Shown here: positions 1 to 64,000 of the stretch, piece after piece
Layout of the letters: every line of letters starts with the position of its first letter
Position numbering within the stretch: position 1 is the first letter of the stretch
Assembly (NCBI GenBank): GCA_044229975.1
Contig: JBGARZ010000005.1
Coordinates: 32,001-96,000 of the forward strand
Source: Polyangiales bacterium
GTDB taxonomy: Bacteria > Myxococcota_A > Polyangia > Polyangiales > Ga0077539
Reading direction: 5' to 3'
DNA length: 64,000 bases
Translations under genes and position numbers: made by a program
Notes under the pieces: model-generated
The model's input: the letters and a program-made list of their open reading frames with translations, nothing else
The model's database searches: none
Told to the model about the DNA's origin: nothing

Positions 1-1244
1 ATGGACGCGAGGTAGGCCGCCCGGTCGATGCGCCCGCGGGCGTACTGCCAGGCGGGCGTCGCGCGGCGCTGGTAGCCCTCGATGGGCTCGCAAGCGCGCC
101 ACGGGAGCGTGACCGCGAAGAGCATGAGCGCCGACGCGAAGGCCGCCCCGAGCGCCGTCGAACGGAGGTGCAGCCTCGCGCCGCGCGCGAGGTCGTCGGC
201 CGCGAGCGCCACGGGCAGCGGCAGCCAGAGCAGCACCGCACCCCAGTGGTACGGAAAGAACTTCCGCTGCACGACGACCCCGAGCGTCGCGAGCACCAGC
301 ATCGTGAGGGCGCCGCCGTAGCGCCGTGCGAGCGCCCACGAGCGGGCCCCGATGGCCGCGCCGAAGCCCATCAGCGCCGCGAGCGTGGGCGTGAGGAGCA
401 GCGCGAGGTGGAGCGTCGCCCAGGTCGCGACAGCGCGGACGTCCTCGGCGCGCGAGTGGCTCGCCGCCTCGTTGGCGACGTAGTAGGCGTTGCAGCGCAC
501 GAGCACGTCGTAGGCTGCCGTGAGCGCGCCGCGATGCACCCCGAGGTACGCGACGAAGAGCGCGAAGGGGGCGAGCGCACCGAGCGCGAAGCGGAGGCCC
601 GTGACGACAGCCCCGCGGAGACGCGGCGCCACAGCGAACCCGCGCGCGACGGCGAGCACTCCAACGGGCAGCGCGAGCAGCGCACCCGTGGGCTTGGCGA
701 GCACCGCGAGGCCCGCGAGGAGTCCCGCGACGACGGTGGCTCTGGGGTCGGGCGCGCGGCGATGGACGAGGGCGAGCGCGACGATGGCGAGGCCGCTCGC
801 GCCCACCTCGCACTGGGCCGTATGCCAGAAGTCCAGTGTGCCAAAGTAGGCCAGCGCGACGAGGAGGGCGGTCGCTCCATGCATACCTGGGAGCGCTCGC
901 TCACCCCGCGGTGTCGCGACGGCGGCGAGGGCGACGCCCACAGTGAGAACCCAGGCGACCTCCACCACGCGAACGCTCCAGAAGTGCTCGCCGAAGAGCG
1001 CCTGCGCGAGGCCGTAGACGAGGAAGATGACCGGGGTCTTCTGCTCCATCACGTCGCGGTACGGGACCGCTCCGCGCAGCCACTCGCGGCCGACGTAGTG
1101 ATAGAGCCCGTGGTCACGCCCGAAGGGGTAGAGCAGGGCGGGCGCGGCGAAGCACAAGGCCGCGGTGAGCAGGAGCAGATCGAGCGCGTGGCGTCTCAGC
1201 CAGGGACGCGCGCGAAGGACGATCTCGGTCGCGGAAGGAAGCAT
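1..1244 (-). CDS. GT-C fold (ArnT/PMT-like) membrane glycosyltransferase, truncated by window edge
   Basis: Manual translation from ATG 1244: MLPSATEIV...LLYPFGRDHGLYHYVGREWLRGAVPYRDVMEQKTPVIFLVYG followed by hydrophobic segments; D..Y..G..PY.D...K.P loop typical of GT-C enzymes. Confidence 0.65.
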   Translation of the reverse strand, partial: MLPSATEIVLRARPWLRRHALDLLLLTAALCFAAPALLYPFGRDHGLYHYVGREWLRGAVPYRDVMEQKTPVIFLVYGLAQALFGEHFWSVRVVEVAWVLTVGVALAAVATPRGERALPGMHGATALLVALAYFGTLDFWHTAQCEVGASGLAIVALALVHRRAPDPRATVVAGLLAGLAVLAKPTGALLALPVGVLAVARGFAVAPRLRGAVVTGLRFALGALAPFALFVAYLGVHRGALTAAYDVLVRCNAYYVANEAASHSRAEDVRAVATWATLHLALLLTPTLAALMGFGAAIGARSWALARRYGGALTMLVLATLGVVVQRKFFPYHWGAVLLWLPLPVALAADDLARGARLHLRSTALGAAFASALMLFAVTLPWRACEPIEGYQRRATPAWQYARGRIDRAAYLAS

Positions 1245-1278
1245 CGGTGCGGTGCGACAGAGCACACCGCGCGCCGAC

Positions 1279-1998
1279 TCATGCAGGCTTGTGCGCGATC
1301 ACGAGGACGTAGCGCTGGTAGGGCGCTGGGAGCACGTCGCGCCGCACCTCCACGGAGAGGCCCGCGGCCTCCAACAACGCCTTCGCCCGCGGCAGCAAGA
1401 ACGTCAGGTAGTACATGACGAAGGGCGGGCTCCAGAGCGCGTTGCGCACCCTCATGGCGGCGTTGAAGGCGCGGGCTTGCAGCACGCGCGGCGCGAGGGG
1501 TGAGACGTGCTCGGCGGTGACGAAGACGAAGCGACCGCCGGGGCGCAGCGCCTTCGCGACGGAGGCGACGAGGCGCACTTCGTCGTCGTCGACGATGTGG
1601 CCGAAGGCACCGAAGCTCACGGCGAGGTCGAACTCGCGCGCGAAGGGGAGGTCGAGCGCGTCGCCCTTCACGAAGACCATCTCGGCGGTGCCGGGGTCGT
1701 CGGCGTGGCGTCGGCGCGCCTCGTCGAGCATCGGCGCGGAGAGGTCGACGCCCACGACGCGGTCGCGGCAGAGCGGGCGGAGAAAGCGCATGGCCGCGCC
1801 GGTGCCGCAGCAGACGTCGAGGGCGTCGGCGATGGAGCCGGGCGGCCCGACCTGCGCGGCGACGGCGGCGAGCAGGGTGTCGGGCGTGCGGTAGGGCGTG
1901 TGGTCGAACTTGGGCGCGAGCAGGTCGTAGCCGCGCTCCACGGAGGAGAGCGCCTGCTGCGCGAGCTCGAAGAGGGTCGGGCCGTCGGGATGGAACAC
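1279..1998 (-). CDS. class I SAM-dependent methyltransferase
   Basis: Motif I ALDVCCGTG, VGVDLS, GDALDLPF, LRPGGRF. Confidence 0.9.
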   Translation of the reverse strand: MFHPDGPTLFELAQQALSSVERGYDLLAPKFDHTPYRTPDTLLAAVAAQVGPPGSIADALDVCCGTGAAMRFLRPLCRDRVVGVDLSAPMLDEARRRHADDPGTAEMVFVKGDALDLPFAREFDLAVSFGAFGHIVDDDEVRLVASVAKALRPGGRFVFVTAEHVSPLAPRVLQARAFNAAMRVRNALWSPPFVMYYLTFLLPRAKALLEAAGLSVEVRRDVLPAPYQRYVLVIAHKPA

Positions 1999-2000
1999 GT

Positions 2001-4070
2001 CTACGGACCGACGCCTGCCACGAGGGGAAAGCGCCAGAGCTGGTCGCTCAGCGCCACGCCCGATCGGTTGATGACCAGGTGCTGCCAGGTCTCCACGTCG
2101 GCGCCGTCCTGCGTCTGCATCGTCTGGAGGTTTTGCGCGTACTGCCGGTGCAGGTAGTCGGCGAGCTCGCCCGCGCGCACCGCGCCATCGTGGTTGTTGT
2201 CCGACTCGGCGACGCCGCGCCGCAGGAAGTACGAGAGGTACCCGCCCGCCTGGAAGCGCTGCGCCACCTGCGAGAGCACGTCCTCCTCGGAGCTGTACAT
2301 CCCGAAGCGGTTGCGCGACGAGCCGAACGACCGCTCGAACCCGCCCGAGTAGCAGCTGTCGAGCGCGAGCATGTTCACGTCAGCGCGCACGCCGTCGAAG
2401 AGGGTTGCCATCTGGTGCGCTGTGATCTCGCCGTCACGCAGCACGATGGACTCCACGTAGCCGTCGGGGTCGGCCGCCGTGTCCTGCGACACCGCGCGAC
2501 TCCCGTGCCCCGAGTGGAAGAACATGAACACGTCGTTGGGCCCGACCCGCGACGCCATCGTCCGAAACGCCTGGCTCACCGCGCCCGTCGTCGCCTCGGC
2601 GTCGGTGAGCACGACGAAGTTCTGCGCCGAGCCGAGGTGCGCGTTGATGTACGACTGCGCGAGCTGGCGCGCGTCGTCGGCGCACCCGTACAGGTTGCCG
2701 CGGCCACCGTAGTCGCTGATGCCGACGAACACCCCGTACATGTTGCCCTGCCCCGCGCGGCCCGCGACGTTGCCCGCGGGGACCCCGTTGGCGGCCACCG
2801 TGGGACGCGCCGATGACGTGTACGACAGGCTGAACGGGCCCGTCGCACCAGGCCGGTACGACGACACCTCGACGCGGTAGCTCCCAGCCGTGGGGAGCGT
2901 CATCGTGATGGTGCTGTTGGTGTCCTGGGGGGTGGTGTCGTCGTTGTTCCAGCGCTGGCCGTTGGGGGCGATGAGCGCGAGCGTCGGGTCGAAGCCCGTC
3001 GACGTCAGCCGCAGCGTGACCATGTCGCCCTGCCGCCCGTCGAGGCGGTACGCGCGCACGAAGCGACCGCCCGACGACGGATCACCCGGCGTCAGGTACT
3101 CGTTGACGGGGGTGCCGGGAACGATGGTTCCACCAGGGCCGGTCTGCGCGTCGGGGGCGTTGTTGTTGGCCCCGGTGACCATGAGCCCCTGGCCCGGCGC
3201 GCCCGCGCTCACCTGGATGGTGTACGCGCCCGCCGTGCCCGGCGTGTACGAGGTCGCGACGATGCGATAGCGGCCGTCGATGGGCGCCGTGAAGTCCACG
3301 CGCGAGTTGAGATCGTCGCGCGAGACGTCGTCGTTTTCGACCGCGTCGCCCGTCGGCGGCTCGACGCGCAAGAGCGTGTCGAACTGCGGGCTCTGCATCG
3401 TGATGGCCACGCGCGAGCCGCGCTGGAGCGAGACGAAGTGTTCGTTCTGGAAGCGCCCCTCGGTGTCGCGCCCCGAGGTCGGACCGAGCGTCCCCTGGAA
3501 GGTCTGCGCCACCGCGCCGGTGCCCGTCGGCTGCGCCGTGGGCGCGGGCGCGCTCGGCCGCCCGTTGGGCGCAGGGATGGGGACCATCGTCACGCCACCG
3601 TTGTTGCCCGCGGGCGCCTGCCCCATCGGCTGCATCGATGGCTGCCCCATCGGCTGCATCGATGGTTGCCCCATCGGCTGCATCGACGGCGCCGCGATGG
3701 GCTGCATCGGCGGGAGCGGCGTGATGGAGAGCCCCGGCGTGGGCGGCGCGATGGGGATGACCGTCCCAGCGGGGTACGGGTTGTTGGGCTGACCCGTCGG
3801 GTACCACTCGGGGTGCACGCGGTGAAGGTCTTCGTTGTCGTTGGGCTTGTCGTCGGGCGGCTTCGGTCGCCCCTCGGTGACACCCACCGCGAGGCCGACG
3901 CGCCCCGGTCGCGCGGTGGTCGGCGCCTCGGCCACGCGAGGTCGGCCGTCGGGACCGAGCGCGTTGGGACCCGCCTGAACCGGCGGCGGCGCGGGCGACC
4001 GGTCGCGCTGACACGCGAGGCCCTGCGCCGCGAGGAGGGTGAGCACGAGCTGCGTCGGTCGGTGGTTCAT
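2001..4070 (-). CDS. caspase-family (C14) peptidase lipoprotein with Pro/Gln-rich linker and two PPC-like domains
   Basis: Lipobox GLAC; two PPC-like domains (FDTLL..NDD, FDPTL..NDD..GSYRVEVSSY); C-terminal VGISDY..LYGCADDA, FFHSGHG, LDSCYSG (His/Cys dyad). Confidence 0.85.
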   Translation of the reverse strand: MNHRPTQLVLTLLAAQGLACQRDRSPAPPPVQAGPNALGPDGRPRVAEAPTTARPGRVGLAVGVTEGRPKPPDDKPNDNEDLHRVHPEWYPTGQPNNPYPAGTVIPIAPPTPGLSITPLPPMQPIAAPSMQPMGQPSMQPMGQPSMQPMGQAPAGNNGGVTMVPIPAPNGRPSAPAPTAQPTGTGAVAQTFQGTLGPTSGRDTEGRFQNEHFVSLQRGSRVAITMQSPQFDTLLRVEPPTGDAVENDDVSRDDLNSRVDFTAPIDGRYRIVATSYTPGTAGAYTIQVSAGAPGQGLMVTGANNNAPDAQTGPGGTIVPGTPVNEYLTPGDPSSGGRFVRAYRLDGRQGDMVTLRLTSTGFDPTLALIAPNGQRWNNDDTTPQDTNSTITMTLPTAGSYRVEVSSYRPGATGPFSLSYTSSARPTVAANGVPAGNVAGRAGQGNMYGVFVGISDYGGRGNLYGCADDARQLAQSYINAHLGSAQNFVVLTDAEATTGAVSQAFRTMASRVGPNDVFMFFHSGHGSRAVSQDTAADPDGYVESIVLRDGEITAHQMATLFDGVRADVNMLALDSCYSGGFERSFGSSRNRFGMYSSEEDVLSQVAQRFQAGGYLSYFLRRGVAESDNNHDGAVRAGELADYLHRQYAQNLQTMQTQDGADVETWQHLVINRSGVALSDQLWRFPLVAGVGP
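3618..3712 (-). repeat. 24-bp coding tandem repeat (PSMQPMGQ)
   Basis: Repeated ccccatcggctgcatcga units; protein PMQPIAAPSMQPMGQPSMQPMGQPSMQPMGQ. Confidence 0.8.
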
Positions 4071-4127
4071 GGTGTGGGTCGTCTCCGGACGCGATGATAC
4101 GTCGCCCAGCCTGACGGCATCACGAGC

Positions 4128-5798
4128 TTACGGGCGACGCGCGCAGCGAAACCCGATGCTGCGGCTGCGCACCGTCTCGGTGTGCCGCCCGCGCGTGGCC
4201 GCGCGCAGCGACGTCGGAACGCTCATCGCCCAGCTCCCCCCGCGAAACACCCGCAGCCCATCGGGGCTCGCCGCGGGACCGATCGGGTCGACGGACACCG
4301 CCGTCCCAGGCGTGCCGTACGACGGCGCGTAGAAGCTGCTCGTCCACTCCGACACGTTGCCCGCGAGGTCGGCCACGCCGGTCGAGGTGCGGTCGCCGCG
4401 CTGGGCACCGACCGCACACGTTCCGATGCGCGGTGAGTCGCCCGACCAGCAGGGCCGCGCGCCGGGGCCTTCGCTCCCCCACGGGTACCGTCCGCCCTCG
4501 GGGCCGCGCGCCGCGAACTCCCACTGCGCCTCGGTCGGCAGAGCCCTCGCCCCGCCCGCGTGACCCGTCCACGCGCAGTACTCCTGCGCCTGGCGCCAGT
4601 CGATGCAGTTGACCGGGTGCTGCCCGCGGTCGGCCCGACCCCAGTTGCAGTTGAGCCCCTGGTCGGGCGTGGCCTGCGGACGAGCGCCCGTGGCCCTCCA
4701 ATAGCGGGTGTACTCGCTGATGGTCACCTCGGTGCGGTCGAGGCAGAAGCCCGTGATGTTCACGACGTGGCGTGGGTGCTGGTCGACGTCACCGCGCCCC
4801 TCGCGCGTGCCCATCATCGTCTGACCACCCTGGATCCACGCCATGCCCGCCGGGCACCGCGCCGGCGCCACGGTCGGGGGCGCCTTCGACGCAGCGCGAA
4901 TCGATCCCACGGCGGCACGCGCGCCCACGGTCCCCTGGACCACGACCGCGGACCCGGCCAGCACCACCACCACCGCCACCGTCGCCGCGGCCCAGCGAGC
5001 GCGCGACGTGCGCACCGGGGCCTCGGCCACCGACTGCTCCCACGCGGCCTCAGCGTCGGCCGCGCTCGCGAAGCGCCCCGCCGACTCCGGCGCGACGCAG
5101 CCCTCGAACCACTCGTCGAACCACGTCGGCAGCGTGACGTCCGTCGCGCCGACCTCTCGCAGCCGCTCGCTCGGGGCGACGCGCGCCTCGCCCAGATCCA
5201 CCGCCCGCAGCACCGACTCGAAGGCCACGCGACCGCCCGACAGCATCCACAGCGTGAGCGCGCCGATCGCCCTGACGTCCGCCGCGGAGGACACCGCGAC
5301 CGCACGCCCGCGAGCGCCCTCCTGCCCGAAGCCCACCACGGTCACCCGGGCCCCGCCCGGACGTCCCGCCGACTCCACGAAGAGACACCCCGGCGTGAGC
5401 GCGCCGTGCACCCGCCCGACCTCGTGCGCCGACGCCACCGCGTCGAGCGCCTGCTGCACCACCGACGACACCAGCGCGAGCGGCACCGGCCCGACCTCGG
5501 CCACCAGCTCCGTCAGCGGTCGACCCGTCACGGGCTCCGTCACCTGCCAGGCCATGCCCCGCTCGAAGTCGTAGCCCGACCGCCACACCGTCGCCACGTG
5601 CGCGCTGTGCATCTCCGCGAGGCCCCGTTGCGCGGACCCATCAGGGCGAGGCGATGACGCCGCGTGGAGCGTGCCGTGCCGCCCGCCGTCGCGCGCCCTC
5701 ACCCGATAGAGCTGGAGCGGCCCCGCCTGCGCAAACGCAGACACGACGATGTACTCACCGCCCACCTCCATTCCAGGCTCGTACCGCCAGGTACCCAT
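4128..5798 (-). CDS. Ser/Thr pseudokinase - TM - formylglycine-generating enzyme (FGE/SUMF1) domain protein
   Basis: Kinase-like N-terminus (VHGALTPGCLFV, VTVVGFG, ADVRAIG, FDEWF), TM helix, FGE motifs LDRTEVT, HPVNCIDW, LPTEAQWEFAARG, DLAGNVSEW, IGFRCA; start chosen at ATG 5798. Confidence 0.85.
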   Translation of the reverse strand: MGTWRYEPGMEVGGEYIVVSAFAQAGPLQLYRVRARDGGRHGTLHAASSPRPDGSAQRGLAEMHSAHVATVWRSGYDFERGMAWQVTEPVTGRPLTELVAEVGPVPLALVSSVVQQALDAVASAHEVGRVHGALTPGCLFVESAGRPGGARVTVVGFGQEGARGRAVAVSSAADVRAIGALTLWMLSGGRVAFESVLRAVDLGEARVAPSERLREVGATDVTLPTWFDEWFEGCVAPESAGRFASAADAEAAWEQSVAEAPVRTSRARWAAATVAVVVVLAGSAVVVQGTVGARAAVGSIRAASKAPPTVAPARCPAGMAWIQGGQTMMGTREGRGDVDQHPRHVVNITGFCLDRTEVTISEYTRYWRATGARPQATPDQGLNCNWGRADRGQHPVNCIDWRQAQEYCAWTGHAGGARALPTEAQWEFAARGPEGGRYPWGSEGPGARPCWSGDSPRIGTCAVGAQRGDRTSTGVADLAGNVSEWTSSFYAPSYGTPGTAVSVDPIGPAASPDGLRVFRGGSWAMSVPTSLRAATRGRHTETVRSRSIGFRCARRP

Positions 5799-5887
5799 CG
5801 GAGCGGCTTGGATACCACCCCTCCGTGGTCCGCCGAAACCCCTGCGTGGACCGATCCCATCGTGTGGTACCTCCTCGGCGCTCACCG

Positions 5888-6349
5888 ATGAGTCGCGACC
5901 CACTCCAGGACCCTGTTCTGCTCGATGCGCTCGACGCCGCGGACGTCGAGCTCGCCACCGACCTCGCGAGCGAGGCCGACCCTGGCACCCCTGGGCGTCG
6001 CCCGAAGCTCCTCGACCCCGCCCTCGCGGCGCTCTTCCCCGACGCCATCGAGGCCGCCACTGCGCGCGTCTCCGAGGCCGCCCGCCACTGGCGCGAGGCC
6101 ACGGCCCGCGAGGCCCCCTCCGTCGAGCGCCTCGCCACCGGCGGAACCCTCGACCGCGTCAACGTCGACCTCGTCTCAGGCTACCTCGCCGTGGTCACCG
6201 CCGAGGAGACCTGGTGGGCCTTCGTCGAGCGGCCCCACCTCGCGACCATCGTCGCGTTGCTGCTGCGCCGCCCGGTCGTCGAGGTCGAGGCCGCCATCGC
6301 GGACGGCCCCGCCACCCTCAAGCCGACGGCCGCGGCTCCGCCGACTTGA
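5888..6349 (+). CDS. hypothetical protein
   Basis: ATG 5888 (MSRDPLQDP...), GC3-rich codon pattern, fills the gap between flanking minus-strand genes; 32-bp convergent overlap with next gene. Confidence 0.6.
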   Translation: MSRDPLQDPVLLDALDAADVELATDLASEADPGTPGRRPKLLDPALAALFPDAIEAATARVSEAARHWREATAREAPSVERLATGGTLDRVNVDLVSGYLAVVTAEETWWAFVERPHLATIVALLLRRPVVEVEAAIADGPATLKPTAAAPPT

Positions 6350-8513
6350 GCTCCGCCCGCAGCGCGTCGAGCTCGTCGCGGGTCAGCGCGTCGTCGCCGA
6401 AGCGCGCGGCCGCGTAGCGCTCGGACACTCGCGTCACCAGCGGCGCGAGGGGGTCTCCCCGGCGCGTGAGCTCGCGCGCCCACGCCTGCGGCGAGCGGTT
6501 GCCCGGCCGCGGAACACCCCGCTCCGTCAGCAACGCGTCGAGGGCCCGCGCGAGGTCTTGCGCCGCCCGCACCGACTGCTTGACCGGCAGCCGCGCGCCG
6601 CCGGTCGCGATGCGTCGCCACGCGACGAGCTGCCACGCCACCGCGCCCAGCGTGAGCGCGAAGAGACCGAAGCCCGCCACCCGACGCCACGGAATCGAGG
6701 GCCCCGCCGCCTGCACCACGGCGTGGCCGCGCTGGATGATGCGACCCGACACCCGGTCGTGGCGGCGGCGCTGCTCGACGAAGCGCCACACGCGCTTGGC
6801 GATCTCCGCCTGCATCCCGAGGTCGAAGTCGACCACGTAGAAGCGCCAGCGCATGCGGATGGCCTCGACCGCGGCGTCGGCCTCGGCGAAGAGACCCGTG
6901 CGCAAGAGCGGCAGCTCGCCCGCCGGGGGCGTCGGGTCGAAGGTGACCCAGCCCTCGGTCTCGTCCCACACCTCGACCCAACTGTGCGCGTCGCCCTGTC
7001 GGACGGCGTAGAAGCGGCCGTAGCGGTTGAAGGTACCGCCGAGGAAGCCCGTGACGTTGCGCGTGGGGATGCCGACGGTGCGGAGCATCACGGCCATCGC
7101 CGTCGAGAAGTACTCGCAGTGCCCCGCGTGCGTGCGGAAGAGGAAGTCCTCCAGCGGTTGATCGGCGCGGCCGCTCTCCAGCTCCAGGGTGTAGCGCCAG
7201 CGCGAGAGGTGGCGCTCGATCGCACGGGCCTTGCCGAGGCGGGTCGTCTCGCCGCGGGTGATCTGCTCGGTGAGCTGCTGCACTCGCGGGGACATCCCCT
7301 GAGGGATCTGCACATAACGGCTCGACGCCCCGTCGCGCTGCTCCTCGGCTCGCAGCGCGCGACGCCCCACGCGCTGACGCCCCGAGAGGTACGCCGTGTA
7401 CACGAGCCCGATGCCGTCGTTGCTCGTGTAACGAACGCCCTCGTCGTGGTCGACGGTGAGCTCCGTGAAGCGGGGGAAGCCGCCCTCGAAGCGCGGGTCG
7501 ATGCGAAACCCGACGGCCCCTTCGAGCACCGGGACCACCGGCGGTTCGAGCGGGTCGAGCACGATGCGGACAGGGATGTCGTTGGCGAGGTCGGGCTCGC
7601 GCCGGAGGGTGTAGAGCGGTCCCGCGCGCTCCATGCGCTGGCGGTCGTTGGCGTCGGTGCGCCGCGACCACTGGCGGCCGTTGTACGTGTCGAAGGTCGT
7701 CCCACGCAGGCGAAACACCCGCACCGCGGGCGGGTCTTCGGGCATGTCGGGCGGCTGCACCCGCAGCACGATGGTCTGGTCGCTGCGGATGGTTCCGTGG
7801 CCGCTCAGGTCGACGCTGTTGCCGAAGCCGGCCATGACGGTGTCGGAGCGCGAGCGCACCGTCAGGATGCCGAGCCCGATGCGCGGGAAGAGCACGAAGA
7901 TCACCGCGGTCAGCATGAAGATCGGCACCGCGAGCACCGATGATCCCGCGAGCAGGCCGACGCCCACCACGCGGCGCGACCGCAGGATGCGCGCGACGTC
8001 GATGGGAACGCCCGCCCGCCCCGCACGCGCGTCGGCGAGGTAGTTGCCCTCGATCTCGCGGCGCAGGTGACCGAGCGTCATGGCCCACGGCGTGGCGATG
8101 ACGAAGCCGACGAAGCAGAGCGCGTAGGAGAGGCCGCCGCCGAGCACCGTCGCCGCGATGAGCTGGAGGATCGCGAGCAGGGTGATCTGCTGGTAGTCGC
8201 GCGCCGTGCGGCGGTTGGCGAGGCGGTTGACCTGGAGCAGCGCCGCGAACTCCACGATGGTGAGCAGCGCCTCGGCCCCGAAGAACACCGCGCGCGCCGT
8301 CTGGGCGGCGAGGGCGACGACGAGGGCGATGTTCCAGGCGCGGGCGTAGCGCTCGGAGTGGAGGAGGTCGCCCTCCACCCACCAGCTCGCGGCGACGCCG
8401 ACGGCGGTGAGCCCGACGCTGAGCACGGGCATCTCGCCGCCCGCCCCGAGTGCCACGAGCCCGAGCCCCGCCAGCGTAAACACCGCGAACTTGTGGACCT
8501 GCGAGAACCTCAC
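6318..8513 (-). CDS. transglutaminase TgpA-family membrane protein (DUF3488 + transglutaminase + DUF4129-like C-terminus)
   Basis: N-terminal TM bundle, FVLFPR, GHCEYFSTAMAVMLR..GIPTRNVTGF, DAHSWVEV, WVTFDPTP. Confidence 0.9.
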   Translation of the reverse strand: MRFSQVHKFAVFTLAGLGLVALGAGGEMPVLSVGLTAVGVAASWWVEGDLLHSERYARAWNIALVVALAAQTARAVFFGAEALLTIVEFAALLQVNRLANRRTARDYQQITLLAILQLIAATVLGGGLSYALCFVGFVIATPWAMTLGHLRREIEGNYLADARAGRAGVPIDVARILRSRRVVGVGLLAGSSVLAVPIFMLTAVIFVLFPRIGLGILTVRSRSDTVMAGFGNSVDLSGHGTIRSDQTIVLRVQPPDMPEDPPAVRVFRLRGTTFDTYNGRQWSRRTDANDRQRMERAGPLYTLRREPDLANDIPVRIVLDPLEPPVVPVLEGAVGFRIDPRFEGGFPRFTELTVDHDEGVRYTSNDGIGLVYTAYLSGRQRVGRRALRAEEQRDGASSRYVQIPQGMSPRVQQLTEQITRGETTRLGKARAIERHLSRWRYTLELESGRADQPLEDFLFRTHAGHCEYFSTAMAVMLRTVGIPTRNVTGFLGGTFNRYGRFYAVRQGDAHSWVEVWDETEGWVTFDPTPPAGELPLLRTGLFAEADAAVEAIRMRWRFYVVDFDLGMQAEIAKRVWRFVEQRRRHDRVSGRIIQRGHAVVQAAGPSIPWRRVAGFGLFALTLGAVAWQLVAWRRIATGGARLPVKQSVRAAQDLARALDALLTERGVPRPGNRSPQAWARELTRRGDPLAPLVTRVSERYAAARFGDDALTRDELDALRAELKSAEPRPSA

Positions 8514-9598
8514 GGCGCCTTCGACCTCCGCTTGCCCGCAGCCTCTGGCTCGTCGGGCGCCACCGGCACCGGCGGCAGCCGCGCGAGAAACGACAGCACC
8601 CTGTCCGCCGCCGTCGACGACGGCCGCGCCTGCATCGTCGCCGTCCCCTCGGCGGGCGCCACCTGCGCCACGAGGTGCACCGACGAGCCCAGCTTCAGCG
8701 CGTCGAGCGCGGCGCCCGCGGCCCGCCGGATCTCGTCCTCCACCCGCAGCGCCGACACGCGGCGCCCGGTCTCGTCGGCGCCGTCGCTGTCGCTCAGTCG
8801 GTTGGCCACCTCGATGCGTACCGCGCGCGCCCCGTCGCGTCGCCGCTCGCGCGCCACCAGCTTGCCCATGGAGGCAGTCTTGGCCCAGTGGATGTCGCGC
8901 ACCGGGTCACCGTCCGCCAGCTCGCGCACGCCGTCGACCTCGCCGTGCCCGCGCTCTTCGCGCGACACCTGCTCACCCACCACGACCATCGGCGCCCGCT
9001 CGGCGCGCGACCGGAGGGGCGACGGGTACACGAGCTGATCTTCGGGCATGACGACCTCGCGCCACTTCTCGAAGAGCCCGAAGGGGAAGCGCGTCGCGAC
9101 GCGGAGGGCGAGGTACTTCTCGGTTCCGCGGGTGGGGGCGACGCGACGGTAGGCTGCCGTCTGCCGCGCGCCGGCGCTCACCTTGAGGAAGTAGCAGCGC
9201 TTGTCGGTGCGGCGGTTTTCCAGCCGGTCTTCGACCTCGATGGAGTAGCTGGGCGCGTACTTCTTGCGGTTGTGCACCTCGATCTCGACCAGCGCAGGCG
9301 CCCCCGCATAGGCCCGTCGGGGAAGTCGTCGGCGGAACTCCAGGCCGCGCAGCGCGATCTCCGACAGCACGCCGCTCAGGATCACCAGCGACAGGAGAAG
9401 ACCCAGCACGAGGTAGAGCAGGTTGTTGCCGGTGTTGACCGCCGCGACCCCGACGCCAAACGTGATGCCGATGAAGACCTTGCCCTCGCGGGTGAAGCGG
9501 AGGCGGCGGGGCGGTCGAGCGACGTTCCAGGCGAGGCTACGGAAGGCAGCGACCACCCGCCTCGGAAACCGCCGCCACGCTGCGCCTGCGCTCGCCAT
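8510..9598 (-). CDS. DUF58 domain protein
   Basis: AVNTGNNLLYL, TRFPFGLF, GVREL..GDPVRDIHWAKTA; 4-bp overlap with transglutaminase gene. Confidence 0.88.
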   Translation of the reverse strand: MASAGAAWRRFPRRVVAAFRSLAWNVARPPRRLRFTREGKVFIGITFGVGVAAVNTGNNLLYLVLGLLLSLVILSGVLSEIALRGLEFRRRLPRRAYAGAPALVEIEVHNRKKYAPSYSIEVEDRLENRRTDKRCYFLKVSAGARQTAAYRRVAPTRGTEKYLALRVATRFPFGLFEKWREVVMPEDQLVYPSPLRSRAERAPMVVVGEQVSREERGHGEVDGVRELADGDPVRDIHWAKTASMGKLVARERRRDGARAVRIEVANRLSDSDGADETGRRVSALRVEDEIRRAAGAALDALKLGSSVHLVAQVAPAEGTATMQARPSSTAADRVLSFLARLPPVPVAPDEPEAAGKRRSKAP

Positions 9599-9648
9599 CA
9601 ACGACCGCGCCGAGAGTACCACCGCGGGCGAAGCGATATGATCCGCCG

Positions 9649-10389
9649 ATGAACTCCGTGCTGATTCTCGGCGCCACCTCTGCCATCGCCGCCGAGGCCG
9701 CCGTCCTCTACGCCCGCCGGGGCGACCGCTTGCACCTGGTCGGCCGCAACCCCGCCAAGCTCGCCGACGTCGCCCGCCGCTGCGAGGGGACCACCGTCAC
9801 CACGGCCGTCGCCGACTTCGCCGCGCTCGACGCCAACGAGGGGGTCGTCCGCGACGCCGTCTCCACCCTGGGTCGCCTCGACCGGGTGCTCATCGCGCAC
9901 GGCGACCTCGGCGATCAGCTCGCGAGCGAGCGCAGCTTCGACGACGCCGAGGCCATCCTGCGGGCCAACTTCACCAGCGCGGTGTCGCTGTTGGTTCCGA
10001 TTGCGAATGTGCTGGAGGGGCAACGGAGCGGGCGGTTGGGGGTCATCACGTCGGTCGCGGGCGACCGGGGGCGGCCGCGCAACTACACGTACGGGGCGGC
10101 CAAGGGGGCGCTGTCGATCTACCTCCAGGGGCTACGGACGCGGCTGTACCCGACGGGGGTCACGGTCACGACGCTGAAGCTCGGGCCGGTGGACTCGCCG
10201 ATGACGCGCGACCACGCGAAGCACCCGCTCTTCGGCAAGCCCGCGGCGGTGGCGCGGGGCATCGTCGCGGCCGTCGATCGTGGGGCGGCGGAGGCGTATG
10301 TGCCGGCGTTCTGGGGGGCGATCATGCCGCTGGTGAAGGCGACGCCGGAGCGGGTGTTTCAGTGGCTGCCGTTCTTGTCGGGGCGGTGA
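9649..10389 (+). CDS. SDR family oxidoreductase (DprE2-like subgroup)
   Basis: ILGATSAIA, TSVAGDRGR..NYTYGAAK (YxxxK), LGPVDSPMT. Confidence 0.85.
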   Translation: MNSVLILGATSAIAAEAAVLYARRGDRLHLVGRNPAKLADVARRCEGTTVTTAVADFAALDANEGVVRDAVSTLGRLDRVLIAHGDLGDQLASERSFDDAEAILRANFTSAVSLLVPIANVLEGQRSGRLGVITSVAGDRGRPRNYTYGAAKGALSIYLQGLRTRLYPTGVTVTTLKLGPVDSPMTRDHAKHPLFGKPAAVARGIVAAVDRGAAEAYVPAFWGAIMPLVKATPERVFQWLPFLSGR

Positions 10390-10449
10390 GTCGGAGGCCG
10401 AGCACCGAGAGACCTTGAGGCGGGGGTGGCGCTCATCTGCCGCGAGGGC

Positions 10450-10634
10450 GCCCCGGGACATCCCGGCGCGGGTACTCGTCCGACACGAACCCGCCCCGGG
10501 ACATCCCGGCGCGGGTACTCGTCCAACACGAACCCGCCCCGGAACGTCCCGGCGCGGGTACTCGTCCAACACGAACCCGCCCCGGAACGTCCCGGCGCGG
10601 GTACTCGCCCGACACACGGCAGCCCCAGGACACC
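10450..10634. repeat. 43-bp tandem repeat, 4 full copies plus a partial fifth, each with two hairpins
   Basis: Unit gccccgggacatcccggcgcgggtactcgtccgacacgaaccc starting at 10450, 10493, 10536, 10579 and (partial) 10622. Confidence 0.95.
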
Positions 10635-10753
10635 GTTTCTCGCCCTCGTGTCGAATTCGTCCTCGATCCCGCAACTCCGCCCGGTGGTCGTTCCGAAGAG
10701 AGCGCGTTCCAGGCACTGCGCATGGTGCGCCCCGCCCGGAACGGAGTTCTTCC

Positions 10754-11470
10754 ATGGATCAGTACATCGACAACAACGAGACCCAGACCTACGGCGACCG
10801 CTTCACCAGCAACCTCCGACTGATCTTCGGGGCCGACGCCCCGGAAGCCGTCCGCACCATCATGGTATGGTGCGCCGACCGGGTCGCCACCTCCACCCTC
10901 GCGATGCGCACCGCGATGGCCTCCAGCCGTGGGGCCCTCTCCGCGCGTAGCCACACCTCGGAGGAGAAGCTCGCCGCGGTCGTCACGGCGCGCCACGAGC
11001 TGCGATCCTTCGCGCTCCACCTCGCCGCATCCAGGTCCGACCAGCGCAACCCCTGGAACGGCGATCCCAACCTCTTCTTCCCTGGCGGCCGCTCCAGCAT
11101 CGGCGAGGGCGCTCGCAACGTGCGCGACGCCACCGCCATCGCCCGCAACGCCCTCGAAGGCGACCCCACGGTCCCTGCTCGCGCCGCGTGGTCCGATCGC
11201 CTCGACGCGCAGGTGGCGGCGCTCGACCCGTTGGTCGCTCGCGGCGACGAGGCGGAGCGCGCGGGCCGCACCACCCTCTCCGAACAGTCGTCGGAGAAGC
11301 GCGCGTGGCTCCGCACCTACCGCGGCGCGGCCCTCGTGCTGGAGGGATTGCTCCTCATGGTCGGTCGCGAGTCCGAGTACACCGCCGCGGTCCCCCACCT
11401 CACCGCGCCCAACACCCGCAAGCGGCGCGACGGCGTGCCCAACGCCCCCATCCCGACGCCCGTCGGCTGA
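10754..11470 (+). CDS. hypothetical, predicted all-alpha protein (238 aa)
   Basis: RBS ggag at 10743, ATG 10754 MDQYIDNNETQTYG...; host-like codon usage; basic/Pro-rich C-terminal tail. Confidence 0.75.
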   Translation: MDQYIDNNETQTYGDRFTSNLRLIFGADAPEAVRTIMVWCADRVATSTLAMRTAMASSRGALSARSHTSEEKLAAVVTARHELRSFALHLAASRSDQRNPWNGDPNLFFPGGRSSIGEGARNVRDATAIARNALEGDPTVPARAAWSDRLDAQVAALDPLVARGDEAERAGRTTLSEQSSEKRAWLRTYRGAALVLEGLLLMVGRESEYTAAVPHLTAPNTRKRRDGVPNAPIPTPVG

Positions 11471-11697
11471 TCGCTCCGTCCCCTCCGCGCGCTGCTGATC
11501 TCACGCGGCGCGCGGGTTGACCCTCCCCTCCCCCGCAGCGCTACGGTCCGTGCCCACGAAGACTGGCAGCCTCACGGTCGCTCCCCCTCGCTCACGCTCT
11601 GGGTCTGGCTCCGCGTTCTGGGACGTCGCGGTCGAACCGCGCGCGGACCAGACCCGACCGTCCCCCGCTCTAAGGTCGCGGGCGCGACGTGTGAACG

Positions 11698-12576
11698 TCA
11701 CCCATGGGGCTGCGCCGCCATGAGCCGCGCGATGCGCTCCTCCAGTGGAGGGTGCGACGCGAAGAGCCTGGCGATGTTGCCGCCGCGGATACCAAACGCC
11801 GTCATGCTCTCCGGGAGCTGCGTCTGCTCACCCGCGCGCCGCAGCGAATCGAGCGCGCCCGCCATGTCGCGGGGACTGGTGAGCGACGCCCCGCCCGCGT
11901 CGGCGCGAAACTCCCGGTAGCGGCTGAACCACGCGACGATGAGCGACGCGCCAAGCCCCAGCACGATCTGCGCGATGGTCACCGTGATGACGTACCCGAT
12001 GCCGCCGCGCGAGCGCTCGCGGTCGCCGCCCGAGAGGGCCGTGTCGACGACGGTTCCGATGACGCGCGAGAAGAAGATCACGAAGGTGTTGAGCACGCCC
12101 TGCACCAGCGTGAGGGTGACCATGTCCCCATTGGCGACGTGGGCCACCTCGTGGCCGAGCACCGCCGACACCTGCTCGGGGCGCATCGCGTTGAGCAGCC
12201 CCGTGCTCACGGCGACGAGGGCGCTGTTGCGGCTCCACCCGGTGGCGAAGGCGTTGGGGTCGGCCGAGTCGTAGATGCCCACCTCGGGCATCCCGATGCC
12301 CGCGCGGCTGGCGTGCGCCTGCACCGTCTGGACGAGCCACGCCTCGGACTGCGAGCGCGGCGCCTCGATGACGTGCACGCCCATCGACCACTTCGCGATG
12401 ATCTTGGAGAGCAGCAGCGACACGAAGGAGCCGCCGAAGCCGAAGACCGTCGCCATCACGAAGAGCCCGGCCCACTGCCCCTCCGGCAACACGCCCGCGA
12501 TCTCCAGGCCGAGGAACACCACACCCAGCAACAGCGAGACGGCGAGGTTGGTCGCGATGAGGATCAGAAGTCTCAT
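11698..12576 (-). CDS. htpX: zinc metalloprotease HtpX (M48)
   Basis: PNAFATG, VAVSTGLL, LGHEVAHVANGDMVT, FSRYREFRAD, FASHPPLEERI. Confidence 0.95.
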   Translation of the reverse strand: MRLLILIATNLAVSLLLGVVFLGLEIAGVLPEGQWAGLFVMATVFGFGGSFVSLLLSKIIAKWSMGVHVIEAPRSQSEAWLVQTVQAHASRAGIGMPEVGIYDSADPNAFATGWSRNSALVAVSTGLLNAMRPEQVSAVLGHEVAHVANGDMVTLTLVQGVLNTFVIFFSRVIGTVVDTALSGGDRERSRGGIGYVITVTIAQIVLGLGASLIVAWFSRYREFRADAGGASLTSPRDMAGALDSLRRAGEQTQLPESMTAFGIRGGNIARLFASHPPLEERIARLMAAQPHG

Positions 12577-12651
12577 GGTGGTTGTGCCGAGCGTGGCGAG
12601 GCCACGCCGATGAGTCAACCATCCGCTCCATCACGGGTATCCTCCCGCTCC

Positions 12652-14655
12652 ATGCGCCGCGCCCTGCTCCTCGCCCCGCTCGTCCTCGCCGCCTGCGACA
12701 CACCCGACGAGGCGACGCCGCCGGGCGTCGAGGGTCCGACCGTTCGCATGGACTTCACCCGCCAGGATGGATTCTTCCGCGCGCCCTTCCCGAGCGAAGA
12801 CCTCCGCACCACCACCGGCATCGACCTCTCGCGCTGGCCCAACCCCGCGCGCCAGCGGTACGTGCAGGCGCTCATCGACCTCGCCGCGGGCACCCGCGGG
12901 TTCGCCACCTCCGCGACCATCTACCTCCCGCTCTCCGACGAGCCCGACGCCGCCCAGCTCCCCTCCCCCGCGCAGAGCGTCCGCGGTGAGAGCCCCGTCT
13001 TCGTCTGGGACCTCGATCGCCACGAGCGCGCCCCCGTCACCGTCCGCTGGATGCCCGACGGCGGACCCTATGGCGCTGACAATCTCCTCACGCTCGTCCC
13101 GGTGCAGGGCATTCCGCTGCGCGCCAACACCCGCTACGCCGCCGTCGTCCTCCGCACGCTGCGCCTCGCCCGCGGCGGAACCTTCTCCACCGCCCGCGCC
13201 GTCACCGAGCTCGCCGCCGGTCGATCGGCCGGCCTCGCCGAGCTCCCCGCGACCGCCTACCGCTCCGCCCTCGCCGACCTCGCGCGCGCCAACCTCCACG
13301 CCGCCGACCTCGCCGGGCTCGCCGTCTTCCGCACCGGCGACCCCGTCACGGAGCTACGCACCTTCCTCGACGACGCCCGCGCCCGACCGCTCCCCACGCC
13401 GATGACGGCGCTCGCTCGCACCGACGTCTTCCCCACGTACTGCGTCTATCAGGCGACCATTCGTATGCCGTCGTACCAGCACGGCGTGCTCCCCTTCGGC
13501 TCGTCGGGTGGCGGATGGACCCTCGGGCCCGACGGTCGCCCGCTCTTCGCCCGCGACGAGGAGAGCCGCCTCGTCGTGAGCATCCCGCGTCGACGCGCCG
13601 CTGCGCCCGGAGCGCTGCCCGCCGTGCTCTTCGTTCGCACCGGCGGCGGCGGCGATCGACCCCACGTCGACCGCGGCATCCGCTCGATGCCCGGTGTGTC
13701 ACCCATGCAACCCGGGACGGGCCCCGCCATGGAGTTCGCCCGCGTCGGCTGGGCGGGTGTGTCGTGGGATGGGCCGCACGGCGGACCGCGCAACGTGTCC
13801 AACGGGGATGAGCAGTTCTTGATGTTCAATCCGGGCAATCCCCTCGCGCTGCGGGACAACGTCCGGCAGAGCGCCCTGGAGACCGCGCGCATGTACGACG
13901 TCGCGAGCGCGCTGCGCCTCGACGTGAGCGACTGCCCCGGCGCCTCCGCATCGGACGGCAGCACCACCGTGCAGATCAACCCGTCGGTGCTCATGGGCCA
14001 CTCCATGGGCGCCACCATCGCGCCGCTCGCGCTCGCCGTGGAGCCGCGGTTTCGCGCGGCGATCCTGTCGGGCGCGGGCGGGAGCTACATCGCCAACGTG
14101 ATCCACAAGCTGCGCCCGCTGGCCGTGGCGCCGCTGGGCATCGTGCTCGTCGGCTACTCCGGGTCGGGGCGACGCTTTCGCGAGGACGACCCGGCGCTCG
14201 CGCTGTTGCAGTGGTCGGTCGAGTCGTCCGACCCGCAGGTGTACGGGCGCCACATCATCGACGAACCGCTCTTGGGTGACCCGCGGAGCGTGTTCGTGAT
14301 CCAGGGCATCACGGACCACTACATCCTGCCGCCCATCGCCAACGCGGTGACGCTCTCCATGGGCCTCGACCTCGCGGGCGAAGCGCTCGACCAGAGCAAC
14401 GACGAGCTGCGGGCGTTTACGTCCTTCGTCGACCTGATGCCGCTGCGCAACGGGATGCGACGGATGTTTCCGGTGTCGGCCAACCGCAACGGGGTGCTCG
14501 CCGCGGTGGCGCAGCTCCCCGGCGACATGCTGGAAGACGGACACGAAGCGGCCTTCCAGACCGAGGAGCCCAAGCGGCTCTATCGGTGTCTGTTGCGGTC
14601 CATCGCGGGGGGTCGGCCCGAGCTGCCCGGGCCGGGAGTGGAGTGCGGGGAGTAG
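12652..14655 (+). CDS. lipoprotein with N-terminal Ig-like region and alpha/beta-hydrolase domain
   Basis: Lipobox LAAC after ATG 12652; PFPSEDL; nucleophile elbow GHSMG; C-terminal DGH. Confidence 0.75.
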   Translation: MRRALLLAPLVLAACDTPDEATPPGVEGPTVRMDFTRQDGFFRAPFPSEDLRTTTGIDLSRWPNPARQRYVQALIDLAAGTRGFATSATIYLPLSDEPDAAQLPSPAQSVRGESPVFVWDLDRHERAPVTVRWMPDGGPYGADNLLTLVPVQGIPLRANTRYAAVVLRTLRLARGGTFSTARAVTELAAGRSAGLAELPATAYRSALADLARANLHAADLAGLAVFRTGDPVTELRTFLDDARARPLPTPMTALARTDVFPTYCVYQATIRMPSYQHGVLPFGSSGGGWTLGPDGRPLFARDEESRLVVSIPRRRAAAPGALPAVLFVRTGGGGDRPHVDRGIRSMPGVSPMQPGTGPAMEFARVGWAGVSWDGPHGGPRNVSNGDEQFLMFNPGNPLALRDNVRQSALETARMYDVASALRLDVSDCPGASASDGSTTVQINPSVLMGHSMGATIAPLALAVEPRFRAAILSGAGGSYIANVIHKLRPLAVAPLGIVLVGYSGSGRRFREDDPALALLQWSVESSDPQVYGRHIIDEPLLGDPRSVFVIQGITDHYILPPIANAVTLSMGLDLAGEALDQSNDELRAFTSFVDLMPLRNGMRRMFPVSANRNGVLAAVAQLPGDMLEDGHEAAFQTEEPKRLYRCLLRSIAGGRPELPGPGVECGE

Positions 14656-14665
14656 GCGGGAGGAG

Positions 14666-17600
14666 CTATCGGTCGCAGGTCGTGATGTTGGTGAAGCTGA
14701 ACCAGTAGATCGGGTGCAGCGCCCCCATGCCGTAGACGCCGTCGACGGCGACCTGTGAGGTGGACTGCGGGAAGGACGAGTAGTCCACCCAGCGGCCGTT
14801 GTTGTTCACGTCGGAGAGGATGCGGTACGTCGCGCCCGCCGTGATGCTCCAGCTGGGAGTGAACACGAACGACGGCGCGCCCGCGGGCACCGCCACCGTC
14901 GCGAGCGTGGTGCCCGCGCCGTCAGTCAGCCGGATGGTGTCGGCCTGGCCCTGGTTCTGGAAGCGCACCGACGTGATGGTCGCGTTGCGCAGCGCGCGGA
15001 ACTGCATCCCCGACGTCGGCCACCCGTTGATGTTGTTGGTCAGCGTGGGACCGGCCACGGCGCCGCAGACGCCGACGCACGTCCCGGCCGTGCAGGTGAG
15101 GCCCGCGCCGCACGCGCCGCCGCAACGACCGCAGTTGGCCGTCGAGGTGCGGAGGTCGACCTCGCACCCGTTGGCCGGGTTGCCGTCGCAGTCGCCGAAG
15201 TTGGAGTCGCAGGTGAAGCCGCACACGCTGCCCGCGCAGGTGGCGGTCGCGTTGGCCCGCGGCGGGCACGCGTTTCCGCACGCCCCGCAGTGGCTCACGC
15301 TCGACGTCAGCGCCGTCTCACACCCGTCGGCGCGCGAGGCGTTGCAGTCCCCGAAGCCCGAAGCGCACACGAACCCGCAGGTGCTCATCGCGCACGCCGC
15401 GCGCGCGTTGGTCGCCGCCGGGCACACGGTGCCGCAGGCCCCGCAGTTCGTCGGATCGACCGCCGTGCTCGTGCAGGCGAGCCCGCACGCGGTCAGCCCC
15501 GCGCCGCAGCTCACCTGGCAGGAGCTCGCCGAGCACACCTGGCCCGACGGGCAGGTCACGCCGCAGGCGCTGCAGTTGAGCCGATCGTTGGTCAGGTCGA
15601 CGCAGCGACCGCCGCACACCGTCTGCCCCGACGGGCACACCAGGGTGCACACGCCGGACGTGCAGACCTGACCGGCCACGCACGCCGTCCCGCACGCGCC
15701 GCAGTTGGCCCGGTCGGTCTGGAGGTCGCGGCACACGCCCGAGCACGCGATGAGGCCCGTGGAGCACGACAACACGCAGGTGCCGCCGGTGCAGACCTGA
15801 CCCGCGGCGCACGCCATCCCGCACGCGCCGCAGTGGGCCCGGTCGGTCTGGAGGTCGCGGCACACGCCCGAGCACGCGTTGAGGCCCGCGGCGCAGCTCA
15901 CCACGCAGGCTCCGCCCACGCACACCTGGCCGCTCGCGCACGCCATCCCGCACGCGCCGCAGTGGGCCCGGTCGGTCTGGAGGTCGCGGCACGACCCGGT
16001 GCAGTTGGTGAGCGATCCGCCGCACGACACGGTGCAGGCGCCCGCGGTGCAGAGCTCGCCCGCCGCGCACGCGCGGCCGCACATCCCACAGTTGGTCGGG
16101 TCGGTCTGGAGGTTGCGGCAGATGCCGCTGCAGTTGGTGCCGGGCGTTCCGCACGACACGATGCAGGCCCCGGCCGAGCACACCTGACCAGCGGCGCAGG
16201 TCACCCCGCACGCGCCGCAGTTGGCGCGGTCGGTCTGGAGGTCGCGGCACGACCCGGTGCAGTTGGTCTGCGACGCCGGGCACGACACCTCGCATCGGCC
16301 CGCGGTGCACACCTGGCCCGCCGCGCACGCCATCGCGCAGCCGCCACAGTTGGCGCGGTCGGTCTGGAGGTCACGGCACACGCCGCTGCACGCGGTGAGC
16401 GCGCCGTCGCACGAGATCACGCACACGCCCGCGGCGCACACCTGGCCCGCCGCGCACAGGATCCCGCACGCGCCGCAGTTGCCACGGTCGGTCTGGAGGT
16501 CGCGGCAGGTCGTGCCGCAGGTGGTGAGCCCCGTCGGGCACGAGACCACGCACGCGCCGTTGGTGCACACCTGACCCGCCGAGCAGGTCGTTCCGCACCC
16601 GCCGCAGTTGGCCCGGTCGGTCTGGAGGTCGCGGCACGAGCCCGCGCACTCGGTGAGGCCCGCCACGCACGACGTCACGCACGCCGAGCCGGAGCACACC
16701 TGACCCGCGGCGCACGCCATGCCGCAACCGCCACAGTGGGCGCGGTCGCTGGTGAGGTCACGGCACGAGCCGCCGCAATCCGTGAGGCCCGCCACGCACG
16801 ACGTGACGCACATGCCCGCCGAGCACACCTGGCCCGCCGCGCAGACGCGCCCGCACATCCCGCAGTGCGCGCGGTCGCTCTCCAGCTCGCGGCACGAACC
16901 GCCGCAGTTGGACTGACCCGCCGGGCACGACGTCACGCACATCGCGCCCGAGCACACCTGGCCCGCCGCGCACGCCGTCCCGCAAGCGCCGCAGTTGGCG
17001 TTGTCGCTCTGGAGGTCGCGGCACGACCCCGAGCAGCTCGTCTGACCGACCACGCACGACGTCACGCAGGCGCCCGCCGAGCACACCTGGCCGGTCGCGC
17101 AGGCGGTGCCGCAGGTGCCGCAGCTCGCGCGGTCGCTCTGGAGGTCACGGCACGCGCCCGAGCAGGCCGTCTGCCCCACCGGGCAAGAGGTCTGGCAAGC
17201 GCCCATCACGCAGGCTTCGCCGGGCATGCACGCGACGCCGCAGCCGCCGCAGTGGAGCCGGTCGGTCTGCGTGTCACGGCACGCGCCCGAGCAGTCGACC
17301 TGACCCGTGGGGCACGAGGTCACGCACGCCCCCGCGGAGCACGCCTGACCGGCGGCGCAGGTGGTCCCGCAGGCGCCGCAGTTGGCGCGGTCGGCCTGGA
17401 GGTCGGCGCACACGCCCACGCCCCCGTCGGCGGTCGCGCCGCACACGGTGAAGCCCGGCAGGCAGCTCACCACGCAGCGGCCCGCCTCGCAGGCGCGCCC
17501 GGCGCCGCAGGCGTTGTTGCACGCGCCGCAGTTGACCGGATCGCTGGAGAGCATCGCGCAGCGGCGCACACCACCGGCGCTGGTGCAGGTCTCCAGGCCC

Positions 17601-18043
17601 GTCTGGCAGTTGGAGGCGCAGGCACCGTTGGAGCACACCTCACCGGGGCCGCAGCGACGGCCGCACGCGCCGCAGTGGTTGCCGTCGGTCTGGAGCAGCA
17701 CGCACACCTGCGCGCCGCCATCGCCTTCGAGCGCGCACGCCTGCTGCGCCGACGGGCAGGCGGTCTGGCACTGACCAGCGACGCAGCGGTCGCTCCCGGT
17801 GCAGCGGCGGCCGCACGCGCCGCAATTGTTGTCGTCGGTCGCGGACGTCACGCAGCGGCCGTCACAAAGGAGCTGGCCCGCCCCGCACGTGAGGCCCTGG
17901 TCGACGGCGATGTCTACTGTCACGTCCTCCCCCGCGTCATTGCCGCTGACCACGGAGTTGGACGAGGTACAGCCTGTCGCCCACAGCGCCGCCATCATCG
18001 CGGCGGCGATCAATCGATATCTTGCTGGTTGTTGCATGGACAC
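14666..18043 (-). CDS. Cys-rich repeat lipoprotein (MXAN_6577/Stig1-like repeats) with C-terminal beta domain
   Basis: Lipobox ATGC; about 21 copies of a ~43-aa C..L.TD..NCGACG..C..GQVC..G.C unit. Confidence 0.85.
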   Translation of the reverse strand: MSMQQPARYRLIAAAMMAALWATGCTSSNSVVSGNDAGEDVTVDIAVDQGLTCGAGQLLCDGRCVTSATDDNNCGACGRRCTGSDRCVAGQCQTACPSAQQACALEGDGGAQVCVLLQTDGNHCGACGRRCGPGEVCSNGACASNCQTGLETCTSAGGVRRCAMLSSDPVNCGACNNACGAGRACEAGRCVVSCLPGFTVCGATADGGVGVCADLQADRANCGACGTTCAAGQACSAGACVTSCPTGQVDCSGACRDTQTDRLHCGGCGVACMPGEACVMGACQTSCPVGQTACSGACRDLQSDRASCGTCGTACATGQVCSAGACVTSCVVGQTSCSGSCRDLQSDNANCGACGTACAAGQVCSGAMCVTSCPAGQSNCGGSCRELESDRAHCGMCGRVCAAGQVCSAGMCVTSCVAGLTDCGGSCRDLTSDRAHCGGCGMACAAGQVCSGSACVTSCVAGLTECAGSCRDLQTDRANCGGCGTTCSAGQVCTNGACVVSCPTGLTTCGTTCRDLQTDRGNCGACGILCAAGQVCAAGVCVISCDGALTACSGVCRDLQTDRANCGGCAMACAAGQVCTAGRCEVSCPASQTNCTGSCRDLQTDRANCGACGVTCAAGQVCSAGACIVSCGTPGTNCSGICRNLQTDPTNCGMCGRACAAGELCTAGACTVSCGGSLTNCTGSCRDLQTDRAHCGACGMACASGQVCVGGACVVSCAAGLNACSGVCRDLQTDRAHCGACGMACAAGQVCTGGTCVLSCSTGLIACSGVCRDLQTDRANCGACGTACVAGQVCTSGVCTLVCPSGQTVCGGRCVDLTNDRLNCSACGVTCPSGQVCSASSCQVSCGAGLTACGLACTSTAVDPTNCGACGTVCPAATNARAACAMSTCGFVCASGFGDCNASRADGCETALTSSVSHCGACGNACPPRANATATCAGSVCGFTCDSNFGDCDGNPANGCEVDLRTSTANCGRCGGACGAGLTCTAGTCVGVCGAVAGPTLTNNINGWPTSGMQFRALRNATITSVRFQNQGQADTIRLTDGAGTTLATVAVPAGAPSFVFTPSWSITAGATYRILSDVNNNGRWVDYSSFPQSTSQVAVDGVYGMGALHPIYWFSFTNITTCDR

Positions 18044-18129
18044 TCCCGTCGGCCGCGAGCTGCAGCCGACGACGAACGTATCGCAACTCGGACCCAGGGC
18101 CCCTGACGGTTTGAAGCGACGTCCTCGCG

Positions 18130-18702
18130 CTACCGCCCCGCGTTGGCCTCGCCGGGCGTCGGTCGGTTGACCGCGAACTCACCCGTCCCATCGGGCAGCC
18201 GCCCCCACGAGCTCCCCTCCGGCGCCGCGTTGGGCGGGTACATCGCGCTCGTCGACACGACGTGGTCGCGCCCGATGAGGAAGAGCCCCTCGCCTCTCGC
18301 CGCGCTGATGCCGAAGCGCGCGTGGTAGCAGGTCATCGGGCCGTCCACGCCGAGGCAGGTCATCTGCGCGCCGACGCCCGCGTCGCTCACGTCCGCGAGC
18401 ACCAGCAGGCGCTGCCCCGGCGCGAGCCACGTCGCGGCCGGAAACTCCACGCCCTCCTCGACGCGCGGAACGTTGCCGTTGGTGTCGGTGTCCGCGAGCA
18501 CCATGCCGCCGAGGTCGACGGGGCCTTCGCCGACGTTCATCAGCTCGACCCAGTCGTCGGTCGTGGCGCGCAGCTCGTTGATGACCACGCGCCCGACGGG
18601 GACGTCACCCATCGCCACGTCGCGCGCCACTCCTGCGTCGGAGGTCGCGGCGCCACCCGAACACCCCGCCACCACCACCAGACTCCAGCACACCCATCGC
18701 AT
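18130..18702 (-). CDS. lamin tail domain (LTD) lipoprotein
   Basis: Lipobox VAGC; VVINEL..DDWVELMN, SWGRLPDG...PTPGEAN. Confidence 0.8.
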   Translation of the reverse strand: MRWVCWSLVVVAGCSGGAATSDAGVARDVAMGDVPVGRVVINELRATTDDWVELMNVGEGPVDLGGMVLADTDTNGNVPRVEEGVEFPAATWLAPGQRLLVLADVSDAGVGAQMTCLGVDGPMTCYHARFGISAARGEGLFLIGRDHVVSTSAMYPPNAAPEGSSWGRLPDGTGEFAVNRPTPGEANAGR

Positions 18703-18719
18703 CGTCGGACCTCGTCCCC

Positions 18720-19784
18720 TCAATACACGCCGCGCGTCACGAGCCTGAACTCCCATTGATCGGTCCCCGGCTGCAACGCGTCGGCGGTGGCCCCGGCGAA
18801 CTGTCGGCTGACCGCGGCGAAGACCTCCAGCGGGTCGAGCACGCGGTACCCGACGGTGCCGAGGATGGTCGTCACGTGGTTGTCGTCGGCGCGGTGATCG
18901 CGCTGCCACCACGAGACGCGCAGACCCGTGAGCAGGCGCTCGACGGGCTCCACCCGCGCGAAGGCTTCGAGCACGTACGAGCGCTGCCCCGCGTCGGCGC
19001 CGACGCCCCACGCGATGGTTCCGGTGACGCCCGCGCGCACGGCGTCGCCCTGCCAGAGAACAGCCCCGGTGAAGCGATCGGCGCGCGTTGCGAGGGCGCC
19101 CGTCGAGCCGATCGTGTACGACGCGAGCACCGCCAGCGGCTGCATCGGACGCCACGGGACGGGGTGCACCGAGGCGGCGACCTCGACGTTCTTGCCGCGG
19201 TTGAGCTCGCGGTTGTTGTAGCCGTCGCCGTTGTACGCGCCGACGCCCACCCACCCGAAGGTGCGCGGCAGGTCGAAGCGAACCGTCGCGCCGAGGTCGG
19301 CGGGCGAACCGAGGGTCGTCTGCTCCAGCGGGGTTGGGGCCACCGCGCGCAGCCGCCAGGTGCCCTCGATCTCGGGGACGGTGAGCGTCGGGACCACGCC
19401 CGCCTGGATGCGGAGCGAGCGGCCGTTCCAGCCGACGTAGGCTTCGCGCACGCGGAAGACGAAGCTGTCGCCGTCGATGCCCATGAGCGACCCGTCGGCG
19501 GCCGAGCGAACGGCTTCGAGCACCACGCGGGCACGAGCCTCGCGGTACTCGCCCGTGAGCGCGGCGTGGACGCGCGGGAGGTCGAAGCGGTGTGACCAGT
19601 CATTGCCCAGGAGGGCAGTGTCGGTGACGCGCGCGGCGTACTGGGCGAACACCTCGACGCCGGGACGAACCACGAGCCCGGTGTTGCCCGCCGCGGTGGG
19701 CGGCGCGGCGGCGGGCTGCGCAGCGGCGGCGGCGCTCGCGAGGAGCGTCACCAGAAACGCGCACGGTCGATGGGGGCAACGCAT
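18720..19784 (-). CDS. putative outer-membrane beta-barrel/porin
   Basis: Signal-like N-terminus, FRVREAYVGW, ADLG, GAYNGDGY, alternating beta-strand pattern, C-terminal aromatic residue; start uncertain. Confidence 0.65.
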   Translation of the reverse strand: MRCPHRPCAFLVTLLASAAAAAQPAAAPPTAAGNTGLVVRPGVEVFAQYAARVTDTALLGNDWSHRFDLPRVHAALTGEYREARARVVLEAVRSAADGSLMGIDGDSFVFRVREAYVGWNGRSLRIQAGVVPTLTVPEIEGTWRLRAVAPTPLEQTTLGSPADLGATVRFDLPRTFGWVGVGAYNGDGYNNRELNRGKNVEVAASVHPVPWRPMQPLAVLASYTIGSTGALATRADRFTGAVLWQGDAVRAGVTGTIAWGVGADAGQRSYVLEAFARVEPVERLLTGLRVSWWQRDHRADDNHVTTILGTVGYRVLDPLEVFAAVSRQFAGATADALQPGTDQWEFRLVTRGVY

Positions 19785-19839
19785 GGTGGCGCGCATCATC
19801 GCGGCGGAGCGGGTGCGGCACCAGTGCGGGGCGGGCGAG

Positions 19840-19866
19840 GCACTGTATGCACGCGCGATACAGTGC
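19840..19866. promoter_or_regulatory. perfect inverted repeat (putative operator) between divergent genes
   Basis: gcactgtat-N9-atacagtgc. Confidence 0.45.
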
Positions 19867-19932
19867 TGCATCGGAGAGATCGATTCCCCATCCAGTGGGG
19901 ACGGAGCATGGTGGGGCTCACACGGAGACCCA

Positions 19933-21402
19933 ATGACCATTCGCCGCCACCGCCTGCTGCTCGTCGCCCTCCTGCCTGCCTGCGCCAACGTGGTTGTATC
20001 TGCGCCGGTCACGCCCGCGCCGGTGACACCTGCGCCAGTCACTCCGGTGGTGGTGACGCCGACGCCGACGCCCGTCCCCGCGGCGCTGGCGGCGTGTACC
20101 TCGGCGCGCGCGGACGGCACGGTGCTCATCGCGGTCGCGGGTGCCGACGTGATGGCGCTCGACGTCACCGGGTCGTGGCGCACCCTCGACGCGGCCGCGG
20201 TGACGACGCCTCCCGCGATCGTGACCAACGCGGTGATCTCGTCGGACGGGTACCTCGCGCTGTCTCGTCAACACCGGGTCAACAGCGCGGAGGCCGAGAA
20301 CACCTACGCGCTGCTCGCGCCCGACGGCACGGTGCGCTGGCGCCGCTCGCAGACCGTGCGCTACGGCGGATCGCCCTTCACCACGTCCATCGGGCTCCAG
20401 ACCCTCTACGTGTCGCCGGGCGGGGCCGTCGTGGCGAACCACACGTCCTTCGATACGAGAATCCACGCGTGGGCAGAGAGCATCTCTCCCGACGGGACGA
20501 GCCGCTGGGTCGCGGACGCGGCGGCGGTCGGACCGATCGACGAGGCCGGTCGTGTGCCGGTGGAGGACTACCCCAACAGCGCGACGGCGATTCGCTGGTG
20601 GTCACCAGAGAGCGGGGCCGTCGCGCCGCTCGGTGGGAGTGAGCGGGGCGGCGCCGTGGTGGCCGGGGCGTTTACCGTGGCGTGGGAGGTCGGCGATGCG
20701 GGCGTGTCGCTGGTGAGCCATCGTGGGACGCGCGTCGAGCGCTTCGCGCTGCCCTTCGCCAACGAGCGCGAGCTGTCGTTCGAGGGGGTTCGCGACGAGG
20801 GCTGGCTGCTGGTGGCGAGGCGCGACGAGGGGCGTGTCGTGCATCGTGTCGACCTGAATCGTAGAAGGTCCGAGGCGATCACGCCGCGCTACCCCGAGCG
20901 CTTCGCCGGAGCAGAGAACGGACGGCCCGGCATCGGTTCGGACGGCGCGCTCATGGCAGTGCTGAGCGACGGGGAGTGGGCGGAGCTGCATCGCTCGGAG
21001 GACGGCGTTGAGTGGACGCGCGTGGGTCGACCGGTGACGGGGACGCTCGGGATCGAGCTCCACGAGCGCGGCGGGACGTATGTGGTGCGCGCGCACAATG
21101 AGCTGTTCGGTGGACGCCTGTGGCCCGAGCAGGTGCGCGACGAGCCCGACGGGTTGCGGGGCGCCTCGTTGCACATCGCCCGTCCCTCGACGGGGCGCGA
21201 CGTGGTGGTGTACGCGGGCAACGCCGAGCGCGGGTTTGGCGGCGGGACGGAGGTGGCGATCGCTCCGACGGGGCGGTGCGTGGCGTGGGTGGAGACACGC
21301 GATGGGAGCAGCGTGGTGGAGGTCGCGAACATGGAAGACGGGACGCGACATCGAGCGCCGCTGCCGCGCGGGATGATGGCGGGGCGGGCGCAGTGGTTCT
21401 GA
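19933..21402 (+). CDS. hypothetical lipoprotein (possible beta-propeller)
   Basis: RBS ggag, MTIRRHRLLLVALLPAC lipobox-like, PVTPA linker, beta-rich body. Confidence 0.7.
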   Translation: MTIRRHRLLLVALLPACANVVVSAPVTPAPVTPAPVTPVVVTPTPTPVPAALAACTSARADGTVLIAVAGADVMALDVTGSWRTLDAAAVTTPPAIVTNAVISSDGYLALSRQHRVNSAEAENTYALLAPDGTVRWRRSQTVRYGGSPFTTSIGLQTLYVSPGGAVVANHTSFDTRIHAWAESISPDGTSRWVADAAAVGPIDEAGRVPVEDYPNSATAIRWWSPESGAVAPLGGSERGGAVVAGAFTVAWEVGDAGVSLVSHRGTRVERFALPFANERELSFEGVRDEGWLLVARRDEGRVVHRVDLNRRRSEAITPRYPERFAGAENGRPGIGSDGALMAVLSDGEWAELHRSEDGVEWTRVGRPVTGTLGIELHERGGTYVVRAHNELFGGRLWPEQVRDEPDGLRGASLHIARPSTGRDVVVYAGNAERGFGGGTEVAIAPTGRCVAWVETRDGSSVVEVANMEDGTRHRAPLPRGMMAGRAQWF

Positions 21403-21406
21403 CGGG

Positions 21407-22417
21407 CTACGAGGAGAGCGCGATGATCGCGGCGACCGAGGCGGCGGCGTAGAAGGCGATGACACCGAACAGCCAACGGGCGTGGGAGCGGACTGCGAGC
21501 GCGATGGGGTCTACGACAACGGGCTCGGTCGAGCGGTAGGGCGCAGCGAGCAGCGAGGCGGGCAAAGCCGTGGCGCGGACGCGGGCGAGGCTGCGACGCA
21601 GGAAGAGGAGAGCGAGGAGGGTCAGCGCGGAAGAGGAGGCGGCGAGGCGGTTGGCCTCACCGCGCAGGTGCGCGGGGAAGAGTGGGCGGGCGACGAGGTA
21701 CAGCGGGGGTGGGGGGCTGAGACCAAAGCGCGCGGGGTCGCACGTGGTCTCGCCGCGGACCTCGCAGAAGGTTGTGCGGCACGTGTACTCAGCGACGTGG
21801 TGGTCGGGCGAGAGGCGGAGTTCGACGGCGTTCGAGATGCTGTACGAAATCCTGGTCGGATCGTCTCCGCGGTCCGAGTAGTCGACGTGACCGCTACGAC
21901 ATTCCCAGCCAAAACCAGCAAAGCTGCTGTCTGATCCCCGGACGCCCGAGAACTCGCTGAACCCATAGGAGTCATGGTCGACAAAACGTCCGATCGGACA
22001 CTTCAACTGCGTGAACGTCGAGCCGGAGCCCGAGTGAGGTCCGTGGGAAGGGCCGTGATACGCGTCGGGATCGTATCCCTCCGGGATCACCTGACACTCC
22101 GCCGGATAGAGGGCCCGATCGCGGTCTCCCCTCACGGTCTGCCTCCGCGGCAGACTCGCCGCCTCCGCTGGCGTCAGTCGATCGACCCGCCGCTCTGAGC
22201 GCTCCACTCGATCGTTGACCACCTCGATGGGCGCCCGACGTAGCACCGTCGCGACGCCTGCCCACCCCACCGCGAACGCAATCATCACCAGCACCGCGAC
22301 CGCCGACACCACGCGCACACGCGTCGGCGCCCTCCGCGGGTCGAGCCAACGCGCCAACGCGCACGCCATCACGGTCCCAGCGCCCGCGAACAGCCACCAC
22401 ACATGCGCGTTCGGCAT
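21407..22417 (-). CDS. hypothetical membrane protein
   Basis: N- and C-terminal TM pairs flanking a Cys-containing soluble domain; start uncertain (22417 or 22483). Confidence 0.55.
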   Translation of the reverse strand: MPNAHVWWLFAGAGTVMACALARWLDPRRAPTRVRVVSAVAVLVMIAFAVGWAGVATVLRRAPIEVVNDRVERSERRVDRLTPAEAASLPRRQTVRGDRDRALYPAECQVIPEGYDPDAYHGPSHGPHSGSGSTFTQLKCPIGRFVDHDSYGFSEFSGVRGSDSSFAGFGWECRSGHVDYSDRGDDPTRISYSISNAVELRLSPDHHVAEYTCRTTFCEVRGETTCDPARFGLSPPPPLYLVARPLFPAHLRGEANRLAASSSALTLLALLFLRRSLARVRATALPASLLAAPYRSTEPVVVDPIALAVRSHARWLFGVIAFYAAASVAAIIALSS

Positions 22418-22479
22418 CGCAACGCGAGTGGACCTCTCCGCGTTCGTCGGCGTCAAGCGCGCCCTAACGTCGGCCAGCG

Positions 22480-22674
22480 TCACTTCTCCGGTCGGCCCGC
22501 GCTCGTCGGCTCACGCATCCAGCGCGCGTAGGCCCGACGCGCATACGCCAGGCGCTCGGCCCCGGTCGGATACCGTTGCGTGAACCACGCCACGAGCGCG
22601 CGCACCTCCGCGACCTCCATCTCGGTGAGCGGTGCGTCCGCCCGTCGGATGAACCCCGCCACGTCCACGGTCAC
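22480..22674 (-). CDS. small hypothetical protein (64 aa)
   Basis: RBS-like ggagg further upstream; helical sequence WFTQRYPTGAERLAYARRAY. Confidence 0.55.
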   Translation of the reverse strand: MTVDVAGFIRRADAPLTEMEVAEVRALVAWFTQRYPTGAERLAYARRAYARWMREPTSAGRPEK

Positions 22675-22899
22675 CGTCAGGACCCGCCAACGGGCCGTAC
22701 CTCCTGTGTACGGCGTGTCGTGGACTGCGAGCGTGACCGTCGCGCGCCGCGCTGACGCCGCGGCGTGGGCCCCGGGGACTGCGGACGTGGCGGACCCGCG
22801 TCGCCTATGCCGAACTCCGGGCTGTCACGAGCAGCCGTACCTTGACCATCTCCCTTGAGCCATTGGCCCTCTCGTCCGGTCTGGAGTACCTCCGCCCGA

Positions 22900-24327
22900 A
22901 TGGTCGCCACCGCCCGCCTCGCCCTCTTCGCTTCCCTCCTCGTCGCCTGCGCCCCGCGCTCGGTCGACGCGCTTCTCGACGTCCCGTCCTCGCGCGACGC
23001 CAGCACCGATCAGCCCGCCGCCGATGTGCCTCCATCCATCGACGTCCCGCCCGCCGTCGACATCCCCATCGCTGTCGACATCCCCATCGCTGTCGACATC
23101 CCCATCGCTGTCGACATCCCCATCGCTGTCGACATCCCCATCGCTGTCGACATCCCCATCGCTGTCGACATCCCACCCGCTGTCGACATCCCACCCGCTG
23201 TCGATGTTCCGCCCGCTGTCGACGTCCCGCCCGCCGTCGACGTCCCACCCGCTGTCGATGTCCCGATCGTCGTCACCACGCCCGTCGCCCAGGTCAGCGC
23301 GGGCTTCGAGCACACCTGCGCCGTCCTGCCCTCTGGAGTCGTGCGCTGCTGGGGCGCCAACGACCACGGCCAGCTCGGCGACGGAACCACCACCTCCCGC
23401 ACGCGCCCGACCCCGTTGCCCACGCTGAGCGGCGTCGCCGAAGTGAGCGGCGGGCGGGAGTTCTCCTGCGCGCGACTCACCGCCGGCGGAGCGCGCTGCT
23501 GGGGCCGCAACCAGTACGGTCAGCTCGGCGACGACGCGAGCACCGGGAGCCCCACGCCCACCACGGTGCAATCGCTCTCCGGCGCCGCCGAGATCGCCGC
23601 GGGCGGCTACCACGCCTGCGCGCGGGCCACCGACGGACGCCTGCGCTGCTGGGGCTACAACGCCGTCGGCGCCGTCGGCGACGGAACCACCCAGCCGCGC
23701 AACACGCCCACCCTCATCGCCGGCCCGACGGACATCGCGCAGGTGGGCCTCGGCAACTTCTCCTCCTGCGCGCGTCGCACCACCGGCGCGGTGGTCTGTT
23801 GGGGCGACAACGACTTCGGCCAGATCGGTGACGGCAGCCTCACGCAGCGTAACGCGCCCGCCACGGTCATGGGCCTCACCGGCGCCACGCACCTCGGGGT
23901 GGCCACGTCGAGCGCGTGCGCCGTGCGGGGCGACGGCAGCGTCTGGTGCTGGGGCCGCAACGAGTACGGACAGCTCGGCGACGGGAGCGCCACCAACCGA
24001 TCGACCCCGGTGCAGGTCGCGGGGCTCGCGGGCGTGGCCGCCATCGCGGGTGGCGGAGGCTTCTTCTGCGCGCGCATGGCGGACGCCACCGTGCGCTGCT
24101 GGGGCCGCAACACGGTCGGGCAGCTCGGCGACGGGACCACCACCAATCGCCGCGTTCCGACAGTCGTCCCGGGCCTGAGCGGCGTGGCGGAGGTCACCGT
24201 CGGCGACGCCCACGCGTGCGCGCGGCTCACCACCGGCGAGCTCCGCTGCTGGGGCGAAAACGAGCGCGGTCAGCTCGGCGACGGAACCACCACGGCCCGC
24301 CGCCAACCCACGCTGGTGGTGTTCTGA
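22900..24327 (+). CDS. RCC1-repeat lipoprotein with hexapeptide-repeat linker
   Basis: Lipobox LVAC; seven C(W)G.N..GQLGDG repeats. Confidence 0.9.
   Translation: MVATARLALFASLLVACAPRSVDALLDVPSSRDASTDQPAADVPPSIDVPPAVDIPIAVDIPIAVDIPIAVDIPIAVDIPIAVDIPIAVDIPPAVDIPPAVDVPPAVDVPPAVDVPPAVDVPIVVTTPVAQVSAGFEHTCAVLPSGVVRCWGANDHGQLGDGTTTSRTRPTPLPTLSGVAEVSGGREFSCARLTAGGARCWGRNQYGQLGDDASTGSPTPTTVQSLSGAAEIAAGGYHACARATDGRLRCWGYNAVGAVGDGTTQPRNTPTLIAGPTDIAQVGLGNFSSCARRTTGAVVCWGDNDFGQIGDGSLTQRNAPATVMGLTGATHLGVATSSACAVRGDGSVWCWGRNEYGQLGDGSATNRSTPVQVAGLAGVAAIAGGGGFFCARMADATVRCWGRNTVGQLGDGTTTNRRVPTVVPGLSGVAEVTVGDAHACARLTTGELRCWGENERGQLGDGTTTARRQPTLVVF
23020..23271 (+). repeat. 18-bp coding VNTR (VDIPIA/VDVPPA, about 14 units)
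   Basis: gtcgacatccccatcgct x6 perfect from 23056, followed and preceded by variant units. Confidence 0.95.
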
Positions 24328-25499
24328 TGGAGCGCGTGGCGAGCGCCCTCCTCCTCGTCGTGACGACCCTTGCGGGCTGCGCCAACACCGTCACCGTCAC
24401 CGACGCCTCGGCCGACGCCAGCGTCGACGATGCGACCGACGCCTCCGTCACCCCGCGGGCCGTCGCCCAGATCGCCGCGGCGGGCGCCTACTCCTGCGCG
24501 GTGCGTTCGGACGGACGCGTGCGCTGCTGGGGGCGCTACGGGATGGGCCCCGACGCGGGTGTCGCCGAGAGCGCGGCGCCCTACGAGGTGGCCGGCCTCA
24601 CCGACGCCATCGAGGTCACCGTGTCGCCCGACACACCGGGCAGCGCGTGTGCCCTCCGCGCGGGTGGTCAGGTCGTGTGCTGGACCATCCGCACGCGCAC
24701 CGCCCCCGAAGCCGTCGCCGAGCTGCCGGCCGTCGCGCACATCACGAGCGGGTCGGGCCATCGATGCGCGCTCACCACCGAAGGCGAGGTCCTCTGCTGG
24801 GGAACCAACCGCTTCGGCAAGCTCGGTCGCCCCACCGACATGACCGCGGAGACACCCGCGAGGGTGCCCGGGCTCGCTCCGGTGCGCGCGCTCTCTTCAG
24901 GCGAGGCCGAGACCTGCGCGGTGACGCGCGACGGTCAGGTGTGGTGCTGGGGACGTAACCACCGCGGTGCGCTCGGCGACGGCGTCACGAGTGGACACGG
25001 CTGCCCCGTCGAGGGGGAGGACTGCTCCTTCGCGCCGGTGCGCGTGGCGGGCCTCGACGCCGCGACGAGCGTGTCTGTCGGGCTCAACGGCGCCTGCGCC
25101 GTGCAGCGCGGTCGCGCCTGGTGCTGGGGCTGGAACAACAACGGCCGCCTCGGCGACGGCACCGACGTCGACCGCCCGACCCCGACGGAGGTCCGTACGC
25201 CGGGCGAGGTCGCGTCGGTGTACTCGGGCTACCTCACGGGCTGCGCCATCGGCGTCCGCGGCGCCCTGTGGTGCTGGGGCTACGACCAGGGCCCAACCGT
25301 CGATGGGATGACCCTCCGGGCGCTCTCTCCGACGACCGTCGCCGGGGTCGACCGCGCGGTCGAGGCGACGGGCGGCTGGTACCACCTGTGCGCGCTGCGC
25401 GACGACGGCGCGGTGCTCTGTTGGGGCGGCAGCGACTTCGGACAGCGCGGCATCGACGGCGATGCAGGCGCCGCCGCGACGCGCGTCCCCGGACTCTAG
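24327..25499 (+). CDS. RCC1-repeat lipoprotein
   Basis: TGA/ATG overlap at 24325-24329; MERVASALLLVVTTLAGC; repeated CWG.N..G.LG. Confidence 0.88.
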   Translation: MERVASALLLVVTTLAGCANTVTVTDASADASVDDATDASVTPRAVAQIAAAGAYSCAVRSDGRVRCWGRYGMGPDAGVAESAAPYEVAGLTDAIEVTVSPDTPGSACALRAGGQVVCWTIRTRTAPEAVAELPAVAHITSGSGHRCALTTEGEVLCWGTNRFGKLGRPTDMTAETPARVPGLAPVRALSSGEAETCAVTRDGQVWCWGRNHRGALGDGVTSGHGCPVEGEDCSFAPVRVAGLDAATSVSVGLNGACAVQRGRAWCWGWNNNGRLGDGTDVDRPTPTEVRTPGEVASVYSGYLTGCAIGVRGALWCWGYDQGPTVDGMTLRALSPTTVAGVDRAVEATGGWYHLCALRDDGAVLCWGGSDFGQRGIDGDAGAAATRVPGL

Positions 25500-26809
25500 C
25501 GGGTACAGGTCGCGAGCGCGGTGCCGTCGAGGGCCGGGGCGAGCGGGGCGCAGCGCAGCCCGGTGGGGCAGATCCCGTCGACACAATACCGGGTGCAGTA
25601 AGCCGCGCCCGCGGTCGACGGCTGGCAGGCGCCGGTCGCGCAGTCCGAGGCCCGCGCGCAGGTCGCGCCCACCGCGCCACGACCCCTCATCGTGGGGCGG
25701 CACACGAGGTACAGCGGACCGCTCTCGCCGTCGGGTCGCCACGGCAGGCACGACGAACCCACGGGGCACCCGCTCGCCGGGGTGCATCCCTGGACGCAGA
25801 CGTTTTCGCCGCTGTCGCACACACCGCTGTAACAGACGATGGCGCCACCGCTCGCGCCGCAGCTCTCGCCCAGCGCGTGGTTGCCCATCACGTCCCCGGC
25901 CCCCATCGGCAGGTTGGACAACGGCGGGACGCACACCATCTGCCCCCCGACGGCCTGACAACGATACGGCGCCAGGGCCACCGGACTTCCGGAGGCGTTG
26001 GCGATGCTCATGCGTCGCGGGCAGTCGGCGTCGGCGGTGCACGGCGACGAGCAGATGTTGTACCCGGCGCCGGTGGTGACGCAGAGCCCGGAGGCGCAGT
26101 CGCCCGCGACGGTGCAGCCGTGCTCGACGTACACGCAGAGGCGCGCGCCGATGGTGGTGTTTTCGCAGGCGTAGCCCGCCGGACAGTCCGCTCCGACGGA
26201 GCACTCGCGGGTGCAGTGCGCCGCTCCTCCGGTGCTGTTGGCGAGGCAGTGGCGCGCGCAGGCGCCCGTCGCTCTCGGGTCGCACGTCGCGCCCGTGTCA
26301 TCGGGAACGCATCGCCCGGCGCCGCACAGGTTGCCGTGGCCGCAGTCGGCGCTGGTCGCGCAGCGTCGGGTGCACCAGCGCGCACCCGCGGCGGTCGCGA
26401 GGCAGTCGTCGCTCGCGCAGTCGGCGTTGGTGGCGCAGGGGTCGAGGTACGCGGCGCGGCTGACGGACCCGACGTCGACGGGAGCGACACCACGGTCGGT
26501 GGGGACGTCGGGCGCGGGCGGCACATCGACGCCGCGATCGGGGGGCGGCGACGGAGCGTCGACCCCGACGTCGATGGGGACCGCGACGACATCGACGCCG
26601 CCATCAAGGGGAGTCGCGACGACATCGACGCCGCCATCAAGGGGAGTCGCGACGACGTCGACGCCCACATCGCCGGCCGGCCGATCGACGGTGACGAAGC
26701 CCGCATCAGGCGCTGCGTCTTCCGGCGCGCCGAGGTCGGTCGGCAGCGAGAAGCCGCGGGACGAACACGCCGCGACGAGGGTCAGCGCCAACCAGCATCG
26801 GTGGGTCAT
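25496..26809 (-). CDS. Cys-rich secreted lipoprotein
   Basis: Lipobox VAAC, DGGVDVVATPL repeat linker, multiple C...ADC..G..C modules. Confidence 0.8.
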   Translation of the reverse strand: MTHRCWLALTLVAACSSRGFSLPTDLGAPEDAAPDAGFVTVDRPAGDVGVDVVATPLDGGVDVVATPLDGGVDVVAVPIDVGVDAPSPPPDRGVDVPPAPDVPTDRGVAPVDVGSVSRAAYLDPCATNADCASDDCLATAAGARWCTRRCATSADCGHGNLCGAGRCVPDDTGATCDPRATGACARHCLANSTGGAAHCTRECSVGADCPAGYACENTTIGARLCVYVEHGCTVAGDCASGLCVTTGAGYNICSSPCTADADCPRRMSIANASGSPVALAPYRCQAVGGQMVCVPPLSNLPMGAGDVMGNHALGESCGASGGAIVCYSGVCDSGENVCVQGCTPASGCPVGSSCLPWRPDGESGPLYLVCRPTMRGRGAVGATCARASDCATGACQPSTAGAAYCTRYCVDGICPTGLRCAPLAPALDGTALATCTR

Positions 26810-26876
26810 CGGGGAGGTGGCCACGGCGCGAGACCGTCGCACGACCGTAGATGACGCCACAACATCGCGGCGCCTC

Positions 26877-28721
26877 CTACGCCTCGGCCTCCTGGTAGCC
26901 CTCCGCCTGGAGGCGATACATCCGCGCGTAGACGCCGTTCTTCGCGAGTAGTTCGGTGTGCGTACCAGTTTCGGCCACGCGCCCTTCGTCGAGCACCACG
27001 ATGCGGTCGGCGAGGCGTACCGAGCCGAAGCGGTGCGTGATGAGCACGGCCGTCCGGTTGGCCTTCAGCGCCGCGAAGCGCTCGAACACCTCGTGCTCCC
27101 CTTCGGCGTCGATGGACGCCGTCGGCTCGTCGAGGATGAGCACATCGCTCCGCCGCATGAACGCCCGCGCCAGCGCCACCCGCTGCCACTGGCCCACCGA
27201 GAGTTCTTCTCCGTCGAACCACCGTCCGAGCATCGCGTCGTACCCGTTCGGCAGCGCCTCGATGACCTCGTCGGCCCGCGCCGCCTTCGCCGCGCGCTCC
27301 ACCGCCGCGCGGTCACCGCGGTCGGGGATCCACCCGAGGCCCACGTTGTCCGCCGCGCTGAAGTGGTAGTGAACGAAGTCCTGGAAGACGATCCCGACGC
27401 GGCTGCGCAGCACGGCCCGGTCGAGCGTCGCGACGTCTTCACCCCCCACCACGATGCGCCCCGCCGTCGGCGCGTAGAAGCCCGCCAGCAGCTTCACCAG
27501 CGTGCTCTTGCCCGCGCCGTTCGGTCCCACCAGCGCGATGGTCTCGCCCGCGCGGATGGTCAGCGTCACGTCGCTCAACGACGGCGCGTCGGCGCCCGCG
27601 TACGAGAAGGTGACGTTCTCGAAGCGCACCTCCGGCGGACTCTCGCCGAGCGACTTCGGGTCGACGAAGACCGGCGCCGTCGCGTCGTCCTCGGGCAGCC
27701 CGAGGTACTCGAAGAGGTTGGCGACGTAGAGGTTGTCCTCGTAGGTGCGCGCCAGCACGCTCAGCGCCGACTGAAACGACTCCTGACCCTGGCGAAACAC
27801 CGTCAGGTACAGCGTCATCGCGCCGAGGGTCAGGGCGCCCGCGACGGCGCGCGCGACGATCCACCCGTAGATCACATAGAAGACCAGCGCCGAGGCGAGG
27901 CCCAGCAGCGCGACGGCCAGACCACGGCGCGCGGCGAAGGAGCGGTCCTGCCCATAGAAGCGAGCGGTGTACTCGCGGTAGCGGGCGATGAGCGTCGGGC
28001 CGAGGCCGAAGAGCTTGACCTCCTTGGCGTACCAGTCACTCGTGAGCAGCGATTGCAGGTAGTAGGACTGCCGCTCGTCCTGCGTGCGCCCCTGCTTGAT
28101 GGCGTACTGCTCGCCCGCGTACCGCATCTCCGCGATGAACGGCAGCGCCGCCAGCGCCAGCGCCAGCACCGCCCACCCGCTGAACTGCGCCAGCAGCAAG
28201 CCGAATCCCGCGAGCGTGATGGCGTGGCGGGCGAGCGTGAAGCCGTGCGTGATGATCTCCACCGGCCGCCAGCCTGATTCCTTCCGCGCGCGTTCGAGCA
28301 CGTTCATGAACTCGGGGTCTTCGAAGTGCTTGATGGAGAGCCGCTGCGCCTTCTCGAAGATGAGCGTGTCGACGTGGGCGCCGAGCTTCGCGCGCAGCAG
28401 CGACGCGAGGTACCCGCGGTACTGCCCCCCGAGGTGGCGGGCCGCGAAGAGCGCCAGCTCCAGCGCCACCCAGAGCAGCGCCGGCCCGGTCGCGCGCGGC
28501 CCCACGGCGTGCGAAGCGAGCACCACCTCGTCGACGATGCGCTTGCCCACGTACGCCACCAACACCGGCAGCAGCGCGTCGGAGAACGACATCAGCACAT
28601 AGCGGGTGACGAGCCCGCGATCGAGCCCCCAGGCGAGCCCGAGCGCGCGGCGGATGTTACCGACGACCATCCCCGCGCGGCGCCATGACACCGTCGGCGG
28701 CGGGGCGGCGGTGGGGCTCAC
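26877..28721 (-). CDS. ABC exporter, fused permease/ATP-binding protein
   Basis: GTG 28721 overlapping upstream stop; TM domain; GPNGAGKST, LSVGQWQRVALAR, ILDEPT, ITHR. Confidence 0.92.
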   Translation of the reverse strand: MSPTAAPPPTVSWRRAGMVVGNIRRALGLAWGLDRGLVTRYVLMSFSDALLPVLVAYVGKRIVDEVVLASHAVGPRATGPALLWVALELALFAARHLGGQYRGYLASLLRAKLGAHVDTLIFEKAQRLSIKHFEDPEFMNVLERARKESGWRPVEIITHGFTLARHAITLAGFGLLLAQFSGWAVLALALAALPFIAEMRYAGEQYAIKQGRTQDERQSYYLQSLLTSDWYAKEVKLFGLGPTLIARYREYTARFYGQDRSFAARRGLAVALLGLASALVFYVIYGWIVARAVAGALTLGAMTLYLTVFRQGQESFQSALSVLARTYEDNLYVANLFEYLGLPEDDATAPVFVDPKSLGESPPEVRFENVTFSYAGADAPSLSDVTLTIRAGETIALVGPNGAGKSTLVKLLAGFYAPTAGRIVVGGEDVATLDRAVLRSRVGIVFQDFVHYHFSAADNVGLGWIPDRGDRAAVERAAKAARADEVIEALPNGYDAMLGRWFDGEELSVGQWQRVALARAFMRRSDVLILDEPTASIDAEGEHEVFERFAALKANRTAVLITHRFGSVRLADRIVVLDEGRVAETGTHTELLAKNGVYARMYRLQAEGYQEAEA

Positions 28722-29704
28722 CGCCCGCCCGTCTGCGCGCGCATGTAGCGGTCGACGGCGGCGATCCAGTCCGCGCGCCAGCGTCGCTCGTCGTACTGCG
28801 CGACGGCCATCGCGCGGCTCGCGGCGCCCATCTTCCGCGCGAGCTCGTCGTCGTCCAGCAGCAGCCGGCAGTACTCGCGGATCTCCGCCGCCGTGCGCCC
28901 CACGAAGCCGTTGTGGCCGTGCACCACGTAGCGCTCGATGCCCGGGATCGCGAAGCTCACCAGCGGCATCCCGGTCATCATCGCTTCGAGCAGGGTGATC
29001 GTGTACTCCTGCTCGCCGTCGTGGAGGTACACGCGGCTCCGGCGCAGCGCGCGCAGGATGCCGTCGTAGCCGAGCGTCTCCTTCGACGCGTCGAGGTGGT
29101 CGACGTGCAGCGTGGGCAGGTCGCGCATCGCCTCGACGTACGCGCCGTAGTGCCAGCCCCGCTCGCGGTACGAGTGGATGATGGACAGCACCGTGCGGTC
29201 TTCGCCCGTCCATGGTCCGTAGGCGTCGACGTCGAGCCCGAGCGGGATGTACGGAACCTCCACCCCGAAGGTCTCGCGCACCCACTCGACGGTGTTGGGA
29301 TAGAAGCTCACCACGGTGAAGTCGTCGCGCTGGAGGAGCTCGGCCCAGTCGTCGCGTTCGAGCTCGCCCACCTTCGCGACGCGGTAGAGCTTCGGGATGT
29401 TGCGCCGCTCGCGAAACAGCTTGAACTGCCAGTTGAACATCAACCACGCGAGGTCGAGCTCACCCGGAAACGGGAAGTGCTCACCCGAGTCGAGGAGCCG
29501 GGCGTAGTCGTGGGGTTCGTAGTCGAGGTGCGCGTCCTCGAAGGCGGGCAGCAGGTTGTGCACGTTGGCCGGCTGCGGCCGCCAGTACTTGAACTGATCC
29601 CAGTGCCCGAGGAAGTAGGTGGGCAGGCCCACGCGGCAGAAGTGGTACTGGACGCCTGGGTGCGTCGGGATGATCAGCGTCTTCCAGCCGTCGGCAGGTC
29701 TCAT
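28718..29704 (-). CDS. glycosyltransferase, GT4-like
   Basis: C-terminal E..TITLLEAMMTGMPLV...VVHGHNGF...LARKMG. Confidence 0.8.
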   Translation of the reverse strand: MRPADGWKTLIIPTHPGVQYHFCRVGLPTYFLGHWDQFKYWRPQPANVHNLLPAFEDAHLDYEPHDYARLLDSGEHFPFPGELDLAWLMFNWQFKLFRERRNIPKLYRVAKVGELERDDWAELLQRDDFTVVSFYPNTVEWVRETFGVEVPYIPLGLDVDAYGPWTGEDRTVLSIIHSYRERGWHYGAYVEAMRDLPTLHVDHLDASKETLGYDGILRALRRSRVYLHDGEQEYTITLLEAMMTGMPLVSFAIPGIERYVVHGHNGFVGRTAAEIREYCRLLLDDDELARKMGAASRAMAVAQYDERRWRADWIAAVDRYMRAQTGGR

Positions 29705-29781
29705 CGGGGGACGCGGACGATATAGTCGCCCCGGCGCGCGAACAATCGCGCGATGACTCTCTCCCCTCTGAGGCGCATCGG

Positions 29782-31053
29782 ATGAAGGTCGCGGTCTACG
29801 GTCTCGGCTACGTCGGCTCGGTCACGGCGGCCTGTCTCGCCGACGCGGGGCACCACGTCGTGGGCATCGACGTGCACCCCGGCAAGGTCGCCTCCATCGC
29901 CGCGGGCGAGAGCCCCATCGTCGAGCCCGGCGTGGCCGAGCGCGTCCGCGCCGCCGTCGCCGCCGGGACCCTCCGCGCCAGCACCCGCGCGGTCGACGCC
30001 GCCGACTGCGACGTTGCCGTGCTCTGCGTGGGCACGCCCTCGCTCCCCAACGGCGCGCAAGACCTCCGCGCGCTCGAACGCGTCTGCCGCGACGTCGGCG
30101 AGAGCTTCTCGTCGTCCGTGGAGTACCCGACGGTGATCGTTCGCAGCACCGTGCTGCCGGGGGTCTTGCACGGCCACCTGCGCCCCGCGCTGGAGGAGAG
30201 CTCGGGCCGCCACGTCGGCGAAGACCTCGGTCTCTGCGTCGTGCCCGAGTTTCTCCGCGAGGGCAGCGGCGTGGCCGACTTCTACGCGCCGCCGATGACC
30301 GTCATCGGCGCGGTCGACGCGCGCGGCGCCGACGCGGCAGAGGCGCTCTTCGGCGTCGAGGGTGCGCCCAGCAAGCGCGTCCACCCCGACGAGGCGGTGA
30401 TGGTGAAGTACGCCAGCAACGCGTACCACGCGCTGAAGGTGGCCTTCGCCAACGAGGTCGACGACCTCTGCGCCCGCCACAACGTCGACGGCCGCACCGT
30501 GATGGAACTCTTCTGCCTCGACGACAAGCTCAACCTGTCGTCCCGCTACCTGCGCCCCGGCTTCGCCTTCGGTGGGTCGTGCCTGCCCAAAGACCTCCGC
30601 GCGATGGTCCATGCGGCGCGCCACCGCGACGCCGTGGTGCCCGTGGTCGAGGCCATCATGCAGAGCAACGCCGCGCGGGTGCAGCGCGCCGTCGACGACG
30701 TGGTGGCGACGGGTGCCCGACGCGTCGCCCTCATCGGTCTCAGCTTCAAGCCCGGCACCGACGACCTGCGCGAGAGCCCGCTCGTCGCGCTCGCCGAGAC
30801 GCTGCTGGGCAAAGGCTTCGCGCTCCGCATCTACGACCCCTCGCTCACCCTCGACCGCCTCACGGGCGCCAACCGTCGCTTCATCGAGCAGGCGATTCCC
30901 CACCTCGAACGCCTCCTCGCGCCCTCGTCTGCGGCCGCCGTCGAAGACGCCGAGGTGGTGCTCCTCGGCCACGCGCGCCCTGCCCTGCGCGACGCCCTGA
31001 CGCTGCGCGACGACCAGCGCCTCATCGACCTCACGCGCCTGCCCGACCCGTGA
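29782..31053 (+). CDS. nucleotide-sugar (GDP-mannose/UDP-glucose) 6-dehydrogenase
   Basis: GLGYVG, CVGTPS, PEFLREG, KYASN, YLRPGFAFGGSCLPKD, GLSFKPGTDDLRESP. Confidence 0.93.
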   Translation: MKVAVYGLGYVGSVTAACLADAGHHVVGIDVHPGKVASIAAGESPIVEPGVAERVRAAVAAGTLRASTRAVDAADCDVAVLCVGTPSLPNGAQDLRALERVCRDVGESFSSSVEYPTVIVRSTVLPGVLHGHLRPALEESSGRHVGEDLGLCVVPEFLREGSGVADFYAPPMTVIGAVDARGADAAEALFGVEGAPSKRVHPDEAVMVKYASNAYHALKVAFANEVDDLCARHNVDGRTVMELFCLDDKLNLSSRYLRPGFAFGGSCLPKDLRAMVHAARHRDAVVPVVEAIMQSNAARVQRAVDDVVATGARRVALIGLSFKPGTDDLRESPLVALAETLLGKGFALRIYDPSLTLDRLTGANRRFIEQAIPHLERLLAPSSAAAVEDAEVVLLGHARPALRDALTLRDDQRLIDLTRLPDP

Positions 31054-33032
31054 ACGACCGCCTCCGGCGCTGCGGCCCGTCGCTGGCGGCGGTGGCGTTC
31101 TTCATCGCGCTCGCGGTCTTTGCCTTCGCGCCGCTCTTCGCGCACGGCGCGTGGTTCACGTGGGACGCGCCCGACGAGTACTGGCCCGACCTCCACTTCC
31201 TCTGCCGCTCCCTCCACGACGGCCATTGGCCCCTCTGGAACCCCTACGACCGCGCCGGTTACCCCTTCCACGCCGACCCGCAGTCGGGGATGTACTACCC
31301 GCTCAACTGGGGTCTCTGCGCGCTCGGCGGTCGCGACGTCGCCATCCAGTGGTCGCAGTGGCGCGTCGTCGCCCACTTCATCATCGCGGGCTGCGCGATG
31401 ACCGGCTTCCTCCGCACGCTCGGCCTGCGCTGGGGGGCGGCGATGGTGGGCGGGGTGGCGTTCATGTTTGCGCCGTACCAGCGCCGCATGTGGGAGGTGA
31501 ACCTCTCGTACACGGTCGCCTGGTTGCCCGCGCTGCTGTGGTCCGTCGAGCGCCTCGCCGCTCGCCCCGACGCCCGCGCCGCCGCGATGCTCGGCCTCCT
31601 CGCCGCCGTCACCGCCAGCGTCGGATCGCCCCCGTCGCTCTACTTCACCGTGCTCACCGTCGGCGTCTACGCGCTCGTGCGCTGCGGCCCGCGTCGCGAC
31701 ACCTGGTGGCCGCTCGCCCTCTCGGCGGTACTCGCCCTCGCGATGTGCGGTGTGATGGTCGTCCCCACGCTGGGCCTGTCCCACCTCTCGGTGCAGCAGG
31801 CGAAAGACTTCGCCAGCATCAGCGCGGGCGCGTACCCGCCGCGTGGCCTCGGCAGCCTCGTGTGGCCCGAGCACAAGCTGCTCTACCTGGGCGCACCCGT
31901 CATCGCGCTCGCGCTCGCCGGCGCCTTCTCGCGTCGCAGCCCCCTCACCCGCTCGCAGCGCATCACCTTCGGCTCGCTCGCGGTGTTCGCGCTCTTGATG
32001 ATGCTCGGCACGGCCACCCCGCTGTATCGACTCATGTACGAGCTCCTCCCGGGCGTGAGGGCCTTTCGGATGCCGCCGCGGTACAGCGCCATCCTCGGCG
32101 CCGCCGCCGCCATCCTCGCCGCGGGTGGGGCGTCGGTGTTGCCTCGCGCCAACATCACCGCGTGGGTGGCGATGGCGGCGGTGCTCGCGAGCCTGTGGCC
32201 CACGTTGCCGCCGGGAAGGAGCGTGCAGACGAGACCCATCCCAGGCGGCGCGGCCCGCTACGCGACGCTACGCGCGCACCTCGATGACGTGGAGTCGTCG
32301 TGGCGCGTACACGATGAGTTCGGCCTCGGGCTGCGCGCGGGCACCCGCTTCCACTTCCGCGACCTGCGCGGCTATCAAGACCCGCTCCAGCTCCGGCGCT
32401 ACTCGCGCGTGATGAACGAGCTCGGCGGCCACCCCCAGCTCCTCGAACAGTTCAACGTCCGCTACCTCCTGCGCGGGCCGCACTTCCTCCACGGCACCGA
32501 ACACCACTTCCTCCCCGCGGGTGCCGAAGCCTCCATCGCGCGCGAGCTCGGCGACGGCGTGTGGGAGACCCGCGCTCCACTGCCCGCGGCCTACCTCATC
32601 GAGCACGCCGAGGTGCTCCCGTCGGGCGACGCCGTGTTCGACCGCCTCGTCTCCGTTGCCCCGTCGCCCGTATGCCTGCTCGAAGCCGACGAGGGCGCTG
32701 CGCCCGCTGGCGCGGCGGGCGCTCCGGTGGCGGCGACCGCCGTCCGGCTCACGCCCGATACGCTCACGTTGCGCGTCGACGCACCGCGCGGCGGATGGTT
32801 GGTGGTGCAGGAGAGCTGGTACCCGGGCTGGGTGGCCACCGTCGACGGGCGCCCGACGATCGTACGTCGTGCGAACTACCTCATGCGCGCGCTGCGGGTT
32901 CCACCGGGTCGCCACGCTGTCGCGATGCGGTATGCGCCACCACGCTACCGCCCACTGGCGGCGGTCGCGCTCCTCGCGCTGGCCGTGTCGATCGCGCTGC
33001 TGGTCCGGCGGCCGAAGCGGTCGGCGGAGTAG
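31050..33032 (+). CDS. YfhO-family membrane protein (GT-C-like)
   Basis: GTG 31050; WPLWNPY..AGYPFHADPQ..YYP, FRMPPRY, C-terminal ESWYPGW.ATVDG...ANYLMRAL.VPPGRH. Confidence 0.85.
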   Translation: MNDRLRRCGPSLAAVAFFIALAVFAFAPLFAHGAWFTWDAPDEYWPDLHFLCRSLHDGHWPLWNPYDRAGYPFHADPQSGMYYPLNWGLCALGGRDVAIQWSQWRVVAHFIIAGCAMTGFLRTLGLRWGAAMVGGVAFMFAPYQRRMWEVNLSYTVAWLPALLWSVERLAARPDARAAAMLGLLAAVTASVGSPPSLYFTVLTVGVYALVRCGPRRDTWWPLALSAVLALAMCGVMVVPTLGLSHLSVQQAKDFASISAGAYPPRGLGSLVWPEHKLLYLGAPVIALALAGAFSRRSPLTRSQRITFGSLAVFALLMMLGTATPLYRLMYELLPGVRAFRMPPRYSAILGAAAAILAAGGASVLPRANITAWVAMAAVLASLWPTLPPGRSVQTRPIPGGAARYATLRAHLDDVESSWRVHDEFGLGLRAGTRFHFRDLRGYQDPLQLRRYSRVMNELGGHPQLLEQFNVRYLLRGPHFLHGTEHHFLPAGAEASIARELGDGVWETRAPLPAAYLIEHAEVLPSGDAVFDRLVSVAPSPVCLLEADEGAAPAGAAGAPVAATAVRLTPDTLTLRVDAPRGGWLVVQESWYPGWVATVDGRPTIVRRANYLMRALRVPPGRHAVAMRYAPPRYRPLAAVALLALAVSIALLVRRPKRSAE

Positions 33033-33113
33033 AACGCCAGGCGGGCCATCGACGAGGGACTGCCGGCGCGCAATTGACCCACGCAACGAAGCGCCCGCAG
33101 CATCGCGGCCGCC

Positions 33114-34037
33114 ATGCAGGAGATCAACGTCCGGGGCACCTACCTCATCGCGACGATCGCGCTCTTCGTCGCGTCGGTTTGCCTGCTGGGCGTGGTGACG
33201 TCCGCGCTCAGCGAGACGACCCTCATCACGCTCGGTGTCAGCGCCCTCGTCGCCGGCGTACTCCTCAACTACGAGCGCCGACGCGACTCCCTCGCGCTCG
33301 CGCTCTACGCCGCCTGCGTGCTCCCCTTCGTCGCTCTCGTCGCGGGCATCATCTGGCGGCAGGCCGACGCCGGACCTTCGCAGATCGCGGTCGCCACCCT
33401 CGCCGTGTCCGTGGCGGGTTTCGTCGCGTGCGTGGCCTTCGTCATCCGCGAGCGCCGCAAGACGGACGTCGTCCCCAACGTGCTCCTCCAGCGCGTGTCG
33501 CCTGCCAGCGTCTTCGAGAGCGAGGGCGTCCAGTGGGCGTTCGCCCAGGGCAGCAGCGACCTGCGACGACCCAGCACGATCCAGGTCCTCCTCCAGAACT
33601 GCATCGACGCTCCGCGCCGCGTTCGCATCAGGCTCACCGAAGAGTCCGGCACGCTGCGCCGTCGCGGAGGCGTCCGCCTGCCACCGATCGGCGACGTCGA
33701 GCTCGCGGCCGGAGAGGTCGTCGCCGTCACGGTGCCCGTCTCCGCCGGCGCGCGCGAGTCCCGCTGCGTCGACGTGTACATCGAGCTGCGCGCGAGCGGC
33801 CCTGCGGGCGAGCGCCTGCGCGTGTTTCGCGGCCGCATCGCGTCGACGCGGGTGTCGGTCGTCATGCAGATCCTCGGCGCCTTCGCGGGCTACTTCCTGT
33901 GGGGCGGCGGCGTCTCGGTGAGCTTCGCCAACACTGAGCCCGTGGCCGACGATCACCCCCTCACCGCCCCCACGAGGGAGACCCTCTGGTCGATGCCGCC
34001 GCGCGATCTGCTGCCGCCGACGTCACCGGGTTCGTGA
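33114..34037 (+). CDS. hypothetical membrane protein
   Basis: Four N-terminal TM segments plus Ig-like beta region; host codon usage. Confidence 0.65.
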   Translation: MQEINVRGTYLIATIALFVASVCLLGVVTSALSETTLITLGVSALVAGVLLNYERRRDSLALALYAACVLPFVALVAGIIWRQADAGPSQIAVATLAVSVAGFVACVAFVIRERRKTDVVPNVLLQRVSPASVFESEGVQWAFAQGSSDLRRPSTIQVLLQNCIDAPRRVRIRLTEESGTLRRRGGVRLPPIGDVELAAGEVVAVTVPVSAGARESRCVDVYIELRASGPAGERLRVFRGRIASTRVSVVMQILGAFAGYFLWGGGVSVSFANTEPVADDHPLTAPTRETLWSMPPRDLLPPTSPGS

Positions 34038-34043
34038 GGCCGG

Positions 34044-34820
34044 TCAGCGCTCGACGACGTAGACGAAGTACGCGCTCGTCACCGCGAACGACCCCGCCGC
34101 CTCGTTGCCCCTTTCGAGCGCCTCGATGCTGCGCTCACGCAGCGACTCCCACGCGCCCGGGATGTTGGTCAGTACCTTCTTCGAGAAGCGCCACACCGGG
34201 TGGTTGGTCGCCTGCTCGTCGAACCACGCCGCGGCTGAGTCCGCGCGAAACACCAGGCTCGTCTCGGTCGTCTCGGTCGTCGCGCCCTTCGCCGCAAACA
34301 GCGCCCGCACGCTCTCCGGATCCCACCACGGCGGCGGCGCACCCGGCGGCGTCGGTTGCAGCGCCGCGAGCGCCTGGCGCAGCAGCATCCCTGCCTCGGC
34401 GATGGCACCGTCCGCCGTCCACGCCGAGATCACGGCGCGCCCGCCCGGCGCCAACACCCGGACCACCTCCTCCGCCGCCCGCTCATGATCCGGCGCGAAG
34501 ATCACCGCGAAGACCGAGACCACCGCGTCGAAGGCACCGTCGCCAAAGGGCAGCGCCTCGGCCGACCCCACCACGCAGTCGATGGTCAGCCCCTCGGCGC
34601 GCGCCCGCTGCCCCGTGACCTCCACCAGCCGCGCCGCCGGGTCGATCGCCCGCACCGTCGCGCCCCGTCGCGCCGCCGCCAGCGCCGCGTTGCCCGTCCC
34701 GCAGCCCAGGTCGAGCACCCTGCGCCCAGGGCCCACCGCCGCGCGGTTCACCACCACCTCGGTCGCTTCGAGCAGCGAGCGCGCCGTGTTCTCGTAGGTT
34801 CCGTCGCCCCAGTCGATCAT
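34044..34820 (-). CDS. class I SAM-dependent methyltransferase
   Basis: VLDLGCGTG, AEALPF.DGAFDAV, LAPGGR; ATG 34820. Confidence 0.9.
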   Translation of the reverse strand: MIDWGDGTYENTARSLLEATEVVVNRAAVGPGRRVLDLGCGTGNAALAAARRGATVRAIDPAARLVEVTGQRARAEGLTIDCVVGSAEALPFGDGAFDAVVSVFAVIFAPDHERAAEEVVRVLAPGGRAVISAWTADGAIAEAGMLLRQALAALQPTPPGAPPPWWDPESVRALFAAKGATTETTETSLVFRADSAAAWFDEQATNHPVWRFSKKVLTNIPGAWESLRERSIEALERGNEAAGSFAVTSAYFVYVVER

Positions 34821-34896
34821 GCGCGCCACGCTACCACCGCCCGAGACGGACGCGGCGCTGGCCTTCGCGACCGGGTTCGTGGCGTACTCCGAGGCG

Positions 34897-35886
34897 ATGG
34901 CGTCGACCGCGAACCAAGTGACCACGGGCCCGCGCGAGCGTCCGCTCTTCGGCGTCAACCTGCCGTGGTTCTTCGGGTCTTACGGGCACGACCTCGCGCC
35001 CAACGAGCACCACCCCACCTGGGGTCACCGCTTCGACGCCGCCCTCGCCGAGCGCTCGCTCCAGTCGGCCCGCGCGATGGGCTTCGACGCCGTTCGCATC
35101 TGGCTCTGTGAGCACGCCGAAGGGGTCGTCACCCGCGACGGTCGCATCGACGCCGTGCACCCGGCCCTGCTCGCCAGCATCGACGCCCTCCAGGGCATCG
35201 CCGCGCGCCTCGGCCTCCGCGTCTACTGGACCCTCCTCGACGCCAACTCGTGGAAGCGCGAGGGCGACGCGCTCACCCACGCCATCGTCGTCGACCCCGA
35301 CGCCACCGCGCGCTTCGCCGAACGCATCGCGGCCCCCATCGCCCGCGCGCTCGACCCGTCGCTCGCCGTCGCGTTGGAGGTGCTCAACGAGCCCGAGGTG
35401 ATGACCCCCGAGTGCCTCGCTCCCACCGACTCCTCCGTCCCATGGACCACCATCGGCCGCGCGCTGCACACCATCGGCGACGCCATCCGCGCCGAGCGCC
35501 CCGCCATCCCGGTGACCGCCGGCACGATGCACGTCTTCCTCCCGCGCCTCTGGGCGAGCGGCGCCGCGCTCGACGCCATCGACGTGCACCTCTATCACCC
35601 CGACGGCGGCCTGCCTCCGCTCGCTCACCTCGCGGACTACGTGGGCGACCAGCGCATCGCGCGCGGGGAGGTTCCGCTCATCGCGGGCGAGTGCGGGATG
35701 CCCGATGGGGTCGACGTCGCCGAGCACGGGCGCCTCGCCAACTACCTGCACAACGCCGCGCGCAACGACTACCGCGCGGCCTTCCTGTGGCGCCTCGAAG
35801 GTCCGTTGGTGCGCCGCGACGACGAGGGTTCGCTGACCGACGCCGGGCACCGCGTGCGCGACACGCTGGGCCGGGGCGTGCCGTGA
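34897..35886 (+). CDS. glycoside hydrolase, clan GH-A (GH5-like)
   Basis: FGVNLPW, VRIWL, acid/base LNEPE, DVHLY, nucleophile AGECG, FLW. Confidence 0.75.
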   Translation: MASTANQVTTGPRERPLFGVNLPWFFGSYGHDLAPNEHHPTWGHRFDAALAERSLQSARAMGFDAVRIWLCEHAEGVVTRDGRIDAVHPALLASIDALQGIAARLGLRVYWTLLDANSWKREGDALTHAIVVDPDATARFAERIAAPIARALDPSLAVALEVLNEPEVMTPECLAPTDSSVPWTTIGRALHTIGDAIRAERPAIPVTAGTMHVFLPRLWASGAALDAIDVHLYHPDGGLPPLAHLADYVGDQRIARGEVPLIAGECGMPDGVDVAEHGRLANYLHNAARNDYRAAFLWRLEGPLVRRDDEGSLTDAGHRVRDTLGRGVP

Positions 35887-36689
35887 GCGCCAACTCGGTC
35901 GAGCGGTGGGATGTGTTCTGGCGGTGGGAGAGCTTCCGTCGGCGGTGCGACCCGGTAGACGCGCGCCGCTGGAAGCGCGACTCGCAGCGCGAGCTCTGGG
36001 AGCGCTTCGGTGACCGCGACCCGCTGGTGCTGGACGCGACGCTCGGGCTCGGCGACCACGCGCTCAACCTCTGCGAGCTGGGCTTCCGCACGGAGGGCTG
36101 CGACGGGAGCGCGCTGGCGTTGTCGCTCGCCCGCGAGATGCTGGCGCGGGAGGGCGCGCGGGTGGAGACCTTCGAGGCGCGGTGGGCCTCGCTGGGCGCG
36201 ACGCACGCGGGTCGCTACGGGCTGATCTTCCACGACGCGCTGCACTGGATCTACGAGCGCGACGAGCTGCTCGCGGCGCTGCGCGGACTGCACGCGGCGC
36301 TGGCGCCGGGCGGGGCGCTGGCGTTCTTCTTCGCGGAGGCGAAGAAGCCCGAGGAGGGGGAGGCGCTGCGGGTGATGCAGTGGGAGCTCGCGCGCCTGGT
36401 CGAGCACGAGGACGTGTGGTCGCACGAGCGCGACGGGACGCGGGTGACGTGCACGCGGCGCAACGTGGTGGGGGCGGACTACATCGATCAGGCGTACTCG
36501 TTTGCGGTGAGCGAGCCGGGTGGGGCCACGCGGGTGGAGGAGACGACGTTGCGCCGGGTGTACCGATGGGACTGGTTCGCGCTGGGCGGGGTGCTGCGCG
36601 AGGCGGGCTTCGTGGATGTGCGGTCGGAGCAGTGCCGCAACGCGCTCGGGGATGGCTACGCGCTCAACCTGGCGTACCGGGCTGGGTAA
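35883..36689 (+). CDS. class I SAM-dependent methyltransferase
   Basis: GTG 35883 overlapping upstream stop; VLDATLGLG, GCDGS, LAPGG. Confidence 0.8.
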   Translation: MSANSVERWDVFWRWESFRRRCDPVDARRWKRDSQRELWERFGDRDPLVLDATLGLGDHALNLCELGFRTEGCDGSALALSLAREMLAREGARVETFEARWASLGATHAGRYGLIFHDALHWIYERDELLAALRGLHAALAPGGALAFFFAEAKKPEEGEALRVMQWELARLVEHEDVWSHERDGTRVTCTRRNVVGADYIDQAYSFAVSEPGGATRVEETTLRRVYRWDWFALGGVLREAGFVDVRSEQCRNALGDGYALNLAYRAG

Positions 36690-36729
36690 CCGCGCGAGCT
36701 TCGACGCATGGCCCGCAATGCGCGCGTCT

Positions 36730-36820
36730 GCCCAACGGCTGGCCGCTGTGCCACCGCAGTGGGCGGGGTGGGGTGGTGATGAGTGGAGTGGGAGCGGTCG
36801 GCACCATCGGCTTGTTGGGC
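36730..36820 (-). other. attC: attC site 7 (91 bp)
   Basis: Minus strand GCCCAAC AAGCC GATGGTGC ... GCACAGC GGCCAGCC GTTGGGC. Confidence 0.9.
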
Positions 36821-36821
36821 A

Positions 36822-37520
36822 CTAGCCACTGCCATTGATGACTAGCACTTTGCGCCCCGTTCCGCCATCCGCTTCCCAGCCGTATTTCGTCACACCTCGG
36901 CGTCCCAAACACTCGCAAGTTGCGGTGCCGCTCGCCGTTGCGTTCATGAACTCAACGATCAGAAGACTCCGCAAGGCCATTCGGGACACCAAGCTGTCGC
37001 ACATTCGGCCAAGCGCCTCGCCGGAGTAGTATTGCAGTACCTTGCGACAGACGATCAGGTCGAACGGGCCCGTTTCGACTGAGGCGTCGGCAATGTCGCC
37101 TCGAACAAAGCGAATGGTCCCACCAGCACGATACGGCGGAGTCCATACGCACTGTTTCGCGAGCTTGCCTTCTCTGTAGGTGTCATACCGGTGCTCGCGA
37201 ACCGTTGGCGCCGCGCAGTTCGCTTGTAGACGCAAGAGCGCTACATCCGAGATGTCTAGCGCTGTGACCTCTGCTCCCATCGCGACAAAGTCGAGAGGTT
37301 CGATCGAGACACCGTTACCGGCAAAGAGAGCCCGAGACACTGGCGTCGATTCAAAGTACTCCCGCATTTGGAACGCCAACGAGTAGATGGGGAGTGAATC
37401 GCCCGCATGGCTCGCCCACCACTTGTTCCACCATTCAGGGTTGCGAACCTCCTCGGCGTGGTGGCGACCACCTGAGGTGGCCTCTCTTCCCGAGAACAGG
37501 CTACGGATGAACGAAAGCAT
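36822..37520 (-). CDS. cassette 7: class I SAM-dependent methyltransferase
   Basis: RBS gagga; LFAGNG, VTALDIS, GDIAD...FDLIVCRKVLQYY; stop abuts attC. Confidence 0.8.
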   Translation of the reverse strand: MLSFIRSLFSGREATSGGRHHAEEVRNPEWWNKWWASHAGDSLPIYSLAFQMREYFESTPVSRALFAGNGVSIEPLDFVAMGAEVTALDISDVALLRLQANCAAPTVREHRYDTYREGKLAKQCVWTPPYRAGGTIRFVRGDIADASVETGPFDLIVCRKVLQYYSGEALGRMCDSLVSRMALRSLLIVEFMNATASGTATCECLGRRGVTKYGWEADGGTGRKVLVINGSG

Positions 37521-37533
37521 GGTCCTCTGTATC

Positions 37534-37624
37534 GCCTAACGACTGGCCGATGTGCCGCCGCACCGGGCGCGGCGGGTTGGCAGTGGGTGAAGCGGGGGCG
37601 GTCGGCACCATCGGCTTGTTGGGC
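37534..37624 (-). other. attC: attC site 6 (91 bp)
   Basis: Minus strand GCCCAAC AAGCC GATGGTGC ... GCACATC GGCCAGTC GTTAGGC. Confidence 0.92.
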
Positions 37625-37647
37625 ACGTCAGGTCGCATGCGTCACAT

Positions 37648-38127
37648 TCACAGGTAATCAAAGAACCGGATCCACCAAGTGATTCGTCCGTCGTTGAGCG
37701 CGCGGTTCTTGCCGTCGTAGATCTCGCCGAGTTCGTCTGCTGGCACATATCTCCAGCCTCGCAGTTCGACCACTGCCCTGATTCTATCCACCGGGTAGTT
37801 TGTCAGAGTGTCCGGCACGGCGCTGTAGATCGTATAAAAGCGCCCGAAGTTCGAGAACCGCACCGCGATCTCGGGAGTGAGGGCTACGACGCCATTCGCG
37901 CGAAAGCTGTCCGGATGAAGTCGGCGCAGTTCGTCGTGAAAGGATGCGTCTTGCACATACCCATCGCGGTCAAACGGCAGATTGAGTTCATTGCGTAGAG
38001 TTTCCTGAATGCTCCCAACGCTTGCCGCGAGTGCGTCGTACGGGAAGGCCGCCCAATTCTCTCCGGGCACCTCGCAACCGACGGGGTCGTCAGAGTCGTC
38101 GAGCAGTTTTCGAAGCGCTGGATTCAC
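37648..38127 (-). CDS. cassette 6: hypothetical protein
   Basis: GTG 38127 just inside the core site; ends ...WWIRFFDYL before attC. Confidence 0.75.
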   Translation of the reverse strand: MNPALRKLLDDSDDPVGCEVPGENWAAFPYDALAASVGSIQETLRNELNLPFDRDGYVQDASFHDELRRLHPDSFRANGVVALTPEIAVRFSNFGRFYTIYSAVPDTLTNYPVDRIRAVVELRGWRYVPADELGEIYDGKNRALNDGRITWWIRFFDYL

Positions 38128-38135
38128 GGATACCT

Positions 38136-38226
38136 GCCCAACGACTGGCCGCTGTGCCGCCGCCACGTATCAGGTGACTGTTCCTCTGGCTGATTGGACG
38201 CGGTCGGCACCAGCGGCTTGTTAGGA
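38136..38226 (-). other. attC: attC site 5 (91 bp)
   Basis: Minus strand TCCTAAC AAGCC GCTGGTGC ... GCACAGC GGCCAGTC GTTGGGC. Confidence 0.9.
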
Positions 38227-38518
38227 ATGCTGAACCTTGCTGGCGACGCGATGGTGGCAGTGCCGGACGTGGGACGCAGGCCAACCGTGGTCGTTGCCGT
38301 GGTCGTTGCCGTGGTCGTTGCCGTGGTCGTTGCCGTGGTCGTCGCCGCGGCCGTCGCCCTCGCCGTCACTGCCCACTGCCTGGCCGTCACGTCGCTCGTC
38401 TCCCATCGCTCACAGTTCGCTGCTCGAAGACCGTTGTCCGTTGTCGGACGCTTGCTTCCTCGCCGATCGTGGCCCGATTCGTGCTCTTCGCAGGGCGCCG
38501 CTCGTCGCTCTCCGAGCT
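38227..38518 (-). other. cassette 5: no convincing gene; 12-bp tandem repeat; possible 61-aa His/Asp-rich peptide (38221..38406)
   Basis: ccgtggtcgttg x4 plus 2 variants at 38285-38356; bounded by matching GTTAGGA/TCCTAAC cores. Confidence 0.7.
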
Positions 38519-38609
38519 TCCTAACGGCTGGCCGATGTGCCGCCGCAATGAGCGGGAGATCCGTTCCTGAGGCTGAGTGCGAGCGGTCGGCACCATCGGC
38601 TTGTTGGGC
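38519..38609 (-). other. attC: attC site 4 (91 bp)
   Basis: Minus strand GCCCAAC AAGCC GATGGTGC ... GCACATC GGCCAGCC GTTAGGA. Confidence 0.92.
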
Positions 38610-38699
38610 ACGCCGCCCGCTGCCCTGTCCACGCGCATGTGCGACGTCACGCCATTGCTCTCCGTGAACTCCGTAGCGCCGGACCCAAGACGATCGGCA

Positions 38700-39251
38700 T
38701 CAGTCGCGCTTCCATAGCGAGAGGAATTCCGCGGCTACCACCAACGTTCGGCCGCTGTCGGAGAACCCGAATGCCCGTAGCTCGGGCCAATCCTTGACCA
38801 ATAGGAACTCCCTGTCCGATTCGCTGGATGGGTCGTCGTAGGGGACTTTGAGCACCAAGCTCTCACAAGGCCAGTTGGGCGCGATTCGACGGACCTTCCA
38901 TCCGTCCGGGGTGAAGGCCTTGAGCCCTCCCCCCCACAAGCCAGCAACGGGGATGCGCCGGCCGGCGAGCGGCCCGATGCCGACAACCGACACGGGGTAA
39001 GGGTCGTGCTCGCCCTCCGCGTTGCCGCTGTGGCCAGGTTCGTCGGCCAAGGTGTCGCCCGTCTTGGCGTCGACCACGGTCAGTCCGTCGTGGGTCAGCA
39101 CAACCAGCCACTCGGTGCCCGGTGCGAAACCCATCGCGACGGGCATCTCGAAAAATCTCTCCACCGACACCCGCGCCCAAGGGGGCGGCGGATTGACCCT
39201 CTGGCGACTTCGCCACTCTGCACGAATCTTTCGGATGCGCTCATTGGTCAT
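38700..39251 (-). CDS. cassette 4: hypothetical protein (beta-rich)
   Basis: 183-aa ORF filling the cassette; AGLWGGGL..TPDGW, AFGFSDSG. Confidence 0.75.
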   Translation of the reverse strand: MTNERIRKIRAEWRSRQRVNPPPPWARVSVERFFEMPVAMGFAPGTEWLVVLTHDGLTVVDAKTGDTLADEPGHSGNAEGEHDPYPVSVVGIGPLAGRRIPVAGLWGGGLKAFTPDGWKVRRIAPNWPCESLVLKVPYDDPSSESDREFLLVKDWPELRAFGFSDSGRTLVVAAEFLSLWKRD

Positions 39252-39316
39252 TGAGTCTTCGGCCCTGATCGAAGGGCCTTGTCGCTCTCACGCTGCCAAC
39301 CCGTGGGGCCGAGGCT

Positions 39317-39407
39317 GCCCAACGACTGGCCGATGTGCCGCCGCAGCGGGCGCGCCGGGTTGGCGGTGGATGAAGTGGGAGCGGTCGGCACCATCGGCTT
39401 GTTCGGC
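39317..39407 (-). other. attC: attC site 3 (91 bp)
   Basis: Minus strand GCCGAAC AAGCC GATGGTGC ... GCACATC GGCCAGTC GTTGGGC. Confidence 0.92.
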
Positions 39408-39441
39408 CAAAGTGGTCGCTGCGACGGCAAGATGGCAGCCA

Positions 39442-39831
39442 TCATGCAATCCAGCATTTTTCCGAGGTGATCTGCTGAACGCTGCCATCACGGCCGAACG
39501 CGACGAACCACGTCCCACCATCACCCAACCCACCGCTAGTTACGCAGCCGAACGAAATCTCAACCTCGTCCGATTCAAGCGGTTTCGCACTCAAGTGGTA
39601 TCCGTGAGCCTTGCCTGTGTAGAAGATCGTGTCGAGGTCGAGGCCAGCTGTAAGTTCGCTGTGAAGAAGTTTGCACGCCAAGATGTGAGTTTCGGTGTCT
39701 GCACACTGGAGAAAGAACGCAGTCACCTTCTCATCGCCAAGGAAGCCTCGCGCCACCGCCACCTCTTTCTCCCGCCGTGTCTTGGGTGTTTTGGTCTTCC
39801 GTCGCTTCACAGGGCGTCCCTCCACAAGCAT
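39442..39831 (-). CDS. cassette 3: hypothetical protein
   Basis: 129-aa ORF filling the cassette, lower GC; start uncertain. Confidence 0.65.
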   Translation of the reverse strand: MLVEGRPVKRRKTKTPKTRREKEVAVARGFLGDEKVTAFFLQCADTETHILACKLLHSELTAGLDLDTIFYTGKAHGYHLSAKPLESDEVEISFGCVTSGGLGDGGTWFVAFGRDGSVQQITSEKCWIA

Positions 39832-39909
39832 CCCGCTGCCAAGTCTGTGCTCGATCGCGGCGCGCTACCCAATCCTTACTTGCACGCAGCGGCACTCGTC
39901 GAGTCCGCT

Positions 39910-40000
39910 GTCGAACGGCCTGCCGATGTGCCGCCGCATCGGGTGCGACGGGTTGGCAGGGGGTGAAGCGGGGGCGGTCGGCACCATCGGCTTGTTAGAC
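39910..40000 (-). other. attC: attC site 2 (91 bp)
   Basis: Minus strand GTCTAAC AAGCC GATGGTGC ... GCACATC GGCAGGCC GTTCGAC. Confidence 0.9.
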
Positions 40001-40028
40001 CAACGGTATGTCATCTGGGTGTCGCTCG

Positions 40029-40529
40029 TCACTCGCCAGTCTCCATTGGGAGCAAAGGCGTTTCTGCCGAACGCCTGAAGTAGCCGGAAACGGCGGCGCC
40101 CGCGTTAGCGAAGAAGCGAGCGTCTTCCTCGTCATCCTCCGGCCGGGCAAGGCGCCACAGAGAGATTTGCCACTCCTGAAAAATGAAGGAAAAGCCGGGA
40201 TCGGTAATGGCACGATCAAATGGTGTGAAGATGTCGAGTGCAGGGATGAGGTCCGATGCTGGCGTCGCAAGCAGATCGTACCCTTGAAACATGACGGCGA
40301 CAGGGCCGCCACGGCACACCTCAATGAACTCCGCGGTGTCTGTCGATCGCTGATAGAACACCTGGAAGGAATTCCCGAACCAGGCATCGGCAAGTGGATC
40401 GTCCGCGAGCATGTTTTTCTGGAAGCTGACGGGAGTCGACCCCATAGCCGCTCGCACTTCCATCCGCGATGCACCCAATCTCACTGGACCGATGCCGACG
40501 AGGGGAATGATGTCAAAGCGAAGCTGCAT
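40029..40529 (-). CDS. cassette 2: hypothetical protein (immunity-protein-like N-terminus)
   Basis: FDIIPLVGIGPVRLGASRMEVRAAMG; acidic 166-aa ORF; RBS-like aggtga upstream. Confidence 0.75.
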   Translation of the reverse strand: MQLRFDIIPLVGIGPVRLGASRMEVRAAMGSTPVSFQKNMLADDPLADAWFGNSFQVFYQRSTDTAEFIEVCRGGPVAVMFQGYDLLATPASDLIPALDIFTPFDRAITDPGFSFIFQEWQISLWRLARPEDDEEDARFFANAGAAVSGYFRRSAETPLLPMETGE

Positions 40530-40649
40530 CGGCGTCCGTCACCTATCGTTTCGTGGCTCGCTACTCGTTGATCGCGGCACGCCAACCATGGCTCTCCGCT
40601 CTGGGATCGCGGCGCGGGTCTTGCTCTTCCGTAGGCCGCTGCTCTGGGC

Positions 40650-40740
40650 GTCTAACGGCTGGCCGGTGTGCCGCCGCACTGGCTGCGTTGGGTTGCCATT
40701 GAGCACATCGTGGGCGGTCGGCACCACCGGCTTGTTAGGA
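40650..40740 (-). other. attC: attC site 1 (91 bp)
   Basis: Minus strand TCCTAAC AAGCC GGTGGTGC ... GCACACC GGCCAGCC GTTAGAC. Confidence 0.9.
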
Positions 40741-40828
40741 GGCAGCCTGCGCCCCGCCTGCCCGCGCCTCGCGCCTTGCTCATCCGGCGTCAGTGGCTGC
40801 TTGTCGTCCATTGCTCCGTCACCCCGCC

Positions 40829-41146
40829 TTACGTCGCTTCTCGCGAGGCTCTCGCTCGGCCGCCGGACAGTTCAAGCCACTCGACGATCACGTCGGCCGT
40901 CTCGACGAGTGACGTCGTCGTGACGCGCCCTCCGTGCTTGTCCGTCTCGACAAGGAACGGGCACGCGCCGGAGCTCGACTCGATCTGGACTTCGCCCGGC
41001 CGACTTGGAATCCAGAAGAACCACAGGCCGTCGTCGTCTGCGGTATGTGTGACTGACAACTGCTCCCATTCCACGTTGGGCAACCGTGCTCGCACCAGCC
41101 CGATCAGTTCCTCGATGTCCGGCGTTATCGTGGAAACAGTCCCCAT
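40829..41146 (-). CDS. cassette 1: hypothetical protein (105 aa)
   Basis: RBS ggag, ATG 41146 MGTVSTITPDIEE...ADDDGLWFFW...QIESSSGACPFLVE. Confidence 0.75.
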   Translation of the reverse strand: MGTVSTITPDIEELIGLVRARLPNVEWEQLSVTHTADDDGLWFFWIPSRPGEVQIESSSGACPFLVETDKHGGRVTTTSLVETADVIVEWLELSGGRARASREAT

Positions 41147-41226
41147 TACTCCACCCGCACGCGGCTTGAACCCGATGGGAGACTTTCTCGTTCCAGACTG
41201 CCTCGAACCCTCGCCAGTGTCGCGCC

Positions 41227-41245
41227 GCCTAACATCTCGTTCACC
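41227..41245 (-). other. candidate attI simple site
   Basis: Minus strand GGTGAAC-GAGAT-GTTAGGC (L box, 5-nt spacer, R box); core matches R'' of attC1 (TCCTAAC). Confidence 0.6.
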
Positions 41246-41281
41246 CCGCGCCCCATTGCCGAATCCCGTCTTTGGCGCTGC

Positions 41282-41357
41282 TCGCCCGCTTGCTACCCAA
41301 CTCCATATCCCCATTCGCGTAGTTCGCCCGCTCGCTGCCCAATTCCATAACCCCATT
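41282..41357. repeat. imperfect 34-bp direct repeat x2, 42-bp period
   Basis: tcgcccgcttgctacccaactccatatccccatt / tcgcccgctcgctgcccaattccataaccccatt. Confidence 0.85.
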
Positions 41358-41667
41358 TCGGCGCTCTTCGCCAGCCTCTCCTCTCCTCCGCCGCGTCGCC
41401 CTCCTCCCGACCCGCGCCGCGACGGCCTCGCCCCGCAGCTCGAATCCACCCGAGTTCGTCACGGCGCTGAGCTCGCGGCCCGGCGTGGCGACGTCGACCT
41501 CCCCCGACGCCCTCCGCACGAAGCTCCCCGGCGCCTCGACCCGCTCACGAGTCCACCCTCCAGCCCGCCGTCCACCACGCCGCCCAGGCCGCAGCCATCG
41601 ACCAGCGCCGCCTGCCATACCCCTGCCACACCCCTTCCCCGCCCCTTCCCCACCTCCAACGCCCCTC

Positions 41668-41796
41668 GTCATCCCCGACCTGCACCAGCGCCCCTCCCCG
41701 ATGACCCACGGTCATCCCCGCCCCGCATCTCCGCGACCTCCCCATGACCCGCCGTCATCCCCGACCAGCACCCACGCTCCCTTCGACCGCGCCGAC
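41668..41796. repeat. degenerate C-rich 43-bp tandem repeat x3
   Basis: gtcatccccg at 41668, 41711 and 41754; atgaccc recurs in units 1 and 2. Confidence 0.75.
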
Positions 41797-41889
41797 CCAT
41801 CGGACACCTGCGTTCGCGCTCCCTTCTCATGGCGCTTGCCTATCGCCAGTCCCACCAGAGACAACCGGCGATCAAGGGAGGTTATGTTC

Positions 41890-42780
41890 ATGGGGAAGAA
41901 GAACGTTCCAACCAACGCTCCGGGTCATGCAGCGGGCGGCGACGGCGCGCCCCCGGTCGGCGACGCGCAGGCCGCGTACGAGTCGCGCAAGGCCGCGTGG
42001 AAGGCCCTCGGCGGCGTCGAGCTCGGTCCGCCGCGCGTCAACCTCGGCTTCGTCACGGCGCGGGTGCTCCAGATCGGCCGCGCGCTCGCGGAGCCCGGCA
42101 CGCTCGCATCCTTCGACGCGCTCGCCGCCGTGCCGCTGGCCGACGCATCCCCCTACGACGCAGGCGCCGTGCGCCGGCTCCCGGTCATCGCCCTGGCCCT
42201 GTGGCACGCGCGCTACTGCTACCTCACGGCCTCGGCGCAGGCGACGACCGTCGCGCTCCCGCCCGAGACCGTCGCGGCCGCCACGAAGCTACGCGAGGTG
42301 ATGCTCCGCGTCGTGGCCTACCACTGCGTCGACGCCAACAACCCCGACGACAAGGTCGCCGCCGACCTCGACTCCATCCGCGCGGTCGAGGGCCCTCGCT
42401 ATCTCGACCTCGCCACCGACCTCTCGCGCCTCGCGGCCTACTACCGCGACCCTCGCTGGCTCCCGGTGTTCACCACCGATACGCGGCACTTCCGCGCGTC
42501 CGACGGCGAGGCCGCCGAGAAGGCCGCGGCCGACATCCTCGCGCGGCTGCACCAGCGCACCGACGAGGCAGCGACGTGGCTCGTCGAGCTCTACCGCGGC
42601 TGGGCCGACCTCCAGCGCACCTACGACGTCGTGCGGCGCGGGGCGAGCTTCGTGTTCTGGGGCGACGAGGCGAAGGTGCCGCCGCTCGGGTCGCTCCGAC
42701 CGGCGGCGCGCAAGGCGACCAGGGCCGGGGAGACGGAAGAAGACGAAGACCCGATCACCCCTCCCCCGCCGACGACGTGA
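41890..42780 (+). CDS. hypothetical, predicted all-alpha protein (296 aa); not an integrase
   Basis: RBS gggagg 41876-41881; host-like codon usage; no HxxR..Y tyrosine-recombinase motifs. Confidence 0.8.
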   Translation: MGKKNVPTNAPGHAAGGDGAPPVGDAQAAYESRKAAWKALGGVELGPPRVNLGFVTARVLQIGRALAEPGTLASFDALAAVPLADASPYDAGAVRRLPVIALALWHARYCYLTASAQATTVALPPETVAAATKLREVMLRVVAYHCVDANNPDDKVAADLDSIRAVEGPRYLDLATDLSRLAAYYRDPRWLPVFTTDTRHFRASDGEAAEKAAADILARLHQRTDEAATWLVELYRGWADLQRTYDVVRRGASFVFWGDEAKVPPLGSLRPAARKATRAGETEEDEDPITPPPPTT

Positions 42781-42846
42781 CGTCGTCAGAGCGGCGGCCC
42801 GCTCCCCTCCTTCAAGCGGCCTACGGAGAGTCTGTCCGGTCGTGCC

Positions 42847-45072
42847 TCAGTGCCCGCCCTTGTTCAGCCGCCGCTGCGCCCGGTGGATGAACTCCGGCGC
42901 CCACCAGTTCCACTCGCCCAGCAGGCGCATCGTCGCGGGCACCACCAGCACGCGCACCACCGTCGCATCCAGCGTCACCGCGATGGCCATGCCCACGCCC
43001 ATCGCCTTCAGCAGAATCACGTCCGCCATCGCAAACGCCGAAAACACCGCCACCATGATCGCCGCCGCGCTCGTCACCAGGCGCCCCGATCGCTCCAACC
43101 CCTCGGCCACCGCGCGTGTGTTGTCGCCGTGCAGCGCGTGCTCCTCCTGCATGCGCGTGAGCATCAGCACCTCGTAGTCCATCGACAGCCCGAAGGTCGC
43201 GCAGAACATCACGATCGGCAGCGACGGATCGATCGGCCCCGGCGTGAACTTCAGCACCCGCTGGAAGTGCCCCTGCTGGAAGATCCAGACGAGCGCGCCA
43301 AACGACCCGGTGATGGACAGCAGGTTCATCAGCACGGCCTTGATGGGCAGCGCCACGCTCCCGAGCAGCAGCAGCAGCACCAGCATCGTCATGGCCACCA
43401 CGAAGCCGATGGCAGGACCCACCCGCGCGAGCAGGTAGGTGCCGGTGTCGAGGTCCATCGCCGTCTGACCGGTGACCAGCAGCGTGCCGTCGGCCACGCG
43501 CTTCTGCGTCCGCACCGCCCGCACCATCGCACGCGCTCCGTCGGAGGCGGGCGCGAGGTCGGTCACCGCCGCGAGCACCACGACGTGAGCGCCCACCGTG
43601 TCGCGCAGCAGGAGGTGATGGGCCTCGGTGTGCTGCGACGGGTCGAGGATGAGGTCGGCCAGCGCGTCGGGCTCCAGCGAGGGGTCGAGGTCGACGATGC
43701 TCTCCACCCGATCGACGCCCGGAATGGCCGCCACGCGCGTGCTCAACGCCCGCAGCGCGAGCACCCGGTCTCGTCGTGAGAGAGGCGCGTCGGGGAAGCG
43801 CGCGACCATCACCACGCGCGTCTGGGCGCGCTCGGCGAAGTGCTCGGCCATGAGCGCGTTGCCGCGGCGGGTCTCGGTGCGCGCGGGGAGAACGTTCATG
43901 TCGGGGATGGCGACCTTCAACGACAGGAAGGGGATGCCGAGCACCACCAGCAGCGTGAGCGTCGGCGCGAGCACCCACAGCGGGCGGGCCATCACCCAGG
44001 TGGCGAGCTTGTGCCAGAAGCCGTCGCCGCGCGTTGCTCCCAGCGACCCGATGCGCCAGCGGTTGACGTTGGGCCCCAGCACCGCGAGCAGCGCCGGCAG
44101 GAAGGTCAGCGCGTAGAGGACCGCGAAGGCGACGACGAGGGTTCCGCCTGCGCCGAGCGAGGCGAGGTACGACCCGCGGAAGAAGAAGAGCCCCGACAGC
44201 CCGATGAACACCGCGACGCCCGAGAAGGTCACCGCGCGCCCGGCCGTTCGCACGGTGTGCGCGACGGCGTCCTCGACGGACGCACCCTCCGCGAGCTCTT
44301 CGCGGAAGCGATTGACCATGAAGAGCGAGTAGTCGATGGCGACCCCGAGCCCGACCAGCGACACGATGTTGATCGCGTACTGGGCCATCTCCATGCGCCG
44401 CGAGAGCAGCATCACCCCGGCGATGCCCGCCGCCACCGCGAGCCCGCCAATTCCCGCCGGTAGCATGGCGGCCACCACCGACCCGAACACCGCCAGCAAC
44501 ACCAGCAGCGTGAGCGGCGCGGAGAGCAGCTCGGCGCTCTGGAGGTCGTGTTCGAGCACCGCGTCGAGGTCGGCGCGGAAGGCACCGACCCCCGTGACCG
44601 TGACCGTGAGCGGACCGCCCACGATGCGCCGCCGCAGCGCGGGATAGCCGCGCGTGTCGAGGGTGGCTTCGTGGTGCAGCGCCACCGTCGCGATGGCGTG
44701 GTGCGAGTCGAGCGACTGCATCGTCGACGCTTCGGGCGGAGAGACGTCCTCGTCGAAGGGCGTCCGCACGCGGAGCACGGAGCGGTCGCGGCGCAGCGGC
44801 TCCATCGCGTGGCGCACGGCGTCCTGGAAGCGCGGCTCGTCGGTGGTCCACTCGGGGTGGGCGAAGATGACGGTGAGCCCGGAGGCGCCGGCCTGCGGCA
44901 GCTCGCGCTCGACGAGCTCCATGGCGACATCGGCCTCGATGCCGTGGATGCGCCCCGTGGTCAGCCGCCCGCCCTGCGCCAGCGCCGCCAGCGACGCAAA
45001 CAGGAACACCACGCTGACCATCAGCACCGCCTTCCGGTGCCTGAACACCCAGCGGCCCCACTTCTCGAACAT
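42847..45072 (-). CDS. MMPL family (RND) transporter
   Basis: GLGVAIDYSLFMVNRFREE, TAGRAVTFSG, FGLSMDYEV, GRLVTSAA, LDATVVR.LVVPA, GEWNWWAP. Confidence 0.93.
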   Translation of the reverse strand: MFEKWGRWVFRHRKAVLMVSVVFLFASLAALAQGGRLTTGRIHGIEADVAMELVERELPQAGASGLTVIFAHPEWTTDEPRFQDAVRHAMEPLRRDRSVLRVRTPFDEDVSPPEASTMQSLDSHHAIATVALHHEATLDTRGYPALRRRIVGGPLTVTVTGVGAFRADLDAVLEHDLQSAELLSAPLTLLVLLAVFGSVVAAMLPAGIGGLAVAAGIAGVMLLSRRMEMAQYAINIVSLVGLGVAIDYSLFMVNRFREELAEGASVEDAVAHTVRTAGRAVTFSGVAVFIGLSGLFFFRGSYLASLGAGGTLVVAFAVLYALTFLPALLAVLGPNVNRWRIGSLGATRGDGFWHKLATWVMARPLWVLAPTLTLLVVLGIPFLSLKVAIPDMNVLPARTETRRGNALMAEHFAERAQTRVVMVARFPDAPLSRRDRVLALRALSTRVAAIPGVDRVESIVDLDPSLEPDALADLILDPSQHTEAHHLLLRDTVGAHVVVLAAVTDLAPASDGARAMVRAVRTQKRVADGTLLVTGQTAMDLDTGTYLLARVGPAIGFVVAMTMLVLLLLLGSVALPIKAVLMNLLSITGSFGALVWIFQQGHFQRVLKFTPGPIDPSLPIVMFCATFGLSMDYEVLMLTRMQEEHALHGDNTRAVAEGLERSGRLVTSAAAIMVAVFSAFAMADVILLKAMGVGMAIAVTLDATVVRVLVVPATMRLLGEWNWWAPEFIHRAQRRLNKGGH

Positions 45073-45090
45073 CCTAGACCTCTGCTCCTC

Positions 45091-45876
45091 TCATCGCGTG
45101 AGAGCGCGCGCTGCGGAGGCGATCAACATCGCCGCGGCCAGCATCGTCGCCCGGCGATCTGCCACCGGAACCTCGCGCGCCTTGGGCTGAGTTGCCAGCA
45201 CCATCAGCCCGATCGTCGGCAGCGCCGGGACCGCTCTCTCCAGCCACAGGGCGATGGCGCCCGCCGCAAAAAGCCCCACTCCGGTTGCCAGCGCCATGCG
45301 TCCGCGCGGCATGCCGAAGCGCGCCGCCGCCGCGAGGTACAGCGCGATGAACACCGCGTCACCGACCCCGATCGCGGGCCTCGGCTCGCGCAGCGGCGGG
45401 ATCGACACGCTCACGGTGAGCAGCCGCACCATGGCGGGCGACCGCACGATGTGCCGCGTCGGACCCGACGGCGACGTCACGCTCCAGAGGTCGACGGCGG
45501 CGGAGACGAGGGCGACGGCGGTGAGGTGACCGGGCGCCTCCATGCGCGACCCGATGGCGCCGCCGAGCACGCACGCGACGGCGAGGAGTCCGAGCGACCC
45601 GGCGAGGCCCGACACGACGGGCGGGAGGCGCAGCGCGAGCGCGACGAGGGCGAGGCCGACGAGCACGGTGACGGCGACGACGCGACCGGAGAGGGCGCGC
45701 GACGGCGCGGCGAAGAGGCCACCGGCGATGGAGATGGCGACGGCTGTGAGGGCGACGAGCGCGGCCGCGACGGGGCCGACGTGGACGGACGGAGCGACGG
45801 CGGCCATGAGGGCGAGCGGGGCGAGCGCGACGACGGCGGGGCGCAGGACGTCGAGGGCGATCGGGCGAAGGGCCAT
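45091..45876 (-). CDS. putative GxGD intramembrane aspartyl protease (presenilin/SPP-like)
   Basis: Multi-TM; AAVDLWSV...GPT, IGVGD, VPALP in presenilin order; ATG 45876. Confidence 0.7.
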   Translation of the reverse strand: MALRPIALDVLRPAVVALAPLALMAAVAPSVHVGPVAAALVALTAVAISIAGGLFAAPSRALSGRVVAVTVLVGLALVALALRLPPVVSGLAGSLGLLAVACVLGGAIGSRMEAPGHLTAVALVSAAVDLWSVTSPSGPTRHIVRSPAMVRLLTVSVSIPPLREPRPAIGVGDAVFIALYLAAAARFGMPRGRMALATGVGLFAAGAIALWLERAVPALPTIGLMVLATQPKAREVPVADRRATMLAAAMLIASAARALTR

Positions 45877-45917
45877 CGGTGTGCGCGGAGGATAGTCAAT
45901 CGGTGGGGTGTTGCGGC

Positions 45918-46670
45918 ATGTTCGGCGCGTTGCGACGACGAGGCCGAGAGCGTGTGTGGGGTTGGGTGCTGGCTGCTCTGTGCGTGGGCGGGTGCCGCGC
46001 GCCCTCCGCGCGACGGGTGAGCCGCGCCGCGGAGGTGAGCGCCGCGGGGTTGTACTGGGGGCGGTGGGCGGAGGTTCCGGAGGGGATGCGGGTGGCGGTG
46101 TGGCTGCACGAGGACGGCGACGTGCTGCGCGGGAGCTGGGATCTGGTCCCGTGGCACGGCGAGGTGGCGCTGCGGCGTACGGCGACGGGCTACGAAGGGA
46201 GCTGGCGCGAGGAGGGCACCATCGCCATCCAGCAGGGGCGCGAGCGGCGGGTGCGGTTGCTCCGTGATGGGCGCGACGGGTCGCTGCGCGAAGAGGGCGC
46301 GCCGGCCGGTGAGCCCGTGGTGTTGCAGCGCGCGGGGCGGCCGACGTCGGCGCTGCGCGAGGGGCTGTGGCTGGGGCGCTGGACGGGCCTGCCGACGGGG
46401 GTCGCGGTGGAGACGCTGCTGACGCCGCTGGGCGACGGGCGATGGCGCGCGACGTACCGCTACCAGGAGCGCGAAGGCACCTTCGACGGCGACGCGTTGC
46501 CGGGCGGCGGAATGACCATCCGCTGGCGCGAGGTGTCGCCGCGCGATCAGATGGCGCGCGGTCGGGGGCAGTTGTTGCCCGATGTGTTGGGCCTGCGCGG
46601 AACCTACGGCGTGGACGAGCAGTCGACCGGAACGGGGTTCTGGGCGCTGGAGGCGTGGAGGCTGCCGTGA
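45918..46670 (+). CDS. hypothetical lipoprotein with two repeated beta domains
   Basis: Lipobox-like VGGC; duplicated GL(Y/W).GRW..(V/L)P.G..V motif; start uncertain. Confidence 0.6.
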   Translation: MFGALRRRGRERVWGWVLAALCVGGCRAPSARRVSRAAEVSAAGLYWGRWAEVPEGMRVAVWLHEDGDVLRGSWDLVPWHGEVALRRTATGYEGSWREEGTIAIQQGRERRVRLLRDGRDGSLREEGAPAGEPVVLQRAGRPTSALREGLWLGRWTGLPTGVAVETLLTPLGDGRWRATYRYQEREGTFDGDALPGGGMTIRWREVSPRDQMARGRGQLLPDVLGLRGTYGVDEQSTGTGFWALEAWRLP

Positions 46671-46969
46671 GCGACGGGACGGCGCGGAGGCTGCGGGCCT
46701 TGGTGGAGGGCGACGCGCTCGCGGTAGCGGAGGCGCTGCACGCCGACGTGGTGTTCGTGCAGGGCGACGGCACGACGCACTGCGGGGCCGAGGCGGTGCT
46801 CGCGGTGTTTGCGGGTGGGGACGGCGGCGTGCGCTACGCGGTGGTCGCCGCGACGCACGGAGCGGTGGAGGTCGAGCTGACGGTGGAGGGACTCGCTGGT
46901 GCGGTGCGCTTCACACTGCGCGGCGAGAGCGAAGGCGAGCGGCTGGTGCGGGTGATGGTCGAGGCGTGA
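46667..46969 (+). CDS. SnoaL/NTF2-like small protein
   Basis: GTG overlapping upstream stop; GD..AVAEALHADVVF...G.EAV. Confidence 0.65.
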   Translation: MSDGTARRLRALVEGDALAVAEALHADVVFVQGDGTTHCGAEAVLAVFAGGDGGVRYAVVAATHGAVEVELTVEGLAGAVRFTLRGESEGERLVRVMVEA

Positions 46970-46997
46970 GGGGCCAGCGACCGTGACGGGGCGGGGT

Positions 46998-47228
46998 TCA
47001 GCCCCCGTTGGCGACGCGCGCGAGCGGCATCACCGGGGCGGCGGGCGCGACCCCTTCCTCGTCGGCGCGCGTGACGGAGAGCACCTTCATGTCCGGGTGC
47101 TGCGTCACGGCATCGCGCGCGGCCTGCGCGGCGGTGCGGGTCTCGATGAACACCGATACGGTGGACGCCTCGCGCTCGCGCAGCGGACGCATGCTCACCT
47201 CGAAACGATGACTCCAGATTCCTGCCAA
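46998..47228 (-). CDS. small hypothetical protein (76 aa)
   Basis: RBS gggagg 8 nt before TTG 47228. Confidence 0.55.
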   Translation of the reverse strand: MAGIWSHRFEVSMRPLREREASTVSVFIETRTAAQAARDAVTQHPDMKVLSVTRADEEGVAPAAPVMPLARVANGG

Positions 47229-47356
47229 GACTCTGACCTCCCGTACGGGCCAAGACTGCACGAACGATGAGGCGAGCGGAAGTGCTCGTTGTGATCATTC
47301 CGTGTCACGACCTCGGCCATGGCCGCATTGGGCAGCAGGTGAAGAACCGCAATGGG

Positions 47357-47393
47357 AAAAAGGCGGTGACCCTGTGGAGGATCACCGCCCTTT
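47357..47393 (-). terminator. intrinsic terminator (possibly bidirectional)
   Basis: Minus strand GGCGGTGATCC-loop-GGGTCACCGCC-TTTTT. Confidence 0.7.
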
Positions 47394-47666
47394 GAAAAGA
47401 TGTCCGTACCGCGCAGACCGTGGGAGCGTACAGAACCCCTTGGACACGCCAAGGTGGGAGCCGGGTATCGCGACTTAAGGCTTCCCGGTGAAAGATCCGG
47501 GCCTGCACACCGCCACGAGGTTTAGCTCCCGGGTTCGTGAAAAAAGAGGGATTTTGTACGCGACCTTCACCTGTCCGCGCAGAGGGACGATCGCTACCGT
47601 GAGCCTTCGCGCCGCGCACTTCAAGGCTGCCGAAAAAAGATTCTTCGGCGTACTCTTCGCCGCGCG

Positions 47667-48704
47667 CTACGGGGTCGGCGCGGGCGTCACGACGGGTGTC
47701 GCCGGAGGCGGTGGCGTGGGGCCCGACCACTCTCGCGCGCGAGCGGTGCTGAGCTCGTTCTCACGATCGCTCACCATCCACTCGACCTCCGACTGAACGT
47801 CCTGATCGGTGGGCGGCCAGTGCCCGTACCGCGGCGCTTCACCGGGCCCCGAGTAGTCCGTCCAGAAGGCTCCGCCCTCCTGCGCGTCGCGCGTGTCGAG
47901 GTGCACGAACACGCTGTTGGGGTAGTACCCGACGCCCGCGTCGGGGAGCGTTCGCGCGTAGTCCCGCACGTCCTCGTGGCGCACGCCGCGCAGTCGCAGA
48001 TCGAGGGCGCGCGCGTGGGCGTGGCGGCTGTGCCCCTCGCCCGGTCGGTAGCCCGACACGATCTCCGCGGTGCGCCCCGGGAAGCGATCGAAGAGCCCCT
48101 GCATCAGTTGGATGACCCGCGGGTGCAGCACGCGCGCGTTGCGGGTGAGCATGATGACCGGGTCGTGCGTGAGGCGGTCGCGCTCGATGGTGGGAGCGGG
48201 CGTTCGTGCGCGGACGCGGGTGCGCGGTCGGGGCGCGGCGTCGTCGGCGAGCGCGAGGCCCGCGGCGGGAGCAACGCGTCGGAGGTCGCGCATGGCGGCC
48301 TCGACATCGAACTCGGTGAAGCGACCGGGCTGCGCGAGGAGCGAGACCGCGGCGAGGGCGGCGAGCGTGGGGCGACCGGTGCAGTCGGTGAGCGAGCCCG
48401 TCCAGGTGGGCATCTCGCCGTTGCGGAGGCGGCGCACAGTGACCACCGGGCGCAGGCACAGGCGGGCGTTGCGCGCGTCGCGGGCGACGGTCTCGGCGGG
48501 GGTGGCCGGGGCGCTGCGTCGCGCGCGAATCTCCACGCGGGGGACGATGACCTCATCGATGGCGCTCTGCGTGGCGGCGAGCGCGAGGCGGCCCGGCGGG
48601 CTCGGTCGCGCGGGCGCCGTCGCGGGTCGCGGCTGGGCGCCGACCACGGCGGGAGCGCAGAGCCCGAGGGCCACGAGCGCGCATCGGAGGATGTGGCGGT
48701 GCAT
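47667..48704 (-). CDS. DUF882/YcbK (peptidase M15) secreted protein
   Basis: LHPR, IVSGYR, SRHAHARALDL, GVGYYPNSVFVHLDTR. Confidence 0.88.
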   Translation of the reverse strand: MHRHILRCALVALGLCAPAVVGAQPRPATAPARPSPPGRLALAATQSAIDEVIVPRVEIRARRSAPATPAETVARDARNARLCLRPVVTVRRLRNGEMPTWTGSLTDCTGRPTLAALAAVSLLAQPGRFTEFDVEAAMRDLRRVAPAAGLALADDAAPRPRTRVRARTPAPTIERDRLTHDPVIMLTRNARVLHPRVIQLMQGLFDRFPGRTAEIVSGYRPGEGHSRHAHARALDLRLRGVRHEDVRDYARTLPDAGVGYYPNSVFVHLDTRDAQEGGAFWTDYSGPGEAPRYGHWPPTDQDVQSEVEWMVSDRENELSTARAREWSGPTPPPPATPVVTPAPTP

Positions 48705-48809
48705 GGCCCGACCGGTGGCAGATAACGCCGACCGCGGGCAACTAACTGACGATGGGAGGGTAGAGAGGCGGAGGAGGGAGCGAGCGGAGGGGAGAGGCGA
48801 GGCGAGCGA

Positions 48810-49151
48810 TCAGTGACCGCCGACCTTGCCCTGGAGGAAGTACGCGATGAGGAGGGCGTACAGCACCAGCGACTCGATGAGCGCGAGGCCGAGAATCATC
48901 GGGGTGCGGATCTTGGCGTCGGCGCCGGGGTTGCGGGCGATGCCTTCGAGGGCGGCCGCGGCGACCTTGCCCTGACCGAGCGCGCCGCCGAGGGCGCCGA
49001 GGCCGATGGCGATGCCGGCGCCGAGCGCGGCGGCCATCTGGGCGTCGAAGGTGTTGGCGCCGGGGGCGGCGGCGGCGCCGTCCTGGGCGAAGGCGGCGAG
49101 GGTGTAGAAGGTGACGAGCAGGGCGCTCGTGAGGGCGGTGATCTTCTTCAT
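48810..49151 (-). CDS. atpE: F0F1 ATP synthase subunit c
   Basis: [30 protein letters not shown]-terminal signal-like extension; RBS aaggag. Confidence 0.95.
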
Positions 49152-49227
49152 GTGACGGTCTCCTTCGGTTCGAACAGTTGGTGCCCCAACAGCGGGGCGG
49201 TGGAACAGTCTTGGTGGGGCGCCGACC

Positions 49228-50130
49228 TCAGTGGCCGTGCGCCGTTTCGACGGCGTGCCCATGCGCCGCGTGGGCGTCGCCATGGTCGTCGCTGTGCTCG
49301 ATGGCGAGCTGGAAGTAGATGGTCGAGAGCAGGCAGAACACGTAGGTCTGGAGCACCACCACCAGCACGCCCAGCACCATGATCGGCACCGGCACGAGCA
49401 GGAACGCGAGGCCCGTGAACACCGCCACCACCATGTGGTCGACGAAGAGGTTCACGGCGAGGCGGATGGCGAGCGACACCGGGCGCACGAGGTGCGAGAT
49501 GATCTCCAGCGGGAGCATCAGCGGCGCGAGCGCGGGCATCGGGCCGATGAAGTGCTTGAGGTACGCGGCGCCCTGGTGCTTGAGACCGTAGAAGTGCGTC
49601 GCGAAGAAGATCACCAGGCCACACGCGAGGGTGACGTTGAAGTTGCTGGTGGCCGGCGCGAAGCCCGGGATGAGTCCGAGGGCGTTGGAGAAGAAGATCA
49701 GCAGCGCGCAGGTGCCGATGATCGGGAGGAAGTGACGCGCCTCCTTCTTGCCGAGCACGTCGGCGAGGAGGTCATAGAAGGTCTCGACGAAGTTCTCGGT
49801 GAACGACGCGACCGTGAGGTTGCCCTCGGGCACCACGGCTTCGGAGGTCTTCGCGAGGCGGCCGCGGGTGATCATCACGAAGGCCGCGATGAGCAGCACC
49901 ACGAACAGCAGGATGGTCGTGTACTCCAGCGTGACCGGCGTGTTGGCGGGGTAGCTGAAGTGGTTGGGCAGCTCCTGCGCGGGGGTGCCGCCGGGGCACA
50001 TCCCACCGGCTTCCATCGCGATCTGGGCACCGTTGGCGTCGACGCAACCGTAGTGGTTGAACATCGCCCAAAGCGCCCGGAAGTTCGGGAGCGCCAGGAG
50101 GTACGTGAACCATGACGTGTGGTCGGGCAT
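49228..50130 (-). CDS. atpB: F0F1 ATP synthase subunit a
   Basis: [45 protein letters not shown]. Confidence 0.95.
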
Positions 50131-50582
50131 CAGCGCTTTCCTTCGTCGGAGTCGGAGGCAATCTCAGGCTTCGGGCTGACGGCGTCCCAGAGCCCGCCAC
50201 CGGCAATGGCCACGACCACCGCGGTGATGCCGGCCATGAAGCTCCCGCCGTGGACCCATGACTGCCGCAGCAGAAGGCCCACACCCACGAACAATGCGGC
50301 GGTCTTCGCCAGGAGCAAGACCATCGCCGTGCCCTTGCCGGCATCGACCCTGGGGTCGAGCAGGCGGGTCACCAGGCGGGCCAGCACCCACAGGTTGAGC
50401 AGGCCCACCACGGTGCCGATGGCCGACGACACGCCGCCCATCACGCCGAACTGCCGCCCCATCAGGTAGACGCTGACCAGGCCCGCGAGCACGGCCACGG
50501 TGCCAACGCGGCGCGCGAGGCCGCTGTCGGACTCGATCGAGTCGACGGACGGAGCGCTGGTCGAGGGGTCGGTGCTGCTCAA
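50130..50582 (-). CDS. ATP synthase subunit I-like membrane protein
   Basis: Four TM segments, VGLLNLWVL, directly upstream of atpB. Confidence 0.7.
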   Translation of the reverse strand: MSSTDPSTSAPSVDSIESDSGLARRVGTVAVLAGLVSVYLMGRQFGVMGGVSSAIGTVVGLLNLWVLARLVTRLLDPRVDAGKGTAMVLLLAKTAALFVGVGLLLRQSWVHGGSFMAGITAVVVAIAGGGLWDAVSPKPEIASDSDEGKR

Positions 50583-50824
50583 GGGGTGCTGGTCGGGGGC
50601 TTCGGGGGAGCGTTTTTCGGGGGCTTGGGGTCGTCGCGGGTCGCGAAGCGGTACATCGATCGGAATCCTGCCGCCGTCCCGATGACGAACCCCACCAGGA
50701 GGAACGTTTCACCGGTGTGGAACTTCGCATCCAGCCAGCGCCCGAGCGCCCCCATCACGACGATGGAGAGGACGAACTCGAGCCCCAGCGAGAGCCCGGC
50801 GACATCACGGAGAGGAAGCTTCAT
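50579..50824 (-). CDS. AtpZ/AtpI family protein
   Basis: LGLEFVLSIVVMGALGRWLDAKFHT...GFVIGTAAGFRSMYR. Confidence 0.85.
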   Translation of the reverse strand: MKLPLRDVAGLSLGLEFVLSIVVMGALGRWLDAKFHTGETFLLVGFVIGTAAGFRSMYRFATRDDPKPPKNAPPKPPTSTP

Positions 50825-50926
50825 GCGATCTCTCTGTGGTGCGGCCGGTGACCCATCAAGGCGTCGACCGATCGGCGCGGCTTCTATCACCGCGCCGTTT
50901 CGCGGGTCAAGCCGTGGAAACGCCCC

Positions 50927-52801
50927 TCAGGGATCGTCGTGTTCGGAGAGCTGGAGCACCCCTGGATGCAGGTGTTCGTAGGCCGCCTGCGCCCGCCTCG
51001 GGCCGACGCCCGTCACCGACGTCAGCTCGGCCAGCGTCGCCTCGGCCACCCCCGCCACGCTCCCAAACTTCCGCAGCAATGCCTTGGCCGCCATCGGCCC
51101 GAGACCCGGCAGCCCGTCGAGCTCGCTCCGCAGGCGCTTCTTGTGGTGCAGCGCCTCGCGCGTGCGGTTCGCAAACCGGTGCGCCTCGTCCCGCGCCCTC
51201 GCCAGCGGAACCAACGCCGGCCCGTTGTCCCGGATGGTCACCGGGTTCTTGCGGCCGGGCTGATAGACGCGGTCGACGACCTTCTCGCCGAGGACGTTCT
51301 CTCGCTCCTTGGCGAGCGAGCACACCGCGAGGTCGGTGACGCCGAGCTCCTTCAGCACCGTCATGGCGATGCCGAGCTGACCGCGTCCGCCGTCGACCAC
51401 GAAGAGGTCGGGCAGCTCCCAGCCCTTCTCGTGGTTCTTGCCGCGACGGAAGCGCCGCGAGAGCACCTCGTACATGGCCTTGTAATCGTCGCCGGTGTTC
51501 TCGGTGCGGACGTGGAAGCCCTTGTACCCGCGCTTGTAGGGAATGCCGTCGACGAGGCACACCACCGCGCCGACGGTCTCGGCCCCCGCATGGTGCGAGA
51601 TGTCCACGCACTCGATGGTGCGCGGCGGCTCTTCCAAACCCAACGCGCGGGCCAGCGCCTCGGCCTGCCCCCCGGCGCTCGCGACGGCCATGCGCTTCTC
51701 GCGGAAGGCGTGGCGGGCGTTTTCCATCGCCATGGAGAGCAGTGGTGCACCGCTCCCGTCGGTGGGCTTCACGATGATCTTCACGGGTTTGCCGCGCTGC
51801 TCGGAGAGCACCTCGGCGATGCCGTCGCAGCCTTCGGGTTCGAGCGGCAGCACCACCTCGTCGGGGATGGTCGCTCCGTCGCCCGCGTAGCGCCCGGTGA
51901 GCACCTGCGAGACGAGCTCGTCGTCCGGGAGCTCCGACCGCGCGAACACCATCGACTGCGTGTCGCGCACGAAGCCGCTGCGCACGATGAGCAGCGTGAT
52001 GACCACGCCGTCGCCCTCGCGGTAGAGGCCGAACACGTCGCGATCGAGGTCGCTCACCTCGGCCACGCGCTGCGCCTCGGTCACCTGCGCGACGGCGGTG
52101 ATCTGATCGCGCAGCCTCGCCGCGCGCTCGAACTCCATCGCATTCGACGCCGCGCGCATCTCCTCTTCGAGCGACCCCACGAGCTCGCGGGTGCGACCCC
52201 CGAGGAACATCTCCACGTAGTCCACCTGCGCCGCGTACTCCTCCGGCGGAACGGGCAACACGCACGGCCCCGAGCAGCGCTTGATCTGGTGTTCGAGGCA
52301 CGGCCGCGTGCGCTGCGCGAACTCGTCGTCGTCGCAGGTGCGGAGCTGGAAGTGGCGGTTGATGGTCTTGAGCGTGCGCCGCGCCTCGGTGGAGCTCGGG
52401 TACGGCCCGAAGTACGCGGCGCCGTCGGCCTTCGGGCGACGAACGACCTCCAACCGGGGCCACGCGACGCGCTTGTCGAGGCGCACCGAGAGGTAGTCTT
52501 TGTCGTCGCGGAGCCGGACGTTGTACTTCGGGCGGTGCTGCTTGATGAGGGAGTTTTCGAGCAGCACGGCCTCCTTCTCGGAGGCGGTGACGACGGTCTC
52601 GATGTCGCCGAGCACGCGGTCGAGCAGCGGGATGAAGTACCGGTAGTCCGAGCTGTTGGGCTGGAAGTACTGCCGCACGCGCTGCCGCAGCGAGCGCGCC
52701 TTGCCGACGTAGACCACCACCCCCTTCTTGTTCTTGAAGAGGTAGCAGCCGGGGGACGTGGGCAGCGTGTCGAGCCGGGCCCGGAGCTCTTCTTCTTGCA
52801 T
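50927..52801 (-). CDS. uvrC: excinuclease ABC subunit C
   Basis: LPTSPGCYLF, YVGKA, PKYNVRLRDDK, IECVDISH, PDLFVVDGGRGQL, RDEAHRFA, HhH C-terminus. Confidence 0.97.
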   Translation of the reverse strand: MQEEELRARLDTLPTSPGCYLFKNKKGVVVYVGKARSLRQRVRQYFQPNSSDYRYFIPLLDRVLGDIETVVTASEKEAVLLENSLIKQHRPKYNVRLRDDKDYLSVRLDKRVAWPRLEVVRRPKADGAAYFGPYPSSTEARRTLKTINRHFQLRTCDDDEFAQRTRPCLEHQIKRCSGPCVLPVPPEEYAAQVDYVEMFLGGRTRELVGSLEEEMRAASNAMEFERAARLRDQITAVAQVTEAQRVAEVSDLDRDVFGLYREGDGVVITLLIVRSGFVRDTQSMVFARSELPDDELVSQVLTGRYAGDGATIPDEVVLPLEPEGCDGIAEVLSEQRGKPVKIIVKPTDGSGAPLLSMAMENARHAFREKRMAVASAGGQAEALARALGLEEPPRTIECVDISHHAGAETVGAVVCLVDGIPYKRGYKGFHVRTENTGDDYKAMYEVLSRRFRRGKNHEKGWELPDLFVVDGGRGQLGIAMTVLKELGVTDLAVCSLAKERENVLGEKVVDRVYQPGRKNPVTIRDNGPALVPLARARDEAHRFANRTREALHHKKRLRSELDGLPGLGPMAAKALLRKFGSVAGVAEATLAELTSVTGVGPRRAQAAYEHLHPGVLQLSEHDDP

Positions 52802-52963
52802 TGGAAAGCGGCAGTCTACGGTCGTCCCGCGCATCGGTCGATCGTTCGTGCGTCGGGGTTGAGGTTGTCGCGGGCTCTCTGGCATCCTGCGCGCGGACAA
52901 GCCGGGGAGCAGGGAGTTCGCCCTCCTGTGATCGCGGCCCCCATCACACGAGGTGACCTTCTG

Positions 52964-53956
52964 ATGTCTTCCGCCCGCGCTCCGTCGATCGTGCTCTCCC
53001 TGGGTCTGGTCGCCGCGTGTTCGTCGCGCCCGCCGCCCCGCCCGGTCGTCGTGGCCCGGCCGCCCGACCCGGTCGCCATCTCGCTCGGCGAGGTGCGCGT
53101 CAACCACACGCCGTGGACGGCGCCCACCCCACCGCCCTTCCCCCCGCCGCCGCGTCGCGCGCCCCGTCGCGTGAGCATCCCGATGGACGTCGCGCAGCCC
53201 ATCCTCGCCTCCACCAACGCCCCGGTGCGCGCTTGCTACAAAGCCTTCCTGGCGTTTTCGCCGCAGGCCGGCGGCTCCATCGTCACGCTCATCACCGTCG
53301 GCCCGGGCGGCTCCGTCAGCGACGTCGAGACCGTCGGAACGCCCGACCCCTCGCTCGCCATCATGTCGCAGTGCGTGCTCACCGCCCTGCGCACGCGGCG
53401 CTTCCCGGCGCTCGGCGCGCCGTCACTGATGTCGTTTCCGTTCAGCTTCCGCAGCGGCGAGGTCAACGGCCAGACGCTGCCCGCGCCGACGCTCCCGGAG
53501 CCCCGCCCCGGCGAGATGCAGGTGCCCAACCCCGAGAACGTCACCGTCAACCCGTGGCGCCCCGCGCTCATCCCGGCGAGCAACCCGGTGCCCGTGATGA
53601 CCCGCGAGCTCGTCGACACCGTCATCCCCGACGTGCAGTCGCTCGCCGACACCTGCTACGCCGCCACGCTCGTGATGAACCCCGCCGCCGAAGGCGACTT
53701 CACCCTGCGCGCCGCGGTCGAGCCCTCGGGCAACGTCAACCGCCTCGACATCACGCCCGCGGACTTCCCGTCGCCCATGCGCGACTGCGTGGTGACGCTC
53801 GGTCGGCAGCTCCACTTCCACCCGAGCCTGACCGGCGCCGTGGTCACCATCCCGGTGACCCTCCATCGCGTCGAGCCCGAGGCCCCCGGCACCACCAACG
53901 CCCCGGCCTCACCCGCCACCGCAGGCGGCTCGATCGTCCCCGTCCCCGCCCGCTAA
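52964..53956 (+). CDS. lipoprotein with two AgmX/PglI (TonB-C-like) domains
   Basis: Lipobox VAAC; VRACY...GSV...CV...FP..FPF.F and a second copy TCY...G.V...CV. Confidence 0.7.
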   Translation: MSSARAPSIVLSLGLVAACSSRPPPRPVVVARPPDPVAISLGEVRVNHTPWTAPTPPPFPPPPRRAPRRVSIPMDVAQPILASTNAPVRACYKAFLAFSPQAGGSIVTLITVGPGGSVSDVETVGTPDPSLAIMSQCVLTALRTRRFPALGAPSLMSFPFSFRSGEVNGQTLPAPTLPEPRPGEMQVPNPENVTVNPWRPALIPASNPVPVMTRELVDTVIPDVQSLADTCYAATLVMNPAAEGDFTLRAAVEPSGNVNRLDITPADFPSPMRDCVVTLGRQLHFHPSLTGAVVTIPVTLHRVEPEAPGTTNAPASPATAGGSIVPVPAR

Positions 53957-54621
53957 CCCCGCAACCGTCGGTACGCCGCGATCACCGCGCGCAGCCGCTC
54001 CGCCCGCGACGCATCTCCTGCGTGGCGGTCGGGGTGCAGCGCCATCACCAGCTCCTGGAAGCGCCTTCGCAGGGCCACGGTGCCCGGGTCGCGGTCGAAG
54101 CCCAGCGCCGCGAGATCGCTCACGCGCGCGGGGTCGACGGACGAGTGATCGCGACGTCGCGGCCGGCCGTGGAAGGTCTCCGACGCGAGCAACGGCGCCT
54201 GCTCGGCGGTGCCCTCGGGCAGCGCTCGCGCGGAACGAAAACGCAGCGATGCCGCACCCACGCGGTAGAGGGATTCGAGTCGCGAGAGGCGCTGGGCGTC
54301 GAGCACACGATCGCGGGTCGAGGCGCTCACCACGCGCCGCCAGACGAGCGCCTGCCCGATGCGAAAACCTCGCGCGCGCCCTTCTCCCCACGCACGCTCG
54401 ACGGCGCCTCGATCGGCGACACCCGCGGCCACGGCCACGTCGCCGAAGCGACGCGCATCGGACGGCGACTCGACGGCCTGCACGGCACCACCGCGGAGAT
54501 GAACGTGATGGGTGCGGTCGGACTCGACGACCTCCAGGGTGCCGGTGGCGTTGGCGCGGTGGAGGGCAGCGAGCAGGTCGCCCAGGGTGGTCTCACCGAG
54601 CTGCGAAGGGAGGGTCATCAC
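53953..54621 (-). CDS. DUF4388-like domain protein with C-terminal J domain
   Basis: LGDLLAAL...TGTL N-terminus; RIGQALV; C-terminal LHPDRH...AY. Confidence 0.75.
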   Translation of the reverse strand: MMTLPSQLGETTLGDLLAALHRANATGTLEVVESDRTHHVHLRGGAVQAVESPSDARRFGDVAVAAGVADRGAVERAWGEGRARGFRIGQALVWRRVVSASTRDRVLDAQRLSRLESLYRVGAASLRFRSARALPEGTAEQAPLLASETFHGRPRRRDHSSVDPARVSDLAALGFDRDPGTVALRRRFQELVMALHPDRHAGDASRAERLRAVIAAYRRLRG

Positions 54622-54672
54622 GGCGCGACGAGACGTAGCAGCAGGGCGCGCGGCACCCGAAGTTCGCGGCTG

Positions 54673-55437
54673 CTACGGGCGAAACAGGTCGACCGCAATC
54701 TTGACGACGAGGCAGAGCACCACCGCGAGGACGACCCACCGCACGAAGCGATCGCCGCGCTTCACGGCGAGGCGCGCACCGAAGGCGCCGCCGAGAAACT
54801 GGGCCGCGGCCATGGGGAGCGCCACGCGCCAGCGCACGTCGCCGTGGAGGGTGAAGATGGCGAGGGCCGCGAGGTTGGAGGCGAAGTTGACGACCTTGGC
54901 GTTGGCGCTCGCGCGGGCCATCGGCTCACGCAGCCAGGTCACGTACGACAGGATCACGAAGGTCCCGGTGCCGGGTCCGAAGAGGCCGTCGTACGCGCCG
55001 ATGATGTAGGCGATGAGACCCGCGCGCAGCTTCGGGGAGGCTTCGGGCGGGAGCGATTCGGTGGGCCGCGCGACGTCGCGTCGGAAGGTGAGCACGAGCG
55101 CGACGAGCACCAGCAGCACCAGCACCATCGGACGCAGCAGGTGCCGCGGAACCTTGTGCGCGACGAGCCACGCGCCGCCGAGCGACCCGACGAAAGCGAA
55201 GCCGAAGGAGAGCAGTACACGCGAGCGATCGATGGCACCGAGGCGCCAGAAGTTGATGAGCGCGCTGAGCGAGCCGAAGGTGGACTGACCCTTGTTGGTT
55301 CCGAGGGCGAGCGGCACCGGGAGGCCCGCGGCGAGGAGGGCCGGAAGCGTGATGAGGCCGCCACCGCCGGCGATGGCGTCGACGGTTCCGGCCGCGAAGG
55401 CGGCGGCCACGAGCGCGGCGGTGACCGGGAGGTCCAT
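54673..55437 (-). CDS. TSUP (TauE/SafE) family transporter
   Basis: VDAIAGGGGLITLP, GTNK, YDGLFGPGTG, AKVVNFASN. Confidence 0.92.
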   Translation of the reverse strand: MDLPVTAALVAAAFAAGTVDAIAGGGGLITLPALLAAGLPVPLALGTNKGQSTFGSLSALINFWRLGAIDRSRVLLSFGFAFVGSLGGAWLVAHKVPRHLLRPMVLVLLVLVALVLTFRRDVARPTESLPPEASPKLRAGLIAYIIGAYDGLFGPGTGTFVILSYVTWLREPMARASANAKVVNFASNLAALAIFTLHGDVRWRVALPMAAAQFLGGAFGARLAVKRGDRFVRWVVLAVVLCLVVKIAVDLFRP

Positions 55438-55440
55438 CCG

Positions 55441-56988
55441 CTAGGCGAGCGCGCCGACGGCGGCTTCGACGGCAGCGAGCAGCGAGCCGTCGACGATGGA
55501 TCGATCGGCGAGCGCGAAGTCTGGCGCGAGCGCGCGATCGCCGGAGAGCGTCGCGACCATCGAGCGCAGGTGGGCGTGCGCCGCGGCGACGCCGCGACCG
55601 GCCTTGAGAGGGAGTCGCGCATCGAGGCCCTGGGCGGCGGCGAGCATCTCGATGGCGACGGCCATGCGCGCGTTGCGAACGACCCGCGCCGCCTTGATGG
55701 CCGAGATGGAACCCATGGACACATGGTCTTCTCGGCCCGCCGACGAGGGGATGGAGTCGACGCTGGCGGGGTGGCAGAGCACCTTGTTCTCGCTGACGAG
55801 GGCGGCCGCGGTGACCTGGGCGATCATGAAGCCCGAGTCGAGGCCGGTGTGCGGTGCGAGGAAGGGAGGCAGGCCCGACGAGAGTGCCGGGTTGACGAGC
55901 TGCTCGACGCGGCGCTCGGAGATGTTGGCGAGCTCGGCGCAGGTCATGGCGAGCAGGTCGAGCGCGAAGGCCAGCGGCTGCCCGTGGAAGTTGCCACCGG
56001 AGACCACCTCGGCGCCGCTCTCTCCGACGAACACCAGCGGGTTGTCGGTGACGCTGTTGGCCTCGCGGGCGAGCACCTCGCGCACCCAGCGCATGGCGTC
56101 GCGCGAGGCGCCGTGCACCTGGGGCATGCAGCGCAGGGAGTACGGGTCTTGGACCTTGCCGCAGTCGCGGTGACTCTCGGCGATCTCGCTCTCGATGAGC
56201 AGCGCGCGGAGGTTGCTCGCGGAGGCCAGCGCGCCGGGGTGGGGGCGCACGGCGACGACACGCTCTTCAAAGGGGTGGCCGCTGCCCTTGAGGGCTTCGA
56301 GCGACATGGCCCCGGCGACGTCGGCGCAGCGCGCGAGGGTCTCGGCGTCGTGGAGAGACAGTGCGCCCGAGGCGAGCATGAGCTGCGTGCCGTTGATGAG
56401 GGAGAGGCCCTCCTTGGCTTCGAGCGAGAGCGCCGTGATGCCCGCGCGGGACATCGCCTCGGCGCCAGGCAGGATGGTTCCGTCGAGCTCGGCCTGACCT
56501 TCACCGATGAGCACCGAGGCGAGGTGCGCGAGCGGGGCGAGGTCGCCCGATGCACCGACGCTCCCCTGCGAAGGGATGATCGGATGCACGTTGCGATTGA
56601 GCATCGCGAGCAGGGTGTCGACGACGACCGGCCGAACGCCCGAGTGCCCGAGCGCGAGCACCTGGGCGCGCAGGAGCATCATCGCGCGCGTGACTTCGGC
56701 GGACAGCGGATCGCCGACGCCGCACGAGTGGCTGCGGAGGAGGTTGTGCTGGAGGCTGCGGATGTCTCCGGGCGAGATGCGCGTCTCGGCGAGCGCGCCG
56801 AAGCCGGTGTTGACGCCATAGACACGGGGGGAGTCGTCGCCCCCGGCCGCGATGGCGTCGATGGCGGCCCGCGACGCCGCGACCTTCGCGCGAGCGCCTT
56901 CATCGAAGGTCACCGGTCGGCGCAGGCGCGCCACCGCGACGAGATCTTCCAACGACAGCATCGCCCCGACCCGCACCGGCTCACTCAT
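55441..56988 (-). CDS. hutH: histidine ammonia-lyase
   Basis: [24 protein letters not shown] motif [30 protein letters not shown]. Confidence 0.95.
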
Positions 56989-57040
56989 GACGTAGAGGGG
57001 TCTACACCAGATCGTGCACGGCATAGGATCGTCTCGACCC

Positions 57041-57871
57041 ATGACGACGAGGCGGTGGCTGCTGCTGGCGGTGCTCGGAGGTTGCACCGACGCGCTTCCG
57101 TCGAGCTCCACGGTGGATGTCCTGCGCATCCTCGCGATGACGACTGCGACCCCTGAGGTTCGACCTGGCGAGGGGATCACCGTGCGAGCGTTGTGGTTCG
57201 ACCCGGTGGGTGGGCGTTTGGTGCGGTGGCGTTGGCGGTTGTGCGACGCGGGCGTGGCCGACGACCCGCGCGTCTGTGCGCGGGCGACGGGCGCCATCGA
57301 GCTGTCGAGCGGCACGGCCGATCAGGCGGAGATCACGGCGGCGACCTTGGGAACCAGCGACCGAACGTGGGTGGTCTACGCCATCGCGTGCTCTGGGATG
57401 GACGCGACCATCGACCCGCGCGAAGGGCGACTGGTGTGTCCCGAGGGGGTTGGCTCGGAGGCGTTTCGGCGGGTGACCGTTCGGACGACGGGCGAGCTCA
57501 ACCGACCGCCCGCGATCGCACGCTGGACGCTTGGCCACGCGGGTCAGGAGTTCGCGCTGGAGGATGGTGCGACGGTCGCGGTGGGTGGTCTCAGCGCCTG
57601 TGATGGGGATTGTCCGTCGCTCACGTTGACGCTCACTCCGGCGACCGATGCCGCCGAGGCGACGGAGTCACTGCTCGGCTCGGTGTACGTGACCAGCGGG
57701 GCCGTGGCTCCGCCGCGGGCGGTCAACGACCCCGGGCGGGTGGCGCCGATGGTCTTGCGGTGGGTTCCGCAGCGGGTGGTGGTGGGGAGCGAGGTGGCCC
57801 GGGTGTGGGCGGTGCTGCGCGATCAGCGGGGCGGGGAGTCGGCGCGGTCGGTGATCGTCACCGCGCCGTGA
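57041..57871 (+). CDS. hypothetical lipoprotein
   Basis: [15 protein letters not shown] lipobox; LRILA...[14 protein letters not shown]. Confidence 0.75.
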
Positions 57872-57874
57872 GGG

Positions 57875-58888
57875 TCACTGGCAGCGTGCGTTGACGCAGG
57901 TGAGACCCGCGGTGCAGTCCGCCGAGCGCATGCACTGGGGGTTCTGCTCGTTGGAGCTGGTGCAGAGCGAGCGGCCCATCGCGTCGGGCGCGGCGCAGCG
58001 ATCGAACTGCACGTCGACGGTGAGGCAGGCGCCGTCGGTGCCCACGCCCGGCATCGGGCAGAGGCGGCGGCACGCGCCGTTGTTGCAGACCGAGCCGCTG
58101 TTGCACTGCGAGTCCATCGTGCAGAACGGCCGCGGGCGGGTGTCGACGCGGCACACGCCGCCGAGGCACACGTTGCCGCTGCCGCACTGGGCGTCGGCGG
58201 TGCAGGTGGCGAGGCAGGTTCCGCTCACGCAGAGCTGGGCGCTGGTGCAGCGACCGCCGCAGTCGTTGTTGTTGGTGGGATAGGTGCAGCGGCCGCTGGT
58301 GCAGACCTGACCCGCGGCGCAGACCGTCGCGACGTTGGCGGCGGTGCAGCCGGTCACGATGCACTGACCGTCGACGCACGCCTGGCCCGAGCCGGTGCAC
58401 TGGTAGTCGAAGGTGCAGCGGTTGGCGTCGGGCTGGCACGTGCCACCGAGGCAGACCGGGGTCGACCCGCTGCACTGGGCGTTGGTGGTGCAGCCGCCGC
58501 CCGGGACGCAGCGGCGCGAGTTGGTGTCGCAGACGAGGCCCACGGTGACCGCGATGCACTGGGCGTTGGTGCTGCATCCCGGGACGCAGGCGCCACGCGA
58601 GGTCTCGCAGTACTGGCCGGTGGGGCAGCCCGCCGTGCTCGAACAGGTCTGGGTGGCGGTGCAGCGGCCGGTCGCGGTGTCGCAGTAGCCGCCGGGGCAC
58701 ATCGTGCTGCTGGTGCAGGCGCGGGGACCGCTGTCGACGGTGCCGCTGTCGACGCCACCGGCGTCCGTCACGGGGATGGTGGTGTCGGGGCCCATGGCCT
58801 CCTCGCTCCACACCGGGCAGCCGAGCAACCACGCGCCAAACGCGCCGACGATCGAGAAGGATTGAAGAGAGATGAGGTGCTTGCGCAT
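57875..58888 (-). CDS. Cys-rich lipoprotein
   Basis: RBS ggagg; lipobox LLGC; repeated C...QC..G..C..G.C modules. Confidence 0.85.
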   Translation of the reverse strand: MRKHLISLQSFSIVGAFGAWLLGCPVWSEEAMGPDTTIPVTDAGGVDSGTVDSGPRACTSSTMCPGGYCDTATGRCTATQTCSSTAGCPTGQYCETSRGACVPGCSTNAQCIAVTVGLVCDTNSRRCVPGGGCTTNAQCSGSTPVCLGGTCQPDANRCTFDYQCTGSGQACVDGQCIVTGCTAANVATVCAAGQVCTSGRCTYPTNNNDCGGRCTSAQLCVSGTCLATCTADAQCGSGNVCLGGVCRVDTRPRPFCTMDSQCNSGSVCNNGACRRLCPMPGVGTDGACLTVDVQFDRCAAPDAMGRSLCTSSNEQNPQCMRSADCTAGLTCVNARCQ

Positions 58889-58969
58889 GGTGACGCCTCC
58901 AGAAGCGGTAGAGCCCTACCGAGCGATCGGGTCTGTCGTGGTGTTGAGGTGGGGACGATGGTCCGTTTC

Positions 58970-58986
58970 AGCATCTCCCATGCCGA
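58970..58986 (-). promoter_or_regulatory. candidate sigma-54 promoter
   Basis: Minus strand TCGGCATGGGAGATGCT = GG-N10-GC, about 80 nt upstream of the 58888 start. Confidence 0.45.
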
Positions 58987-59178
58987 GGCTCAAGTCTCGC
59001 GAGAGTTCCGTCGGGCGGTCCGAGAGCAGAGTGCCGTGAATGAGCGTTCATAGGGTCCCCGTGAACGGCGCCGCGGCGGCCGGTCGCCCAATGAGGGGGG
59101 CGCGTGCGGTTGTTTCGACACCGCGGAGAGCAGTCTGTTATCGTCGCGCCGCCGCGTAGAAGAGGGCGGAACGAGCGC

Positions 59179-61548
59179 ATGGACGTCGTATGTGAACGCT
59201 GCAAGGCCGAGTACGAATTTGACGATGCGCTCGTTTCCGAACGGGGGACCACGGTCAAGTGCACGAACTGTAGCCACCAGTTCAAGATCTTCCGTCCGAC
59301 GTCCGAGAGCGACGCCGCCAAGGTGTGGAACCTCCGTCGACCCGACGGGACGGTGATCCCCTTCGACTCGCTCGCCGTGCTCCAGAAGTGGATCCTGGAG
59401 GGCAAGGTCAGCAAGATGGACGAGATCTCCCGGGCAGGTGAAGCCTGGAAGAGCCTCGGCGCCATCGCGGAGCTCGAGAGCTTCTTCGCCACTGCCGAAC
59501 TCCGCGCTTCGCAGAACGCCCCCGGCCGCGCCGGCCAGCGCTTCCCGAGCATGAACGGCGTGCGCGCGCCCACTCCCGCTCCGGGCACCGCGTCGCGCTC
59601 CAACCCTGCGAGCGGCTCCAAGACGTCGTCCCCCGCGCTGAGTTCGCCCACCATCCGCCCCGGCGGCGCGGCACCACCCCCGCCACCCCCGGTTGCCCTC
59701 CGCGCTCCGTCGCACGGGGGCTCTGGCTCGTCGGGGCTCCGTGCTCCGTCGCAAGGCGGCACGTCTTCGGGACTGCGCGCTCCTTCGCAGGGTGGAACAC
59801 CGCCGCCCGTTCCGACGGGATTGCGCGGTCCATCGGGCGTGAAGCCCGCGGTCAGCACGATGGTGCAGATTCCGCCGCCGCCGAAGATGCCCACGGAGAT
59901 GGGCCCGCCTTCTTCTCCCCTCCCCGCGGCCGACCGGCACGAGCCGCTCGTCGACGAGGTCGAGCGGGCGAGGCCGCGGAGCGTTCCGCCGAAGGTGGCG
60001 CTCCCGCCGCTGCCCACGCTCACGACGCCGCCGCGAGACCTCGTCGACGACCAGGCGCCCACGCGGAGCATGAACTCCGACCTGAAGCTCCCCCGCAGCG
60101 CTCCGCCCCCGCCAGAGCGGCGCAGCGGGCTGGTGCTCGGCCTGGTGGTCGGTGCCGTCATCGCCGCCATCGCCGTCGGCGTGTCGTGGCAGATGGGCGC
60201 GCTCGGCCCGGGCAACGCGACCGCCAACAACACCCCGCGACCGGCGGCGGACACCGCCCACCGCGACGCCATCATCGGGCGCGCCACGGAGAAGACCCGT
60301 CGGTACAGCGCCGCGGCCTTCGACGAAGCCCGCGAAGAGCTCAACACCGCCATCACCCTCAACCCCGCCGACGCCGTGCTCACCGCGACGCGCGCGGAGG
60401 TGCTCGCGGCCTGGTCAGAGATGCTCGCGCAGCAGGCCGACGACCTCGAAGCACAGGCCACTGCGCCCGGTGCCGACGTGGCCCGGCTGCGCGCCGAAGC
60501 GGATCTCCTGCGTCGTGAGAGCGGCACCCGGAAGGAGCGCGCGCGCGCCGACCTGCGCGCCGCCGAAGGGGCTCTCGACAGCGTCCCCGCGGGGGACCGG
60601 CCGCTCGTCGAAGCCCGCCTCGCCGACGCCGCGCGCGTCGTGGGCGAGAGCAGCGTGGCCGCCCACCTCGAAGCCGCACGGCGCACCACGCCCACCGCCG
60701 AGTCGTCCCTCTACCTCGCGCTCGCCTCGATCACGGACGACGCCACGTCGGCCACCGCGGGCCTCCGCGCGGCGCTGGCCACCGAGCCGCAAAACCAGCG
60801 GGCCCGCGTGGCGCTCGCCCGGCTCCTCAAGCGCCAGGGCGATGCGCGAGGCGCGCGAGAAGTCCTCGACGAGGGCCTGCGCGCGGATGCCAGCCACGAA
60901 GCGCTGCTCGGGCTGTCACGGTCCCTGGGTGCGGTGGTAGCCGTCAACAGTGACGCCGGTGTCACCGCGGTCGACGCCGGTGCGGCGCTCGTGGCCGCGG
61001 TGACGCCGCCAACCGTGGTGACGCCCACAGCGACGCCCCCGACGCCTCCGAGCACGGCGACCCCGATCGTGATTCCGGCCGAAGCACCTCATCACGGCGG
61101 CACGGCCGCCGAGGTCGGCGGACCGCTTCCACAGGGGTACGACCGTCTCGTGCAGAGCGGCGATCAGCTCCAGCACGCGGGCCGCAGCGCGCTCGCGCGA
61201 GAGCGCTACCAGGCCGCCCTCGCCGCGCGCCCCAACGGCTCCGAGGCGCTCACGGGCCTCGGCTACGTCGAGCTCGACGTCAACGCCGTGGGTGCGGCGA
61301 TCTCTCGCTTCCGCCAGGCGCTCGCCAGCAACTCCCGCTACTCGGAGGCGTACATCGGGCTCGGCGAGGCCTACAGCCACCAGCGCAATTACGCCCAGGC
61401 CGTGCAGGCCTATCAGCAGTACCTGGAGGTCAACCCGGGCGGGTCGCGCGCGGAGATGGCCCGTCGGCAGATCGAGTCGCTGCAAGAGCGCATCAGCTCG
61501 GCACGGTCGCCCGAGTCCGCCGACGCCGACGCCGCGACCAGCCCCTGA
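59179..61548 (+). CDS. zinc-ribbon (MJ0042-type) / Pro-rich / TM / TPR protein
   Basis: CERC...VKCTNC.HQF, LQKWI...DEISR..W segment, TM LVLGLVVGAV, C-terminal TPRs. Confidence 0.85.
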   Translation: MDVVCERCKAEYEFDDALVSERGTTVKCTNCSHQFKIFRPTSESDAAKVWNLRRPDGTVIPFDSLAVLQKWILEGKVSKMDEISRAGEAWKSLGAIAELESFFATAELRASQNAPGRAGQRFPSMNGVRAPTPAPGTASRSNPASGSKTSSPALSSPTIRPGGAAPPPPPPVALRAPSHGGSGSSGLRAPSQGGTSSGLRAPSQGGTPPPVPTGLRGPSGVKPAVSTMVQIPPPPKMPTEMGPPSSPLPAADRHEPLVDEVERARPRSVPPKVALPPLPTLTTPPRDLVDDQAPTRSMNSDLKLPRSAPPPPERRSGLVLGLVVGAVIAAIAVGVSWQMGALGPGNATANNTPRPAADTAHRDAIIGRATEKTRRYSAAAFDEAREELNTAITLNPADAVLTATRAEVLAAWSEMLAQQADDLEAQATAPGADVARLRAEADLLRRESGTRKERARADLRAAEGALDSVPAGDRPLVEARLADAARVVGESSVAAHLEAARRTTPTAESSLYLALASITDDATSATAGLRAALATEPQNQRARVALARLLKRQGDARGAREVLDEGLRADASHEALLGLSRSLGAVVAVNSDAGVTAVDAGAALVAAVTPPTVVTPTATPPTPPSTATPIVIPAEAPHHGGTAAEVGGPLPQGYDRLVQSGDQLQHAGRSALARERYQAALAARPNGSEALTGLGYVELDVNAVGAAISRFRQALASNSRYSEAYIGLGEAYSHQRNYAQAVQAYQQYLEVNPGGSRAEMARRQIESLQERISSARSPESADADAATSP

Positions 61549-61550
61549 CG

Positions 61551-64000
61551 ATGACCTCGGTGGCCGTGGACGACGAGAGCCTCGCCCCGCTCGGCGCGTT
61601 CGAGCTGGTGGGGACGACCGAGGGTGACTCGCCCGCGTTGGCGGCATTGCGCGCGGTGGGCGCTTGGGTCGAGGGTCCTGAAGGGGCCGTAGAGGTCGAT
61701 GCCCTGGCGAGGCTCGCGGAGACCTGGGCGGCCGCGGGCTGCGTGGGCCTGGAGCGCGATGCGCTCGCGAGCCTGGTCGCGAGAGCTCCGACCGACGAGC
61801 GGCGCCAGCGGCTGGTCGCGCGGCTGGTGCAGACCGGGCGATGGGCAGAGGCCGCCCGCACCGAAGAAGAGCTCGCCGATTCTGGTCAGGCACCGCCGTG
61901 GCGCCGATGGCTCGCGGCGGGATCGCCCGACGACGCGCGAAGGGTCGCTGCGAAGGCCGAGGCGTCACGGGTCGCGCTGGCGCTGCAAGCCCGGGACGAC
62001 GACGCCGAAGAGACCCTCGCCGCAGCCGCCGAGACGGCGCGGCGGGGTGGCGACGTCGAGGGGTGGCGGTCGCTCGCGGTCGACGCGTGGGTGGAGTCGC
62101 GCGGGGAGCGCGGCGGGCCACGACTGTTCGACGCGCTGCGGGCGGCGGGCCGGGAGCGGGCGGCGATGCTCGTGGCGCTCGATGAGTCGGCGCAGGCGCT
62201 CTCGCGCGGGGGAGACGCGGTCGGCGCGCTGCTGCGAGGGGCCGCGCTCGTCGAGAGTGATGGCGAGGCGCTCGCGGTGTGGAGCGTTCGGGCGCTGATG
62301 CCGGGGAGCGACTCGGCAGCGGCGCGCGAGACCCTGCGAGACCTCCTCGCCGAGCGCGGTCGGTCGGCCGAGCTCGCGGTGCGCCTGCGCATCGACGCGT
62401 GGTCAGCCCCCGCGGCGGCGCGGGCCGCGGCGTGGAAGGGCGTCGCCGCGATGGAGCTGCCGCACGACCCGATGCTGGCGTCGCGTGCGCTGGTGGAGGG
62501 CCTGCGGGCCGCGCCCGACGACGTCGAGGCGCTCGACCTGCTGCGTACCCTCGCGGCCGAGGCGAGCATCGAGGCGGCCGTGCGCGACGCCCTCTGGTCG
62601 CTCACGCGGGCCACCGAACTGAGCGCGGCCCAGCGCAGCGAGATGCTGCTCTGGCTCGGATCGCTGGAAGAGCGGGCGGGCGACCTCGTCGCGGCCGAGG
62701 CGGCGTACGCGCGCGTCGAAGACCCTGTCCCGCAAGCCTTCGAGGGGCTCGCGCGGGTCAGCGCGGGCGCGGCCCTCCAGCTCGCGGCGTGCGAGTCGGC
62801 GTTTGCCGCGGCGGTGTCGACGGACGAGGAGAACCGAGCCGCCGCCATCACCCTCGCGGTCACCCGCTGCGAGTCCACGCCCGGCGCCGTGGCGGTCGTC
62901 GCGCTCGCGATGGAGACGCTCGCAGGCGTCGCGCTCGGCGACGAGGCCGCGGCCACGCTGTGGTTGCGCGCCGCGCGCCGGGCGGTCGAGCGTGGGGCGC
63001 TGGCCGGGGTGCTGCGCGCGCTCGCGACCCGCAGCACGCTCGCCACGGTGCGGGCGCAGGGCCTGCGCGAGTGCCTGACGCTCGCGGAGTTTGCGGCGCG
63101 CGATGGCGCCGAGGCGGCCGAGCTGCTCCGCCGCTACGACGAAGACTTCCCGGGGGATGCCACCGTCGCCGCCGCGCTGGCCGCGCTGGCCGAGCGACGC
63201 GACGGCACCGCGTTGCGCGAGGTGGCCCTGCGCGCCGTCGCGGGGGCCTCCCCGGACGCCGCCGAGCGCGATGTGTTGCTGCGCTTCGCGGGCGTCTCGC
63301 AGGGAGCGTTCGAGCCCCTGGGCGCCGTCTCCGAAGAGCCGTCTGCGTCGGCCGAGCGCTCCGACCGGCTGCGTCGGCTGCACGACCTCCTCGGCGACTC
63401 GGTGACGCTGCTCGCGCTCCGAACCCGCGCCCTCATGGCCGCACCGGGCGGCGCCGACGAGGCCCTCGCGGTCGCGCGACGCTTCGTCGAGCTGGCGCCG
63501 TGGTCGCCGGAGGCGGTGTTCGCGTACGCGGGCCTCGCCCGCCTGAGCGACGACCCCGCGGACATCGTGACGTCCATTCGCGCGGCCGTGGGCTCGTGCG
63601 CTCGCCTGCCCGAGCTCGCGTCGCTGACGCGCGGCGCCCTCACGCGGCTCTCCGCCCTTGGCGCCGACGGGGCCGTGTCCGAGGTGCTCGACGTTGCGGC
63701 GCAGGCGGGCCTGCTGGCCGACCGCGGGCTCGCCGAGGTCGCGCTCGCGCGCACCGATGCCGTCGATGCGCGGGCCATCGCCCACCTGGAGATCGTCGTC
63801 GCATCGAGCGACACGCCCGACGCCGCGTGGGTGGAGCGCCTCGACGCGCTCCGTCGCGAGCGCGGTGACGCGGTGGGCGTGCTCGGAGCGCGGCTGAGGG
63901 TTCCGGGCGGGGAGCGGATGGCCGTCGCCGAAGAGCTCGACGCGCTCGCCGAGGGAGCGTCGGGCGACGATGCACAGGGGCGCTGGGTGCGGTGCGCGGT
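61551..64000 (+). CDS. large Ala/Leu-rich TPR-like protein, truncated by window edge
   Basis: ATG 61551 right after upstream stop: MTSVAVDDESLAPLGAFELV...; helical Ala/Leu/Glu/Arg-rich frame that appears to continue to the window end (not fully translated by hand). Confidence 0.6.
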   Translation, partial: MTSVAVDDESLAPLGAFELVGTTEGDSPALAALRAVGAWVEGPEGAVEVDALARLAETWAAAGCVGLERDALASLVARAPTDERRQRLVARLVQTGRWAEAARTEEELADSGQAPPWRRWLAAGSPDDARRVAAKAEASRVALALQARDDDAEETLAAAAETARRGGDVEGWRSLAVDAWVESRGERGGPRLFDALRAAGRERAAMLVALDESAQALSRGGDAVGALLRGAALVESDGEALAVWSVRALMPGSDSAAARETLRDLLAERGRSAELAVRLRIDAWSAPAAARAAAWKGVAAMELPHDPMLASRALVEGLRAAPDDVEALDLLRTLAAEASIEAAVRDALWSLTRATELSAAQRSEMLLWLGSLEERAGDLVAAEAAYARVEDPVPQAFEGLARVSAGAALQLAACESAFAAAVSTDEENRAAAITLAVTRCESTPGAVAVVALAMETLAGVALGDEAAATLWLRAARRAVERGALAGVLRALATRSTLATVRAQGLRECLTLAEFAARDGAEAAELLRRYDEDFPGDATVAAALAALAERRDGTALREVALRAVAGASPDAAERDVLLRFAGVSQGAFEPLGAVSEEPSASAERSDRLRRLHDLLGDSVTLLALRTRALMAAPGGADEALAVARRFVELAPWSPEAVFAYAGLARLSDDPADIVTSIRAAVGSCARLPELASLTRGALTRLSALGADGAVSEVLDVAAQAGLLADRGLAEVALARTDAVDARAIAHLEIVVASSDTPDAAWVERLDALRRERGDAVGVLGARLRVPGGERMAVAEELDALAEGASGDDAQGRWVRCA

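What the first reader, a model, noticed from the sequence alone, without database searches (positions are those of the whole stretch)
36730..41245. Integron cassette array with seven exactly 91-bp attC sites and no integrase nearby (CALIN-like) in a myxobacterium-like genome
Seen: seven imperfect palindromes at 36730, 37534, 38136, 38519, 39317, 39910 and 40650. All are 91 bp, with conserved ends (minus strand xxxxAAC-AAGCC-G(A/C/G)TGGTGCCGACCGC ... GCGGCGGCAC(A)xCGGCxxGxC-GTTxxxx) and variable central loops. They separate short, co-oriented, visibly lower-GC ORFs. Established: this is attC architecture (R''/L''/L'/R' boxes, extrahelical bases), and a length-homogeneous attC family is typical of sedentary chromosomal integrons such as Vibrio VCRs. 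Inference: a lineage-specific chromosomal integron system whose IntI acts in trans or was lost.
Basis: partly seen in the sequence, partly recalled or inferred. Interest (0 to 1): 0.9.

Follow-up and report, generated by a model that had tools for sequence, protein, structure and literature searches.

The report
Integrase-decayed integron array retaining attI
This is a genuine row of seven integron gene cassettes in a myxobacterium-like genome that still has its cassette entry site but only a broken scrap of its own integrase gene, and it is one of ten such rows that are likely served by a single intact integrase elsewhere in the genome.

Summary
Confirmed: seven co-oriented 91-bp attC sites at the stated coordinates, with attC anatomy. 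Each site pairs better with its own cassette's start than with the next cassette's. Correction: the array is not platform-less. It keeps an attI site (crossover at 41233) and, directly behind it, a 5'-deleted, frameshifted intI remnant (41392-41622). The genome holds 43 sites of this attC family in ten clusters and one intact IntI on another contig. Seven intI-less or remnant-bearing heads keep attI, and arrays share cassettes (91-99% identity). The attC family occurs in 19 of 24 genomes of this Polyangiales family, and platform loci differed where I could compare them. At least 12 of 21 intI-less arrays in relatives keep attI. Best reading: a decayed copy of an integron platform that has multiplied, probably refilled in trans (inferred). 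CALINs from intI loss are a known kind, and the scan noted another array of this genome before (e1-2103318). Side lead: gene-less cassettes (window c5) share their leader with cassettes carrying many unrelated genes (window c2), which might point to how new cassettes are made.

The parts
36730..36820 (-). attC of cassette 7 (last site); its right end lies 40 bp from the stop of a convergent chromosomal methyltransferase gene (35883-36689 +)
36822..37520 (-). cassette 7 ORF, 232 aa, SAM-dependent methyltransferase domain
   Evidence: Pfam PF13649 28.8 bits, cut-off 27
37534..37624 (-). attC of cassette 6
37648..38127 (-). cassette 6 ORF, about 159 aa (start uncertain), no family; cassette body 93% identical to one in the C23a array
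38136..38226 (-). attC of cassette 5
38227..38525 (-). cassette 5 body: gene-less, with a 12-bp tandem repeat; member of a recurrent gene-less cassette family; carries the shared leader (38412-38518)
   Evidence: (D13)
38519..38609 (-). attC of cassette 4
38700..39251 (-). cassette 4 ORF, 183 aa, conserved protein of unknown function; cassette 91% identical to one in C23b and 84% to the first cassette of an intact integron in G021
   Evidence: (45 hits including itself)
39317..39407 (-). attC of cassette 3
39442..39831 (-). cassette 3 ORF, 129 aa, no family; best Atlas feature hit 0.85 to hypothetical proteins (a lead only)
39910..40000 (-). attC of cassette 2
40029..40529 (-). cassette 2 ORF, 166 aa, unknown function (4 homologues, 37-85%)
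40555..40644 (-). cassette 2 non-coding leader, homologous to the leader of gene-less cassettes
   Evidence: leader HMM 25.4 bits, E 1e-4 genome-wide
40650..40740 (-). attC of cassette 1
40829..41146 (-). cassette 1 ORF, 105 aa with a GGAG ribosome-binding motif, no family
   Evidence: sequence; (scanned from 41134)
41227..41385 (-). attI: crossover G|TT at 41233/41232, preceded by imperfect ~42-bp repeats that begin with GTT/ATT-GGG boxes
   Evidence: first 7 nt match the R'' box of cassette 1 at 6/7; 92% over 159 nt to the C2 head, 88% over 134 nt to the C23b head; 81% over 84 nt to the head beside intact intI of G002; PWM rank 42 of 149,331 GTT sites
41392..41622 (+). intI pseudogene fragment: codons ~162-268 of the 316-aa IntI, frameshifted, 5' half and ~76 nt internal segment deleted; may fade out to ~41790
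   Evidence: 73-76% nt to family intI genes; the tail 41630-41800 is not significant on its own (70 of 1000 shuffles)

Best explanation
The region is an integron cassette array whose own integrase gene has decayed to a frameshifted fragment while its attI entry site and seven attC sites stayed intact, and it is likely one of several dispersed copies of an integron platform that would be refilled and shuffled in trans by the genome's one intact IntI. Shown: the attC anatomy; cassette boundaries at G|TT; an attI homologous to those beside intact intI genes; the intI remnant; an intact IntI on contig C4; cassette families shared between arrays. From established integron biochemistry (passages of PMC5027507 and PMC4889954): IntI excises a cassette by attC x attC recombination of bottom-strand hairpins and inserts it at attI. 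Inferred: the intI-attI platform was copied or re-acquired at new loci (vehicle not found), redundant intI copies decayed, and the attI-bearing satellites stay usable by the remaining enzyme.
For: (1) Cassette-unit test: the R'' box of each attC matches the first 7 nt of its own cassette at 240 of 252 positions, against 212 of 252 for the next cassette, over 36 cassettes. 0 of 20,000 permutations reached this; the window gives 46 vs 40 of 49. (2) The first cassette matches at 6-7 of 7 at all seven attI heads tested. A PWM from nine attI sites beside intact intI ranks the eight genome heads at 1, 2, 3, 4, 6, 7, 11 and 42 (window) of 149,331 GTT sites; C4 itself was in the training set. (3) intI remnants sit behind the window and C28 heads, in the divergent orientation of the intact platform. 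(4) The C4 IntI is over the TIGR02249 cut-off, has the catalytic motifs, and its best PDB match is IntI4 (E 5.5e-79). (5) Shared cassettes: window c4/C23b 91%, c6/C23a 93%, C23b/C2a 94%, C19/C23a 99%. (6) Relatives: of 32 arrays with a visible head (38 loci with attC, 6 cut by a locus or contig end), 4 have a full-length intI, 7 a remnant and 21 none. 12 of those 21 carry an attI scoring >=17, a threshold reached by only 59 sites in G000. G019 has three IntI over cut-off; Sorangium So ce1099 has two, at 1.6 and 8.1 Mb. (7) The remnant is riddled with indels while all seven attC sites are whole, which fits cassette turnover after intI death (inference).
Against: No window cassette body (attC excluded) matches the array beside the intact IntI, and the closest window copies differ by 7-9%, so recent exchange at this locus is not shown. 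c5 and c6 are neighbours in the same order in C23a, which also fits block duplication. The window attI is the weakest of the eight heads (17.8 bits, rank 42), has a 1-nt insertion relative to C2 and C23b, and is of a different attI type from the one beside the C4 IntI; whether that enzyme uses it is untested. The PWM threshold misses 2 of 4 heads beside full-length intI, so it is a crude classifier. The remnant's 73-76% identity is measured against paralogues that are only ~85% alike among themselves, so its age is poorly bounded. No transposase, repeat or sharp boundary explaining how platforms move was found. The genome is 93% complete, so a second intact intI could be unassembled.
Confidence: 0.7

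Rival explanations
1. Frozen relic: a once-complete integron whose intI died and whose array has been static since. Sharing between arrays comes from duplication of whole platforms with their cassettes, with no activity in trans.
For: Window cassettes are 7-9% diverged from their copies, and c5-c6 keep their order in C23a. The C19 and C2-end heads begin with the same first cassette. The window and C28 remnants begin at nearly the same intI position (profile 478 vs 474), as expected if a truncated platform was copied.
Against: The heads most like the window's (C2a 92%, C23b 88%) lead arrays with different first cassettes and nearly disjoint content. attC sites and attI are intact while intI is shredded. 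A 99% identical cassette sits in two arrays without intI in cis.
Confidence: 0.22
2. CALIN seeded by cassette insertion at a secondary genomic site (attG), or split off a larger integron by rearrangement, without a platform of its own.
For: This route is documented (passages of 10.1101/2022.09.11.507474 and PMC4889954). It may apply to the C8 cluster, whose head lies beside a transposase-like ORF end (read by eye), and to some of the 9 of 21 intI-less relatives' arrays without a scoring attI.
Against: The window array starts exactly at an attI homologue with an intI fragment behind it.
Confidence: 0.05
3. REP/BIME-like or other dispersed palindromic repeats, unrelated to integrons.
For: Single-site folding z-scores are modest, and the stem is almost invariant, with only 2 compensatory changes among 32 sites, so pairing alone proves little.
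Against: The copies are clustered, co-oriented and separated by low-GC single-gene units; the own-start test; adjacency to intI in G000 and relatives.
Confidence: 0.01

Closest known systems
CALIN arising by intI loss (Cury et al. 2016, PMC4889954; passages read)
   Same: [quoted passage not shown]
   Different: That paper found intI pseudogenes near only 15 of 279 CALINs and searched attI only by exact match to classes 1-3. Here an attI is traceable at most intI-less arrays (7 heads in G000; at least 12 of 21 in relatives), and the attC sites are homogeneous, whereas its abstract reports low similarity in CALINs.
Sedentary chromosomal integrons with taxon-specific attC families (Vibrio VCR; Xanthomonas ilvD integron, 10.1101/2025.06.18.660453, passages read)
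   Same: Homogeneous lineage-specific attC, chromosomal location, frequent intI inactivation, extra CALINs in the same genomes, gene-less cassettes.
   Different: No single ancestral locus was seen: platforms lie at different loci in the congeners compared, with several per genome; arrays are small (1-7 sites in G000).
attG-inserted cassettes, SALIN/CALIN (10.1101/2022.09.11.507474, passages read)
   Same: Cassettes away from an intact integrase, at many loci.
   Different: This array begins at an attI homologue with an intI remnant; that paper reports that attI itself does not recombine into genomes at a significant rate.
Gene-less cassettes of Vibrionaceae superintegrons (10.1101/2023.11.21.568050, passages read)
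   Same: Recurrent cassettes with no sizeable ORF.
   Different: Here their leader, and sometimes their trailer, also flanks many unrelated ORFs. No sigma-70-type promoter was found by the consensus scan. That paper suggests some gene-less cassettes derive from coding ones.

Membership tests
attC site | R''/R' boxes RYYYAAC...GTTRRRY with a conserved AAC/GTT | tested here: met
   AAC and GTT in 7 of 7 window sites; the three pairs are Watson-Crick in 30, 32 and 30 of 32 genome sites
attC site | L-box stem with extrahelical bases on the R'' arm and an unpaired central spacer | tested here: met
   Bulged positions 16 and 23 are invariant in 32 of 32 (bottom strand C and T; PMC5027507 gives G16/T23 for attC aadA7; numbering matched by analogy); unpaired 2-nt and 5-nt spacer
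attC site | Bottom strand more stable and G-rich | tested here: met
   32 of 32 sites, mean 4.3 kcal/mol; top-strand GC skew -0.21
attC site | Match to the IntegronFinder or attC-taxa covariance models | not testable with these tools
   Those models are not held here; Rfam gave no match in 36000-42000
attC site | Recombined by IntI | not testable with these tools
   Needs a recombination assay; indirect support from the own-start test
CALIN | At least two clustered attC sites | tested here: met
   Seven sites
CALIN | No intact integron integrase nearby | tested here: met
   Only a frameshifted fragment in the 64-kb window; the only TIGR02249 match over cut-off is on C4
Complete integron | Intact intI in cis | tested here: not met
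   5' half deleted, including the catalytic Arg and Lys motifs; frameshifts
Complete integron | attI at the array head, divergent from intI | tested here: met
   41227-41385
Complete integron | Pc promoter | tested here: inconclusive
   No sigma-70 consensus in 36600-42000; other promoter types are not covered
Sedentary chromosomal integron | Homogeneous taxon-specific attC family | tested here: met
   32 of 38 high-scoring G000 sites are 91 nt; pattern in 19 of 24 family genomes and 1 of 16 other families of the order
Sedentary chromosomal integron | One conserved locus shared across the taxon | tested here: not met
   rnpB locus in G002 and G004 but not G000; no fetched relative's integron flank maps onto the window locus; the G005 homologue (73%) of the 41890 gene has no attC or intI in 6.6 kb. 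Most relatives are fragmented MAGs.
Mobile (plasmid, phage or transposon) integron | Carried on a plasmid, phage or transposon | tested here: not met
   No match in PLSDB or IMG/VR; flanks are 71-72% GC chromosomal-type genes on a 557-kb contig

The most novel reading that the evidence does not exclude
Gene-less cassettes such as window c5 are empty chassis: this lineage makes new gene cassettes by dropping foreign ORFs into a pre-existing leader-trailer-attC frame. This would explain the fixed 91-bp attC and why one leader precedes 16 unrelated ORF families. The products then circulate among many attI-bearing satellite arrays served by one integrase.
Probability: 0.2. Interest if true: 0.85.

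Novelty: new variant of a known kind. Interest (0 to 1): 0.5.

Why it matters
It shows that many arrays a pipeline would call CALINs are, in this Polyangiales family, decayed platforms that keep attI: a dispersed multi-locus integron system rather than one sedentary super-integron or attG debris. It supplies attI and attC sequences for a group where I found no dedicated description (searches; open-access library only). If the shared-leader lead holds, it offers a testable route for cassette creation, which PMC4889954 calls unknown.

Tried and rejected
REP-like repeat: rejected.
The C19 tyrosine recombinase as a second IntI: rejected. It scores 201 bits, under the 265 cut-off, and sits with a Y2 transposase inside a cassette-like unit that has its own 111-bp attC.
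IntI-made boundary beyond the intI 3' end (platform as a giant cassette): not supported. Similarity between platforms often ends at a GTCAA motif 70-130 bp past the stop, but it also ends there between G002 and G004, which share the locus, and it runs on for ~2 kb in Sorangium. A promoter-like element is the simpler reading.
attI copies starting exactly at an upstream repeat: not supported; homology runs past the repeats.
The 8-nt right spacer and the C at bulge 16 as unique features: dropped, as several Sorangium attC candidates look alike by eye.
Tail of the intI remnant (41630-41800): not significant on its own.
Structured RNA in c5: z -0.40. Rfam: none. tRNA target site: none in the window.
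Defence or phage families for the cassette ORFs: none beyond a weak methyltransferase hit.
Sequencing runs: none was listed, so no read-level test of excision or expression was possible.
Structure prediction could not be run, so the folds of c2 and c4 are open.
The first attI PWM had one misaligned training row (window rank 18); the corrected run gives rank 42 and is the one used.
One search timed out and was redone.
Supplements of the papers were not read and could hold attI or attC data for this group.
Full report
Observation. A repeat search of the whole window returns one family of seven 91-nt copies at exactly the stated starts, with conserved ends and a variable centre. Read on the minus strand they run R'' box, stem arm with two bulged bases, loop, stem arm, 5-nt spacer, R' box. 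Folding supports the hairpin but only modestly per site (z -0.48 to -3.23). Over 32 distinct 91-nt sites taken from the 36 cassettes I could delimit in the genome, the 19 stem pairs are Watson-Crick in 28-32 of 32, the bulges at positions 16 and 23 are invariant, and the bottom strand is the more stable in 32 of 32. This matches the attC features described in passages of PMC5027507. The stem hardly varies, so covariation is nearly absent and is not evidence. The array is 62.4% GC against 71-72% around it.

A test that separates cassettes from ordinary repeats: a circular cassette's attC is closed by its own first seven bases. The R'' boxes match their own cassette start at 240 of 252 positions and the next cassette's start at 212; 21 cassettes fit better with their own start and 4 worse, and 0 of 20,000 permutations reach 240. 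The window thus holds seven true cassettes of 577, 740, 593, 798, 383, 602 and 804 bp from 41233 down to 36737 (boundaries given from the G of GTT). Six carry a co-oriented ORF. Only cassette 7 has a family (methyltransferase); NCBIfam, PADLOC and PHROGs add nothing; c4 and c2 have homologues of unknown function. Cassette 5 is gene-less.

The first cassette begins at a GTT at 41233 that is preceded by about 150 bp of attI-like sequence with imperfect ~42-bp repeats. This head is 92% and 88% identical to the heads of the C2 and C23b arrays and 81% to the head beside the intact intI of congener G002. Directly behind it, on the opposite strand as in intact platforms, lies a fragment of intI: codons ~162-268, 73-76% identical to family intI genes, frameshifted, with the 5' half and an internal ~76 nt missing. 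By position it falls in the segment between the catalytic Lys and His-X-X-Arg motifs where the integron-specific insertion lies (location recalled; PMC4889954 mentions a ~35-residue domain near patch III). The element is a decayed platform.

The genome. A profile of the seven sites finds 45 hits at E<=10. Two are noise (E 7.7 and 8.7); 43 fall in ten co-oriented clusters on nine contigs. One cluster, on C4, adjoins an intact IntI. C28 has a second remnant, which starts at almost the same intI position as the window's but has different internal deletions. A PWM from nine attI sites beside intact intI genes ranks the eight clear heads at 1, 2, 3, 4, 6, 7, 11 and 42 among 149,331 GTT sites; the window is the weakest. 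Cassette families recur between arrays at 91-99%, but no window cassette body has a counterpart in the C4 array. IntI relatives place the organism in Polyangiales (84-85% to two MAGs, one labelled Polyangiales; 74-77% to Sorangium).

The family. The attC motif occurs in 19 of 24 family genomes and 1 of 16 other families of the order. IntI over the cut-off occurs in 7 of 24 and 0 of 16 at E<=1e-60; these are MAGs of 64-96% completeness. I fetched 40 stretches, chosen around listed motif hits and not covering all arrays. Of 38 with attC sites, 6 had the head cut off; of the other 32, 4 have a full-length intI at nucleotide level (some may be pseudogenes, as G004 and G018 had no hit), 7 a remnant and 21 none. 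12 of those 21 have an attI scoring >=17, a lower bound since the threshold misses 2 of the 4 heads beside full-length intI. Loci were not conserved where testable: G002 and G004 carry the platform beside rnpB, G000 does not, and G005's homologue of the gene right of the window array has no array. A complete Sorangium chromosome has two platforms, each followed by ~2 kb of shared genes. I found no boundary or transposase that explains how platforms move in this family.

Mechanism. Shown: anatomy, boundaries, attI, remnant, intact IntI elsewhere, shared cassette families. Established: attC x attC excision and attC x attI insertion by IntI; action on CALINs in trans is stated as possible in PMC4889954, PMC9668308 and 10.1101/2025.06.18.660453 (passages). 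Inferred: platforms multiplied, spare intI copies decayed, and attI-bearing satellites are still refilled (0.70). In favour: near-identical heads lead different cassettes, and sites are whole while intI is shredded. Against: no recent exchange is shown for this array, and its attI differs in type from the C4 attI. The frozen-relic reading keeps 0.22.

A side lead on cassette origin. From G000, relatives and 74 metagenome loci (119 stretches matched, 74 loci listed) I delimited 179 cassette bodies, 110 after 97% dereplication. 38 share a 5' leader by BLAST clustering (570 directed edges; 0 in five shuffles; 34 with reversed sequences), 18 of them without an ORF of 80 aa. An HMM built only from the 18 short cassettes hits 24 of the 92 larger ones, 18 at the 5' end; 13 score >=25 bits against 0 in both controls, though the reversed control has 9 weak hits. 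The 17 hits with an ORF of at least 80 aa fall into 16 unrelated families (some of the shorter ORF calls may be spurious). In G000 the HMM hits only array positions, among them window c5 and c2. One G001 cassette is nearly a whole gene-less cassette of the c5 family with ~540 nt of ORF in its middle; only 4 of 92 match a gene-less cassette at both ends. The direction is open: insertion into an empty frame, loss of ORFs, or leader swapping. The gene-less family also keeps its length modulo 3 in 11 of 13 and has a mostly open antisense Val/Ala-rich frame, so it may encode a small peptide, or this may reflect triplet repeats; the pairs are not independent. I give the chassis reading 0.2.

Literature. 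Full-text searches for integron with Myxococcota and CALIN, with Polyangiales, and with myxobacteria, for multiple or truncated integrons, attC models and gene-less cassettes or cassette genesis listed no paper devoted to this system. The library lacks most subscription papers, and most hits were seen only as listings. Deltaproteobacterial chromosomal attC sites have been modelled (PMC8352920, passages). Multiple integrons per genome (20% of integron-bearing genomes) and intI pseudogenes near 15 of 279 CALINs are on record (PMC4889954). Its length equals the C23b array (my inference), whose attI ranks first.

Verdict. A real CALIN by definition and a decayed integron platform by anatomy; a new variant of a known kind. 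Interest 0.5, carried by the family-wide retention of attI and the shared-leader lead.

Noticed in passing
G000 C19:433338-436055 (L002, L301) and the end of C2 (354654-354783): The first cassette after an attI is a 2.7-kb unit holding a non-IntI tyrosine recombinase and a Y2 (IS91-like) transposase, with its own 111-bp attC whose R'' matches its start 7/7. The same start follows the attI at the end of C2, and C23 begins with the cassette that follows it in C19, so C2 and C23 may join there.
   Followed up: partly
70-130 bp beyond the intI stop in many family and Sorangium platforms; 300-420 bp upstream of attI in G000 C14, C19, C2-end and G001 L149: A conserved TTGAC box with a TAGC-like box 17-19 bp on, on the cassette strand: possibly a promoter reading antisense through intI. 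Its presence at intI-less heads suggests whole-gene deletion (C14 and C2-end significant against one of two flanks, C19 not).
   Followed up: partly
L029, L030, L033, L035 (Sorangium), ~8950-11050: intI is followed by a shared ~2-kb block (HTH-, sigma- and RadC-like ORFs; labels recalled from motifs, not tested) at different chromosomal sites, suggesting a larger mobile unit; these arrays have heterogeneous attC candidates (59-127 nt).
   Followed up: partly
L166:13436-14800 (G002): An insertion, apparently IS-like, splits the attI repeats from the crossover site beside an intact intI; three gene-less c5-family cassettes follow in tandem.
   Followed up: no
G000 C23b cassette 5 and C2a cassette 5; five further cassettes: A recurrent two-ORF cassette whose 3' ORF resembles a ParE/RelE-type toxin-antitoxin toxin (resemblance recalled, not tested).
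   Followed up: no
window 40539-40811 (-): A 90-aa ORF with a GGAG motif starts in cassette 1's trailer, reads through attC and stops 10 nt before the cassette 2 start; it could couple translation. The attC consensus also carries an ATG at position 14.
   Followed up: no
window 41890-42780 (+): A 296-aa protein of no Pfam family right of the remnant; homologues in 14 of 30 family genomes at differing loci.
   Followed up: partly
window 15077-17854, 22985-23342, 23283-25456, 10421-10635: Coding-type tandem repeats (129-bp Cys-rich units, 18-bp units, 150-bp units) and a 43-bp four-copy repeat; unrelated to the array.
   Followed up: no
G000 C39:236880-237410 and C8:35060-36310: Single decayed attC sites: C39 with a mutated attI of the C4 type, C8 with its head beside a transposase-like ORF end.
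   Followed up: partly

Follow-up and report, generated by a model that had tools for sequence, protein, structure and literature searches.

An array of seven cassettes in the window (by which we mean the whole stretch of DNA analysed, 64,000 nucleotides) is probably the relic of a once-complete integron: it has a likely attI, its own intI is broken, and the IntI encoded on contig C4 of the same genome could still work the array in trans. Judged by its sequence, the array is likely not a bare CALIN, as it starts at the likely attI, behind which lies a decayed intI fragment. The element is of a known kind, with a moderately interesting multi-platform organisation. Its features are listed below; the attC sites have the window's minus strand as their top strand, and for each cassette the 5′ core is followed by the inverse core of its own attC.

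41391..41630, plus strand: decayed piece of intI that is oriented divergently to the array, matching intI codons ~162-211 and ~240-268
41227..41382, minus strand: likely attI, with R core GTTAGGC (41233-41227), 5-nt spacer GAGAT and L-like box GGTGAAC (41245-41239)
40656..41232, minus strand: cassette 1, 577 bp; GTTAGGC / TCCTAAC; ORF 40829-41146 (105 aa); attC 40650-40740
39916..40655, minus strand: cassette 2, 740 bp; GTTAGAC / GTCTAAC; ORF 40029-40529 (166 aa); attC 39910-40000
39323..39915, minus strand: cassette 3, 593 bp; GTTCGAC / GCCGAAC; ORF 39442-39831 (129 aa); attC 39317-39407
38525..39322, minus strand: cassette 4, 798 bp; GTTGGGC / GCCCAAC; ORF 38700-39251 (183 aa); attC 38519-38609, with an interior unlike those of its homologs
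38142..38524, minus strand: cassette 5, 383 bp; GTTAGGA / TCCTAAC; no convincing gene; attC 38136-38226
37540..38141, minus strand: cassette 6, 602 bp; GTTGGGC / GCCCAAC; ORF 37648-38127 (159 aa); attC 37534-37624
36736..37539, minus strand: cassette 7, 804 bp; GTTAGGC / GCCCAAC; ORF 36822-37520 (232 aa); attC 36730-36820

The array head

The head holds the minus-strand core GTTAGGC at 41233-41227 and two 42-nt repeats (41272-41313 and 41314-41355) with core-like half-sites. Two other arrays of the same genome have heads that match it at 92% and 88% identity, and its L-spacer-R motif directly adjoins an intact intI in G014 and L076. The repeat part is identical at 51/56 positions to the intI-side piece of the attI of G002, and a profile built only from intI-adjacent sites ranks the head first in the window (E 0.01). 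Through this homology to intI-adjacent sites, the array likely possesses the attI of a complete integron; the intact intI that a complete integron also carries is represented here only by the fragment at 41391-41630.

That fragment lies 160 bp behind the head, in the expected divergent orientation. It is frameshifted and has lost its 5′ half as well as the IntI-specific insertion. In a genome-wide blastn search its best non-self match was to the intI of C4, which is intact (73% over 149 nt, E 7e-16, and 74% over 89 nt); the fragment stands at z = 12-15 against shuffles and at E 5.5e-10 in nhmmer, and a reversed-genome control gave no match. Extension of the remnant into 41631-41890 was not significant (z <= 2.3), and a protein-profile search with TIGR02249 did not report the remnant, which lacks the IntI-specific segment. 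The divergent ORF at 41889-42780 was considered as an adjacent integrase and rejected: it has no family match and is single copy in the genome. A search for Pc over 36600-42000 returned 0 sigma-70-like sites against 0.6 expected by chance, with a scan that may not suit this lineage. A conserved TTGAC motif located after the intI stop is a candidate cassette promoter. The original prediction, which dealt with the cassettes, overlooked both the attI and the intI remnant, and it is these that explain how the array arrived.

With two or more attC sites, an IntI encoded elsewhere in the genome and no intact integron integrase gene nearby, the array falls under the definition of a CALIN in the available text of Cury et al. 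(2016; PMC4889954), but it departs from the CALINs described there in having an attI-like head and an intI remnant recognisable at the DNA level. One established route to such arrays, as described in the accessible part of 10.1101/2022.09.11.507474, is seeding at a secondary genomic site (attG) followed by growth at attC sites, with no platform present. This genome apparently makes use of that route: a lone cassette on C8, headless and with perfectly paired cores, fits the attG-derived SALIN/CALIN type. The window array shares with that type the position of its cassettes away from an intact intI, but it has a platform. The homology of its head to attI sites next to intI, and the divergent intI fragment behind that head, largely refute attG seeding here; we regard such an origin as very improbable.

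attC sites and cassette contents

The seven attC sites are 91 nt each, with AAC and GTT invariant and certain flanking bases off consensus. Each has the inverse core (RYYYAAC) and core (GTTRRRY) arrangement of an integron array around an imperfect palindrome of 57-141 bp, and several cores depart from GTTRRRY (GTTC-, -GGA), unlike the usual ones. The G|TT boundaries, the R″/R′ and L″/L′ boxes, the length, the top-strand genes and the bottom-strand hairpin with extrahelical bases are all as described for integron cassettes in the consulted portions of PMC2674596, PMC5027507 and PMC3053210; one difference is that the first bottom-strand extrahelical base is C, where G is usual (PMC5027507). In the minimum-energy structure of the bottom strand, 6/7 sites fold with canonical R and L boxes, an unpaired spacer and extrahelical bases; in attC7 (36730-36820) the L box is unformed. 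Folding the attC sites in their circular form, a check suggested together with the original prediction, gave a structure more stable than the in-array hybrid in six of the seven, the exception being cassette 7. Genome-wide, the attC profile has 43 matches at E<0.1, in 10 loci, and the arms are near-invariant across 33 sites of 91 nt, the homogeneity expected of attC sites in a sedentary chromosomal integron.

Six of the seven cassettes carry one gene, on the top strand and upstream of their own attC; cassette 5 is ORF-less. The protein of cassette 7 has a SAM-dependent methyltransferase fold (PF13649, E 2e-6). For the cassette 2 protein the Atlas returned hypothetical proteins and a single DUF7738/Knr4-Smi1-like lead (0.93); the ORF of cassette 1 has no match in Pfam, NCBIfam, PADLOC, PHROG or PDB, and family searches with that of cassette 3 found none. 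Cassette 5 is T-poor on its top strand (9% T), carries a 12-nt tandem repeat and belongs to a family of 7 aligned copies in 3 genomes. A conserved RNA structure was considered for it and found no support (covariation term unfavourable at +1.08; two-sided change in 3/38 pairs), and an Rfam search of the window returned 6S RNA only. For short ORFs starting at the ATG of the attC L″ box, set against the next gene, exact overlaps came to 11, 11 and 5 of 56 by frame and near overlaps to 17, 26 and 11.

Core pairing

In an integron, the attC of a cassette is closed in the circle; IntI cuts this circle open at the junction of G and TT, and attI is where it is inserted. The six 5′ bases of a cassette are therefore the partner of its own R″. 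The original prediction paired each 5′ core with the inverse core of its own attC, and all seven pairs are exactly as it listed them: four are perfect and three have one mismatch each, 3 mismatches in total. Exhaustive re-pairing of the seven cores gave a mean of 9.1 mismatches; 24 of the 5,040 permutations equalled the observed 3 and none was lower (P = 0.005), which answers the concern, raised with the original prediction, that shuffled cores might pair just as well. When each R″ is set instead against the R′ that comes physically after it, there are 9 mismatches and 1/7 pairs are perfect. The pattern recurs in other arrays of the same genome, where 25/31 cassettes pair perfectly (6 mismatches, where permutations average 34; 0/200,000 shuffles), in a set that is not fully independent in that it includes near-duplicate cassettes and an IS91-like cassette. 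Among cassettes of relatives, 27/36 pair perfectly (10 mismatches against 47 in shuffles; 0/50,000 shuffles). Many perfect matches are poorly informative, because GTTGGGC accounts for 20/39 cores in the genome. The rarer GTTC start, said to be shared by both ends of cassette 3, is indeed so there and goes with a GAAC inverse core in 3/3 GTTC-starting cassettes of the genome, but two cassettes of relatives have the GAAC inverse core and no GTTC start.

What the pairing means is more modest than had been proposed. By the standard definition, a cassette's own attC is that of its circular form (PMC2674596, in the part consulted), so that the pattern is that of textbook integron cassettes and nothing unusual or new in itself; it is a useful check of cassette boundaries. 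Nor is there support for the claim that it records real recombination events: a crossover inside the near-invariant attC arms falls between R″ and R′, so the 5′ core and R″ remain together and the same pairing is retained. The further claim, that the units were integrated as circles by an IntI and did not arise by tandem duplication, holds to the extent that the units are integron cassettes with G|TT as their boundary and seven unrelated bodies (no mutual similarity at E<=0.01), but the pairing does not prove individual IntI events. Near-duplicate cassettes do stand in tandem in array C23a (96.8%) and in G002 (98%), as they would if a repeat unit had been duplicated and had later diverged, with core pairing arising by chance. 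For the window array, the unrelated bodies and a pairing that beats shuffles refute such an origin, and we give it practically no credence.

Shared cassettes and exchange between arrays

Cassettes of the window do occur in other contexts, as the original prediction needed: cassettes 4, 5 and 6 are found elsewhere with the same cores. Within the genome, cassettes shared between arrays give 5 long matches of 85-99%. Cassette 4 has a 91% copy in array C23b, and a homolog stands first behind the intact intI in L076. Cassette 6 has a 93% copy in array C23a and a 94.5% copy in G001, the latter behind a different upstream attC interior. In C23a, cassettes 5 and 6 form a pair between different neighbours, with homology stopping at G|TT.

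In the relic history that we favour, an intI-attI platform would have reached several unrelated chromosomal sites, and each copy would have collected cassettes and then lost its intI through deletion and decay. Cassettes may have travelled between platforms via the surviving IntI, and occasional exchange inside near-identical attC arms would have reshuffled attC interiors, leaving the core pairing undisturbed. Evidence for this last step comes from cassette 4: its body is 91% identical to that of its copy, and the 36-nt attC interior agrees at 12/36 positions (background 22 +/- 6), which points to an interior apparently swapped in one or more exchanges outside G|TT. The main force on cassette order and content could even have been conversion or homologous recombination between the arms, in place of IntI, a reading compatible with the favoured one. 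The arms are almost invariant over the 33 sites, and interiors are often unrelated between homologous cassettes (12, 19 and 21/36 for bodies 91%, 87% and 94% identical; background 21-22), but other pairs retain the interior (36, 36, 32 and 30/36), and values of 25-27/36 could be neutral drift. Arm recombination is also unable to place a cassette at attI or to generate complementarity, and the upstream interior does not accompany the downstream cassette (mean about 22/36, n=8 pairs at >=87%), on which ground top-strand R″ × R″ recombination is not supported as the source of swapped interiors. A dominant role for the arms seems quite improbable.

A different possibility concerns later activity only: the array may have been built long ago by its own IntI and been inert since, the shared cassettes having spread by duplication of whole platforms with their arrays and not by exchange in trans. 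The shared cassettes, at just 91-93% identity, are old and could descend from whole-array duplication; the head in the window and those of C2a and C23b agree at 88-95% and so go back to a recent common ancestor; and attC7 misfolds. The window head is also unlike the C4 attI, the site of the intact IntI (18/20 bases, a weak similarity with a genome-wide E of 1.4), and because of this it may not be a present-day substrate of the C4 IntI. Against inertness, the head is well conserved beside a heavily decayed intI (73-74%), which suggests that it stayed under selection; the pair of cassettes 5 and 6 sits between different neighbours in C23a with its homology ending at G|TT; and the canonical fold persists in 6/7 attC sites. 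We consider a frozen array unlikely, and prefer a relic that could still be worked in trans.

Eight heads and one intact integrase

In the genome, one TIGR02249 match exceeds the cut-off, the intI on C4 (414.8 bits), in an assembly that is 93% complete in 39 contigs and could be missing a second intI. The C4 IntI keeps every catalytic residue (R133, K158, H264, R267, H290 and Y299) and the IntI insertion. The attI-like heads number eight and were probably all served by this integrase, and a profile from 7 intI-adjacent sites has 12 genome-wide matches at E<10, all at these heads. Fragments of intI adjoin the window head and the C28 head, and two more adjoin sequence homologous to the non-coding stretch that follows the intI stop codon (C2b, E 3e-4; C14, E 5e-3); at the C2a and C23b heads an intI remnant was sought and found absent. 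No means of platform spread to new sites emerged: platform flanks are mutually unrelated, within and between genomes, and a family scan of five flanking ORFs found no transposase. An ECF-sigma/RadC block beside the Sorangium intI was considered as a link to that spread and dropped: the only RadC-like match of this genome is on C25, away from any head.

Sedentary chromosomal integrons such as those of Xanthomonas at ilvD (10.1101/2025.06.18.660453, in the text available) resemble this system in their homogeneous lineage-specific attC sites, ORF-less cassettes, extra CALINs and an intI that a frameshift, stop or deletion has often inactivated. Unlike them, the arrays here have no fixed locus, and distant ones have their own attI-like heads. 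The conserved locus of a sedentary integron is not seen, and a search at E 1e-30 for the flanking methyltransferase of the window came up empty in 8/8 congeners. Across genera, intI 3′ flanks are unrelated beyond about 70-80 bp past the stop, with longer matches in few pairs.

It is possible, though we hold it tentatively and a little on the doubtful side, that Polyangiales-type myxobacteria have a distributed integron, in which an intI-attI platform settles at new chromosomal sites time and again and then loses intI, so that many live arrays headed by attI (eight here) are fed in trans by one integrase. If so, many CALINs would be active platforms with intI relics invisible to protein profiles, not secondary-site insertions; if the heads are live, one integrase would manage many expression platforms, and current tools would undercount myxobacterial integrons. 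The origin of CALINs is open in the available text of Cury et al. (2016; PMC4889954), where IntI pseudogenes were found by protein profile near 15/279 CALINs, most having no recognisable intI pseudogene, and unknown attI sites could not be searched. Our literature search, which took in few subscription papers and no supplements, returned no account of Polyangiales integrons or of genomes with several orphan arrays headed by attI.

At the DNA level, attI-like sites stand at the start of most orphan arrays in this one genome; intI relics accompany several of them, and the pattern recurs in relatives and in Sorangium strains that are in culture and have closed genomes. A 1-mismatch attI pattern over 31 genomes was too noisy for counting. 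In a first batch of relatives, 13/20 loci have a head, 7 of those 13 with no adjoining intI, and at other loci intI carries a frameshift, a truncation or an internal deletion; in a second batch a head is present in 11/20, intI coding fragments in 6/20 and a whole intI in none. In three Sorangium genomes, all complete, attI-region matches number 2, 3 and 7, against 1, 2 and 2 full-length intI genes plus fragments.

Core pairing within the array

The seven cassettes of the array (36736..41232, minus strand, numbered from the head) carry seven 91-nt repeats on the minus strand, readable as attC sites (36730-40740). One same-strand gene lies ahead of each attC, cassette 5 excepted, and the GC content of the array is 56-69% against about 72% in the flanks. 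The original prediction paired the 5′ core of each cassette (R′) with the inverse core (R″) of its own attC, and all seven pairs were confirmed: 4/7 are perfect, with 3 mismatches in total. Shuffled pairings did no better: 5,040 permutations averaged 9.1 mismatches and 24 tied the observed minimum of 3, while pairing each R″ with the R′ next in the array gave 9 mismatches and one perfect match in seven. The same holds in other arrays of this genome (25/31 cassettes perfect; none of 200,000 shuffles as good) and in relatives (27/36 perfect; none of 50,000 shuffles as good; in-array hybrids perfect in 7/30), counting near-duplicates and only cassettes with a recognisable end. When folded, six of the seven bottom strands form an R box and an L box with extrahelical bases; the circular-form attC exceeds its array counterpart in stability in six of seven, cassette 7 being the exception both times.

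This pattern is real and already known. Crossover occurs between G and TT, and a cassette's own attC is defined by its circular form (PMC2674596), so that such pairing is expected of any cassette array; the chimeric sites of arrays are described in PMC4889954 and R′/R″ complementarity itself in PMC5027507. The proposal that the units were integrated as circles rather than duplicated in tandem stands in part. Tandem duplication is excluded by the pairing, and also by the lack of mutual similarity among the seven cassette bodies. The pairing neither dates nor proves single IntI events, because any R″-to-R′ crossover leaves both cores on the same cassette.

The head of the array and the remnant of intI

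There is no intact integrase in the window. A search of the genome with an attC profile gave 43 matches at E<0.1 in ten loci, seven of which start at a 7-nt box, a 5-nt spacer and a GTT core, with repeats bearing core-like half-sites ahead; no such attI-like head was present at C8 and C39 (contigs here are numbered C, with a and b for separate arrays or heads on one contig). Contig C2 has an eighth attI-like site at its end; this may be the head of array C23a, whose own start coincides with a contig end. Two other heads share 92% and 88% identity with the window head (41227-41382). The head motif directly adjoins intact intI in two relatives (G014 and locus L076), and the window's repeat type adjoins intI in another (G002). 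An independent profile, built solely from seven intI-adjacent sites, gave 12 genome-wide matches at E<10, all at the eight heads; the window head scored weakly (E 1.4 genome-wide, 0.01 within the window). Likeness to other heads, likeness to intI-adjacent sites and the independent profile together mark the window head as a likely attI. Two further sites were noted: a lone, headless cassette on C8 (about 35080-36308; L018) pairs perfectly (GTTAGAC/GTCTAAC) and is a candidate secondary-site insertion, and the attI next to intact intI in G002 is interrupted by an insert of about 1.25 kb, IS-like by eye (L041:85-1325).

Directly behind the window head lies a trace of the integrase gene:

41391-41630, opposite strand to the array: intI remnant, intI codons about 162-211 and 240-268, 73-76% DNA identity

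Its best non-self match in 10 Mb is the intact intI (E 7e-16), it stands at z 12-15 against shuffles, and a reversed-genome control gave zero matches. Having lost its 5′ half and the IntI-specific segment, it escapes the protein profile. The sole IntI over the TIGR02249 cut-off in the genome is encoded on contig C4, where it has an array of its own, and its catalytic residues and IntI insertion are intact. The other heads differ in what they keep: C28 has a similar remnant starting at almost the same codon; C14 and C2b retain only non-coding sequence from beyond the stop codon of intI (E 5e-3 and 3e-4), where C19 resembles C14 (67% over 394 nt); and C2a and C23b show no intI trace. A TTGAC(A/G) box is conserved some 70 bp beyond the intI stop codon in relatives and 290-420 bp upstream of heads C14, C19 and C2b, and 18-19 nt after it, on the cassette strand, comes a hexamer rich in TAG/TAC; the arrangement is shared by Sorangium and not clearly seen in the window. 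It could serve as a promoter whose transcripts run back across intI and enter the array.

Heads and integrases in relatives

Among 20 loci of relatives picked by attC or intI matches, a head is present in 13, of which 7 lack an adjacent intI; in others intI is frameshifted, truncated or internally deleted. A further 20, picked by attC matches and scored with a head profile from this genome's heads (some contigs being short), gave a head in 11, intI coding fragments in 6 and a whole intI in none. The nearest IntI proteins are from Polyangiales, including Sorangium (71-85%), which suggests that the host belongs to this order too. In three complete Sorangium genomes, attI-region matches number 2, 3 and 7 and full-length intI genes 1, 2 and 2, and there are several fragments. 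In Sorangium the platform (intI with attI) is part of a longer block, present in multiple copies, that also encodes an ECF sigma factor and a RadC/JAB protein (L075:7755-9037; L162-L181), which suggests carriage on an island; no head of the present genome has this block beside it.

Proposed origin and spread of the arrays

On the best-supported reading, whose first three steps rest on sequence comparison, a complete integron settled at the window site, took up cassettes as circles at attI and then lost intI; other sites went through the same settling, capture and loss. The surviving IntI likely shifted cassettes between arrays in trans, since cassettes are common to several arrays and the head is far better conserved than the adjoining gene. 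The main rival is a frozen relic whose shared cassettes were inherited through whole-array duplication. Platform flanks are unrelated between sites in this genome's integron family. As the original prediction required, cassettes do occur in other contexts: cassette 4 in array C23b, and cassettes 5 and 6 as a pair in C23a, with neighbours other than those in the window and with homology stopping at G|TT. Cassette 6 also has a 94.5% copy in G001, and a homolog of cassette 4 is first after an intact intI in L076.

There is a sign of crossovers between R″ and R′. Up to R″, cassette 4 does not differ from its 91% copy, and their attC interiors are alike at only 12/36 bases, against a background of 22 +/- 6. 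Across eight pairs whose bodies reach 87% identity or more, with one fused case excluded, own interiors are alike at 36, 32, 27, 26, 25, 21, 19 and 12 of 36. We infer that exchange within attC happens now and then; the middle values could be neutral drift.

An IS91-like element of 2.7 kb (L010:7345-10055 on C19; also the L011 end, L054, L196 and L197) encodes a tyrosine recombinase (PF00589) and a Y2 transposase (PF04986/PF14319). It is cassette-like: its start is GTTGGAC, an attC-like hairpin containing GTCCAAC (z -4.55) closes it, and it lies directly behind attI (C19, the C2 end, G001, L197) or attC (L196). ISShvi3 is a similar case (PMC9229058). Platforms could have moved by putative one-ended rolling-circle transposition from attI.

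By definition the window array is a CALIN (an attC array without intI nearby) and not a complete integron; in its working it resembles a sedentary chromosomal integron, except that it lacks a fixed locus. Decay of intI is known in Xanthomonas (10.1101/2025.06.18.660453), and PMC4889954 lists intI loss among four proposed CALIN origins and reports pseudogenes near 15/279 CALINs. In the main texts of open-access papers, no description of genomes with many attI-headed orphan arrays was found, and this multi-platform organisation is the part worth pursuing.

Cassette products and other features

Among six cassette proteins scanned (Pfam, NCBIfam, PADLOC, PHROGs), only that of cassette 7 gave a clear fold, a SAM-dependent methyltransferase. 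An ATG is usual in the attC L″ box across all sites (e.g. 39317-39407), its frame open through the attC into the following cassette; at cassettes 4 and 6 it stops in a 4-nt overlap with the start. Over 56 cassettes, the three frames gave 11, 11 and 5 exact overlaps and 17, 26 and 11 near ones. In one ORF-less cassette family, including 38142-38524, the top strand is poor in T (7-10%) and the ends are conserved around a middle of variable repeats; 6/7 short bodies share their length modulo 3, and several copies stand at the array front in G002 and G003. In L013:1-1111 (C23) a near-duplicate cassette lies in tandem (96.8%), and on C19 this cassette comes after the IS91-like element (99%); either true co-transfer or a repeat-induced assembly artefact may explain this. 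An ordinary RNA gene was also found:

47402-47588, minus strand: 6S RNA (Rfam RF00013, 57 bits)

Follow-up and report, generated by a model that had tools for sequence, protein, structure and literature searches.

A probable trans-served integron platform with a decayed integrase gene, next to a gene with its own phased palindromes, in a Polyangiales genome

The stretch of DNA that we analysed, 64,000 nt from a Polyangiales bacterium and hereafter the window, carries seven gene cassettes on the minus strand, an attI-like head, the remains of an integrase gene and, beyond them, a divergent gene for a 296-aa protein (P0001). We consider it probable that a chromosomal integron copy kept its attI and its seven cassettes while the local intI decayed, that the array is served in trans by the IntI encoded on contig C4 of the same assembly, and that the neighbouring gene is an independent passenger. 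As a core finding a decayed integron is ordinary; the unit of repeat array plus gene found at integron heads is undescribed. The features of the locus are listed below, in window coordinates.

36730..41232, minus strand: seven-cassette array, GC 0.62 versus about 0.72 over most of the window
36730..36820, minus strand: attC 7, the last of the array
36822..37520, minus strand: ORF of cassette 7, with a SAM-dependent methyltransferase domain (PF13649, E 2e-6)
37534..37624, minus strand: attC 6
37626..38133, minus strand: cassette 6, with an ORF ending at 37648 and of no family; 93% identity to a cassette of an array on G000:C23
38136..38226, minus strand: attC 5
38141-38525, minus strand: cassette 5, with a 12-bp repeat and no convincing ORF
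38519..38609, minus strand: attC 4
38611..39314, minus strand: cassette 4, with an ORF at 39251-38700 of no family
39317..39407, minus strand: attC 3 (ORF of cassette 3 at 39831-39442, no family)
39910..40000, minus strand: attC 2 (ORF of cassette 2 at 40529-40029, no family)
40650..40740, minus strand: attC 1 (ORF of cassette 1 at 41146-40829, no family)
41227..41245, minus strand: attI simple site, with L box GGTGAAC at 41245-41239, a 5-nt spacer and R box GTTAGGC at 41233-41227
41272..41382, minus strand: attI accessory repeats, two 42-bp units and a partial third
41392..41541, plus strand: first piece of the intI remnant (intI nt 484-633, roughly codons 162-211, with the integron-specific insert among them), frameshifted
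41545..41647, plus strand: second piece of the intI remnant (intI nt 714-818, roughly codons 238-273, the decayed H-x-x-R region)
41667..41772, plus strand: repeat array of P0001, period 43, 2.5 copies
41890..42780, plus strand: P0001 gene for a 296-aa all-helical protein, with GGAGG at 41877-41881, 8 nt before the ATG

An earlier note on this DNA had described the head as GGTGAAC-GAGAT-GTTAGGC without an attC arm, and this description was borne out on the minus strand: the attC profile search gave no match at the head, and the 91-nt stretch beginning at 41227 shows no fold (z = +0.27), while the first attC does (z = -3.07). The inverted L and R boxes, with an R box of the form GTTRRRY, stand at the head of the array, and sites of this type lie upstream of intact integrase genes. 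In two relatives (G014 and G021) the attI core is found 160-180 nt upstream of an intact intI, and in a third (G002) the 42-bp repeat of the window adjoins one. This direct repeat, also pointed out before, is real, with two copies at 41272-41355 that are 81% alike; depending on the head, the accessory repeats comprise from 2 to >4 copies of 42-bp units. A degenerate attI pattern matched once within the 64-kb window and never in 100 shuffles, and the pattern GGTGAAYNRGATGTTRGRC gave 10 matches across the 31 genomes of the family and 0 in the reversed control. An attC follows in eight of the ten cases. The search for further copies of the motif, which had been proposed as a check, thus returned five matches in the source genome (G000), every one heading an array; with a profile made from 15 heads, the source assembly holds eight attI heads. 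The 155-nt head of the window shows 94% identity to the C2 head and 91% to the C23 head. Its distal 63 nt match the head that adjoins the intact intI in G002, with a conservation about equal to that of the intact intI genes (86%; the remnant stands at 73%). Judging by the sequence, the motif at 41227 is a real attI, in which the crossover G|TT would fall at 41233/41232.

Among the heads of G014 (L067 and L176), G004 (L071, L213 and L215) and G002 (L219 and L220), solo ones have 82-84 nt in common with the intact head that their genome carries. The shared part starts at a distal GTTAGGG box, and some heads are tandem-stacked. Solo and stacked heads suggest that IntI may be able to move a whole attI unit. 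Besides, three heads are interrupted precisely at the attI crossover G|TT by a 2.7-kb element that encodes a tyrosine recombinase and an IS91-type Y2 transposase (G000:C19:433340-436050; the contig end of G000:C2 at 354644-354783; and G001:C151, L175), and its right-end motif is present at a fourth head (L220). The element may target attI sites; among literature titles and abstracts we found no paper on a recombinase/IS91-type element in attI.

Regarding the DNA between the head and the 296-aa gene, it had been read as about 500 bp of low-complexity sequence, with an orphan gene occupying the intI position. That position is instead held by an intI pseudogene (41392-41647), followed by a period-43 array (41667-41772), and the ORF lies beyond; the roughly 500 bp of C-rich DNA are mostly dead intI. 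Window positions 41391-41538 share 73% identity with the C4 intI over 149 nt (E 3e-15 genome-wide), and a DNA profile of eight intact intI genes gives the remnant 44.6 bits, the best of 500 shuffles reaching 2.5 bits. Both its strand and its side are as expected of a native intI. The window does not hold a complete integron, given that the adjoining intI is reduced to a frameshifted nt 484-633 and to nt 714-818; the last 130 nt of the gene are absent. At conserved G positions, 11 of 38 are changed, eight of these to C, a shift that gives 41392-41647 its C-rich look. The branch of the remnant is about 0.45-0.48 long. The local intI would have been lost through deletions at both ends and one inside, followed by point decay. 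A second remnant, covering intI nt 480 to 945, accompanies the C28 array of the source genome; a shared origin of the window (C20) and C28 remnants has a support of 89/85 with 15 rows and of <80 with 20 rows. The proposal that intI was displaced by a repeat-plus-gene unit survives in part. The gene with its 43-bp array does begin where the remnant stops (intI nt 818), the array starting 20 nt past its end; the 42-bp repeat, as its context in G002 tells, belongs to attI, and it was at the opposite side that intI lost its 5' half.

Three remnants, from no fewer than two IntI lineages, start at nt 480-488 of intI (window 41392, G000:C28:41971 and G042:C17, L180:4292), and deletions may have had a hot spot there. 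The preferential loss of G from the intI coding strand, 11/38 at window 41392-41647, recurs with 9/31 at G000:C28:41971-42378. The GC skew of window 41358-41860 is -0.43, and values below -0.3 are found in 1 of 66 long co-directional gaps genome-wide.

In the synteny check on whether intI sits here in relatives, all seven that have the flanking MMPL gene carry other genes after it (7/7), with no empty site, and the other flank of the locus is not syntenic in relatives. The integron locus is lineage-specific. Within it lie the seven attC sites (minus strand, 36730-40740), and every cassette opens with a GTT box that agrees with the R'' box of the attC of that cassette in six or all of the seven positions (6/7 for the first cassette). 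The likeness between attC sites is 0.79 within arrays and 0.78 between arrays. Cassette 4 shows 91% identity to a cassette in the second C23 array and 84% to the leading cassette of an intact G021 integron, and the four-fold-site distances of cassettes 4 and 6 to their C23 counterparts are 0.10 and 0.14, to be set against the 0.45-0.48 or so of the remnant branch. Short G002 cassettes contain sequence related to cassette 5, turned the other way round. Another cassette is present once in the G000:C19 array and twice in tandem at G000:C23:1-1019, with 97-99% identity; C19 and C23 may be one locus split by the assembly, or the sharing may reflect a recent copy.

Only one intI of the source assembly, that on contig C4, scores above the TIGR02249 cut-off (414.8 bits, cut-off 265), and R132, K157, H263, R266, H289 and Y298 are invariant in its product. 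Across the family, we fetched 74 head regions from the attC matches listed; leaving out 26 without attI and five with <1.5 kb of flank, 43 heads were counted. Among these matches, 10 heads have an intact intI, 8 have remnants of differing extent and 25 have none, so that 33 of the 43 are without an intact integrase gene. Cassettes common to integrase-less arrays at 91-93% identity suggest service in trans, and since the local intI has decayed, the window array is likely to be loaded and shuffled by the C4 IntI to this day. The C4-made IntI would bind the R and L boxes and the accessory repeats, and a folded attC would be recombined into G|TT at 41233. The earlier note had offered, as one option, a secondary attI platform served in trans. 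With one intact intI, eight heads and shared cassettes this is the best reading, although the platform would have originated as a full integron whose decayed intI had been missed.

One could argue that the array is a frozen relic, or that it is served by a second, cognate intI missing from the assembly, with the C4 IntI unused here. We hold this to be unlikely, while recognising what speaks for it. The C4 intI adjoins a related but different attI variant, CCTACT-GAGATGTT, whose L box and repeats differ from those of the window, and non-cognate attI/IntI pairs are described as generally inefficient in the accessible part of PMC8946536; together these count against the C4 IntI serving the window attI. 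The assembly is 93% complete, hence a second intI may be missing, and one C23 array starts at a contig end. Against this reading, the C4 IntI is 84-85% identical to IntIs standing beside the window type of attI, and the head, the attC sites and the cassette ORFs are intact in contrast to the heavily decayed local intI. The sharing of cassettes 4 and 6 at 91-93% argues against a frozen array, though not against a missing intI; it would fix neither the direction nor the date of copying, and a pseudogene branch and coding silent sites are different clocks.

The divergent ORF at 41890-42780, which the earlier note had pointed out, is real and coding-like by the codon model. Its AlphaFold model (pLDDT 90) is made up of ten helices without any strand; the catalytic fold of integrases has a small beta-sheet. 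The structure prediction and Foldseek search that had been proposed for this protein led to an all-helical model with generic bundles and no named fold: Foldseek against PDB and BFVD gave no match at E <= 0.001, and VIA-align retrieved generic helical bundles, the best of which (6n63, an iron-binding protein; Z 8.7 over 102 residues, rmsd 3.4) is below the level that counts for helical folds. P0001 has no Pfam, NCBIfam or PADLOC match. As had been said of the single ORF with regard to the R-HxxR-Y set, the R-K-H-R-H-Y set is absent from the family consensus. With no profile match, no catalytic set and no recombinase among the structural matches listed, a cryptic recombinase or integrase was rejected as improbable. 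The nearest named Atlas cluster, DUF6261 (PF19775; score 0.81), was a lead only, and was rejected too: the profile-profile probability against 29 DUF6261 proteins is 0.3% (reversed control 0.1%), and PF19775 has no match in the source genome at E 10.

Fifteen proteins are close homologues of P0001, and the family as a whole comprises 895 clusters at 50% identity, mostly from Myxococcota where the phylum is known. The source genome holds 13 paralogues, two of them at integrons, and scoring 80 candidates per genome gave at least 294 family genes in 31 genomes. No internal duplication was found in the family. The pI of P0001 is 6.0, and no known DNA-binding fold is among its structural matches. 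Away from integrons, the family has ParE among its neighbours, as well as an N6 methylase, AAA_21 ATPases and an IS91 transposase, these three upstream at the closest homologue loci; in a control sample of 34 window genes there are no such genes. Scans for sigma-70 promoters and terminators found nothing, which is weakly informative for a GC-rich organism. Four metagenome loci of the family showed no integron parts. In the literature outside subscription journals we met no description of the family or of myxobacterial 42-bp intergenic repeats.

Upstream of the gene, the period-43 array carries a palindrome, GATGACC-N3-GGTCATC at 41700-41716, common to the close homologues of P0001. Of the 326 loci fetched, nine contain the palindrome ATGACYNNNRGTCAT, in each case upstream of a P0001-clade gene (several loci overlap), and it occurs five times in G019 at a 42-43-bp spacing. 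More widely, a strong upstream period was detected at 15 of 48 family loci, 14 of these with 42-43 bp, compared with 5 of 83 control genes. P0001 has, then, a private phased array upstream that is conserved with its protein clade. The attI heads match this palindrome no better than random DNA, and there are therefore two different repeat systems, one belonging to attI and the other to the gene. The predicted target of P0001 is this palindrome array of period 43 and not attI, and we propose that a dimer would coat the phased palindromes and regulate its own gene.

Tandem arrays of similar period are numerous: 77 of period 41-44 bp were found in the source genome, including one at window 10449-10615, and most of them are neither attI heads nor close to P0001-family genes. 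At G000:C38:867032-867090, sites resembling the P0001 palindrome lie 42 bp apart and no family gene was detected. Elsewhere in the window, 14666-18043 and 22855-25496 encode large repeat proteins, with repeat units of 43 codons (Cys-rich, period 129 bp) and of 50 codons (period 150 bp), the latter of which we take to be RCC1-like; there is also an 18-bp repeat at 22985-23342.

We then come to whether the family is tied to integrons. Among the matches listed, a family gene lies <=3 kb from 7 of 43 heads (0.14 expected from genome density), or from 6 of 42 when the window locus is left out, and from 0 of 49 array tails (Fisher P 0.008); the profile used included the adjacent members, loci within one genome are not independent and some of the counted tails may not mark where an array really stops. 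At one tail, a family gene stands 5.7 kb past the last attC. The family seems largely confined to this group, and for this reason a wider scan of 80 intI loci, mostly from other phyla, in which neither an earlier, less sensitive profile nor a later one detected a family gene, was left out of the enrichment. The head-adjacent genes come from about seven separate lineages, and on a quick family tree the integron-adjacent members account for 7 changes, against a shuffled mean of 7.6. The five closest homologue loci in relatives have no attC, attI or intI (0/5), and six genomes (G013, G016, G022, G024, G045 and G046) hold 4-23 family genes with no attC-pattern match.

The speculation that P0001 might be an unrecognised accessory factor comes out divided. 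A dedicated role finds no support, with the closest homologues off integrons, family genes in attC-less genomes, no integron-confined homologues or clade and a palindrome absent from attI; the co-location with integron platforms is non-random, the family being much overrepresented at their heads. The proposed test of co-occurrence with attC arrays is likewise two-sided, positive at 7 of 43 heads among the matches listed and negative at the five closest homologue loci. The P0001 gene is likely an independent passenger with its own array. On the simplest reading, it would be part of a relocating unit retained in dispensable DNA near mobile and defence loci: gene and array would relocate together, land or survive preferentially there, and have the intI side of integron platforms among their favoured landing zones. 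A plain hot-spot model does not readily yield an enrichment so strong, nor one so clearly on the side of the heads and not the tails.

A different account of this enrichment is that the family is a facultative integron partner, recruited repeatedly to the intI side, where a protein bound to phased 42-43-bp DNA next to attI would modulate IntI access or cassette expression. We find it doubtful. It would explain the counts at heads and tails given above, with or without the window; the locus G042:C17, which repeats the window order exactly (attI, remnant, array, gene) and fell below the attI threshold of the survey; the family gene that adjoins an intact intI at G019:C24; and the common period of 42-43 bp in the gene arrays and these attI repeats. 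Nevertheless, 36 of the 43 heads and 9 of the 10 intact integrons among the matches listed are without a family gene, and about 9 of the at least 294 family genes sit at heads. There is no integron-linked clade and the orientation varies; the palindrome of the gene is absent from attI, and most of the 77 arrays of period 41-44 bp in the genome are elsewhere. Going one step further, and with slightly lower expectations still, one may imagine the integron of these Myxococcota as distributed, a single IntI serving as many as eight attI platforms, while P0001-type proteins, time and again recruited to the intI side, are cis-linked regulators that build a phased nucleoprotein by attI. If true, such regulators would set which attI platform receives or expresses cassettes.

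Returning to the head itself, it seems to us very improbable that it is younger than the remnant, that is, that IntI excised an attI-plus-cassette segment at a core-like box on its distal side, and that the segment then entered a pre-existing intI pseudogene already lying beside the 296-aa gene. Such a transfer would fit with C20, C2 and C23 heads that are 91-96% alike against 73% for the remnant, with the 82-84 nt that the solo heads of G014 and G004 share with an intact head from the GTTAGGG box, and with attI-bounded cassettes being mobile with IntI1, as the accessible part of PMC12901181 has it. However, the segment common to C20, C2 and C23 does not start at a GTT box, there is no intI 5' half at the array tail, and the orientation and side of the remnant are exactly those of a native intI. 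Finally, a degenerate attC or a chance match at 41227 is refuted for practical purposes: the R box does resemble the attC R' box, as at every integration site, but there is no attC arm or fold, shuffles and reversed controls gave 0 matches, and the type adjoins intact intI in relatives.

CALINs are usually regarded as headless leftovers, a view that goes back to attI not being searchable for the majority of taxa. The present analysis defines attI for one entire bacterial family, and most integrase-less arrays keep one. Eight heads and one intact intI in the preferred reading of service in trans make the supply of remote platforms, an idea long stated and rarely tested, testable with one enzyme and several natural sites. 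P0001 and its clade-specific palindrome, for their part, form a matched pair for a large family without an assigned function. The roughly 40-fold, one-sided enrichment at heads among the matches listed calls for an explanation, whether functional or in terms of landing sites. In the literature outside subscription journals we encountered no description of these attI sites, of myxobacterial CALINs or of multi-attI Myxococcota genomes.

Known systems resemble this locus in part. In the cases of F sopC with SopB, and of KfrA, a protein is matched to a phased array that serves as operator or centromere. Like them, P0001 has palindrome-bearing repeats about four helical turns apart beside its gene; unlike them, it is chromosomal and multi-copy, with no adjoining partition ATPase and no ParB-type fold. 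By its seven attC sites and the sole intact intI on C4, the window element is a CALIN with an intI pseudogene, which is a known kind. The accessible part of PMC4889954 reports intI pseudogenes near 15 of 279 CALINs and places half of CALINs in IntI-encoding genomes, with intI loss as one listed origin; it treats attI as unsearchable outside classes 1-3 and defines CALINs regardless of attI. The window shares with the CALINs of that source (PMC4889954, as far as accessible) an attC cluster without a functional neighbouring intI, and differs from them in keeping an attI with accessory repeats and in an attI multiplied across the chromosome. In Xanthomonas, intI is truncated by frameshifts or deletions while arrays persist, and remote CALINs are said to be mobilisable in trans, according to the accessible text of bioRxiv 10.1101/2025.06.18.660453. 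There, as far as that text goes, intI occupies one conserved locus (ilvD) and CALINs a few conserved places (bioRxiv 10.1101/2025.06.18.660453), whereas in the family of the window the platforms are scattered over many lineage-specific sites, every one having an attI to itself, and the remnants differ in extent. Regarding attI1 of class 1 integrons, the accessible parts of PMC8946536 and PMC3146285 describe the same inverted L and R boxes, GTTRRRY end and intI-side direct repeats as in the window. Compared with DR1 and DR2 of attI1, the head of the window has a different sequence and 42-bp repeat units, to which the binding of IntI is predicted.
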